Shown: positions 1 through 64,000 of the stretch, one piece after another
How positions within the stretch are numbered: position 1 is the first letter of the stretch
Layout: each line of letters opens with the position of its first letter
DNA from: Macrostomum lignano
Taxonomy: Eukaryota
Direction of reading: 5' to 3'
DNA length: 64,000 nt
Assembly (NCBI GenBank): GCA_002269645.1
Contig: NIVC01000829.1
Span: forward strand, 248,001-312,000
Program-made: the position numbers and the translations under genes
The notes under the pieces: model-generated
The model's database searches: none
The model's input: the letters and a program-made list of their open reading frames with translations, nothing else
What the model was told of the DNA's origin: nothing

Positions 1-404
1 AAATCATTTTATAATACTAGCTCAAAGTAGTCTACTCGGCACATAGTAAATTCAATAAATGTTTTAACTGTCAGGGCGGTAGGTTTATGAGGTGCAGGAA
101 AACCAGTCGATCAGCCTAAGCACCGCTCGTGTCAGTTTACTCCAGCAGCCAAGCGGACCCAAATTTGATTGCCGCTGTGCTCAGGCTGCAGGTCAAATAT
201 GTGCAGCATTTTTTTAGGCGCAAGGCTGAGTAGTAGTCAACTGATAAGCTGGTGAGGCTACATAATTGTATCCTCATTTTATGAAATATTAGTTTCATGC
301 TAGTCTAATAAGATGGTAGGGGAGCTGTCGAAACGTTTAATAAGTTCTGATATCTAGCATGGCTTGCTCGGAATGGCACAACTATGCACTGGCACAAAGA
401 TAGA

Positions 405-531
405 CATAAAGACAGTATACAGACACAGACAGACGGACAGACAGACATTAAGACAAACGGACAGACAGACGGACAGACAGACATTAAGACAAACGGACAG
501 ACAGACAGACAGACAGACATTAAGACAAACG

Positions 532-594
<63 letters not shown>

Positions 595-595
595 G

Positions 596-637
<42 letters not shown>

Positions 638-680
638 GAGACAGACAGATAGACAGACAGAAAGAAAGACAGACAAATAG
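405..680. repeat. (GACA)n microsatellite in Drosha intron 2
   Basis: Tandem GACA/GACG units. Confidence 0.95.
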
Positions 681-1049
681 ATATACAATACATATCACAT
701 AGGCTTTTGATCAATAAATGAAACAACAGAACAATTTACAAATCTAGGGTTCATTTGAAGGTCGAACCTTCCTGCATAAATGAGACAGGGAACTTCTTAA
801 TTGCAGTTGTTTTTACTCAGGCGCACTTTTCTGAACTTAAACTACAAAAATTTCACCCCTAAGACAATTCCCTACACAACAAAATCAAGCCTTGAAACTA
901 CAGTTGTCAAATCAGATCGAAAAGCCAGAGTGTGCATATGCGGACGTGTCTGAGCCACCCTGAGCAAGCCATAACAGATCTCAGACACTGCAAGAGTTGA
1001 AGGGAGAGAGACAGAGGAAACTTCTGCATCGAAGTACTATTATACGCAC

Positions 1050-4000
1050 CTTGAGCTTAGGATGCTGTGGCAACAGGTGCCGATCTCCGTCAGGATACTC
1101 CAGCTGGATGGGATGCGGCGGCGGTGTGCACCAGACCCGGAGACAGGACGGATCGCTGCCCCACATGACGTCAGCAAAGATGCGATTAGCCAGAGCTAAG
1201 CCGCCATCCAAATACACAGCGGCCATGAAGGCTTCGAATGCATCGGAATAAGCGTGCATAAAAGTGGAATCCAGATAGAAATCCATGCCGTGCGCGTACT
1301 GCAGGTAGCAGTGCAGCCCCAGCCGCCTAGCCAGCAAGGCCAGGTGGGCATTCATCACCAATGACTGACGAAATGCGTCAAGATGACCTTCGCTAACCTC
1401 CGGCAAGATATAGAACAGGTGAGTAGTAACGATGAGTTCAACAACCGCGTCGCCAAGATACTCGAGTCGATCGTTGCCAAATATTGGCGATTTCTTCTCT
1501 AAAATACTTGGCAGCATGGACATGACGTTGACTGTGTAAGCTAAGCCGTGCTTTCTTGTTGCCTGGCGGATTTCTCGAACTTCGCCGTATTCTAACAGCC
1601 GGGGACCGCAATTCAGCATGCTGTTGAGCACGTGATCAGAGTTCAAGCCAAGAGTGGAACGAATCGATGACGGATGAGTCATGGCCTGATGGAACAGCGA
1701 TTTGTCCTTGAAGACGTAGCCAATGCGACTCTCTAAGGCTGAGATGCTTCGGTGAAGTCGACAGAAAGACAGAAAGTGCGGCAGCAACAAGGCGAACTGA
1801 GTCACATCCGGTCTGAGACCTGTGCGCCGGAAGCCTTCAGCGCTCATCTCTACCGTCACCTCGCGCCGCTTATCTGGCGCCTCTTCAACAACGCGCATTT
1901 TTTCGCGCAAATGCTGCAGCTTCTCTCTTTGCTCAGCGCCAACCCGTGGATTAAACACGATCATGTACTGTTCGCGAAAGTAGGACTTCAGCGTGCGCCG
2001 GTAAGTGTTTTCGGCTTGCCAACCGAATTTAAGCGGCACCTGGGTGATATGAATCACATACGGATAGGTTGGCTTGTCCCGACCGTCTGATGAAGCTGCA
2101 GAAGCGGCTGCTGAGCATCTGTCAACTTGATCCACTCGAATAGTTGACGGCTTCTTACCTGGATAGGTGATTAACTGGCCGCGCCACTGATCAATAAAAT
2201 TGCGCCACTCCTCTTTTGACATTCGAAGAACGCTATCCAAACAGTCTGGCTCAATTAATAAGCCGCTATTGTCCAGCAGGTGCTGCAGAATCGCCCAGGC
2301 TGGCAACAGCTCCAAAGCGCCGTCGTGTCCGCGACGAGAGAATCTTGGATAAAGGTGAAAACACCGACAAGACGTGGCCTCATCAGCACCCGAAGGATAG
2401 AGAGTCTCGTCAAGCAGTTCCAACAATTCGTACATGACAAAGTCGCTTAACAAATCTAGCGAACGGACGGTGAAATTTGGCGGCAGAGGTTCCGGCACCA
2501 AGTGCACCTTGTAGAATATGTTGTAGCGATGGAATTTGCACGGTGGCAAATCGTCAAGTTTATAGTGGCTCAATAAGCCGAAACCTTCGAATTCGTATTT
2601 GAGATTTTTGTACATTATAACCGAAGGCTGCTTAGCGGAATAATTTGTGTTTGGCAGGACGCAGATTCGATAGTGATGAAGCTTGTTGGGATTGTTGCTA
2701 TGCGGGTCGCATTTGGGAATGGCCGACTCGCCTTCGTATTTGCAGTGCGATGGGCCGACCTGCGGGTGGAATGGGGTCTTGTTGAGTTTTCCTTGTAAGT
2801 ACACTCAGAGATTAGAAGAGTTGCATGGCATAAACTCACTGGTGAATTGGTGAATCATTGGTGAGTTGGTAAATTGGTGAATAATTAGTGAGTTGTTGAA
2901 TCATTAGTGAGTTAGTGAACCGGTGAATCATTGGTGAGTTGGTGAATCGGTGAATCATTAATGAGTTGGTGAATCGGTGAATAATTGGTGAGTTGGAGAA
3001 TCGGTGAATCATTAATGAGTTGGTGAATCGGTGAATAATTGGTGAGTTGGAGAATCGGTGAATCATTAATGAGTTGGTGAATCGGTGAATAATTGGTGAG
3101 TTGGAGAATCGGTGAATCATTAATGAGTTGGTGAATCGGTGAATAATTGGTGAGTTGGAGAATCGGTGAATCATTAATGAGTTGGTGAATCGGTGAATAA
3201 TTGGTGAGTTGGTGAATCGGTGAATCATTGGTGAGCTGGTAAATCGGTGAATAATTTGTGAGTTGAAGAATCGGTGAATAATTGGTGAGTTGAAGAATCG
3301 GTGAATCATTGGTGAGTTGGAGAATCGGTGAGTTATTGGTGAGTTGGTAAATTAGTGAATCATTGGTGAGCTGGTAAATCGGTGAATAATTGGTGAGTTG
3401 AAGAATCGGTGAATCATTGGTGAGTTGGTGAATCATTAGTGAATCGGTGAATCATTAATGAGTTGGAGAATCGGTGAATCATTGGTGAGTTGTTAAATAG
3501 GTGAATCATTGGTGAGTTGGTAAATTGGTGAATCATTGGTGAACTGGTAAATCGGTGAATCATTGGTGAGCTGGTAAATTGGTGAATCATTGGTGAGCTG
3601 GTAAATCGGTGAATCATTGGTGAGCTGGTAAATCGGTGAATAATTTGTGAGTTGAAGAATCGGTGAATAATTGGTGAGTTGAAGAATCGGTGAATCATTG
3701 GTGAGTTGGAGAATCGGTGAGTCATTGGTGAGTTGGTAAATTAGTGAATCATTGGTGAGCTGGTAAATCGGTGAATAATTGGTGAGTTGAAGAATCGGTG
3801 AATCATTGGTGAGTTGGTGAATCATTAGTGAATCGGTGAATCATTAATGAGTTGGAGAATCGGTGAATCATTGGTGAGTTGGTAAACCGATGAATAATTG
3901 GTGAGTTGTTGAATCATTAGTGAATCGGTGAATAATTGGTGAGTTGGGGAACAATTGGTGAATGAGTTTAAACGACCCACTCACTAGAAACGAAAACGAT

Positions 4001-5661
4001 TTTAGTGATAAATTCAAGAACTGCAGAAAGCAAAAAGTTGTCAGATCCTGCAGTAGTTGTAACCCACAGAAGAGACCAACCTGATACTCCGGTTTGCAGT
4101 AGCACCTGGGCCCATCATTCAATTCGCCAGGCTCATTATACCACAGGTGCGGATTGAGCTTCTGCGGATGTCGCATCTTGTGCTCAACCTCTTGTTGTTG
4201 GCACAGAGTACGAATTGTAATCTTGCGCACCGCCGTCTCCATTTCGCGTCGCTGCGCTTCGGACATGCCATCGACATTCAGACCGGACAGTCGGTCGACT
4301 CTGCCTTTGGCTTTCAAATCGTCGTACTGCTTCTTGGCCCGGTGACGCTGGCGGACCAGCTTGAACCGAGCTCGGTGCTGACGGACAGCCTCGGATTCGA
4401 CAATTTCGCCGTCAGATAATGACGACTCCGAGTCGGCTTCGACCGCGTCGACAGCGTCGGTGGAAGCGGCAGCTGCTGCAGCGACTGCGGCGTCTTCTGC
4501 AGCGGCGTTTCGAACCAGCGGACGCCATCGAGGCTGACCGACCAGAGCGCGTTCGCGACGCTTCATAATTTCTTCCATGAATTCGTCTTCTAAAGCTATT
4601 AGCGACGGCTTAGCAACCAGTAAATTAGCGTTGATCTTGGCGTAACGGTAATCGATTGGACCAGAAATCACCTTGGCCTCCGGTTGCGGCACAGACAGCT
4701 CCGGATTAGTTCGCTCCCGCTCCTCTGCTAATTCTTTTTTCACGTTGGGATCGGCAAAGTAGGGATTTCGGAAGCTGCCAGGCCGGCCGCTAGCAGTTGA
4801 TTTTGATGAAGAGCAAGAAGCAGAAGCAGACGATTGCAGATAAGACGATTGAGGCGAAAAAAGTTTTGCAGCCGAAGAAGACTCGGCAGCAGAGGATGCG
4901 GAGGAGCCACAGCCGTACTTCGATTCGAATTCAGCGGCATTCCATTTTAAACTAGCGCGAGGCTTCAAGCCCATCAGAGGCACGGGGCCGGAGTCTTGGT
5001 GGCAGGTTGAAGATGCCGACGGCGGAGGTGGCGGCGGCGGGGGCGGCGGAGGCGGCGGCGGAGGCGGCACGGGGAAGCTCAAGTTCGGCCCAGCGGGGGG
5101 CGCGTAGCTAGCATAGGGATAGGAAGATGTGCTCGAATACGCAGGCGGATGTGTAGGCGGATGCGTAGGCGGATGCGTAGGCGGATGCGTAGGCGGATGT
5201 ACAGGCGGATGCGTAGGCGGATGCGTAGGCGGATGCGTAGGCGGATGCGTAGGCGGATGCGTAGGCGGATGCGTAGGCTGATGTGTAGGCGGATGTACAG
5301 GCGGATGCATAGGCGGATGCGTAGGCGGATGCGTAGGCGGATGCGCAGGATTTAGCCACATTGAAGCCAACTGCTGTTGAGGATTTTGCATACTACGCAG
5401 AGAATGATAAGCGGCGGACAACTCGTGCAGCATGTAGGACATCATTGATGGCAATTGAGGCATGCCGTTAGTTAAAGGAGGCTGCTGTTGCTGCTGTTGG
5501 TCTAGCGGAGTACCGCTTGCTTGAGACTCAGAGGGTTGTTGCTGAGGTGGCGGTACCTGTTGTTGTTGCTGCTGCTGCTGCTGCTGTTGCTGCTGCGCGG
5601 AGGCCCAAGCGGCCCAAGCAGCCGCCGAAGGATCGGGTGGCGCATCTCCCGTGCCGTTCAT
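1050..5661 (-). CDS. DROSHA: Drosha (class 2 RNase III), 5' part; exons 5661-4081 and 2759-1050; RIIIDb and dsRBD must lie beyond the left edge
   Basis: Pro-rich N-terminus, central-domain motifs WYNEPGELNDGPRCYC and HHYRICV, RIIIDa signature NDRLEYLGDAVVELI and SDAFEAFMAAVYLDGG. Phase-0 intron 4080-2760 (CAG|GTTGGT...CCGCAG|GTC) joins the two long ORFs; donor AAG|GTGCGT at 1049. Confidence 0.95.
2838..3960. repeat. ~27-bp minisatellite filling Drosha intron 1
   Basis: GGTGAATCATTGGTGAGTTGGAGAATC-type units. Confidence 0.9.
5145..5345 (-). repeat. Coding 12-bp minisatellite encoding (HPPT)n in the Drosha Pro-rich domain
   Basis: Tandem GTAGGCGGATGC on + within the open frame. Confidence 0.9.
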
Positions 5662-5799
5662 GCTGTAAAGAAATAATTTTAAAGAACTATAATTAGCGCA
5701 ATTAGTTTTTATTTAGATAATTAGCTTTGTGACTTATTTGATAATTGTAGGCAATTTGGCCTACTTCGACGACTCTTGGATTTCTAATCGTCAGGCATT

Positions 5800-6385
5800 T
5801 ACACTATATTCCACTATGTACACTCTGTGCCACTATGTACACTATATTCCACTATGTACACTCTGTGCCACTATGTACACTATATTCCACTATGTACACT
5901 CTGTGCCACTATGTACACTAACACTATGTACACTCTGTGCCACTATGTACACTATATTACACTATGTACACTCTATGTGCCAGAGTGTACACTCTGTGTG
6001 CTACTATGTACACTTTATGTGCCACTATGTACACTTTATGTGCCAGTATGTACACTCTGTGTGCTACTATGTACACTTATGTGCCACTATGTACACTCTA
6101 TGTGCCAGTATGTACACTTTATGTGCCAGTATGTACACTCTGGAAGTAGACAGAGTAGACGGAGAAGTAGACAGAGAAATAGACAGAGAAAATGTGCCAG
6201 TATGTACACTCTGGAAGTAGACAGAGTAGACGGAGAAGTAGACAGAGAAATAGACAGAGAAAATGTGCCAGTATGTACACTCTATGTGCCAGTACGTACA
6301 CTCTATGTGCCAGTACGTACACTCTATGTGCCAGTATGTACACTCCGTGTGCCACTATGTACACTCCGTGTGCCACTATGCACAC
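5800..6385. repeat. ~19-21-bp minisatellite upstream of Drosha
   Basis: CACTATGTACACTCTGTGC units. Confidence 0.9.
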
Positions 6386-7324
6386 TCATATTAATGGCTA
6401 AGCTGCTAAACGAGAAAAATAGAAGAAACAACAAGTAATTATATTGCGGCAAGTGATGCTGCTGCTTTTAAAAAAATGGGGCCAATTTTATTCACGCCTT
6501 AATGCCAGCTACTACGAAAAAAGCTCAACGAAATTTACGCAATGAATAAATACTACTTATAAGTATTATTTAGTATATGCGTAAATAATGCATAGACTAA
6601 ATTGCTTTACACAAAGTACTGCTCTGCAGAGTAGGTTTTTTGTAACCACTTTTTGAAAATTTGTGACACAGAAAAAACACTATAAATATACTACTTACAC
6701 AGGTATCAGTAGTAATGATGTTAATGTACAAATGGTTGTATAATTATTTAGATGATAGAAAAAAATAATAATAAAACATTGGGACGGATTAGACAAATTA
6801 ATTGAGAATGAAAAGCAATTATTTGATTAGAAAACACTGCGTCTACTTAAAGTAATTTAATTAGCAAATTCGATTTATAAGTTTTTATTTATTTAACAGC
6901 CTATCCGAGCGGTAAAAGTTTAAAATAAAAAATATGAAAAACACGCATTGGAATGATCAATTGATAAAATTAGCGGTTGGCAATGTACACAAATTAGCGG
7001 TTGCAGGGAAAAGGCTAAAATCTCAGGCAGAAAAGGTGCTTGGAACTCGCCAATTGTGTGTTTGTACCGGGGACAAAAATAGTAGAAAACATTACGAGTA
7101 TTTAAATGATAAATAAATGAATAAATAAACAAATATACAAATATTTTCCTGCTTTGTTTTTTTATTGGACGCAAATATATTGTGCTTTTGAAACAAACGA
7201 AAATGTTTAGTGAAGGCTTTTGCTACGTCAGAAGCTTAATTACCTTAGTGTTGATAGACAGTAGGCTTAGATCAAGGTATGGAAGGGTATGGAATAAATC
7301 GTTGAGACGTTAACGTTGAGGTGA

Positions 7325-7850
7325 AGACACTAAGGATTCAAGGTCATCAGGCAATAACGTTTCAAGGTCATCAGACACAAACATTTTAAGGTCGTCAGAC
7401 ACTAAATTTTTGAGGTCATCAGACAATAACATTTCAAGGTCATTAGACAATAATGTTTCAAGGTCATAAGAAAATAACGTTTTAAGGTCATCCGACACTA
7501 ACTTTCAAGGTCATAGGAAATGGAAGTTTTAAGGTCATCAGACACTAACATTTCAATTTCAAGGTCATCAGGCAATAACGTTTCAACGTCATCAGACACG
7601 AACATTTTTAAGGTCTTCAGACACTAACATTTCAAGTTCATCAGACACGAACGTTTCAAGGTCATCGATTGAATAACGCTCCAAGGTCATGAGACTTTTA
7701 AGGTCATAGGAAATGAAGTTTCAAGGTCATCAGACACAAACTTTCAAGGCCATAGGAAATGACGTTTCAAGGTCACCAGACACTAACTTTCAAGGTCAAA
7801 GGAAGTGACGTTTCAAGGTCATCAGAAACCAACTTTTAAAGTTCATCGGA
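7325..7850. repeat. Degenerate ~23-bp minisatellite
   Basis: TTTCAAGGTCATCAGACACTAAC units. Confidence 0.85.
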
Positions 7851-8009
7851 TACCAAAGATTACGTCACCAAGACACAAAAATTGAGGCTCTTGGAACACA
7901 ACGGACTTGGAAAAAATTCATAATGGACAGAAAATATTTAGAAATTTAAAGACACTTTCCTAGACCAGCTAAGCAAAGTATTTCATTACAAAAATTGTTC
8001 ACAAAGACA

Positions 8010-11000
8010 CTACTCGTCGCCACGAGCTGCTCTAGCAACTGCAGCCAAAAATTCCGCGGAAAATCCGCCGTCAGCCTCAGCAGGCTCAGCCGGCAGTCGC
8101 GGCTCCGACACCAGCCAGAAGCTGCCAGAGGCCGATGCTGAAATCGCATCGTCGGGAGTCGACAAATCGACAAGACACGGGCGTCGACATGCGCTAGCCA
8201 GGAAGCGTCGGACGGCGCCGGGATCCCGCAGCGCCGCCTCGGTGACGCCGGCCCGTCGGACCAAATCCGGCCAGGCCCGGCCGGGCAGACAGGCCGAACG
8301 AAGCGCCGATTTCAAATCGCTAGCATTCGGCCGACTGTCCGGAGATCCCCACAGTCTGGACAGGAGGTCGGACAGAATGGCCGGACAACCAGACGGCAGC
8401 TCGAGGGTGGCTCCGGACTTCTTGGCCGTGATGATAGAATAGGCGGTCTGGCCGGAGTAGGGCTGCCTGCCCGACAGCAGCTCCCATAGCAGGACGCCGG
8501 CGCTGTACAGATCGGCTGGCGGGCCGAACTCGGCCGCGGTGAGCAGCTCCGGCGCCATCCAGGCCAGGTGCGCCCAGGCCGCCGAGGCGTTGCCAGCCTC
8601 GCGAGCCAATTGGCCAGCCTGATGACGGAGCTTGGATAGGCCGAGATCGGAGATCTGCGGTTTGTAATAGTTAGGACTTTATCAGGTAAACAAGGGGAGT
8701 AACTATCACTTCTTTAGACACGTGAACTGCCTCGTCATCTAATTATAAAACCTGGGTAAACAGCGGGAGTAACTATGACTTGTTCAGACTGCCTCGTAAT
8801 CTAATTAGATAAATCGCAAGTGACACTTAAAATTAATTAAAACATAAACTACCTGGCCACGAAGTCTGGCATCGAGCAGTACATTCCTGCTGCACAGCCG
8901 CATGTGCAGTAGTGGCGGTCGTTGCGAGTGCAGAAACTCCAACGCATCGGCCAGATCTTGGCCTAAGCAATAAAACAGGGCATGGTCGACTTTACTGCCA
9001 GCCTGCAGGTAATCCGACAAGCTTCGTCTGGGAGCTAATTCGCAGAATAGCAACGGGTATCGGCCGCGCAAACAGTAGCCAAGCACCCGGCTAAGTCTGG
9101 GGTGCCGGAGGCCGCACAGGAAGTTGGCCTCGGCGGCTAGATAGGACCGGTCTTCGTCTGAGCTCAGCTTCAATTTCAAACGCTTCACGGCGACAACTTC
9201 GCCATCTAGACGGCCGCGATGCACCGCCGTCAGGGTGCCCTCGCCGATGAGCTCTTTCTCGTTGAATTTGTACGATCCGGCTGCCACAGTCCAGCTGGTG
9301 CGTCTTTGAGCAGCTGCCGAGGCGGCATCCGATGAAGAACTGGCAGCTGGGCCGCTGAGGTAAAGTTGGGGTTTTTGGAGAGCGAGCGCGCCAATACTGT
9401 ACACAGCAAACAAGCTCATACTCATACACACGCTCACACAGGGTGCACAGCCGCCCTGACTTTCTCAAATCATCAGACATGTACTCTCTCTGTGCCTTGA
9501 TGATCCGCGCACAAGCTTAAATTAACGTGGTCACTACCCATAGCCCATTGAAGCATCCACTTTAGACATCCACTACATTATTGTAGTGCCCAAAACCCCA
9601 GGTAGCAGCATAATGACAACTTCCAAAAGCCATCAAGTTTCTTATAAAGCCATGCTTACCCATTGCCGCTATGCAATTGAAAGCCAACAGCCTTAGCCGT
9701 GACACTTTGCGACACGCGTACTTCTTCTTTCTGCGGCGGAGATTGCTGCTTTTGCGACTGATGCTGCGGCTGTTGCTGCTGCTGCCGATGCGAGGCTACA
9801 CGATTTTGCAGTTGACGCAGTTGCTTTTGAAACGTTTCAACGGAGTCCAACAGCATATTAGGACTAACCCCGGCCGCGGCAGATAAACTACCAGACGAAG
9901 CTGCTTGACCCGAGCCGCCGTTATCGTTCAACAGTTCGCTTATTTTTCTTTCAATTTCGCTAATCTCACTGCGAAATGCCGACACAGAAGTGTCCTCAGT
10001 TGTTGAACCCTTTGAATGCGAGTTCGAATTGGATTTTGACACAGCCGCTGCCTGCTTGGCGGGCACATCTTTGCGAGGCGTACGCGGTGTGGTCGATGGT
10101 GTCGGCGCATTTGGCCGGCGATGCCTGAGAATGTCGTCGCGACGCTGACGCCATTCGTTGTGCTGGCGACGTTCTTCGAGTAGTTGCTCTTTCTCGCGCA
10201 GATCTTTCTGTTTCACTTTCTGAGCAGCTTTGGCTATGTCGCGCTCCGCTTGGGAGACCAACTGTTTATTGTTTATTAGAGGATGATGATTGGATGTTGG
10301 CGAAGTTACTGGATGAGATGATTGAGCAGGCTTCTTTGCAGAGATTGCAGGCTTTGATGAAGCCGGTTGATGATGCTGTTGTTGTTGTTGTTGTTTCTGC
10401 TTTTGCTGCTGTTTAGCATCAAGCCTACCCCTGGCTCCACCGGGAATCCAGGGTTGAGGCGACGCCGCGACCTGCTGTTGTTGCTGTTGCTTTTGTTTCA
10501 ATTGTTTCTGCTTCTGTTGACGCTCCACCACTTTGGCCATGTGCAGGTGCAAGGGCGGTACACCTTCAGGTCGGTGCCTAGCAGATGCCATAGCCTGCTG
10601 AGGAGCAGAAGCTGGCCGTTTCCGATTTCTCTGGCTATTCAACTCGCGAATTGAATGCAACATCTTAGTCATCGGACCAATAGCTGTAACACCAAGCTTA
10701 CGCAATTGACCCTCGGTATTAAGCAACAACAGACTCTCCATATCGATTTCGTGACGCTCAAACAGAGCGGCATATTTGTCTGGATTTCGGAGACTTAAAC
10801 TATTCAGCCAGCGATGCACGTCTGGGTCCAGCTGACGCACCGAATAGGTCGACGCGTCAACTGTAGCGGTGCAGTCTGGCACAGCGGTCGGAGCAGACGG
10901 TTTATTATGCGATCGCGTTGAACCAGACGTTAACTGACGCTGCTTCGGGTCCTTTGATTTCTCTCTAGACGGTTTGAAAGTTGAAGAATCAGAAGCAACA

Positions 11001-11947
11001 GCAGCAGCAGCGGCAGCAGTTGTTGATGGTGAAGACACTGGTCGAAAAGTTAAAGCATCCGATACCATCGTTTTAATGTTCTCCATGTACTTGTTGATGA
11101 AATACTGCGGTTGCTGTTGTTGTTGCTGCTGCTGCTGTTGCACAGAAGGTGACGAATAAGAAGCCTTTGGACTTCTTGTCGTCCCAGACGAAGCAAAAGT
11201 AGCAGCAGCCGCAGTAACAGCAGCAGCCTGGGCCGTTGATCGTTCAACAAAATCTTCTTCTAAACTGTTAAACTTTGCCTGACTTAAATAGCGTTTTGTC
11301 TCTTCGGATAAATAGTCGTACACAGAAATTTGTTGTTTCTGCTGAGCTGGAGAAGCCTGAGCAGGTGGCGGAGGCGGTGGCGGCGGTGGTTGAGGATGCT
11401 CCGGAGACACAACCGAGCCGTTTCCAACGCGCTGTCCCTGGTAACCAGTGGTACTGAACGTGCGCCAATTATCATAACTGGAGCTGCCGTTGTGAACTCC
11501 AACAGTAAGCGGTTTGGCGGCATCGCCAGCTCTGAGATTATATTTCTCTAGCAGACGATTCAAGCTTTCGTCAGTAGGCAAGCCGTTGGCGCTATGATCA
11601 GACTTCGATATGTCGGAAACATCTGAGCCGCTATTATTGCCAAAGTCGTCCTGCAGCCGCTGCTGTCTATGATTGCTATTTGGTTCGTCAAATTCAACGC
11701 TAGACGATTCTAAGTCATCATCTTTGTAAGCTTGAGCTTGAGCTCTTTGTTGATGCTGCTGCTGCAGCTGTTCATCTGAAAACTGATTAGCTAATCTACG
11801 GCTCAAGTCAGTACCGGACATGGCCAAGGCGGATGTTGTGGGATCAAGAGGAGGAGGAGGCAGAGGAGGCTGTTGCCTTGGCGATGGAAGATGAAGCTCA
11901 GCTGCCGGGTCTTCGCGAGCGTAATTATCCGGATGCTCTTGGTCCAT
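8010..11947 (-). CDS. SAM-domain + TKL-type pseudokinase protein, ~1144 aa; exons 11947-9660, 9354-8853, 8654-8010
   Basis: ORF 9656-12004 ends on a GG|GTAAGC donor (its TAA is intronic). Phase 2 matches acceptor CTCAG|C at 9354, and CAG|GTAGTT...CCGCAG|ATC joins GQ to ISDLG. SAM at ~10820-10640 (VHRWLNSL...LRKLGV...KMLHSIREL). Kinase motifs GEGTLT, VAVK, HMRLCSRN, DLG, MAPE, DLYSAG. Confidence 0.85.
8682..8808 (+). other. Two tandem degenerate 28S rRNA-derived fragments (H69-H71) inside intron 2 of the SAM-pseudokinase gene
   Basis: GGTAAACAAGGGGAGTAACTATCAC...TGCCTCGTCATCTAATTA and GGGTAAACAGCGGGAGTAACTATGAC...TGCCTCGTAATCTAATTAG, compared with conserved LSU GGGTAAACGGCGGGAGTAACTATGACTCTCTTAAGGTAGCCAAATGCCTCGTCATCTAATTAG. 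Confidence 0.85.
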
Positions 11948-13261
11948 ACGGCGATAGAATTTGTTTTGGTGCCTGTAATGCGTCAACGCAATTTGAATTA
12001 TCATACACGCTCGTGAAGGTCAATTGGTGAATGGGGAGGTTTTATAGGGGATAAATTGAAAGGAATTATGGTGAGAAGGTGAGAAATCTAGACAAAGAAA
12101 GCGAATAACGAACACGTAACTAGAGGACATGCGAATTGGTCAAATGTGAAAGTTCAACGAAGAGGGAATTCGAATTTTTTATCTATATTATTAACTTCTA
12201 ATCAAGTTTTACTATTGAATTTATAATTTAATTTTTGTTTAACAAAAAGAAATACTGGATTACTATCCTATCAAGGATAATAAAAATATAAAAATCTAAA
12301 TTAATTTAGTTGACAATATATATCAATATATAGCTCGTATCGTATATGCAATATGTATATCTAAATTCAATAATATAACTTTTAACTGAGCATTGAATTC
12401 ATTGTCAGTCCAGACACAGACAAGCTGGAAGGAACCTGATTATAACAAAAAACTGTTTTGGCGCAATAAGAAAGCCTCTTAATAAAAATTGATCGATTAG
12501 ATGAACTTTGACATGAAAACTTAGAAAAATCAATGGAATAACTTTGGTGAGTTAAGACACAGTAAACAGTCTACAAACAAGACAAGCTAAGTTATAATAT
12601 TATATCAGTATATGACAGGCTTTTTACGAAGATTTGATGAGCACCAATTAATAAGTATTTCTTTCACATATTTTATAATAAATTATTTTAACAAAACAAA
12701 TATTTATAATAAATTATGGCTACAATGAGATTTCATATCAATATGATTTCGATAAACCGTTTACACAGTTGCAGTAGGTGAATATTGATCTCTAATTGGA
12801 AGTCTTTATATAAAAATTGCTAAAAAAATGTTACTCAACTACTCATAAGTAGCAAAATAAAAATAAAGTAACACGTGCGGAAAAAAGTAAAAAAAAATGA
12901 GTGCAACTAGCAAAATAAGGAATAGCAGTTTGAGAATAAAACAAAATAATTGAAGAACATCATAAATCAAAATTGATTTGGAATGGCGGTAGATGAAACG
13001 GCACAGTTTGACACAATGAGATTGACAAGCCATTTCGTTGCTTAAATAGACCAAGTGGACAGACAGAAGCAAGCAGACAGAACAACTAACAGGTACAGAC
13101 ACAGAGACAGATAGTAGAAAAATAAAAAAAACAGACAGTTCGACGCCAAGACAGTCAGGAAGAAACAAAAAGACTATGAGAACAGATGCATACGAGAAAA
13201 AAATCAAGCAAATTAACATTAATTAAGGCATAGATATATACAGGCAGGCAGATAGAAAGAC

Positions 13262-13269
13262 AGTCAGGC

Positions 13270-13338
<69 letters not shown>

Positions 13339-13377
13339 CTAAGACAGACACTAAGACAGACACTAAGACAGACACTA

Positions 13378-13438
<61 letters not shown>

Positions 13439-13493
13439 GTCAGACAGACAGACAGACAGTCAGACAGACAGACAGACAGACAGACAGACAGTC

Positions 13494-13542
<49 letters not shown>

Positions 13543-13613
13543 GTCAGACAGACAGACAGACAGTCAGACAGACAGACAGACAGTCAGACAGACAGACAGT
13601 CAGACAGACAGTC

Positions 13614-13678
<65 letters not shown>

Positions 13679-13717
13679 CTAAGACAGACACTAAGACAGA
13701 CACTAAGACAGACACTA

Positions 13718-13792
<75 letters not shown>

Positions 13793-13809
13793 AAGACAGA
13801 CAGTCAGTC

Positions 13810-13848
<39 letters not shown>

Positions 13849-13915
13849 AAGACAGACAGACAGACAGTCAGACAGACAGTCAGACAGACAGACAGACAGA
13901 CAGACAGACAGTCAG
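13262..13915. repeat. (GACA)n microsatellite immediately 3' of the PGAM5-A stop
   Basis: Tandem GACA. Confidence 0.95.
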
Positions 13916-13924
13916 AGCGCAGTA

Positions 13925-16075
13925 TCAGCGCACATTATCCTTGGACAGCAGGCTAACGGGCACGTGTCCGGAGTCGCCAAAGCAGCGCAGGCAGACCCGG
14001 CCGTCCGGGTACAGGTCCAGCCAGGTGATTGAGCAGTGATCAACCGAGAAGCGAAGCCAAGCTTCTGGCGGCAACTGCAGAGCCCGACAGACCATGTAGC
14101 GTATGATGTTGCGATGACAGACGAATACCTTGGGTTGAGGATTACACTGGCTGTAAGATATTTCAGTACACTTTTACGTCTGTTGCAATGTGTCCACCAG
14201 ATCCCATGCAGACTTGTCCGCAAGATCCCATGCAGACTTGTCCGCAAGATCCCATCAAGACTTGTCCGCAAGATCCCATCAAGACTTGTCCGCAAGATCC
14301 CATCAAGACTTGTTCGCAAGATCCCATCAAGACTTGTCCGCAAGATCCCATCAAGACTTGTCCACAAGATCCCATCAAGACTTGTCCGCAAGATCCCATC
14401 AATACTTGTCCACAAGATCCCATCAAGACTTGTCCGCAAGATCCCATCAAGACTTGTCCGCAAGATCCCATCAAAACTTTTCCACAAGATCCCTTTAAGA
14501 CTTGTCCGCAAGATCCCATCAAGACTTGTCCACAAGATCCCATCAAGACTTGTTCGCAAGATCCCATCAAGACTTGTCCGCAAGATCCCATCAAGACTTG
14601 TCCACAAGATCCCATCAAGACTTGTCCGCAAGATCCCATCAATACTTGTCCACAAGATCCCATCAAGACTTGTCCGCAAGATCCCATCAAGACTTGTCCG
14701 CAAGATCCCATCAAAACTTTTCCACAAGATCCCTTTAAAACTTGTCCGCAAGATCCCATCAAGACTTGTCCACAAGATCCCATCAAGACTTGTCCACAAG
14801 ATCCCATCAAGACTTGTCCGCAAGATCCCATCAAGACTTGTCCGCAAGATCCCATCAAGACTTGTCCGCAAGATCCCATCAAGACTTGTCCACAAGATCC
14901 CATCAAGACTTGTCCACAAGATCCCTTTAAGACTTGTCCACAAGATCCCTTTAAGACTTGTCCACAAGATCCCTTTAAGACTTGTCCACAAGATCCCATC
15001 AAGACTTGTCCACAAGATCCCATCAAGACTTGTCCGCAAGATCCCATCAAGACTTGTCCGCAAGATCCCATCGAGACTTATCCACAAGATCCCATCAAGA
15101 CTTGTCCACAAGATCCCATCAAGACTTGTCCACAAGATCCCATCGAGACTTGTCCGCAAGATCCCATCGAGACTTATCCACAAGATCCCATCAAGACTTG
15201 TCCGCAAGATCCCATCGAGACTTATCCACAAGATCCCATCAGGACTTGTCCACAAGATCCTACCGAAACTTATCCACAAGATCCCATCAAGACTTGTCCA
15301 CAAGATCCTACCGAAACTTATCCGCAAGATCCCATCAAGACTTATCCGCAAGATCCCATTTCGAGCCCCACGCAAAAATAAGCCTCATCCAAGCACAAGC
15401 ACAGACCTCCAGCTCATTGGTGGACTCTCCCGCATCGTCATCAGCCCGATGAATATGCCGACGGAAAGCTGCCTCAGCCCTGGCAGCCCTGTCGTGATAG
15501 TAGAACTCCGGCACAAAATGTGCCCCAGGCGGCTCAGGCGGACACGGCCAGCCAACTTCAGTCAACAGGTGACACTCTTGTCTCTTCAAATTATTTGGCA
15601 GATAGCGCATAGCTAATTCCGCAGTTTGCACGGCTCTAGGCGCGCTAGACGAAATAATCCTGCTAATACCGTAGCGTCTGTGCAGCTGGGCCAAGCGGTT
15701 ACCCAGTTGTTCAGCTTGGCGTCTACCCAGATCGTCTAGCAGCCTATCGGAATGATGAAACCTGCCGTGCCTAACCAGAATAATACTGCGGATATTATTA
15801 TTATTACTAGTACTACTATCAGTAGTTCGCCAATGTCTATTATCCCAATTATTGTTCCATTTAGTTCCGGGTAGCACTGGATCGCAGCAGCGAAGATTGT
15901 TCAATAATTGATCGCTGGTCACCGGGCGCAGGTAGACCGCTGGTGCCGAGGGATCCGCGACAGACATCGGTTTATTGTCAGGCGCTAACGAGGACAACTC
16001 GGTGTACAGAGCGGCGCTAGCGGCGCCAACAGCGGCGCAGGATAAGCCGAAGCCGAGCAGGCGACTCGGCAACAT
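13925..16075 (-). CDS. PGAM5: PGAM5-like mitochondrial histidine-phosphatase-family phosphatase, copy A, 290 aa; exons 16075-15407 and 14128-13925
   Basis: N-terminal hydrophobic anchor, [25 protein letters not shown], then spliced ELE|[57 protein letters not shown]. Phase-0 intron GAG|GTCTGT...CCAAG|GTA. Confidence 0.92.
14195..15360. repeat. 24-bp minisatellite filling the PGAM5-A intron
   Basis: CAAGATCCCATCAAGACTTGTCCG units. Confidence 0.95.
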
Positions 16076-16144
16076 GCATTCGATTTTATTTGGCTGGTTT
16101 GTTGCTAGGAACCTGGGATAGTTCAGAAATGGGAAGAGTATGAG

Positions 16145-16585
16145 AGAGGGGGATATTTTAAGACGGGGAGATTCTGAGATCGGGATATTTCAGCAATGGG
16201 GAGATTCTGAGATGGGGGATATTTCAACAATGGGGAGATTCTGAAATGGGGATATTTCAACAATTGGGAGATTCTGAGATGGGGATATTTTAAGAATGTG
16301 GAGTCTGAGACTGGATTTTTTAGGAATGGGGAGATTCTGAGATCTGGATTTTTAACTATAGGGCTATTCTAAAATTGGAATATTTCAACAATGGGGAAAT
16401 TCTGAGATGGGAATATTTTAACGATGGGAAGATTCCGATATAGGGATATTTCAACAATGGGGAGATTCTGAAATGGGGATATTTCAACAATTGGGAGATT
16501 CTGAGATAGGGATACTTTAAAAATGAAAGAATTCTGAGGGGGATTTTAAGAATTAGAAGAGATTTTGAGACGGGATATTTGAACA
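16145..16585. repeat. ~32-bp minisatellite between the PGAM5 copies
   Basis: GGGATATTTCAACAATGGGGAGATTCTGAGAT units. Confidence 0.85.
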
Positions 16586-16737
16586 ATAGGAAAAGATCTA
16601 CAAAGGGATATTTAAAGTTAGTTAGCCATCGTTTTTACCTATCAAATAGTAAAAAACTTCTAAAAATTTAAAAAAACAAAAAGTGAACAGTATAGCTATA
16701 AATTATTTCTATTTTTAGCGCGGTGGCACAAGCCGTA

Positions 16738-18734
16738 CTATAAAAACAACAACAAAGAACATACATGTAAGAACGTTAAACTGCATAGACATAGACATAG
16801 ACATAGAGAGTTGGCGTGACAAACGATCACTTCGAGTTTGGCCCCGTTGGCAACTATTTGAGCTTCGTCGCTTCGACTTGACCGATGAATATGTCGACGA
16901 AAGGCGGCCTCGGCCAAGGCGGAGCCTTCGTGGTAGCGGTACTCCGCTCTGTAGTTGTTCATGGGCGGCTCTGGCGGGCAGGGGCAGCCGATCTCGCGCA
17001 GCATGGGGTCCTCAGCGCGCTTGCCATTCAGGTGGGGCAGGTGCCGCATAGCCAGCTCCGACGTCTCCACCGCTCGGGTTGAATTTGACGACATCAGCCG
17101 AGCGATGCCGTGTTTGGCGTGCAGCTCGGCCAGGCGGATGCCGAGAAGGTCGGCCTGAGAAAGAAAGTCACTCAGTCAGTCTGGGATATTGTGCGCGTAA
17201 CTAGCCTCGGCAACTGGGGATCTGGGAGGCTGGCTCAGCAACTGGGGATCTGGGAGGCTGGCCCAGCAACTGGGGATCTGGGAGGCTGGCCTCGGCAACT
17301 GGGGATCTGGGAGGCTGGCCCAGCAACTGGGGATCTGGGAGGCTGGCCCAGCAACTGAGGATCTGGGAGGCTGGCCCAGCAACTGGGGATCTGGGAGGCT
17401 GGCTCAGCAACTGGGGATCTGGGAGGCTGGCCTAGCAACTGAGGATCTGGGAGGCTGGCCCAGCAACTGAGGATCTGGGAGGCTGGCCCAGCAACTGGGG
17501 ATCTGGGAGGCTGGCTCAGCAACTGGGGATCTGGGAGGCTGGCCTAGCAACTGAGGATCTGGGAGGCTGGCCCAGCAACTGAGGATCTGGGAGGCTGGCC
17601 CAGCAACTGAGGATCTGGGAGGCTGGCCCAGCAACTGGGGATCTGGGAGGCTGGCCCAGCAACTGAGGATCTGGGAGGCTGGCCCAGCAACTGACATTCT
17701 GGGAGGCTGGCCCAGCAATTGAGGATCTGGGAGACTGGCCTAGCAACTGGGGATCTGGGAGACTGGCCCAGCAACTGAGGATCTGGAAGGCTGGCCCAGC
17801 AACTGAGGATCTGGGAGGCTGGCCCAGCAATTAAGGATCTGGGAGGCTGGCCCAGCAATTGAGGATCTGGGAGACTGGCCTAGCAATTGAGGATCTGGGA
17901 GGCTGGCCTAGCAACTGGGGATCTGAGAGGCTGGCCCAGCAACTGGGGATCTGGGAGGCTGGCCTAGCAACTGAGGATCTGAGAGGCTGGCCCAGCAACT
18001 GAGGATCTGGGAGGCTGGCCCAGCAACTGGGGATCTGGGAGGCTGGCCTAGCAACTGAGGATCTGGGAGGCTGGCCCAGCAACTGAGGATCTGGGAGGCT
18101 GGCCCAGAAACTGAGGATCTGGGAGGCTGGCCCAGCAACTGAGGATCTAGGAGGGCGGTAGCCCAGCAACTGGGAGCCTAAAAGCTTAACTTATTCATAA
18201 AAAGCCATTTACACAGCCATCCCACTCACCTGCTCCCTACCCATATCGTCCAGATGACTGCTGGCCAGGCTGTACCTGCCATGCCTAATCAGCACAATGT
18301 GCCGCACCTGACTGCCAGCCTGGCCCTCCATAGCATCCCAGTTCCGGTTCCATTTGGCTCCGCTGACCGGCACAGCGGGGCCGCAGCAGCGCAGGTTGCT
18401 ATGCAGAGAGTCCGGAGAAGCGTCAACACTGGGCAGCGGGTTGATGTAGATCGGAGCGGCCGCAGTCAAAGGTGCGGCAGTGGCAGCGGAGGCTGCACCA
18501 GCTAGTAGCGGCTTACAGAAACGATTCGAGCTGCAGTCTGATCGACCATCGGACTGGGATGGAGAAGGCGAGCTGTGCGACTGCGACACCAGAGCTGCGG
18601 CAGCGGCGCCAAGAGCGGCGCACGGAAGGCCGACGCGCGACAGAAGGTGCGGCCACAGCAACGGTGATTGAGCAGTGGCGTTGGTGCTCAAGTCAAAAAC
18701 ATAACGCCTGATAGTTGGGCTTTGACAATTAAAG
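16738..18734 (-). CDS. PGAM5: PGAM5-like copy B; exons ~18734-18230 and 17154-~16810; no in-frame ATG before the anchor and no own C-terminal exon found
   Basis: WNRNWD, LIRHG, CAG|GTGAGT...TCTCAG|GCC phase-0 intron, SSNSTRAVET, MLREIG, EVIVCHAN. Similarity stops abruptly at 16810 and the frame closes at 16738. Confidence 0.8.
17200..18170. repeat. 28-bp minisatellite filling the PGAM5-B intron
   Basis: GGCCCAGCAACTGGGGATCTGGGAGGCT units. Confidence 0.95.
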
Positions 18735-18751
18735 CTGTGTGCGGAGAAGAC

Positions 18752-18796
<45 letters not shown>

Positions 18797-19709
18797 TATC
18801 AAGCAAACGGAGTAAACTAAGCAGTTATGCATAAAAAGGCAGATCAAACAGCTGCTTGTGTTGGGCTATGCAGTCAATGTGTATGGCAATGTCAGTTATA
18901 TTTCGACTCTTGCAGCAAAAAAAATTATGCGAACTTAGAGACAATTTCAATATTGTACGCGAATAATAATAACGTTTACAGGCTTGTTGAAATATTGAAT
19001 TACAGTTCAAGTCTGGACACAGGAGAAACAGGAAGTAAAAATGAAAATAGTTCATATCAAAGCATCGCGCACAACTGTTGAAGTTAATAATTAATTATAT
19101 GCATACAAATAATAATTATTTTCATTGAAATTTTATAGCTAATGAAAAAACTAACAAGCTGATGAATTAATTCGCCTAGCAATAAAATTAGCATATTAAG
19201 TGTGGAAGATATAAGATTGCCTTTGGAAACAGACGAGACTACTCATAGTAATAGAAATCAGTAGTAGTTAATTGAATAATTATTATATTCAGGTGAAATA
19301 GATGAATACTTTTTGACAGTGGCCAATTTTTTCAACTAATCATTTCTGGCAGCTTAAAAAACAAAACAGAATGATGCACGAGAGTCGTGACGGAGCGGAC
19401 TTGTTAATTTGCTATAAGAAATGAATTAAATAAATTATTGTATTAGGCATTCATCACAGCTTTATATGCTTTATTAAAAAAACACGATTTTTTTAAAAAT
19501 TATAAACTATAATATACTGAAATGTATGAAATGAAAATAAGTGCTATTTTAAGTATAAGAATCAATATAAATATAATAAATTAATGTTTCAAGAAATAAA
19601 TCAGTCACTTCGTTACTTTATCATGTAGCATTACAAACTAATTTATGAGGCATCGTGAAATATCTCTTCGGGTACTTTAGAATCGCCCCAGTAGTACTGA
19701 AAAGCACTC

Positions 19710-19980
19710 TAGATGTTTTAGAATTGCCATAGACACTTTAGAGTTGCCATAGACACTTTAGAGTTGCCATAGACACTTTAGAATTGCCATAGACACTTTA
19801 GAGTTGCCATAGACACTTTAGAGTTGCCATAGACACTTTAGAATTGCCATAGACACTTTAGAATTGCCATAGACACTTTAGAATTGCCATAGACACTTTA
19901 GAATTGCCATGGACACTTTAGAATTTCCCTTAGACACTTTAGAATAGCCGAAGATACTTTAAATTACCATAGTTACTTTA
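19710..19980. repeat. 20-bp minisatellite
   Basis: GCCATAGACACTTTAGAGTT units. Confidence 0.9.
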
Positions 19981-20282
19981 GATACAGTTCACCTAATGTT
20001 GAACAAGGCGCTAGCAAATTATAATTGAATATATTAAAACTAGTGAAAATGTGGCAATAAGGTAGAAACTAAGCTAACTATAAGTCATAACGTTCGTTTG
20101 CATTAAAAATGACAAATAGACGCGTACAATACAGGCTTAATGATAAGTGTTTGTGTCTGATTCCTTTTAGCTAAACAACGCATAGTGATTCAAACAGTTT
20201 GACTATAGCTGAGTTGAAGAAACAATTTATAAATTTATATTTATTGAACCGTAGACGCGTTTAAGATAATCTACTTTGCTCT

Positions 20283-22679
20283 TCACTTCCGGTTAGCGTG
20301 TTTCCGATCGTCCCTACGCCGAAAGAACAGAACTAGATCGCCGCCACTCTTCCAATAGAAATGCTTGGCTGTTCTCAGGTCCATATTAGGATCCAAGACC
20401 GTATCGTTAATAAGAATTTCGACTAATTCTTCAGCCGGTTTCTGCTGCTGATCGCCTGTAGCCGCATCAGATGAAGCTGCTTGATTCGTGGAGTGCGGAG
20501 GCGGCTGCTGCTGCTGCTGCTGATGATAGGGGAGCGGGGGCGGCGGCGCCCCTGGTGGCAAGCTCTCAGTGCGCCACATCTCTACAACGTGCTCCGCCAC
20601 TTTGCGTATCTGCAGCATATCGTTGGCACTAAGTCGATCTTTGCGTAAACTTTTCACGCTAGACGACGGATATGGATTTAAATAGAAAGAGATTTTGATG
20701 TACTTTGGCAGATTCTTTTCGATTAGAATGTCTGTAATCCATGCTGGCACTGTCTCGTTGAGAATTGAGTTCTCCGATTCACCCCCGCTGTCTCTAACCA
20801 GCAGTCGGAACAGAGTCCTCCCAGTTGACTCGCTTAGCACTACCGGCGTGTGCTGAGGCACAGAGAAGTACATGTTAGCCCTGGTGTATCCGCCGTCCTC
20901 TTTGCGCACTCGAGTAGGTGGCCAGTGCTCAAACAGGGCTTGTAGTACTAAACCGCCGTAGTTGATCTTTGAATCTGGTTGTGCCACCCCGCCAGCCACT
21001 TGCGGTTCTCTCGGCAGACTGTCAACAGCTATGCCGCTGTCTCTCTGACTGACCCAGGCGCTAAAGCAGTCCTGCTCTTCCAGATGAATCATTGGTAGGC
21101 CAGTTTTCAAGTCAACGGAGAACCAGCTGGGTACAAAGACTCTCTTAGCTGTCATATCGGCCACTCGCTGATCAAAACTACCCGGAGGAAGGTCCTGCAG
21201 TTTGCGGACTAGCACTACATCGTACAGTGCAACGCAATCGTTGGAATCTTTAGTTAAAAGGAAGCGTTTATCGTTGCTAATATGATATTGACGAATACAG
21301 CTGCCGCCAGTGATGCAGAAATTCGGTTTTGGCGATAGAGGCGGCTGCTGCGGCTGCTGCAAAGGCGGAGGCGGCGGCGGCATAGGAGGAGGCGGAAGTG
21401 AAGGCGGCGTTTTGTCGCCATCGGGAGAGGCGGCGGCGGATGCAGAGGCGGACGCAGATGCCGAGCCAGAGGCTGAAGAATTGGTGAGATCTGAGAATGC
21501 GGCAGTTGTTTGACCAACAGCGTTGCCGGAAGCGTTATTAGTCGATGACGTCATAGCCGGATGTTGATTCTGACGGTTAGAAACGTGCTGGCTATGCTGG
21601 AACGGTAATGAAGGCAATGGCCAGCGCTTCACATTGGTATTAGTTGTTGATATCCACAAATGCGGCTGTTGAGCCTCTTCAACTAGCAGCACCTTCAGCA
21701 CCGGACAGTCCTCCTGACAGATTAGCCGGCAGGGCTTCTGATTATCGACGAGATCCCAAGCCAAGACTTGAGCATCCTTGCCCGAAGAGTACAACGTATT
21801 GAAGGCTTCGTTGGCCTGCAAAGTCCAGACGCCTGCAGTATGGCCATAAAAGGTCCATATACAGCGCTGCTCCCCCACAGACCACAGCTTAATAGTGCCG
21901 TCAGAGGAGCCGCTCAATATCCTAGAGCCGTCATTGCTAATTACAATCGCGCGAACATTGTCAGTGTGACCGCGAAGTTTGCACTGCTTCTGACAGGATC
22001 TGGGATCCCAGATTCGCAAGACATTCTCTGTACTACCTGACACAATCATTGTGGCGCTATGGTTCATTGCCAGACTGTAAATACTGTCTTTATTACCAGC
22101 TAGACTACTAGTAGTAACAGTGTTATTACTGGCAGTTAATGCTGTTAAAACATTCACATCCCAAATGTAGATTGCTTTATCCAGTCCGGCTGAAGCTACT
22201 AACTCTTTGTGCTTAGCATAAGCAAGCGCTCGCACGTAGTCTTTGTGCGTGCGCAATGTTGACATGCAGAAGCCTCTGGAACTATTCCAAACTTTCACTG
22301 TAGTATCGGAGGAACAGCTGATGAGATTTTTTCTACTGCAACAGAGTACAATGTCATTAACCCAGTCTGTGTGATGCTCCATAGACTGCAGGTAAGGCTC
22401 ATCGGGATTGGCGGTATTATAGATCCGAATTATGCTATCCCGACCGGCTGTGAACAGGCGGTTCTGTACGGGGTCGAACTGCAACGAGTTCACGCCGAAT
22501 CGATTGTACTTTTCAATTTCATCGCGAATCACGTAGCTGACTTGGACTCGCTTACGGCCGAGGGTGCCGCCCATGCCACCGCCGATGCTGCCGACGCCGC
22601 CCATACCGACACCGGCGCCTCCGCCGCTCATGCCGAGGCCCATGCCCTGTCGATAGTGATTCATTGGCGGCAGGGCCAT
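20283..22679 (-). CDS. WDR48: WD repeat-containing protein 48 (UAF1, USP1/12/46 activator), intronless, 798 aa
   Basis: [26 protein letters not shown] start, WD40 repeats ([28 protein letters not shown]), [13 protein letters not shown], and C-terminal [22 protein letters not shown]. Confidence 0.96.
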
Positions 22680-22934
22680 TGTCTGCTCTGCTTCTTTTAT
22701 GCTTAATCAATCTTTTTTGCAAGCAATGCAGGCTTCTTTTTCTTTTGAAGCGTAAAAGAAGTGATTTGATCAACTCGGCCCAGAATATGGAAGAGAAGAC
22801 AAGATCAATCAGTAAGTGGGAGCGAACTACATGGCAGTGGTCTGTCAGAAATGACAAAAAAGATGAAAAATTAACTATATTAAGCAAAACTGATTATTCA
22901 AACTAGCAGCTAAAATATTTCTTTCTTTTGTTCC

Positions 22935-23182
22935 AGCGCGGTGGTCTGATGTGCCAGCGGCCCAGGCCCGATTCCAAGTGCAGTCTCATTAATTTGGGGG
23001 CTAAATTGCAATCTCGGTTGTACAACCTCAATGATAAAGTTAGGGCCGATGTACACTCCTGTGTGAGTGTGTGCCTGTGCGTATGACTGCGTACGTATCC
23101 GCGCGCTTGTGTGCCTGCTCAGGGGAGTCAATGCCTCACGCCGGTTGTGTGGCAATTGTCGCTTAAAGTGCGCCAGGGTGCA
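22935..23182 (+). mobile_element. Older, 5'-truncated copy of the same SINE family
   Basis: Colinear similarity to the 55-kb copy (CCCAGGCCCGATTCCAAGTGCAG, GATAAAGTTAGGGCCG, GTACACTCCTGTGTGAGTGTGTGCCTG, GCTCAGGGGAGTC, CGCTTAAAGTGCGCCAGGGTGCA). Lacks the A box and an internal block. Confidence 0.8.
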
Positions 23183-23686
23183 AGACACCATGGCGAAGGT
23201 TGTAGCGCTAGAGTCAGACTCGTTCACCGCTAAGTTGCTACCCTACTCAGAATCCCAACCAAGGCATGCTTCTCAACGGATTCTTTTTCTGACCTAATTA
23301 AATGACGAAAGATCAAAATAAGCCGTTAACTTTGATTTTCTGTGTATATATTTAGCTAAAGACAGAAGGTATAAATTAGACGCAAGAACAGGATCAAATC
23401 TACGAGCTCAAAATGACGAATAAAAACAATTTGATACTAAATTCTACTGTAAGTAACAAGTAACGCGTATCGATTCAAAGTGAAAAAAGAAAGCCAAATA
23501 TAGCTAATTTAACAGTCAAAAGGCCATATTCACTACTTAGTTGGTAACTAGAATGAAAACGAATGAAGATTTTTTAAAGTTAAAAAGCTATCTAAAACTA
23601 GATAGATGAATAAAAATATTTTCTATAGAGAAAACTGGTGTTAAAAAGTGATTAATATCAAGAGAAAACTAACTAACTTGGTTGAC

Positions 23687-23743
23687 ACGATCAGGCGGGT
23701 AAACGGCGGGAGTAACTATGACAGACAGGCCTCATCATCTCAT
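23687..23743 (-). ncRNA. Candidate box C/D snoRNA (57 nt) antisense to 28S rRNA; predicted target equivalent to human Gm3744 (SNORD87 target)
   Basis: Terminal stem AUGA/UCGU, bulge G, C box AUGAUGA (23738-23732), 28-nt perfect antisense to conserved LSU GCGGGUAAACGGCGGGAGUAACUAUGAC (23722-23695), D box CUGA (23694-23691). Lies 28 nt inside a putative intron (donor CCAG|GT at 23772). Confidence 0.55.
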
Positions 23744-23779
23744 TAGTTTAAAAAACTATACAGGACTAACACCTGGCAT

Positions 23780-24911
23780 TCAAGGAATTGCAAGCCTCAT
23801 TCTTGGAGCAGGAAAGCGACGATGACCAGTTGGCTCATCCGGCTCCTGATGCTGCTGCTGCTGCTGCACAACTCGACAACCTCTAGGAGACAGAGTCAGC
23901 CTAGCAACTATAGGCGCCTGTTCAACATTGCCAAGCTGCTGCACCTTGCTAGCGGCTCTATTCGACTGATTCCTGTGTCGGCATCGACCAGAATCATTAT
24001 TAGCTTTAACTGCCAGCGGCGAAGTCCGCTTTCCAATCCGGCCCTGCAGTTGCTGCTGTTGTTGTTGAGGCCGGCGACGTGCAGCGGCGAGGTTACCGGA
24101 GGCCAGGATTTTGGCTGCGGCGGATTCTACAGGCGGAATCGGGGTGGACGCGATGCCACCGCGCCAGGTGGCCCGCTGCCTGCCGATCTGGGCAAGGAGG
24201 CGAACGCACCCCTGTTGGGAGGGGGGGGGGAGAATTGCAAGTTTTTTGGGATTAAGTTAGCTTGGAAGCTTACGATAACATTCAGTGATCTCCGGTGACC
24301 TCTAGTGACCTTCAGTGACCTCTAGTGACCTTCAGTGACCTCTAGAGCTTAAGTGACCTTTAAACCGATTCTTAAGTGACCTCTAGTGACCTTTAAACCA
24401 ATTCTTAAGTGACCTCCAGTGACCTTAAATGATCTTTAACCCGATTCTTTAAGTGACATTCAGTGACCTCTAGTGACCTTAAGTGACCTTTAACCAGATT
24501 CTAAGTTACATGCAGTAACTTCTAGTGACCCTAAGTGACCTATAACCCAATTATTTAGTGCCAGTCAGCGACCTTTAAAAATCCCTTTTGATGTATAAAT
24601 GACCTCTAAAAACCCAATCCTTTTTAGCGACACTCAATGACCTCAGTAACCTCTAAAGCCCAAATTGAAATTTAACTGAACATATTCTTTGCACTTCACT
24701 TGGGATTTGCATTCAGTGACTGCCAACTCCAAAATTATCTGATATTTCTTACCTGATATCCCACGCTGCTACTCAGAACGCTCTTTTTACTTCCAGTAGT
24801 ATCATTAGTCTGTATTTTATCAACCGTTCCTGTTGTCGTGTACGTTGAGCCGCTGTTGCCAGCGCCAGTACCTCCAGCACGATTGCTCGATTCCGGATGA
24901 CCAAGCTCCAT
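23780..24911 (-). CDS. Two-exon coding unit not in the ORF track (24911-24753, 24211-23780; 196 codons), PTB/PID-like; C-terminal extension of NADSYN1 and/or a separate gene
   Basis: CCAG|ATG at 24911, 53 open codons, CAG|GTAAGA donor, CCCAACAG|GGG phase-0 acceptor, then 143 open codons with poly-Q. VGYQGCVRL, AAAKIL, ARLTLSPRGCRVV and GHRRFP resemble the PTB beta1, helix, beta2 and following strands. Confidence 0.65.
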
Positions 24912-24949
24912 CTGGTTAGATATTTATGGAAAAACTGTTAAAATTTACT

Positions 24950-25612
24950 AAGTTACCTGGTTCCTTGGTTACCTGGCTATCTGGTTACCTGGTTATAGCT
25001 GGTTACTTAGTTGCCTGGTTACCTGATTACTTGGTTACCCGGTTACTTGGTTACCCGGTTACTTGGTTACTTAGTTGCCTGGTTACCCGGCTACTTGGTT
25101 ACCCGGTTACTTGGTTACCCGGTTACTTGGTTACCCGGTTACTTGGTTACCCTGTTACTTGGTTACCCTGTTACTTGGTTACCCGGTTACTTGGTTACCC
25201 GGTTACTTGGTTACCCGGTTACTTGGTTACCCGGTTACTTGGTTACCCGGTTACTTGGTTACCCGGTTACTTGGTTACTTAGTTGCCTGGTTACCCGGCT
25301 ACTTGGTTACCCGGTTACTTGGTTACCCGGTTACTTGGTTACCCGGTTACTTGGTTACTTAGTTGCCTGGTTACCCAGCTACTTGGTTACCCGGTTACTT
25401 GGTTACCCGGTTACTTGGTTACCCGGTTACTTGGTTATCCGGTTACTTGGTTACCCGGTTACTTGGTTACCCGGTTACTTGGTTACCCGGTTACTTGGTT
25501 ACCCGGTTACTTGGTTACTTAGTTGCCTGGTTACCCGGCTACTTGGTTACCCGGTTACTTGGTTACCCGGTTACTTGGTTACCCGGTTACTTGGTTACCT
25601 GGTTACTTGGCT
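24950..25612. repeat. 16-bp minisatellite (8-bp subunits) between NADSYN1 exon 6 and the hidden exon
   Basis: GGTTACCCGGTTACTT units. Confidence 0.95.
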
Positions 25613-25629
25613 AGCCAATTAACATTCCC

Positions 25630-28600
25630 TCATCTACATAAAAAACATGCAAGCTTACTACTCACACTCACTTTATCAGTAGTCAACACGGGTTCGCAAC
25701 CGGCCATCTGGTCAACTAGTTGATCAATCTGTTGAAACTGCCAAGGCCAGTTGACATTGTAAAGAAACTGCCGATGATCGAACCGGTTATCATCAATATT
25801 ATAAGCCTCTGCATGATAGGACGGAGTCAGCACAGTCACTTTGTGCCGGTTAATCGAATAAGATCGAAAAAAATGCTTCACTTTATCGGCCACAACTTTG
25901 GCGGAATGCTGAGGCCACAGACGCCGCAGGCGCAGGAACATGGCAACCGGGCCGCACTTGTCAAGTTTGCGCAATCTGCCATATGCTGACAGCTCATCGT
26001 AGGTCATACCCATGTCAACTTCATCAGTCTGGGCCAGCTGCCCATTAGCGGCCAGTGGCTCTAACTCAGCCGTAGGCGGAGCTGAGAAAATCTCTCCCAG
26101 AATGCTAATTCCGTGCCTACGCATCGAATAGCGGATAAATGATCTTAAATCGGATTTACTAATCCCTCCGATGGGATTAACATCGGCACTAGAGCAGTCG
26201 TATTTTGTCATGTAGCCGCGTAGGCCTTCGTCAAGATTGGCGCTGCCCAGCACCAACAGGTTGCCTGTCAGGCCTCTGTGGGGAAAACATGGAGAACTTT
26301 TATCCCTCAGGTCATCATGCAGCTAAACATTGTTAGAAATATCTAAGAAATATCTAAGAAATATCTAAGAAATATCTAAGAAATATCTTAGAAAGATTCT
26401 TTAAAATCTCTTCCCAGATTCCATTCTCATTCCAAATCTCTCCTGAGATCCCATTCTTATCACAAATCTCTCCCAAGATCCCATTCTCATCCCAAATCTC
26501 TCTCAAGATCCCATTCTCATCCCAAATCTCTCCCGAGATCCCATTCTCATCCCAAATCTCTCTCAAGATCCCATTCTCATCCCAAATCTCTCCCGAGATC
26601 CCATTCTCATCCCAAATCTCTCTCAAGATCCCATTCTCATCCCAAATCTCTCCCAAGATCCCATTCTTATCCCAAATCTCTCCTAAGATCTCATTCTTAT
26701 CCCAAATCTCTCCTAAGATCTCATTCTCATCCCAAATCTCTCCCAAGATCCCATTCTTATCCCAAATCTCTCCTAAGATCTCATTCTTATCCCAAATCTC
26801 TCCTAAGATCTCATTCTCATCCCAAATCTCTCCTAAGATCTCATTCTTATCCCAAATCTCTCCCGAGATCCCATTCTCATCCCAAATCTCTCCCGAGATC
26901 ACATTCTCATCACAAATCTCTCCCAAGATCCTATTCTTATCCTAAATGTCTCCCCAGATCTCATTCTCATCCCAAATCTTTCCCGAGATCCCATTCTCAT
27001 CCTAAATCTCTCCCAAGATCCCATTCTTATCCTAAATTTCTCCCAAGATCCCATTCTCATCCCAAATCTCTCTCAAGATCCCATTCTTATTCCAAATCTC
27101 TCCAAAAGTCCAAAGTTCACCGCGCTCACCTTGCCAGCAGCACCAGCTGAGCAAATAGATAGGCCAGCACCATTCGAACCCGAGCTTGCACATTCTGTAA
27201 TGCCAGATTTTCCTGGGCGCTGCCACCGTGAGCTCGAAATTTCGGTTGCAAACCGGTGCAGGCAACGAATATGGCTACCAGGGCCGATACCTGGATTTGG
27301 GCAGGGATAAGGGATTTTAACTACCCCATCAAATCATGATTGGGGATTTTAGGGGATCGAAAATCGATTAATCCGATCAAATCATAATTGGGGATTTCTG
27401 AGATTGGAAATCCATTTTTCCCATCAAATCACAAATGGGGATTTTTGGGATTGGAAATCGATTTATCCCATCAAATCACAAATGGGGATTTTTGTGATTA
27501 GAAATCGATTTATCCCATCAAATCACAAATGGGGATTTTTGTGATTAGAAATCGATTTATCCCATCAAATCACAAATTGGGATTTTTGAGATTGGAAATC
27601 GATTTATCCCATCAAATCACAAATGGGGATTTTTGTGATTAGAAATCGATTTATCCCATCAAATCACAAATTGGGATTTTTGAGATTGGAAATCGATTTA
27701 TCCCATCAAATCACAAATGGGGATTTTTGTGATTAGAAATCGATTTATCCCATCAAATCACAAATGGGGATTTTTGTGATTAGAAATCGATTTATCCCAT
27801 CAAATCACAAATTGGGATTTTTGAGATTGGAAATCGATTTATCCCATCAAATCACAAATGGGGATTTTTGTGATTAGAAATCGATTTATCCCATCAAATC
27901 ACAAATTGGGATTTTTGAGATTGGAAATCGATTTATCCCATCAAATCACAAATGGGGATTTTTGTGATTAGAAATCGATTTATCCCATCAAATCACAAAT
28001 TGGGATTTTTGAGATTGGAAATCGATTTATCCCATCAAATCACAAATGGGGATTTTTGAGATTGGAAATCGATTTATCCCATTAAATCATAAATGAGGAT
28101 TTTTTATATCGGAGATTAAATTATTTCCAGCAATTATGTATTGGGACTCTTAGGATCCAAAATTGGATTATCCTCATTTATGGGATTTGGAATAATAAAA
28201 AATGGGATAAACTAATACAAAAGTCTATATATACCGCAGCATCAATCCTCAAAGCCAGATGACTTGCTCCAATCTCCTTAGCCAGTTGTTCAGCTCGCTG
28301 TCTAGTCTCACTCGAGCTGTTCTCGGAGCCCATATAGCAGGTGGTGAACAGGCGCGAGCAAATGTCCTGCGGCGAGCCGGGTAGGAACTGAGGATCGCGA
28401 ACTATTCTGCGAAGGTCTTGCAGCACCTGGAATTTGTTTAAATGAAGAAATTTTATGAAACTCGTTCTGGTATGCAACAGTGCGCGCAAGATCTAGTATT
28501 CTTAGAAAACAGTGCGCGCAAGTTTCAGTATTCTTAGAAAACAATGCGCAGTTTCAGTTTTCTTGGAAAACAGTGTGCGCGAATTTTAGTATTCTCAGAA

Positions 28601-31600
28601 AACAGTGCGCTCAAGTTTCAGTATTCTTAGAAATCATTGCGCGCAAGTTTCAGAATTCTTAGCCAAGTAACTATATTAGCTATATAATAGCTAATATAGC
28701 TATAGAATTTTCTTAGAAAACAATGCGCAGAAGTTTGTTTTCTTAGAAACATTGCGCGCAAGATTTAGTATTCTTATTAGAAAACAGGGCGCGCAAGTTT
28801 CAGTATTCTTAGAAAACAATGCGCTTAAGTTTCAGTATTCTTAGAAATCATTGCGCGCAAGTTTCAGTATTCTTAGAAATCATTGCGCGCAAGTTTCAGT
28901 ATTCTTAGAAATCATTGCGCGCAAGTTTCAGTTTTCTTAGAAAACAATGCGCAGAAGTTTGTTTTCTTAGAAACATTGCGCGCAAGATTTAGTATTCTTA
29001 GAAAACAGGGCGCGCATCAGTATTCTTAAAAAAAACATTGCGCGCAAGTTTCAGTATTCTTAGAAAACAGGGCGCGCATCAGTATTCTTAAAAAAAAACA
29101 TTGCGCGCAAGTTTCAGTATTCTTAGAAAACAGGGCGCGCATCAGTATTCTTAAAAAAAACATTGCGCGCAAGATTTAGTATTCTTAGAAAACAGGGCGC
29201 GCATCAGTATTCTTAAAAAAAACATTGCGCGCAAGTTTCAGTATTCTTAGAAAACAGGGCGCGCATCAGTATTCTTAAAAAAAACATTGCGCGCAAGATT
29301 TAGTATTCTTAGAAAACAGGGCGCGCATCAGTATTCTTAAAAAAAACATTGCGCGCAAGTTTCAGTATTCTTAGAAAACAGGGCGCGCATCAGTATTCTT
29401 AAAAAAAACATTGCGCGCAAGTTTCAGTATTCTTAGAAAACAGGGCGCGCATCAGTATTCTTAAAAAAAACATTGCGCGCAAGTTTCAGTATTCTTAGAA
29501 AACAGTGCGCGCAAGTTTCAGAATTCTTAGCCAAGTAACTATATTACCTCTTGACAGCCGGACTGAACAGACTCGAACACCTGTACAGACATGCTGTAGA
29601 CAAGACACGAAGTGGCCGTACTGTCAATGCCTCCGCTTAGGGGAAGAAAATAGCCTGACTGACCGCTTCGTCTGAGATAATCCCACAGCCAGCAGGCTGG
29701 GCCCAGGGCGATTTCCTCTTCCGGCGTGTGATAGCGGGGCTCCATTGGTAGGTTGGTGCTCTGCCGTTGGTAAGTTGAAACAAAAATTTCTAACTATTAG
29801 AACTGGTATTTTCGAGAATTAATGTGAGCTTAAATACACACTATTACACGTTTGACGCTTTTCCTCCGTCTTACATGCAAAGTATCTATCTCGCCTTAAT
29901 ATCTAGTATCTAGTATCTCTAGTATCTCACCCCAGTCTCAAGTATCTATCTCACCCTAATCTCTAGTATCAATCTCACCCCAGTCTCTAGTATCTTTCTC
30001 ACCCTAATCTCTAGTATCAATCTCACCCCAGTCTCAAGTATCTATTTCACCCAATCTCAAGCATCTATCTCACCCCAGTCTCAAGTATCTATATCACCTT
30101 AATCTCTAGTATCTATCTCACCCCAATCTCAAGTATCTATCTCACCCTAATCTCAAGTATCTATTTCACCCAATCTCAAGCATCTATCTCACCCCAATCT
30201 CAAGTATCTATTTTACCCAATCTCAAGCATCTATCTCATCCCAATCTCAAGCATCTATCTCACTCCAATCTCAAGTATCTATCCCACCCCAATCTCAAGC
30301 ATCTATCTCACCCCAATCTCTAGTATCTATCTCACCCCAATCTCTAGTATCTATCTCACCCTAATCTCACGTATATATCCCACCCCAATCTCAAGCATCT
30401 ATCTCACCCCAATCTCTAGTATCTATCTCACCCTAATCTCACGTATCTATCTCACCCTAATCTCACGTATCTATCTCACCCCAATCTCTAGTATCTATCT
30501 CACCCCAATCTCACGTATCTATCTCACCCCAATCTCTAGTATCTATCTCACCCCAATCTCTAGTATCTATCTCACCCCAATCTCAAGCATCTATCTCACC
30601 CAATCTCAAGCATCTATCTCACCCCAATCTCAAGCATCTATCTCACCCCAATCTCTAGTATCTATCTCACCCAATCTCAAGCATCTATCTCACACCAATC
30701 TCTAGTATCTATCTCACCCAATCTCAAGTATCTATCTCACCCAATCTCAAGCATCTATCTCACCCCAATCTCTAGTATCTATCTCACCCCAATCTCAAGC
30801 ATCTATCTCACCCCAATCTCAAGCATCTATCTCACCCCAATCTCTAGTATCTATCTCACCCTAATCTCAATTATCTATCTCACCCCAATCTCTAGTATCT
30901 ATCTCACCCAATCTCAAGCATCTATCTCACCCCAATCTCAATTATCTATCTCACCCCAATCTCAATTATCTATCTCACCCAATCTCAAGCATCTATCTCA
31001 CCCCAATCTCAAGCATCTATCTCACCCCAATCTCTAGTATCTATCTCACCCAATCTCAAGCATCTATCTCACACCAATCTCTAGGATCTATCTCACCCTA
31101 ATCTCTAGTATCTATCTCACTTCAGTCTCTAGTATCTATCTCACCCCAATCTCTAGTATCTATCTCACCCCAATCTCAAGCATCTATCTCACCCCAATCT
31201 CAAGCATCTATCTTACCCCAATCTCTAGTATCTATCTCACACCAATCTCTAGGATCTATCTCACCCTAATCTCAAGCATCTATCTCACCCCAATCTCTAG
31301 TATCTATCTCACCCTAATCTCACGTATCTATCTCACCCCAATCTCAAGCATCTATCTCACCCCAATCTCTAGTATCTATCTCACCCCAATCTCTAGTATC
31401 TATCCCACCCCAATCTCAAGCATCTATCTCACCCCAATCTCTAGTATCTATCTCACCCCAATCTCTAGTATCTATCCCACCCCAATCTCAAGCATCTATC
31501 TCACCCCAATCTCTAGTATCTATCTCACCTCAATCTCACGTATATATCCCACCCCAATCTCAAGCATCTATTTCACCCCAATCTCACGTATCTATCTCAC

Positions 31601-34248
31601 CTCAATCTCACGTATCTATCTCACCCCAATCTCACGTATCTATCTTACCCTAATCTCACGTATCTATCTCACCCCAATCTTAAGTATCTATCTCACCCCA
31701 ATCTCTAGTATCTATCTCACCCAATCTCAAGCATCTATCTCACCCCAATCTCAAGCATCTATCTCACCCCAATCTCAAGTATCTATCTCACCCTAATCTC
31801 ACGTATCTATCTCACCCCAATCTCAAGCATCTATCTCACCCTAATCTCACGTATCTATCTCACCCCAATCTCTAGTATATATCCCACCCCAATCTCAAGC
31901 ATCTATCTCACCCCAATCTCAAGTATCTATCTCACCCCAATCTCACGTATCTATCTCACCCCAATCTCACGTATATATCCCACCCCAATCTCAAGCATCT
32001 ATTTCACCCCAATCTCACGTATCTATCTCACCTCAATCTCACGTATCTATCTCACCCCAATCTCACGTATCTATCTTACCCTAATCTCACGTATCTATCT
32101 CACCCCAATCTTAAGTATCTATCTCACCCCAATCTCTAGTATCTATCTCACCCAATCTCAAGCATCTATCTCACCCCAATCTCAAGCATCTATCTCACCC
32201 CAATCTCTAGTATCTATCTCACCCTAATCTCACGTATCTATCTCACCCCAATCTCAAGCATCTATCTCACCCTAATCTCACGTATCTATCTCACCCCAAT
32301 CTCTAGTATATATCCCACCCCAATCTCAAGCATCTATCTCACCCAATCTCAAGTATCTATCTCACCCCAATCTCACGTATCTATCTCACCCCAATCTCAC
32401 GTATCTATCTCACCCCAATCTCACGTATCTATCTCACCGCAATCTCAAGTACCTATCTCACCATCTCACCCACCTGACAGGCCGCAGCCACATCTTGGCG
32501 GCACAGACGCCACTGCGGCACAGCAATTCGAGTCAATGCGGGTGCCTCAGCGCTCTGCTGGCAGTGTGACCGGTTGGCCTGCCTATAGTTGCGAATCTCT
32601 TCCAAGTCAACAGTGGCCGAAGTGACTTCGACTTCTTCTAAAGCGAATTGCCGACTCTGAGCTACCAACCTGCCGTTCATAGCAACCAAAGCGGAACCGT
32701 CGTAATAAACTCGTTCGCCATCACAGCCTCTCAGATTAGAGTACAGATACAATCCACCAGCTTTATTAGTACAGCTAGAGATTAGATCTACCCGGCGATT
32801 GAGCTTTCTCAGCTGGTGATAGCTACCCGAGCTGTTCACCACAATGTCAACACCATTCAGAAACAGATCGATATGACTGGATCCGATTGTCCAAATCTCT
32901 TCGCAAGTTTCAAAACCCAGACTGGCATCGCGAAATGCCAGCACAGCGTCGCCAAACGGAGCAGTGGATTGGCCAATGGCCGACTCAATCAAGTCTGGCA
33001 GCTGGAAAGTTTTGTCAATTTCGCCGCGTTTTGTCCAACGGGAGAACCAGCGGGATTCCCTGCGGGTGGGTATGGTATTTACTGACTTCTAAACCCCTGA
33101 TAATTAATGTATTATAGCACTGCTCATGGAGGCTCATATATTTTTCTAACTATTAAAAGATAAACTCAGATACTTCAGGGAGGGTTTGATCGCTTCTATT
33201 CAAATAATTCAGGGAGGGTCTGATCGCTTCTATTCAGATACTTCAGGGAGGGTCTGGTCGCTTCTATTTAGATACTTCAGGGAGGGTTTGATCGCTTCTA
33301 TTTAGATACTTCACGGAGGGTCTGGTCGCTTCTATTCAGATAATTCAGGTAGGGTCTAATCGCTTCTATTCAGATACTTCAGGGAGGGTCTGATCGCTTC
33401 TATTCAGATACTTCAGGGAGGGTTTGATCGCTTCTATTCAAATACTTCAGGGAGGGTCTGATCGCTTCTGTTTAGATACTTCAGGTAGGGTCTAGTCGCT
33501 TCTATTTAGATACTTCACTACTTCAGGTAGGGTCTAATCGCTTCTATTCAGATACTTCAGGGAGGGTCTGATCGCTTCTATTCAGATACTTCAGGGAGGG
33601 TCTGATCGCTTCTATTCAGATACTTCAGGGGTCTGGTCACTACAAATCACAAACTTAAGGGAGGGTCTGATCGCTTCAAATCACAAACTTCATGGAGGGT
33701 CTGATCGCTTCAAATCACAAACTTCAGGGAGGGTCTGATCGCTTCAAATCACAAACTTCATGGAGGGTCTGATCGCTTCAAATCACAAACTTCATGGAGG
33801 GTCTGATCGCTTCAAATCACAAACTTCATGGAGGGTCTGATCGCTTCAAATCACAAATACTAACTAATAACCTGTAATTTCCATCGTCAGCCATTCGAGT
33901 TTTCGGTCGAATAAGCAGCACCTGACCGTTGAGAAACACAACCCGACAATTGTAGGCCACGCCGAGATGCCTCACGGGCATGCCAACATCGCAGACAATA
34001 TCCCTAGTAGCCGGATCAATTAGCAGATCCCTTAACACCTGCCAACTATGCAGAAAGGTGTCACCTTCGTAGAAATGGTCAGAACAACCGTAGCCGCTGA
34101 TCTCCAGCTCAGGGCCAAGTCGATAAGATGCTCCAAGTCGTTTAGCTTCGATAATACTCGATAATATTCTGCGCTTATTACCGGCAAAATCCATGGACCA
34201 TTGGTTGAGCACACAGGTGGCCATTGTGCACAGGCTAGCGGCTTCCAT
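25630..34248 (-). CDS. NADSYN1: Glutamine-dependent NAD(+) synthetase; exons 34248-33872, 33059-32474, 29760-29548, 28426-28235, 27290-27130, 26275-25630 (724 aa unspliced end) or 26275-25672 if spliced onward
   Basis: Nitrilase triad GPELE / IRPK / CEEIW, P-loop [53 protein letters not shown]. All five introns are GT-AG and phase-compatible. Confidence 0.96.
26410..27100. repeat. 30-bp minisatellite, NADSYN1 intron 5
   Basis: CCCAAATCTCTCCCAAGATCCCATTCTCAT units. Confidence 0.92.
27365..28090. repeat. 47-bp hairpin-containing minisatellite, NADSYN1 intron 4
   Basis: AATCACAAA-TGGGGATT-TTTGTGATT inverted repeat plus an AAATCGATTT palindrome per unit. Confidence 0.92.
28480..29530. repeat. 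GCGCGC-containing ~30/60-bp minisatellite, NADSYN1 intron 3
   Basis: CTTAGAAAACAGGGCGCGCATCAGTATT and CATTGCGCGCAAGTTTCAGTATT units. Confidence 0.9.
29920..32450. repeat. ~24-bp minisatellite (2.5 kb), NADSYN1 intron 2
   Basis: AATCTCAAGCATCTATCTCACCCC units. Confidence 0.95.
33170..33860. repeat. 34-bp minisatellite with two subtypes, NADSYN1 intron 1
   Basis: CTTCAGGGAGGGTCTGATCGCTTC core with TATTCAGATA or AAATCACAAA ends. Confidence 0.9.
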
Positions 34249-34394
34249 ATTGCTGCGAAATTATATTTGTTTATTTATCTGCAGGCTTCTTCTTTCGGTA
34301 AATCAAATTTTATGTTGGATATTTGCATGAAATTGAAAAAAAAATTCACACTAAAATATCTACTGACAATCACCGTAGGAAAACGTGACACACT

Positions 34395-35815
34395 GGGAAT
34401 CACACTGAGAATCACACTCTGAGAATCACACTGAGAATCACACTCTGAGAATCACACTCTGAGAATCACACACTAAGAATCACACACTTAAAATCACACT
34501 GAGAATCACACTCTGAGAATCACACACTAAAAATCACACTAAGAATCACACACTAAGAATCACACACTGAGAATCCCACACTGGGAATCCCACACTGGGA
34601 ATCCCACACTGGGAATCCCACACTGAGAATCCCACACTGGGAATCCCACACTGGGAATCCCACACTGAGAATCCCACACTGAGAATCACACACTAAAATC
34701 GGATTCAGAAAATAAATTCGACCCTATATGACTTAACTTTAAGAACCAAGAATTTTAGTTCAAAGAAATTGAAACGCGCAAGAGAAGATGAGACACAAAC
34801 AAGAATTGGGAGGGGCAGAGCAGGTTGGCGCCTTTGCCTGCAGGGAAAATTTTGTCTCATGAAAACATCTCTAATCCATGCAGGGTGCGAGCCACTAATC
34901 TCCTTTTTACTGATAACTGGGTTATTTAATAATCACCTCACTAATCCCATTTCTAATCCCAAATCCTACCACTAATCCCATTTCTAATCCCAAATCCCAC
35001 CACTAATCCCATTTCTAATCCCAAATCCCACCACTAATCCCATTTCTAATCCCAAATCCCACCACTAATCCCATTTCTAATCCCAAATCCCACCACTAAT
35101 CCCATTTCTAATCCCAAATCCCACCACTAATCCCATTTCTAATCCCAAATCCTACCACTAATCCCATTTCTAATCCCAAATCCCACCACTAATCCCATTT
35201 CTAATCCCAAATCCCACCACTAAACCCATTTCTAATCCCAAATCCCACCACTAAACCCATTTCTAATCCCAAATCCCACCACTAATCCCATTTCTAATCC
35301 CAAATCCCACCACTAATCCCATTTCTAATCCCAAATCCCACCACTAATCCCAAATCCCACCACTAATCCCAAATCCCACCACTAATCCCAAATCCCACCA
35401 CTAAACCCATTTCTAATCCCAAATCCCACCACTAATCCCATTTCTAATCCCAAATCCCACCACTAAACCCATTTCTAATCCCAAATCCCACCACTAATCC
35501 CATTTCTAATCCCAAATCCCACCACTAATCCCATTTCTAATCCCAAATCCCACCACTAATCCCAAATCCCACCACTAATCCCATTTCTAATCCCAAATCC
35601 CACCACTAAACCCATTTCTAATCCCAAATCCCACCACTAATCCCATTTCTAATCCCAAATCACCTCACTAATCCCATTTCTAATCCCAAATCACCTCGCT
35701 AATCTAATTTAAAATCCTAAATCCCATCACTAATCCCAAATCCCACGACTAATCCCAATTCTAATCATAAATCATCTCACTAATCCCAAATCACCTCACT
35801 AATCCTATTTCTAAT
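34395..35815. repeat. Two arrays in the PDSS2-NADSYN1 spacer: 12-14-bp GAGAATCACACT (34395-34695) and 31-bp CACTAATCCCATTTCTAATCCCAAATCCCAC (34935-35815)
   Basis: Direct inspection. Confidence 0.9.
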
Positions 35816-36070
35816 CTCCGACTTTGTTATTGAGACACTTAATATTTAAAAAAGTAAATAAATTAAGACACAAAGACAATATGATCTGAAACGCAACATA
35901 TTCATGTTCTATAGATAAAAAAGTTACTGATGCTGTGATTCAAAGATTAACAAATTAAAGAAGAAATTACGAATAGAGAAAATGCATTCAAATAAACTTT
36001 TATAGCATCTTTTAATAAATGGAAACTAAAAGCGGTATGCAAAACAGAATGGCACTCAGTAATAACTTGA

Positions 36071-38178
36071 TTAAACTCTTTGTTCAACAAGCAGTGCTCT
36101 AACAATTTGTCTCAAATAATGAGTGCAGTAGCCACCAGCAGGCCAAGAGTCAATAGTTGACAGGCATTGATCAGCATTCGAATTTAACAGATCGTTAATT
36201 TCTGCCGGAGTTGAAATTCTTTCCAACAGACAAGAGGCTCCGGCGATTGAAGAGTGTTCAACCTTTTCCTTATAGGCATGTTGTAATATTGCGAAACTCT
36301 CAGAGAACTGTTCGATAGACTGATCCTCAGCAGAACTGGTTGCACACTGGTGATAATTGTAATTGGCATTGTCTGTTGCCAGAATCAATGCACTGCGAAT
36401 TGATTTCGATAGTAAGGATGCAGAGGTCAGACGGACATAGTCGAGCCAAGCGGACATGTCTGGCAATTTGTTGCTGCTAGGGCTGTTTCTAAAATTAAAT
36501 AAGTATAATTGGCACTTTGACTTATATAATAAACCTTAAAATATAGATTTCTAAACCAGCCAATCAGAAAACAGCTGGGATTCCCCAACTGAACAACCAA
36601 CCAATCAGAAAACAGCTGGGATTCCCTAACTAACCAACCAGCCAATCAGAAAATAGCTGGAATTTCCCAACTAACCAACCAGCCAATCAGAAAACAGCTG
36701 GGATTCCCAACTGACCAACCAGCCAATCAGAAAACAACTGGGATTCCCAACTGACCAACCAGCCAATCAGAAAACAGCTGGGATTCCCAACTGACCAACC
36801 AGCCAATCAGAAAACAGCTGGGATTCCCAACTGACCAACCAGCCAATCAGAAAACAACTGGGATTCCCAACTGACCAACCAGCCAATCAGAAAACAGCTG
36901 GGATTCCCAACTGACCAACCAGCCAATCAGAAAACAGCTGGGATTCCCGAACTGGAAAACCAGCCAATCAGAAAACAACTGGGATTCCCCAACTGACCAA
37001 CCAGCCAATCAGAAAACAGCTGGGATTCCTTAACTAACCAACCAGCCAATCAGAAAACAAGAGTACTTGAAACTCACTCGGTACCAGCCGCATTCGCAAT
37101 AAGGCTGAAGCGCCCAGCAACAATATCGCAAATCGCTTCGCTAATTAATTTGACAACCGGCGGTCTGTCCAACTCTGCCAGACCCAGAGAAGCAGACGCC
37201 AGCAAGTAGTCTCCAGCTAGAGCAGCTAAAGCGTTGCCTTTAGCCAAATCAGAGTTGGTTGGCGGTACAACTCGAGAATGGATTGACAGGGCGGTGTACA
37301 CAGAATCGGCTATGTCTGCTAGTTGACATTGGCGCCGGCGCAGAAGTTCGAGGTCGTGCAGATCGCTGCCTCTTGGTTGAGTCGGGATTGAGAACAGAGT
37401 TAGGAATTAAGTTATGATAGTATAATATTGTGCAGAGTTTAATAAATTGGAGATTTTAACTACAGTGGAGAACATTTGAGATTTTCGTGACACTTTCATT
37501 TATGAAAAAATGGGATCTTTTTATAGCATCTTCAGCTACGAAAAATAGGATAATTTTATAAGAAGTACATTTTTGAGAAATGGAAGATTTTCATAACACC
37601 CTTGCTTAATAAAAGACGGGATATTTCTCTGCATCCTTATTTATGAAAAAATGGGAATATACTCGTATTTCCATAACATCCTCATTCAGCATCTTTACTT
37701 AGCTTCATCATTTATAAAAGACAGGATATTTTCACTGTATGCCAACCTACTTAGTCAAAAGCTCCTCGTGAGCCCTAGCAACTAGCAGCACAACAGCTCT
37801 CCGAGTCTGACCCACAGCTGAAGCCAAAGCTGATGAGGCACTGCTATCACTAGATAAGCCGCCACTGCCTCCCACAGCGGAGAACAACAAAGACCGTTTC
37901 GCATCCTCAACCAGTGGATGCTTCGTGCCGGCCAAACCACGCAAGCTGGCGGCCAAACCTCCAAGATCTTGCGACAGTAGATTTCGGACAAACGGGTGCG
38001 CTGGTGGAGACTGCAATCGACATTCTGCTTCTGATAGGATTGCCCTCAGAGTAGATGACGAAGGCTGGCCAACTAGAGTAGAGCTGGATCTACTTGTTAA
38101 CCAGCAGGGCGGGCAGAAGTAATGCTTCAATCTAACAAACAGAAATGGAGCAATACTACTACTTTTAGTAGCTGTCAT
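36071..38178 (-). CDS. PDSS2: Decaprenyl/solanesyl diphosphate synthase subunit 2, ~377 aa; exons 38178-37751, ~37371-37078, 36482-36071
   Basis: Trans-prenyltransferase fold with the first DDxxD replaced (IHSRVV), GNALAALAGDYLLASAS, VVKLISEAICDIVAG. Two phase-2 GT-AG introns (GTAGGT, GTGAGT donors). Confidence 0.85.
36555..37060. repeat. 40-bp minisatellite, PDSS2 intron 2, one CCAATCAG per unit
   Basis: AGCCAATCAGAAAACAGCTGGGATTCCCAACTGACCAACC units, 13 counted. Confidence 0.92.
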
Positions 38179-39250
38179 TATCTGAAAATGTATTGATAAG
38201 CAATGCTTTCAAGGTAAATCTCAAATAGAACTTCACAAGTCAAAAACCATATGGGATTCCCCTATCCAACACATCAGAAACCTTATGGGATTTCCCCATC
38301 CAATACATCAGAAACCTTATGGGATTCCCCTATCTAACACATCAGAAACCTTATGGGATTCCCCTATCTAACACATCAGAAACCTTATGGGATTCCCCTA
38401 TCTAACACATCAGAAACCTTATGGGATTGCCTTATGTAACACATTAAAAACATGAAACTTATAATAAATATAAGACATGCACAGCCAATGGCAGTGTGTG
38501 CAACGCAGTGGTGACTATGTGGAGAAGTCTCAGGACAATTTTGATGATTAACTTTTAACTGTTCTTTCCTTAGCTTTCATGTTGCGGATGTTTTGTTGGT
38601 TTGTTGAATGTTTCTTTTCGTGCATCAGGTACAAAGCTTTGTCTATGGCAACTTGTAGAAGTAGCACAGGGGTTGGGGCAGAAAAGTGCTCATATCTCAA
38701 GAATGCCAGCAGATACAGAAATAAATAGAAAGTCATTTTAATGGGCAGACAATTGCTTGTTAACTGCTACATAATAAATATTTCTGATTGGTCAGAAAAA
38801 GCTGTAGTGAAGAAATTGCACCGACTTTTGGGACACTCCTTGTATATATAAGAGTTTTATAGATAAAAAATTTTATTTATAAGATTTAATAGAAATAATA
38901 AGAATACCAAGTTACTTTTCTACTTTTAAAACTATCAAAAAGGGAGTGTCCCTATAATAGCTTTTTGCTATATTGGAATAAAATAATACAACCATAATTA
39001 AAAACATAAGCTGACATACTGAATATTTTCTAAAAATAACCAAACTGCTAATTCTAACACTATCAGTATCAATATATTAAAAAATTCTCATAGATAGAAG
39101 ATCCAATTTAATTTTAGTTATTAGTGTATTCTAGTGATAGACCTAATATGAATTTTTATAAGTTTCTAAAACCAAATTCAAATATACAAAAAATTCCAAA
39201 TCTGAATCTGAATATCCGAATATATTTTGGAATATAAACAAAAAACAAAA

Positions 39251-39314
39251 GGTAAATGGCAGCTGTACCTATGACATTTTAAGTAACAAAAGTGCCTCAT
39301 CATCTAATTAGTGA
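39251..39314 (+). other. Decayed 28S rRNA-derived fragment (same H69-H71 segment) upstream of PDSS2
   Basis: GGTAAATGGCAGCTGTACCTATGAC (20/25 identical), degenerate TTAAGTAACAAA middle, TGCCTCATCATCTAATTAGTGA (21/22). Confidence 0.75.
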
Positions 39315-41257
39315 TTTAAGTAGGCAACTAGTCTACTTTTCAAGTGAAGTTCAGCTTCAAGTGAACTTGCAAGAATTAAAACTTAGTAAAGAGTAAATCA
39401 GTTTGAATCAAATTTAATTCTTATATAACTAATCTAGCTAATTCTAATTACTAGTACTAACTGATATTACATTTATGCAATTTGATAACTTTATTGTGTC
39501 TATTTCCATAAGTCTATGCATTTGCATTTTGAAAAAAACCAACTAATGATTATATTTAAACAATGATTACCAAAAATGTTTTTGCAATTTCATGTTCAAT
39601 GATTCAAAGGTCCCAAAGTTTAGTAACTCTAATTGCTATAACTTTCTTTTAAATAGGTCATGCTATTGCAAAAATTAATAATATAATAAAAGATGTTGCA
39701 TTTTTTTAAATAAAGTTTTAATATACCTTTTCATTTTAAGAAGTTTTATTTCCTTTATTTAAATTTGCTTAGGTTTCTAGATTTTTTGTATTTGGAAGCA
39801 CATTTCAAAATATTTAGAAAATAAAATTTCCAAATTCAAAACATTTGTAGGCCTATTTCTCAAAAAGTGAGACTTTTTGTATTTGGATTCCAAATCCAAA
39901 TATATGGATTAATTACTTAAATATTTATATCTTAATATACTAATTAGTGCTAGGCCTATATTGTAATATATGCATAGTTTTATATATTATTATTAATTAG
40001 TGCTATAGGCCTACTCTTTATATTTAAAAAATATGTTAACATTAGCTTTAACTTTGTTTATCATTAGGTCTAGGCAGAGCTTGGTAACTATAATATACAA
40101 GTGATATTAAGTGACAACAGATATCTTATTGAAAATTTTCTAATATGCCTAATATTAATAACTTTGCTAATAAAGCTATATTAATTAAATAATTAGCAAG
40201 CCTTAAACTAAACTATATGAGATAAGCCTATAACTACTTTTATATGCTATCCACCTAGGCCCCCTATTTTTCACAATGTATCATAATATAATCTCAACCT
40301 ATTTCCATTGCATTGCCTTCTAATCCCTACATTTTCTCCTTGCATTAGGATATCTAGATCTTCATATTTATTAAAATATATAACTGTCTATAATTATAAA
40401 TGGCATGGCATATTTTTTTGTAAGTGTAAGTCATATAGGGCTAATATTAATAAGAATAATAATGAACTAATGCAATGCCTAGGCCTAACATAAAAACTCA
40501 AACAGACCTAGGTAGCTAAGTTGAAGTTGAACAAGACAAGTCTATGTTATTAATCATTGTATTCTAGACCAAGGCAAAATTACAATAAAATTACAATTAC
40601 AATAGTCCTCTTATTCAGTGCCAGCCCAGAAACCTTTTAGCAGAATAGCAGAGAAGTAAGGCCAACAACAATGGCAAGGGTTTAGGCCTAATGGCAATGC
40701 ATAGGGTACTCTTTTGATTTTGGCTTTTTCCATAGGGTAGGCCTAATCCTAATTGGTGATTGCAACCCTCAACTAACATTATGTTTAGGCCTATTTTGTG
40801 AGCCATCCATTTTCTTATTTGAAAAACGAGTATGCCCAAAATAGTAAATATTAAATAATTGGAATTGTCTAGACTAAACATACAAGGACTTCCGACCTAG
40901 CGGATATAATTTTATATAACCGTGATAATATACAGGCTGCTGCACCGCATGCCTGGATTATTGAATTCATACCAACAAGTCGGACGCCCCAATGTCACTT
41001 TACTCAGTGAACGCCTGAAGAGAGCGCGCATTGCTCTGATCAAAAATGTCAAGTGACGCTAAACTGAATTTTTGCTGTTTAAAGATCCCAAGTTTAAACA
41101 AATTTTACAATCTATAAACTAAAAACAAAAATATTTTACGTATTCTTAGCTATAAATGCATTTATTTTTGGGTATAAATGCGTGACTGTGACAATTTATT
41201 TTTTTAATAGAAAAAAGTGCGTAAACTTAAACATAGAATGAATGGGATATTAACAGG

Positions 41258-41526
41258 CAGGGGCGGATTTAGGGGGGGCGGCCGCCACCGCTTCCCCCCC
41301 AAAATAGCTTGACAGAACATATTGCGCCCCCCGAAAACCTAAATTTGCGCCCCCTAAACTCAATTTTTCGCCTCTTAACGCCTTTTTTGCGCCCCTAAGC
41401 TTAATTTTTCGCCCCCTACACGCATTTTTGCGCCCCCTAGCTTAAAAATTGGCGCCCCTTATACTCGTGTTGGCGCCCCAAACTTGGACCGCCCCCCCCG
41501 CAAATGAAACTCTAGATCCGCCACTG
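41258..41526. mobile_element. hAT-superfamily MITE (269 bp)
   Basis: TIRs CAGGGGCGGATTTAG / CTAGATCCGCCACTG (13/15) and a perfect 8-bp TSD TTAACAGG at 41250-41257 and 41527-41534. Non-coding interior with GCGCCCC repeats. Confidence 0.88.
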
Positions 41527-42289
41527 TTAACAGGGTTAACAGGGCCGGCGCTTGACCGCTGATTGCCCAGCCACATTTTGACTGAAAAACAGAACTTTTC
41601 AACATGCAGTGAGTTCACAGAGTATGTCTGTTGCAATGGTTTTTTGAGTTGAGATTTTTGTCAAGAAGTCTTCTCGGTAAAGGCAAATTGTGTCACTGCA
41701 TATTACATGACAAAATCCGATAATACTTTTCACATGCATGTGAACACGCATGTATACACGTACGCTCTAATGAAAGTAGAGCTTACAGCAAAAATAAGCG
41801 TAACTCAAGGTTATACAAAACACTGCTTGTGGTACAGAGAATACCTACGTGTAAATAAATGTTAGAATTAATAGCTGTATGTGATCGATACATGTACTCG
41901 TAGAATATATAGTAGCTATAAACATGGACAAAATCATTAATTCCAAGTTTATTCATAGACTTTTGAACAAAAATACGTACTGAAAAAATGTCCCTTCTTT
42001 AGTTGAACTTCCATCGAATTCTTTTCGAACTTAAAAAAATCTGATGCAATTCATTTTTCGCCTTCCACCATGAGGGAATTCCTAATAAAAGGAATAGGAA
42101 TAGGAATGGGAATTCGGTTGAGCCGAATGAGCAGAATTCCTATAAGGGATATTTCTAATGACAATGAGGCGAATTCGACCAAATAAACCGAATTCATACT
42201 GCAGGAAACTTCTAATGAAGGGTTCCTAAAGAAGGGAATTCCTAGTAGAATGAGGAGAATTACTATATATACTGATAAAGGGAATTCCT

Positions 42290-43350
42290 AGTGAAGGGAA
42301 TTCCTAATGAATGGATTTTTTAATGAATGAATTTCTAACGATGGGAATTCCTAATGATTATAATTACTGATGAGGGGAATTTCTAACGATGGGAATTCCT
42401 AATGATTATAATTACTGATGAGGGGAATTTCTAACGAAGGGAATTCCTAATGATTATAATTACTGATGAGGGGAATTTCTAACGAAGGGAATTCCTAATG
42501 ATTATAATTACTGATGAGGGGAATTTCTAACGAAGGGAATTCCTAATGATTATAATTACTGATGAGGGGAATTTCTAACGAAGGGAATTCCTAATGATTA
42601 TAATTACTGATGAGGGGAATTTCTAACGAAGGGAATTCCTAATGATTATAATTACTGATGAGGGGAATTTCTAACGATGGGAATTCCTAATGATTATAAT
42701 TACTGATGAGGGGAATTTCTAACGAAGGGAATTCCTAATGATTATAATTACTGATGAGGGGAATTTCTAACGAAGGGAATTCCTAATGATTATAATTACT
42801 GATGAGGGGAATTTCTAACGATGGGAATTCCTAATGATTATAATTACTGATGAGGGGAATTTCTAACGAAGGGAATTCCTAATGATTATAATTACTGATG
42901 AGGGGAATTTCTAACGATGGGAATTCCTAATGATTATAATTACTGATGAGGGGAATTTCTAACGAAGGGAATTCCTAATGATTATAATTACTGATGAGGG
43001 GAATTTCTAACGAAGGGAATTCCTAATGATTATAATTACTGATGAGGGGAATTTCTAACGAAGGGAATTCCTAATGATTATAATTACTGATGAGGGGAAT
43101 TTCTAACGAAGGGAATTCCTAATGATTATAATTACTGATGAGGGGAATTTCTAACGATGGGAATTCCTAATGATTATAATTACTGATGAGGGGAATTTCT
43201 AACGAAGGGAATTCCTAATGATTATAATTACTGATGAGGGGAATTTCTAACGAAGGGAATTCCTAATGATTATAATTACTGATGAGGGGAATTTCTAACG
43301 AAGGGAATTCCTAATGATTATAATTACTGATGAGGGGAATTTCTAATGAA
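42290..43350. repeat. Highly homogeneous 48-bp minisatellite
   Basis: AACGAAGGGAATTCCTAATGATTATAATTACTGATGAGGGGAATTTCT units. Confidence 0.95.
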
Positions 43351-44324
43351 GGCCATGCAAAAGTGTACACTGTTAATGCACTGTGAGCAGCCAAGCGAAG
43401 TATCCAACAGCCATGCAAACTCAGTCCATGGACTCTCGTCCCCATCTAGTCTAAACCAATTTACTCAAAAGCGCGGCCTGGGGGGGGGCATGACTTCGTT
43501 GCCAGCTTAAATGCAATAAAAAATGTTTCTCGTGTCCCTCTTCATCTACATCTCGAACTCGAGGAGATAATATCAACAGAGAAGAATTTCTACTGGGCAA
43601 TTGCTCCTCTTTGAGCACTGCTCGATCGAGTGAACCAGAAAGAGGGGAAATGGAAAAAGACTGATCATACAAGCAATCAAGAATTTAGAGATTGGCTTTG
43701 AGAGTCAATCATGATTTTCTGTTTAGAATGACTGTATACTTCCTAGGAAGCTGCATGCGCGGGGATTGCTGCAAAGTGGGGTAGAAACATCGTCATCATT
43801 CAACTCGCTTGCCAGTCCCCCGATGCCAGTAATATTCCTAAAATATCATACAGCCTCCCCACCTTGCATGCTGTGCGCTCGTACAAGTGGCTTCTCGACA
43901 TTAACTACATGTAGCTTGTCTAAATTCCCCTGGGTAATTTCCCAGGGAATTCCCCTTCCCTGCTGCCAACTTCGGTAGCGTGGGGGTGGGGAAGATGCGC
44001 AGATCATGGGGAAAGTGGTTGAGAGGCAACTGAGATTTCAGGAATGGTTTAGGGAGTTTAGTTATGGCAGGAGGAGGAAGGATGAGCAAGAGAAAAACTC
44101 CCACAGTAAGTTCAGCCTCACTCTGATCTGCGATCGCAACTTCATTACTCTTCTAGCTGGCCGGCCTGGAACCCCCCACAGACTGTAACGATTTTTTCCT
44201 ATAAATTCCACTTCGATTTTTTTTCATATCAGTTTATTTTGTCCAGCATTGAGCACTTTCAATAATGAATCCACATTTTATATAGTTGTGATTTTTTAGA
44301 TATAGTTCAATAATGAATAGAGAT

Positions 44325-45228
<904 letters not shown>

Positions 45229-45984
45229 TACGCAGCTACCTCCCAAACTTCAATTTTTGTATACGATTACGCCTATCTCAGAAGCATCTATGTATGTGTG
45301 CGTATAAAACCGCAGACTGCCACATTTCAAGGGACTTTGGGGATCCATGAGACGAGTAGGACTGAACTGCATACTTCAAATCGAGCAGCTCAGATGGAGA
45401 GAAGAGAGGCTGAGAGAAAGATTGTGGTTATGTGTGTGTGGGGGGGGGGTTGATGGAGCGCGGGAGAGAGGCACCGAGGAAGCTTCTGGGACAGCCTCCG
45501 CCTACACAGGAGAGGTGGGGCTGACGCAGGGGAGTGGATCTGTGATTGGCCCTGGGTCGGGGGTGCGGCGAGCGATCATGACCCAAGGGGCTGATGGAGA
45601 TATGCGCAGGCCGTATATTATGGGGGGTTGCGCATCCCCCCGGGCAAACTCAAAGCAACTCGCTGAGTCAGCGTGAGTCCACTGCAGGAGAAGAAAAAAC
45701 GGTCTCAAATATTTCAATTCATAGTTACTAATCGACTAATTATTAATATAATTGTTAGAATTCATAAAATTTGTCGATTATGTTTCATAACTGAATTGAA
45801 CTGTTCTGTTTCACAGGTGAGATTCTCTTCAAAATTTCATTTTTTATTTTTTTATAAACCCGTTGGTTGTCACCCTGCATGCATCTTTCTGTTCAAATAT
45901 CTTCCGCACTATTGAACACAGCCCTTCTTAGCGTGTGCTGAATTTCCTAAAAATATTATTACCTGTTATTTGATCTCACTACCC

Positions 45985-46770
45985 AAAACACTTCTCAATC
46001 TCTCAACCCTTCCCGAAACCTTTCTCAGTATCTCAACCCTTCCCGAAACCCTTCTCAATCTCTCAACCCTTCCCGAAACCCTTCTCAATCTCTCAACCCT
46101 TCCCGAAACCTTTCTCAGTATCTCAACCCTTCCCGAAACCCTTCTCAATCTCTCAACCCTTCCCGAAACCCTTCTCAATCTCTCAACCCTTCCCGAAACC
46201 TTTCTCAGTATCTCAACCCTTCCCGAAACCCTTCTCAATCTCTTAACCCTTCCCGAAACCCTTCTCAATCTCTCAACCCTTCCCGAAACCCTTCTCAGTA
46301 TCTCAACCCTTCCCGAAACCCTTCTCAATCTCTCAACCCTTCCCGAAACCCTTCTCAGTATCTCAACCCTTCTCGAAACCCTTCTCAATCTCTTAACCCT
46401 TCCCAAAACCCTTCTCAGTATCTCAACCCTTCTCGAAACCCTTCTCAATCTCTTAACCCTTCCCAAAACCCTTCTCAGTATCTCAACCCTTCCCGAAACC
46501 CTTCTCAGTATCTCAACTCTTCTCGAAACCCTTCTCAGTATCTCAACCCTTCTCGAAACCCTTCTCAATCTCTTAACCCTTCCCAAAACCCTTCTCAGTA
46601 TCTCAACCCTTCCCGAAACCCTTCTCAGTATCTCAACCCTTCCCGAAACCCTTCTCAGTATCTCAACCCTTCTCGAAACCCTTCTCAATCTCTTAACCCT
46701 TCCCAAAACCCTTCTCAGTATCTCAACCCTTCCTAAAACACTTCTAAACCCCCAACCCTTCTCAAAACCC
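45985..46770. repeat. 30-bp minisatellite
   Basis: CTTCTCAATCTCTCAACCCTTCCCGAAACC units. Confidence 0.95.
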
Positions 46771-47824
46771 TTCTCAAAACCTTTTATAACCCTATACCTA
46801 CCCTAGCACAGCCTAACTATTGGTACCTCTAGCCAACCCAGCGAGATGCGAGCTGGTATAAAAATTTTTTTTAATTAGATAGAATTGTGTTCACCGTTTA
46901 GCTGATTAAGTTATTAATTTGGTATTCAAGCTATAATTTTGTACAGTTAACAAAAATATGCCTATGAAACAAAAAAGTAGAATGAGGTCTAAAGCTATTT
47001 GATGAAGAGGGGCGAAGAAAGGATCTTGAGACTAAATAAGGAAGCTGAAGCGACCCTAGCAACTAATACTGCTTTGAAGTTTCCCAGTCAGTCTTCCCCT
47101 TTGTGCTGACGTTAGCGTAAAGCCGTTAACTTCATTTCTGCCTGCTTCAACCGGCACTGGGCTGAGAGAGTTGCGAGAGGGAAAGTGCAACTCTGAAGAG
47201 GAAAAAGGTGGCGAAATGTTGAAGAAAAGTGGGGGGGATGAGGAAAGCAGGTACTGTGTAGCTTATGAGGAATTAGTGGGATGTAAGAAGAGGCGGATGG
47301 ATAGGCAGGCAGGCAGGTTACCATCTGCAGCTCTCGCGATGCATAATATATCCCTATGGAGACCCTGCTAGCTAGCTGGAGAACTTCTACCCCCCACCCC
47401 TAGATAGCCTGACCTTGTGCCTGCCTTTCTAACATGAAACTTCTTGAATTAAATAAGTGACACGTTCCTTCTCCGAGGGGGGTTCTCACCGGCTCGCCTA
47501 AGGTGAGTGAGCCACTGTAGGCTGGCACAGACTGCACCTCATGTTATAGGTATTACCCTGCCTAACCAAATTAATTGGATTATATAGGGATATAAAAATT
47601 CACCTGTGATAGAGACAGGTAATTTCTTGTTTTCTTGTTAGTCGGTTTAATTAAAACTTTGGGTAAGTGTCATGTTGGTTGATATCCGAAGCATATTATT
47701 GACTTGACCTTGCAGTGTCCGCACTGTTGTAAATGCTCTCAGTTAGTCTGTCCCTTAAAAATTTAATGATTACTTAGCAAATGAAGAGGACATTTTTAGG
47801 ATCGCTGAGGTGCTAAAAAAAGAC

Positions 47825-48300
47825 CCATAAATGTTAGATAAAGACTCATAAGTGTTAGACAAAGACTCATAGGTGTTAGACAAAGACTCATAGGTGTTAG
47901 ACAAAGACTCATAGGTGTTAGACGAATACTCATAATTGTTAGACAAAGACTCATAGGTGTTGGACAAAGATTCATAGGTGTTAGACAAAGACCCACAGAT
48001 GTTAGACAAAGACCCATAAATGTTAGACAAAGACTCATAGGTGTTAGACAAAGACTCATAGGTGTTAGACAAAGATTCATACGTGTTATAGGAAGACTCA
48101 TAGATGTTAGACAAAGACTCATAGATGTTAGACAAAGACTCATAGATGTTAGACAAAGACTCATAGATGTTAGACAAAGACTCATAGATGTTAGACAAAG
48201 ACTCATAGATGTTAGACAAAGACTCATAGATGTTAGACAAAGACTCATAGATGTTAGACAAAGACTCATAGATGTTAGACAAAGACTCATAGGTGTTAGA
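47825..48300. repeat. 21-bp minisatellite
   Basis: GTTAGACAAAGACTCATAGAT units. Confidence 0.95.
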
Positions 48301-49029
48301 CGCCATTTGTGTTGGAATCCTAAGCTTTACTTTAGACAAAGAATGATAAGTGTAAGGCTAATATTTACAGGTGTTAGACAGAGACTCATATGCGTTAGAC
48401 AAGTAACGAAATGAGTTAAACAAAGACTACGAATACTTAACGCAAAATAAGTTCTAGCCATTAATTAACAGCTTAATCATAAAACTTCGTGCAGATAACA
48501 GCGTAAACATGGAATTAAATAGTCAGGCTCCAGGTGAGTGGACTATAAAAGTAATTTCCAAGACATAATATAAGCATACATAAATACCCTGCACACTAGA
48601 GGCATGCCAGCACGTCTCATAGGCAAAACCAAATTCAGTCAAGAGCTCAGGAAGCACCGTGCTCTCACAGTCTGCAGGCCAGGGGCTACTGGGGATGGTA
48701 GGATGAGGCTAGGGGGGGGGGGCTGCAGCATCCGGAGCCCGGCATTGCCCGTGAGGCGTGTTAAAAGCAGAAATACGCCTGCACTGAGAGCTAAAAGAAG
48801 ATGACGGCTGGCGCTTGAGCACTTAACTTTAACCGTACGCTTGAGCTTCGCCTTTAGAGTTCACTTCTTCACTTCATCTTCTACAGCTGCCATCAAATCT
48901 TAAACATTTTCAAAATGGCTTCTGAAGTATGCTTTCAGATGTACGTGCATCTTTTAAATAATTCCCCGAATTCCCCAAACTCCCCAACTTCCATAATTCC
49001 TCAAATTCCCCTTCTCGTTTGACGAGAAT

Positions 49030-50350
49030 TCTCTATAAATACCACTGTGTCTCTTAAGAATTCTTTAATACCCCTGGATCTCTCAAAAATTCTCTAAATA
49101 CCCCTGTGACTCTAAAATAATTCCCTAAATACACCTGAGTCTCTCAAGAATTCTCTAAATACCCCTGCGTCTTTCAAAAATTCTCTAAATACCCTTGTGA
49201 CTCTAAAATAATTCTCTAAATAGCCCTGCGTCTGTTAAAAATTCTATAAATACCCCTGCGTCTCTCGTGAATTCTTTAAATACACCTGGGTGTCTCAATA
49301 ATTCTCTAAATACACCTGAGTCTCTCAAGAATTCTCTAAATACCCCTGCGTCTTTCAAAAATTCTCTAAATACCCTTGTGACTTTAAAATAATTCTCTAA
49401 ATAGCCCTGCGTCTGTTAAAAATTCTATAAATACCCCTGCGTCTCTCGTGAATTCTTTAAATACACCTGGGTCTCTCAAGAATTCTCTAAATACCCCTGC
49501 GTCTTTCAAAAATTCTCTAAATACCCTTGTGACTCTAAAATAATTCTCTAAATACCCCAACGTCTCCCAAGAATTCCTTAAGAAAATACCCAATAATCCT
49601 ACCTTGGAATTTCTCAATATATCTAACGTTATGTTCACCACTAGAATCCTTATGAAGCTACTATTATTTACCAAACAAGAAGTTGAAATACTGATATGTC
49701 GTGAGATCCAATATCAGTTTCCATACTGCATACTGTGCCCAGATACATATCTGTCCACAGCAGCTAATGACGGTATCCCGCGCATTCGCGGCGATGCTTG
49801 GCGGTGCCATTAATCAATGACATCTTCGATCTGGGACCATATTTGCTGTCACAGCTAGCCCATGCGTGATTGCAATACAGGCTGCCCTTCCCAAATCTAT
49901 CTATCTTTATATTCGTCGTAGGATTTGATGTTAAAAAGTATCCATTTACCATAGCCGTTCTTATGCAATCGATTTATTCTGTTTACTCGTACTAAAGCAC
50001 TGAGACAGCGATAAAAATATGTTGCAGGATCTGTTTGAGACAGGGAGAAAATATTTAGGGTATTGATGGTATTGTTGACTGAAAAATATGAATTCGTTCT
50101 ATATTGCTTTATATCCTTACTAATACAGGTTATTTTGGCTTTTATGGAGTGCTCAGTTAGCTTCTGGAGTGCTCAGTTAGTTTCTGGAGTGCTCAGTTAG
50201 CTTCTGGAGTGCTCAGTTAGCTTCTGGAGTGCTCAGTTAGCTTCTGGAGTGCTTAGCTAGCTTTTGGAGTGCTCAGTTAGCTTCTAGAGTGCTCAGTTAG
50301 TTCTGGAGTACTTAGCTGGATTCTGGAGTGCTCAGTTGACTTCTGGAGTG
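49030..50350. repeat. Degenerate ~32-bp array (49030-49560) and 20-bp CTTCTGGAGTGCTCAGTTAG array (50150-50350)
   Basis: Direct inspection. Confidence 0.8.
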
Positions 50351-50886
50351 CTTAGATAACTTCCGATGTGTTGTATATTAAGCTTTTGGAGTCCTCAGTT
50401 AGCCTCTATGGGGTGTCAGTCAGCTTCCATATAGGTGCATGTCAGTAATCGAAAGTAGCGTCAGAAGGGTACCCCTATGCTTTAATCCGTCCACATGAAC
50501 TCTCATCAAATCGATCATTAGCTATCAGATCTCGCTACATGCATAGAAGAGACAGCTCAATACAACTTTATAATTGCTCGCCTCCTAACTTTGATGAGGC
50601 CCAGAGACTGGCGCTAATGGATTATACGGACTCGGCAAACACTGTATAGATGAAGGCTTAATATTTGAACAGCTATTCAGAAAAGAGCCGGACTGACGGC
50701 AACAAGTAACAGTTAAAAAGGTGGGCGGGGCCAGCGACCCTCGATGAAAAAAGTTAATTAGAACACTTTTCACTGTGTCCGAGGGCTATTTTTTGTCACT
50801 AATTGGCTGACCACGGAGGCTGCAAGCTCAATAATTAGGCAAGAAAATTGTGCGAAACAAAGGTGAACTCCCCTTTGAAGCGTATG

Positions 50887-53283
<2,397 letters not shown>

Positions 53284-53302
53284 CCACCCCCTGTTCCTCC
53301 AG

Positions 53303-54406
53303 TCAGACGCCGTGATGGGCCAGTCATCCAGCAGCGACCTTCGCCCAGAGCCGCCCCCGCCGCTGGCCTGGTTCCGAGTTCACCGACTGAGCAGCAGCAG
53401 CCTGCAGGCCGACTGGAGCTGGGCCGCCCCCGTAGCCTCCAGCCACCTCCTTCTGGTGCCATCCGACGTTTCAACCGACGACAAATCCGAGCCGTCATAT
53501 TCCTCGTCTGCAGCCGGTGCACTGTCGCTGAGGCCGGCTCATCGAGTCCGACTGAGTCCCGCAGCGGAGACCTACTCAGTTGAGGACCTGCAGCCTGACA
53601 CAGCCTACCGAGTCTGTCTGCAGTTCAGCCCAGCAGCGGCAGGTGCAGCTGTCCAGTCCAACACAACCAGCTCCAGTCGCCATCAGACGCGCCCAGTGGA
53701 GGCCATGCACTGCGTGGACGCCAGCACCAAGCAGGCGCACATTCCGGCCAGCATCGGCAGCTGTGTCGGCGCTCTGTGCGCCCTGCTACTCGTGCTCACC
53801 CTGGTGCTCCTGTCGCGGCGGACGAAACGCTATCGAAAAATCAATGAACGACAGACTTCGTCGAAACGAGTAGCGCAGGAGAGCGCGCTTCTGCAGCAGC
53901 AGCAGCAACAGCAAGCGGCTGCTGCTGCGGCGGCTGCTGCGGCGGCTTCTGCGGCGGCTGCTCCTTCATCCCCATCAGCTCAACCGCAGCCTCCACCTCC
54001 GCCACCGCCGCCACCTCCCCTGGCCACGCCCAGCCTGTGCGAGCCCGAATCTCTACTCGATGCGGAAGCCACGTCCGCTGAAGCAACCGCAGTGTCAGAC
54101 CTGCCCCAGGAGATGTCTACCTCTTTAATATCCTCGTGCACCATCAACGGGCGCCAGGTGATCCAAGTGAATGAAACGGACGAATATTCTATCGATCTGC
54201 GCCATTGCGAGACTCTGTCGCGTCAGCAGAGCCTGAGAACTGCAGCCACGCTGAGCGACACTGATGGAGCGCAAGAGATGCAGGACAATTACGAGAACTA
54301 CTCAGATGAGGAAAGGAAAGAGGCTGCAGATGAGGAAGAGTTGGTTGATCATCAGCAAACAGCAACTTCTGCACTGCTGTACACGCAGCTGATTGAGACA
54401 CTATGA
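53303..54406 (+). CDS. Terminal exon of a single-pass membrane protein: FN3 domain + TM helix + cytoplasmic tail (FLRT/LRFN/FNDC-like); 5' exon(s) with a signal peptide not identified
   Basis: Acceptor CCTCCAG|TCA at 53303. WSW...YSVEDLQPDTAYRVCL...HCVDAST FN3 pattern, TM IGSCVGALCALLLVLTLVLL, and RRTKRYRK stop-transfer. Confidence 0.75.
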   Translation, partial: SDAVMGQSSSSDLRPEPPPPLAWFRVHRLSSSSLQADWSWAAPVASSHLLLVPSDVSTDDKSEPSYSSSAAGALSLRPAHRVRLSPAAETYSVEDLQPDTAYRVCLQFSPAAAGAAVQSNTTSSSRHQTRPVEAMHCVDASTKQAHIPASIGSCVGALCALLLVLTLVLLSRRTKRYRKINERQTSSKRVAQESALLQQQQQQQAAAAAAAAAAASAAAAPSSPSAQPQPPPPPPPPPPLATPSLCEPESLLDAEATSAEATAVSDLPQEMSTSLISSCTINGRQVIQVNETDEYSIDLRHCETLSRQQSLRTAATLSDTDGAQEMQDNYENYSDEERKEAADEEELVDHQQTATSALLYTQLIETL

Positions 54407-54524
54407 AATGCTTTATTATTCAGAGTATGTATCAGGGGTTGGCAGACTCCGGCCCTCCTATCTGTTTAGCCTTCGGATTCTTTGGAACTTCACAGTCTCT
54501 TCTCAGATCTCTTCTGTCTTGTCT

Positions 54525-55545
54525 CACATCTCTCTCCCCTTTTCTCTCCTGTCTCACATCTTCTCTCTACCCCTCTTCTCTCCTGTCTCACATCTTCTCT
54601 CACCCCTCTTCTCTCCTGTCTCACATCTTCTCTCACCCCTCTTCTCTCCTGTCTCACATCTTCTCTCTACCCTCTTCTCTCCTGTCTCACATCTTCTCTC
54701 TACCCTCTTCTCTCCTGTCTCACATCTTCTCTCTACCCTTTTCTCTCTTGTCTCACATCTTCTCTCACCCCTCTTCTCTCCTGTCTCACATCTTCTCTCA
54801 CCCCTCTTCTCTCCTGTCTCACATCTTCTCTCACCCCTCTTCTCTCCTGTCACATCTTCTCTCACCCCTCTTCTCTCCTGTCACATCTTCTCTCACCCCT
54901 CTTCTCTCCTGTCTCACATCTTCTCTCACCCCTCTTTATTATTATTATTAGAGGCAGGGGGGTTGTGTGCACCCTGGCGCAATTTAAGCGACATTGTCAC
55001 ACAACCGGCGAGAGGCATTACTGCCCATTCCGCCGACTCCCCTGAGCAGGCATACAAGCGCGCGGATACGTTACGCAGGCACACACTCACACAGGAGTGT
55101 ACAGCGGCCCTAACTTTATCAATTGTTAGGCATGTACACTTCACTGCGCCTTGGGGGGGTTGGCTCTCAAGGCCGTTAAGCGAACCAAGCCAAGATTCCA
55201 ATCCAGCCCCAAATTAATGTGGCTGCACTTGGAATCGAGCCTGGGTTGCGGCACACCAGAGCAGCTGCGCTACCGCTGGGCTACGGCCCCCTCTCACCCC
55301 TCTTCTCTCCTGTCTCACATCTTCTCTCACCCCTCTTCTCTCCTGTCTCACATCTTCTCTCTACCCTCTTCTCTCCTGTCTCACATCTTCTCTCTACCCT
55401 CTTCTCTCCTGTCTCACATCTTCTCTCTACCCTTTTCTCTCTTGTCTCACATCTTCTCTCACCCCTCTTCTCTCCTGTCTCACATCTTCTCTCACCCCTC
55501 TTCTCTCTTGTCTCACATCTTCTCTCTACCCTCTTCTCTCTCCCC
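54525..55545. repeat. 33-bp CT-rich minisatellite interrupted by the SINE (repeated at ~57633-58650)
   Basis: CACCCCTCTTCTCTCCTGTCTCACATCTTCTCT units. Confidence 0.9.
54936..55290 (-). mobile_element. tRNA-derived SINE, full length (~355 bp)
   Basis: Head GGGGCCGTAGCCCAGCGG with A box at +8, B box GGCTCGATTCC at +50, (TAA)n tail. Flanking direct repeat CTCTCACCCCTCT (within a minisatellite, so the TSD is ambiguous). Confidence 0.85.
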
Positions 55546-56214
55546 CTCTCTGTTCCCTATTTTCTCTTCTCTCCTCTCACCCTTTTTTATTTTTTTCTTG
55601 GCCTCTTATCATCTCTTCTCTCTTCCCTAATATTTTCTCCCATCTAACCAATCTCTCATCTCATTTCCCCTCTTATCTCACAAATCTCTAATCTCATATT
55701 CTCCCACGCCTATACCTACATCTTTCTTCTCTTATCTCTATCCCCTCTCCTTTCCTCTCTCACCTGTCTCGCAGCCATATGGTAGATTCTTTATCTGGTC
55801 TGTGAATGTGGCAAGAAGTTTGCCAGCTCCTGATTTTTGGTTAAACTCTAACAACCCACCTGGTCAAATTTCGTGTACATTAGCATTCTTTCTGAAGTTC
55901 ATAAAAAGTCGCTAGTTTCTAGTCGCTAAAATATGATTTTAAGTGTGCCGCAATATGCAAAAATGTTAGTCTCCAATAAAACCAGTGTCTATGCTTACCA
56001 AAGTTAGTTTTATTGCTGAATAAATTGCATGTCTACAGTAAAAGTGCAGTTGGGTTATGGCGTTTAGCGACGGGAGATTATAAATTGTAATCACTATTAA
56101 TCACTATTATGACAAGGGATGGGTGTTAAAAGCAAAATATTCACCAAATCGGAACTTTCACAAGATCATTACTTTAACAAGATCAGATAGAATGATCTTT
56201 CTGATCATTCAGAA

Positions 56215-56430
56215 ATGAATAGAGCTTTCACAAGATCAGAACTTTCACAAGATCAGAACTTTCACAAGAATAGAACTTTCACAAGAATAGAACTTTCACA
56301 AGATCAGAACTTTCACAAGATCAGAACTTTCACAAGATCAGAACTTTCACAAGATCAGAACTTTCACAAGATCAGAACTTTCACAAGATCAGAACTTTCA
56401 CAAGAATAGAACTTTCACAAGATCAGAACT
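56215..56430. repeat. 17-bp minisatellite (shorter copy at ~59330-59470)
   Basis: GAACTTTCACAAGATCA units. Confidence 0.9.
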
Positions 56431-57034
56431 TTACATAATCAAAACTTCAACTAAAATGGGTAACGTTCAATAATAATACAATTTTTAAATTCAACAAGTA
56501 GTAAACATTGTACAATAAATTGCTGAAATAAATCAGCACACTACTTATAGTAGAATAACTTTATAAGCAAGATCTTGAAAAAAAAATAGAATGAACCAAA
56601 TTACAGGAAGAAGTATTAGGATGTTTTTAATGCTTTTAGCGTCTATTACTACGAGTTATACACACAGAAGTAAGGGCTGGAACATTGAAAAAACCGAACA
56701 ACTGACAACTGTGAAACTGGGAACAGTTTTTTTAATTGCATTAAAAGTAGATTGGAGCATTATATTATGAATTTATCGCGAAAAGTAGTAGGTAAAATTT
56801 CGAAATACACATTCTTTCGGGTAGGAGGATGTGGCCCCCAATCGGCCCCATAAAACCTGCACTTATGATAAAAGAGGCAGCCAATCTCAAAGATGAAGCT
56901 TCCCTTTTGCCTGGACCTAGATTTGAACCTGGAAAACACAGGAGACAGGGGCGCCAACCAAGGACACATGGGCGACCACTAAGAGTCAGGGGCGCCAAAC
57001 AAGAGACAATTAGGGCGCTAATCAAGAGTCAGGG

Positions 57035-57514
57035 GCGGCGGCTGCTGCGGCGGCTTCTGCGGCGGCTGCTCCTTCATCCCCATCAGCTCAACCGCAGCCT
57101 CCACCTCCGCCACCGCCGCCACCTCCCCTGGCCACGACCAGCCTGTGCGAGCCCGAATCTCTACTCGATGCGGAAGCCACGTCCGCTGAAGCAACCGCAG
57201 TGTCAGACCTGCCCCAGGAGATGTCTACCTCTTTAATATCCTCGTGCACCATCAACGGGCGCCAGGTGATCCAAGTGAATGAAACGGACGAATATTCTAT
57301 CGATCTGCGCCATTGCGAGACTCTGTCGCGTCAGCAGAGCCTGAGAACTGCAGCCACGCTGAGCGACACTGATGGAGCGCAAGAGATGCAGGACAATTAC
57401 GAGAACTACTCAGATGAGGAAAGGAAAGAGGCTGCAGATGAGGAAGAGTTGGTTGATCATCAGCAAACAGCAACTTCTGCACTGCTGTACACGCAGCTGA
57501 TTGAGACACTATGA
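57035..57514 (+). pseudogene. Duplicated 3' fragment (cytoplasmic tail only) of the FN3-TM gene
   Basis: Matches 53927-54406 at offset +3108 with a C>A change at ~57136. It starts mid-poly-Ala, with no acceptor or upstream coding sequence. Confidence 0.8.
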
Positions 57515-58043
57515 AATGCTTTATTATTCAGAGTATGTATCAGGGGTTGGCAGACTCCGGCCCTCCTATCTGTTTAGCCTTCGGATTCTTTGGAACTTCA
57601 CAGTCTCTTCTCAGATCTCTTCTGTCTTGTCTCACATCTCTCTCCCCTTTTCTCTCCTGTCTCACATCTTCTCTCTACCCCTCTTCTCTCCTGTCTCACA
57701 TCTTCTCTCACCCCTCTTCTCTCCTGTCTCACATCTTCTCTCACCCCTCTTCTCTCCTGTCTCACATCTTCTCTCTACCCTCTTCTCTCCTGTCTCACAT
57801 CTTCTCTCTACCCTCTTCTCTCCTGTCTCACATCTTCTCTCTACCCTTTTCTCTCTTGTCTCACATCTTCTCTCACCCCTCTTCTCTCCTGTCTCACATC
57901 TTCTCTCACCCCTCTTCTCTCCTGTCTCACATCTTCTCTCACCCCTCTTCTCTCCTGTCACATCTTCTCTCACCCCTCTTCTCTCCTGTCACATCTTCTC
58001 TCACCCCTCTTCTCTCCTGTCTCACATCTTCTCTCACCCCTCT

Positions 58044-58398
58044 TTATTATTATTATTAGAGGCAGGGGGGTTGTGTGCACCCTGGCGCAATTTAAGCGAC
58101 ATTGTCACACAACCGGCGAGAGGCATTACTGCCCATTCCGCCGACTCCCCTGAGCAGGCATACAAGCGCGCGGATACGTTACGCAGGCACACACTCACAC
58201 AGGAGTGTACAGCGGCCCTAACTTTATCAATTGTTAGGCATGTACACTTCACTGCGCCTTGGGGGGGTTGGCTCTCAAGGCCGTTAAGCGAACCAAGCCA
58301 AGATTCCAATCCAGCCCCAAATTAATGTGGCTGCACTTGGAATCGAGCCTGGGTTGCGGCACACCAGAGCAGCTGCGCTACCGCTGGGCTACGGCCCC
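58044..58398 (-). mobile_element. Same SINE, copied as part of the 3.1-kb tandem duplication
   Basis: Same sequence and flanks as 54936-55290 at offset +3108. Confidence 0.85.
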
Positions 58399-59934
58399 CT
58401 CTCACCCCTCTTCTCTCCTGTCTCACATCTTCTCTCACCCCTCTTCTCTCCTGTCTCACATCTTCTCTCTACCCTCTTCTCTCCTGTCTCACATCTTCTC
58501 TCTACCCTCTTCTCTCCTGTCTCACATCTTCTCTCTACCCTTTTCTCTCTTGTCTCACATCTTCTCTCACCCCTCTTCTCTCCTGTCTCACATCTTCTCT
58601 CACCCCTCTTCTCTCTTGTCTCACATCTTCTCTCTACCCTCTTCTCTCTCCCCTCTCTGTTCCCTATTTTCTCTTCTCTCCTCTCACCCTTTTTTATTTT
58701 TTTCTTGGCCTCTTATCATCTCTTCTCTCTTCCCTAATATTTTCTCCCATCTAACCAATCTCTCATCTCATTTCCCCTCTTATCTCACAAATCTCTAATC
58801 TCATATTCTCCCACGCCTATACCTACATCTTTCTTCTCTTATCTCTATCCCCTCTCCTTTCCTCTCTCACCTGTCTCGCAGCCATATGGTAGATTCTTTA
58901 TCTGGTCTGTGAATGTGGCAAGAAGTTTGCCAGCTCCTGATTTTTGGTTAAACTCTAACAACCCACCTGGTCAAATTTCGTGTACATTAGCATTCTTTCT
59001 GAAGTTCATAAAAAGTCGCTAGTTTCTAGTCGCTAAAATATGATTTTAAGTGTGCCGCAATATGCAAAAATGTTAGTCTCCAATAAAACCAGTGTCTATG
59101 CTTACCAAAGTTAGTTTTATTGCTGAATAAATTGCATGTCTACAGTAAAAGTGCAGTTGGGTTATGGCGTTTAGCGACGGGAGATTATAAATTGTAATCA
59201 CTATTAATCACTATTATGACAAGGGATGGGTGTTAAAAGCAAAATATTCACCAAATCGGAACTTTCACAAGATCATTACTTTAACAAGATCAGATAGAAT
59301 GATCTTTCTGATCATTCAGAAATGAATAGAGCTTTCACAAGATCAGAACTTTCACAAGATCAGAACTTTCACAAGATCAGAACTTTCACAAGAATAGAAC
59401 TTTCACAAGAACAGAACTTTCACAAGAATAGAACTTTCACAAGAACAGAACTTTCACAAGATCAGAACTTTACATAATCAAAACTTCAACTAAAATGGGT
59501 AACGTTCAATAATAATACAATTTTTAAATTCAACAAGTAGTAAACATTGTACAATAAATTGCTGAAATAAATCAGCACACTACTTATAGTAGAATAACTT
59601 TATAAGCAAGATCTTGAAAAAAAATAGAATGAACCAAATTACAGGAAGAAGTATTAGGATGTTTTTAATGCTTTTAGCGTCTATTACTACGAGTTATACA
59701 CACAGAAGTAAGGGCTGGAACATTGAAAAAACCGAACAACTGACAACTGTGAAACTGGGAACAGTTTTTTATCGCGAGGTAAGTAGTAGGTAAAATTTCG
59801 AAATACACATTTTTTCGGGTAGGAGGATGTGGCCCCCAATCGGCCCCATAAAACCTGCACTTATGATAAAAGAGGCAGCCAATCTCAAAGATGAAGCTTC
59901 CCTTTTGCCTGGACCTAGATTTGAACCTGGAAAA

Positions 59935-60290
59935 CACAGGAGACAGGGGCGCCAACAAAGGACACATGGGCGACCACTAAGAGTCAGGGGCGCCAAACAA
60001 GAGACAATTAGGGCGCTAATCAAGAGACAGGGGCGCCAATCGAGAGTCAGGGGCGCCAATCAAGAGACAGGGGCGCCAATCAAAAGACAGGGGCGCCAAT
60101 CAGAAGACAGGGGCGCCAATCGAGAGTCAGGGGCGCCAATCAAGAGACAGGGGCGCCAATCAAAAGACAGGGGCGCCAACCAAGAGACAGGGCGCCAATC
60201 AAGAGACAGGGGCGCCCGACAAGAGACAGGGGCGCCAAACAAGAATCAGGGGCGCCTACCTCGAGACAGGGGCGCCCAACAAGACGCCAA
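59935..60290. repeat. 20-bp minisatellite
   Basis: CAAGAGACAGGGGCGCCAAT units. Confidence 0.9.
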
Positions 60291-60421
60291 AAAATGGCCC
60301 CTGTTAGGACTGAGGCCCCATTTGCAGATCATGGAGCTGAAGATACATCGGTAAATTTACGAACCGATTTAAAAGATTAAACACGCACATCAGGAGCTGT
60401 CAATCATTGCTGAGGAACCTT

Positions 60422-63400
60422 TTAAGCCACAGAGAATTTGAGCACAATGGGCACCAGCTCGTTAGCCGACACCAGAGCTCCAATGCTGCCAACCTGGGCG
60501 CCAACCTTCAAGAAGTGGTGGTTGAACCCGGCTCTGTGCAGCCGGAACGAGCGCGCGTTTTCGAATTCGCGCCGAAACAGCGAGTGACGAAAACAGCTGC
60601 CGCCCAAGTAGACGTTATTGACCTGCGCGTCTGAGGCGAATGACAGGATAGTGCTGAACAGGTTGAAGCAGAACAGCGACACCAGAGATCGGGCCACGTC
60701 TTCGCGTTTTGCTGCGGCTTCGGTTGTTGTTTCGGGGGACACGGGTTAGAAAAAGAAAAAAATAAGCCACATTTGAAATTAGTCGATTTTTACTACTGCC
60801 TAGCGTCCTTAAGAATCAGTAGTAATTTAGGAATCTTCAACAATTATTTGTCAAGCGTGCAAAAACGCGCTTCTGAATTGCTTTTAATCCACCTTTTATC
60901 TCTAATTTCCCCTTTAATTCGCCTGTGATCCCTAATCTCTCCTTTAATCCATCTGTGATCCCTAATTTCCCCTTTAATTCACCTGTGATCCCTAATCTCC
61001 ACTTTAATTAACCTGTGATCTCTAATCTCCCCTTTAATCCACCTGTGATCCCTAATTTCCCCTATAATCCACATGTAGTCTCTAATCTCCCCTTTAATCC
61101 ACCTGTGATCCCTAATTTCCCCTATAATCCACATGTAGTCTCTAATCTCCCCTTTAATTCACCTGTGATCCCTAATTTCCCCTATAATCCACATGTGGTC
61201 TCTAAGCTCCCCTTTAATTCACCTGTGATCCCTAATTTCCCCTATAATCCACATGTGGTCTCTAAGCTCCCCTTTAATCCACCTGTGATCCCTAATTTCC
61301 CCTATAATCCACATGTGGTCTCTAAGCTCCCCTTTAATCCACCTGTGATCCCTAATTTCCCCTATAATCCACATGTAGTCTCTAATCTCCCCTTTAATCC
61401 ACCTGTGATCCTAATTTCCCCTATAATCCACATGTGGTCTCTAATCTCCCCTTTAATTCACCTGTGATCCCTTATTTCCCCTATAATCCACATGTGGTCT
61501 CTAAGCTCCCCTTTAATTCACCTGTGATCCCTAATTTCCCCTATAATCCACATGTAGTCTCTAATCTCCCCTTTAATTCACCTGTGATCCCTAATTTCCC
61601 CTCTAATCCACCTGTGGTCTCTAAGCTCCCCTTTAATCCACCTGTGGTCTCTAAGCTCCTCTTTAATCCACCTGTGATCTTCAAGCGCTACTTGAGTCTC
61701 TAATTACAGATGCTACAAACGGAGATTTCAAAGCCAGATGTTATCCCAGTACCCACCAGCCGTCACGGAGGCGTTGGCGATCTTGCCCAGATGCACCAGC
61801 GGGATGTCGCCATCGTAGGCTCCGAACGGATGCAACGGATCCTCAGCCGTGAGCTCGTCAATCTTCAGGTCCACGTTGCCCCGATCCCCGGCCTCGGCCA
61901 GGCGGACAATTTCTTCGAAATCAGCCGTGCCAAGTAGCAGACTGGCCAGGCCGGCCAGGGTCTTGCAGGAGAAGAAGGACAGCGACAGCCTCACAGCTTC
62001 GCCGCTCTCGTTCACGATGCACATGCCGACGCTGCTGCCTGCGTTCACCAGCACCGCGGGGAACTTGCCGGACGCGCTAGCGGCCGGGTCATTGTCCGCT
62101 GCAATTTTGGGAAGGGGAATTAAGCAAGGCATTATAAAAGGGGGAGGGGTTGTATTGTATTTGGAACAATACTGTGTCAGACATTCAAAAATAAGTGTCA
62201 AAAATTACTGAAATAAGTGTCAGACATACTGAAATAAGTGTCAGACATTACTAAAACAATTATGTCAGACATACTGAAATAAGTGTCAGGCATACTGAAA
62301 TAAGTGTCAGATATACTGAAATAAGTGTCAGACATTACTAAAACAATTATGTCAGACATACTGAAATAAGTGTCAGGCATACTGAAATAAGTGTCAGACA
62401 TACTGAAATAAGTGTCAGACATACTGAAATAAGTGTCAGACAATACTAAAACAATTATGTCAGACATACTGAAATAAGTGTCAGGCATACTGAAATAAGT
62501 GTCAGACATACTGAAATGTGTCAGAAATTCTGAAATAAGTGTCAGACATACTGAAATAAGTGTCAGACATACTGAAAAAAGTGTCAGACATACTGAAATA
62601 AGTGTCAGACATACTGAAATAAGTGACAGAAATACTGAAATAAGTGTCAGACATACTGAAATAAGTGTCAGACATTACTAAAACAATTATGTCAGACATA
62701 CTGAAATAAGTGTCAGACATACTGAAATAAGTGTCAGACATGCTAAAATGAGTGTCAGACATGCTGAAACAAGTGTTAGACATACTGAAATAAATGTCAG
62801 ATAGACTGAAATAGGTGTCAGACATACTGAAATAGGTGTCAGACATACTGAAATAAGTGTCAGACATACTGAAATAAGTGTCAGACATGCTGAAATGAGT
62901 GTCAGACATGCTGAAACAAGTGTTAGACATACTGAAATAAATGTCAGATAGACTGAAATAGGTGTCAGACATACTGAAATAGGTGTCAGATAGTACTTAA
63001 AAGTGCCAGACCTACTCAAAAGTGCCAGAAATTCTGAAATAAGTGTCAGACACAATAAAATAAGCGTCAGACATACTGAAATAAGTGTCAGACTAACCAG
63101 CAGCAGTCTCCAAGTCCACCAAGCGACCAGAGGAGCTCTTGCAGAAGCACGGGTCGGTGGCCTCGTGCTGATAGAACAGATCTACCGGGTCCAGGTTCTC
63201 CACAGCCCAATAGTAGCCCCGAATCCAGCAGAGCGGCTCCACCACAAACTCGGACGAGGCCCCTAGCAACTGGTTGAACTGCTGCTCGTGCTTGTACCCG
63301 ACGCCCGTCACCTTCACCACGTCGCTACCGTCCCGCTGCAACAGCCGGCACTCCTCCCTGATGATGTCGAGTCCGTCATTGAAGTCGGCATTTTTCATCA

Positions 63401-63569
63401 ACAGAAAGTGCATGTTATAGGAAGCTGAATCGCGCTCAGTAATGTATAACATTTTGGTTAGCAAGCTGCCGCTGTCGATGGCCACCCGAGATGATGTGGC
63501 CGGGTCCAAGGCAGTTTTCGGCACAGGTATGACCAAGCGTTCGACTGTAGACGTTGCACTGGATGCCAT
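60422..63569 (-). CDS. Divergent type II pantothenate kinase-like protein, ~369 aa; exons 63569-63098, 62098-61757, ~60717-60422
   Basis: AIDSGSLLTK, VKVTGVG, VEPLCWIRG, FPAVLVNAGSSV, FEEIVRLAEAGDRGNVDLKI, KREDVARSL, VYLGG and GSIGAL align in order to PanK-II motifs. Two phase-1 GT-AG introns. Confidence 0.85.
60895..61680. repeat. 30-bp dimer (60-bp higher-order) minisatellite, PanK-like intron 2
   Basis: Alternating CCCCTTTAATCCACCTGTGATCCCTAATTT and CCCCTATAATCCACATGTGGTCTCTAAGCT units. Confidence 0.92.
62165..63092. repeat. 21-bp minisatellite, PanK-like intron 1
   Basis: GTCAGACATACTGAAATAAGT units. Confidence 0.95.
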
Positions 63570-64000
63570 GATTTGGATTAGAACGATTTGAAACTGAATC
63601 AGCAGTTTGGGATTCAATCGGCGTGTCCCAGTGTTGGCGAGATTGGGGCAGAAATATATAAAAGGCTGGTGTGGGCATGCAGCGTACAACAACTTGGGGA
63701 AGAGGCGAGGCCGAGAGAGTGCCGGTCGGAACTGCGCAGGCCCTCTACCCCTCTCTCTCCCTTCTCGCGTCCACTCCTCGCTTGGCTAAGTTAAACGTGT
63801 AGCTCTATGCCGATAGACAGAGGACCGACCTAAGTGTACTGAGTCGTCATGTACACTGTAGCCTGATATATCCTGAGCGTACTCTATCTGGGAGAGTGCA
63901 CTTACAGGAAAGAAGTTTTGTAACGCATAAATGCTGTATTACAAAAGGAATAATGGACTGTAATATAATGTGTGGATATGTATACACTGTACAGCATGTA

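Follow-up and report, generated by a model that had tools for sequence, protein, structure and literature searches.

Can a guide RNA gene arise from an inverted copy of the rRNA segment that its product would modify? The question is raised by a 57-nt element, here termed c23k, which lies at 23743-23687 on the minus strand of the window, the 64-kb stretch of Macrostomum lignano contig NIVC01000829.1 (assembly GCA_002269645.1) that we analysed. The origins of guides have been ascribed to duplication, retroposition or 'de novo emergence', with few concrete cases (PMC2817437). In c23k, the guide and even the C box can be followed back, base by base, to antisense sequence of the target rRNA, and related states are present within the same 64 kb. 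A C-box site that varies between genome copies adds to the interest of the element.

We propose tentatively that c23k is a lineage-specific, minimal box C/D guide gene, young or just being born, a reading that we would doubt only slightly sooner than accept. A different explanation, quite possible although on balance doubtful, is that the element and its relatives are inert: a single 28S pseudogene fragment in inverted orientation would have given rise to all four through small duplications or retroposition, and none would have a function. In that case the 28S sequence itself would account for the near-C box, CUGA and the short stem of c23k would be there by accident or chance inheritance, the C-to-U change in the C box would be an ordinary CpG transition, and no RNA would be processed or assembled.

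Box C/D organization of c23k

Direct reading of the minus strand gave AUGA-G-AUGAUGA-GGCCUGUCU-28-nt 28S antisense (GUCAUAGUUACUCCCGCCGUUUACCCGC)-CUGA-UCGU. The boxes, guide and k-turn geometry are exactly as laid out in an earlier, sequence-only reading of this DNA (Table 1). The C box AUGAUGA is near the 5' end and the D box CUGA near the 3' end, and their positions fit canonical k-turn geometry. The terminal stem beside the boxes (stem I) has 4 bp (A-U, G-C, U.G, A-U), including one G.U pair, and G-A-U can form a 3-nt loop. One stem base is a G in place of the 28S-derived U and is matched by a C on the 3' side. The 28 bases of the guide, all perfectly antisense to 28S, abut CUGA, and the fifth base upstream of the D box pairs with the G before UAAAC.

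Some properties of c23k are unusual for the class. C/D guides are usually roughly 10-21 nt long, shorter than the 28 nt found here, and eukaryotic snoRNAs are generally longer than 57 nt. No C'/D' boxes were present in the 9-nt spacer, and no further CUGA was found in ~190 nt downstream. C'/D' boxes are often degenerate in eukaryotes, so their absence is not disqualifying. A longer snoRNA in which CUGA serves as the D' box, as in sn2343 of Caenorhabditis elegans, was rejected because there is no downstream CUGA.

Rfam searches of the window yielded no match at the gathering score or at E<=1, and identity with a known Rfam snoRNA was rejected because nothing reached threshold. The best local match was sn2343 (15.1 bits; cut-off 60). 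The covariance model of SNORD87, against which the earlier reading had proposed a check, gave no match at E<=10. The minimum-energy fold of c23k pairs both ends, and its energy is ordinary (z = -1.2). The lack of an Rfam match at threshold and the non-significant fold both favor an inert sequence.

Table 1. Coordinates of the c23k element, its related copies and neighboring features in the window.
Feature	Positions	Strand	Description
c23k, stem I 3' strand UCGU	23687-23690	minus	
c23k, D box CUGA	23691-23694	minus	abuts guide; 5th base upstream pairs with G before UAAAC
c23k, 28-nt guide	23695-23722	minus	perfect antisense to 28S GCGGGUAAACGGCGGGAGUAACUAUGAC
c23k, spacer GGCCUGUCU	23723-23731	minus	GGC still 28S antisense
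c23k, G + C box	23732-23739	minus	G 23739 = first k-turn loop base; AUGAUGA 23738-23732
c23k, stem I 5' strand AUGA	23740-23743	minus	pairs with UCGU at 23687-23690
c23k, 5' arm of inverted 28S similarity, ACUAAUGAGAUGAUGAGGC	23729-23747	minus	17/19 to 28S antisense
c23k, whole copy	23687-23747	minus	
Copy 8kA	8754-8808	minus	C-box position AUUACGA (G-to-U, dead); middle 11 nt; without D box
Copy 8kB	8681-8745	minus	AUGACGA; full 19-nt diverged middle
Copy 39k	39251-39313	minus	full-length decayed inverted 28S segment; AUGAUGA; without D box
Middles of the copies	8710-8728, 8780-8790, 23723-23728, 39276-39294		scrambled or deleted in all four; arms nearly intact
SAM-domain kinase gene	8010-11938		annotated; 1141 aa
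GT..AG intron of SAM-domain kinase gene	8655-8852	minus	198 nt
WDR48 homologue	20283-22679	minus	start codon ~1 kb downstream of c23k
NAD-synthetase-like gene	23780-34250		annotated; 907 aa
Stop codon TGA of NAD-synthetase-like model	23780-23782	minus	37 nt upstream of c23k

Origin from 28S rRNA and predicted target

The 28-mer of the guide was found in the window once exactly and once with 3 mismatches (0 occurrences in 100 shuffles), and its BLAST E value was 1e-10. An environmental eukaryotic 28S gene from a metagenome (L004) and the Rfam LSU_rRNA_eukarya consensus ...AAgCgCGGGUAAACGGCGGGAGUAACUAUGACUCUCUUAAGGUAGCCAAAUGCCUCGUCAucUAAUUagUGAC... are both perfectly complementary to it. The 5' arm is likewise antisense to 28S. 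The presence of two such arms indicates that c23k is a single uninterrupted piece of 28S in inverted orientation, with CUGUCU, now part of the spacer, in place of its central 19 nt. The source segment comprises ~65 nt of 28S, at Rfam LSU positions about 2236-2303 (helices 68-71). The proposal that c23k comes from an inverted 28S fragment was thus borne out by the 28-nt perfect antisense together with the 17/19 match of the 5' arm. Also in line with that proposal, the C box differs from the antisense of 28S UCGUCAU by a single C-to-U change. This change is located at a CpG and is very recent; one assembly copy still has AUGACGA.

The rRNA similarity had been said to stop where CUGA begins. On consensus sequences this held: the match ends within two bases of the conserved AAgCg, and CUGA starts at that point. 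Neither CUGA nor the terminal stem as such comes from rRNA. The boundary was judged on consensus and environmental 28S, from which M. lignano's own 28S could differ, and the non-rRNA status of CUGA presumes that the latter does not read ...GAUCAGGCGGGUAAAC; with that sequence the D box would itself be rRNA antisense.

The fifth nucleotide upstream of CUGA faces the third G of GGGUAAAC in 28S. With yeast m5C2278 and human m5C3782 as reference points, we take this G to be yeast G2240 and human G3744. In the model of C. elegans sn2343, the guide GCCGUUUACCCGU followed by CUGA aligns with c23k in identical register. This common register, together with the G before UAAAC, makes the G equivalent to human Gm3744 the predicted target of c23k, the same as originally suggested. 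Gm3744 (old number 3723) in human 28S is guided by SNORD87 (PMC5597630).

Related copies in the window

BLAST with a 28S reference and an nhmmer profile located four copies of the segment within the 64-kb window, all on the minus strand: c23k, two neighboring copies at 8.7 kb (8kA and 8kB) and one at 39 kb (39k). All four span the same 28S segment with nearly the same end points. Because segment and ends are the same, the copies are evidently paralogues of one ~65-nt ancestor, not independent captures. When 1.4 kb of 28S was compared, no other part of it was found in the window, and general rDNA debris was rejected because only one 28S segment is present. The Rfam LSU model matched 39k on the plus strand (model 2255-2310, E 9e-4). 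A metagenome search for similar elements returned a single match, a true 28S gene. We consider the rRNA-derived origin and the family relationship of the copies very highly probable.

Comparison of the flanks within the window showed that those of the different copies are unrelated to one another. No tails, target-site duplications or flanking direct repeats were found at any of the three loci, although old copies could have lost them; a retrocopy (snoRT) was rejected because no retrocopy signatures were found. If the copies were inert, no mechanism is evident that would disperse a 60-nt unit into unrelated flanks.

The C-box variants had been given as ATGACGA and ATTACGA at 8.7 kb and as ATGATGA at 39 kb, and they are as stated. 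The suggestion that the four copies are stages of one route did not hold up: they are paralogues and form no simple ladder. In particular, the 8.7-kb pair looks like an old, decayed tandem duplicate and not like a precursor. In 8kA the C box is dead, and the 3' end is the tandem-duplication junction. The guide of 8kB has 3 mismatches in the first 25 nt of the 3' arm and a 4-nt deletion, and this 4-nt loss shifts the register onto an A. In 8kB, UAAA comes directly after CUGA (8685-8682) and forms 3 bp with the rRNA-derived AUUA. An interpretation of 8kA plus 8kB as a single C-D'-C'-D snoRNA was rejected because the boxes do not fit. One or both boxes are absent from three of the four copies, as would be expected of non-functional descendants.

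Non-uniform decay of the copies

The length of the middle differs among the copies (6, 11, 19 and 19 nt). In 8kB and 39k, the copies with the full 19-nt middle and the only ones covered by this comparison, mismatches to 28S were concentrated in the middle: 11/19 vs 4/42 in the arms of 8kB (p=1e-4), and 9/19 vs 6/42 in 39k (p=0.0095). The reconstructed ancestor of 8kA and 8kB had ~1/42 arm mismatches vs about half of the middle. Although similarity to rDNA is certain, the uniform neutral decay expected of an rDNA pseudogene fails, since decay is strongly non-uniform. Inert descent leaves this contrast unexplained. The contrast fits a C-box region and guide that were kept on either side of a free spacer, but retention of whole arms is not explained in this way: the arms were kept whole (17-20 and 25-28 nt), beyond what a C/D RNA needs.

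We considered whether the copies could be by-products of an rDNA-specific mobile element or endonuclease, i.e., remnants of 28S target sites that it carried or scarred, which would account for intact arms around a scrambled middle. The 19-nt middle surrounds CTCTCTTAAGGTAGC, which we take to be the 28S site where R2, Pokey and the I-PpoI-type intron preferentially insert or cleave. The stretch that has diverged or been deleted coincides precisely with these 19 nt, both arms are intact, and the middle varies in length between copies. However, none of the 20 long ORFs that were scanned was transposon-like or had a transposon domain, and the copies have unique flanks; on these grounds, membership in a larger transposon was also rejected. 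The lack of target-site duplications and tails likewise counts against this origin. The 19-nt middles of 8kB and 39k contain scattered substitutions and residual similarity, unlike cut-and-repair scars, and the 65-nt boundaries, CUGA and the stem are left unexplained. We judge this origin to be very improbable.

Scarcely credible, in our view, is a bipartite antisense RNA whose arms pair with 28S on either side of helices 69-70 while the middle remains unpaired, and which would act as a chaperone or present the loop (several modified positions in yeast and human) to an enzyme: both whole arms were kept far better than the middle in 8kB and 39k, but the 5' arm holds the C box and cannot both pair with rRNA and bind Snu13, and the c23k middle, cut to 6 nt, would strain the geometry. 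Bipartite C/D guides of this kind do exist (PMC5464676, PMC9670809), and the acetylation guides snR4, snR45 and SNORD13 pair in a bipartite manner.

D box and terminal stem

Returning to c23k as a candidate C/D guide gene, we compared its 3' end with that of 8kB. The sequence CCUGAU just 3' of the arm is common to both copies, with the 8kB arm 4 nt shorter. The second stem pair is U-A in 8kB and G-C in c23k, so that both sides have changed. This covariation was read directly, since the shifted D box of 8kB is wrongly placed by automatic alignment. The common CCUGAU and the partly compensated stem indicate that the D box predates the split of 8kB and c23k. They suggest that the common ancestor of the 8.7-kb copies and c23k already had D box and stem, and that pairing was kept afterwards. 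Any birth would be older than the earlier scheme implies, as D box and stem seem older than the split between the 8.7-kb and 23.7-kb copies.

When every window position was taken as an insertion point, 0.57% of them placed CUGA directly against the arm. For 0.1% of them, <=1 change in the rRNA-derived 5' strand would in addition give a 4-bp stem I; this is the chance per copy, for a family counted in the window only, and many copies genome-wide would weaken it. That CUGA and a usable stem would so rarely fall next to the arm by chance speaks against inert descendants, as do the CCUGAU and the stem with a compensated pair in 8kB.

Variation among assembly copies

Two further copies of the locus, ~98% identical, are present in the assembly: NIVC01002005.1 (L001) and NIVC01003311.1 (L002). 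The C-box position reads AUGAUGA in the window and L001 and AUGACGA in L002, and CUGA occupies the D-box position in all three. The L002 guide contains ACCCAC vs ACCCGC elsewhere, and the resulting A.C mismatch lies 2 nt from the D box. Both L002 differences are CpG transitions, one in the C box and one in the guide.

The three copies were compared over 5 kb, and each has private variants. They showed 2 changes in the 57 nt of c23k vs 2.2 expected from 1 kb of non-coding DNA downstream (~38 events). No purifying selection on c23k is therefore detectable, and the expectation that boxes and guide would be constrained relative to the flank failed among these three assembly copies. Change at the neutral rate of the flank is what an inert relic would show, and the explanation gains from the fact that both differences hit the C box or guide and are CpG transitions. 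The C-to-U change at the C-box CpG arose independently in 39k and c23k, and the guide position that varies in L002 is changed also in 8kA; these recurrences favor the same explanation.

AUGACGA is the ancestral state, since 28S and other copies carry it. The canonical C box consequently postdates the split of the assembly copies, which diverge by ~1-2%. The perfect 28-nt guide exceeds selective need and, judged from its sequence, looks like a sign of youth, not of maintenance. If c23k is indeed a guide gene, the assembly copies would constitute a natural allelic series, in which AUGACGA goes with a mismatched guide and AUGAUGA with a perfect one.

Two further features of the locus were observed among the three copies. 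No variant was present in the 1.37 kb upstream of c23k (about 23750-25120), which is the predicted C-terminal extension of the 907-aa NAD-synthetase-like model. Human NADSYN1 has 706 aa, so the model is about 200 aa longer. The region 20283-23800 is a mosaic: the WDR48 protein of the window is identical to that of L002 and differs from that of L001, whereas for c23k the identity is with L001 and the difference with L002. These relations suggest recombination or gene conversion among the assembly copies.

Genomic setting

The genes from 1 to 48 kb are on the minus strand. The four copies are oriented in the sense of these surrounding genes, i.e., the 28S segment is inverted relative to local transcription. 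The claim that c23k is intronic was not upheld: the annotated TGA (23782-23780) ends the coding sequence 37 nt upstream. A GT at 23779, 30 nt before c23k, is a possible splice donor. c23k may be located in a 3' UTR, a 3'-UTR intron or an intercistronic RNA. The fact that its position is not demonstrably intronic favors an inert sequence. The WDR48 ORF downstream is 99% identical to a M. lignano protein. Drosophila, at first suspected as the source of the DNA on account of CAG runs, was rejected because of this identity and of the exact agreement of the window with NIVC01000829.1. The 198-nt kinase intron at 8.7 kb consists almost wholly of 8kA and 8kB, and the three-exon kinase model gives 1141 aa, equal to the annotated product length and consistent with that intron. 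The 39k copy is in an AT-rich region upstream of the NAD-synthetase-like gene.

Several repeats were observed in the window. Long tandem-repeat arrays are present at 24900-32460, inside the range of the NAD-synthetase-like gene; they have periods of tens of bases and 75-94% identity between registers, and they give long spurious ORFs on both strands. A 3.1-kb unit is tandemly duplicated at 54393-58800, with identical repeat-derived ORFs of 274 aa at 54393-55217 and 57501-58325. A short dispersed repeat (~80% identity, E 6e-21) is found at 23100-23182, 54968-55064 and 58076-58172. The first of these copies sits between c23k and WDR48 and is unrelated to the rRNA-like family. Two tandem histidine-phosphatase genes with 35% identity and a KWNxNWD motif are located at 13925-18655 (minus strand); the pair presumably resembles PGAM5.

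Proposed history of the candidate guide

In the history that we propose as the most economical one, an inverted 28S fragment resembling 39k, without a D box, would have arisen first. CUGAU and a short terminal stem would then have been gained in the ancestor of the 8.7-kb and 23.7-kb copies; c23k is grouped with the 8.7-kb copies, with 39k outside, on the basis of the common CCUGAU and possibly of UGUCU in the middle. The 8.7-kb copy would have duplicated in tandem and decayed, 8kA losing the G of its C box and 8kB losing 4 guide nucleotides. c23k may have lost most of its middle while retaining the perfect 28-nt guide, and a CpG transition would have converted AUGACGA to AUGAUGA, the state now seen in two of the three assembly copies. 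By this account, the D-box step is inferred to be older than the C-box step.

If c23k is active, it would be transcribed in the same direction as the NAD-synthetase-like and WDR48 genes. Snu13, Nop56/58 and fibrillarin would bind the C/D motif, and exonucleases would trim the transcript to a ~57-nt RNA, which would pair with pre-28S and methylate the target G.

The idea that an inverted rRNA fragment is pre-adapted as a guide is retained in its central part, since C box and guide derive from the antisense, and is abandoned as regards the ladder of copies. A stronger form, in which c23k has been caught during its birth from its own target, would require that the fragment supplied guide and near-C box, that D box and stem were added, and that the C-box transition is still variable. 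We consider this form unlikely.

If the RNA is made, c23k would be a worked example of the birth of a guide, and it would imply a simple rule: a single transition and a CUGA would suffice to turn an inverted copy of 28S helices 68-71 into a guide for a conserved methylation site. If it is not made, c23k would be a cautionary case of rRNA debris that mimics a snoRNA.

Comparison with known systems

Cis and trans duplication of snoRNAs and the formation of snoRTs are documented by Weber 2006, Zemann 2006 and Schmitz 2008 (cited by PMC2817437). Duplicated and retroposed snoRNAs are, like the present family, short dispersed units in new introns or neighboring genes that are accompanied by decayed paralogues. 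The family differs from snoRTs in having no poly(A) tail, target-site duplication or carried flank, and its unit is an rRNA fragment.

Dispersed rDNA-derived sequences, e.g., SINE28, which carries 28S pieces (PMC10946416), resemble the family in that pieces of 28S occur outside the rDNA array. The family is distinguished by its single 65-nt segment, always inverted, its non-uniform decay, and box C/D motifs at its ends.

Weak Rfam matches to archaeal C/D sRNAs (snoPyro_CD, sR1, sR5 and sR32) were obtained. These sRNAs measure 50-60 nt and have GAUGAUGAG at the 5' end, as a likeness to c23k; however, they have symmetric C'/D' boxes and two 12-nt guides, and the matches to c23k cover the C box only.

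In yeast snR75 (RF01185), which directs Gm2288, the guide UAGAUGACGAG is antisense to the same piece of 28S as the 5' arm of the family. In snR75 this stretch is the guide before the D' box, whereas in c23k it would be the C box and its flank. The score was 11.6 bits vs a cut-off of 40.

Human SNORD87 (U87) and C. elegans sn2343 (RF01172) are box C/D guides for the same 28S G that is predicted for c23k. In sn2343, which is 78 nt long and has a second half, a guide of ~13 nt precedes the internal D' box, whereas in c23k a 28-nt guide precedes the terminal D box of a 57-nt unit without C'/D'. Alignment of the sn2343 model to c23k deletes 36 model positions, and c23k has no downstream D box. The score far below the cut-off therefore indicates a common target, not family membership. 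If functional, c23k would be an independently arisen analogue of SNORD87 and sn2343, not a member of their family.
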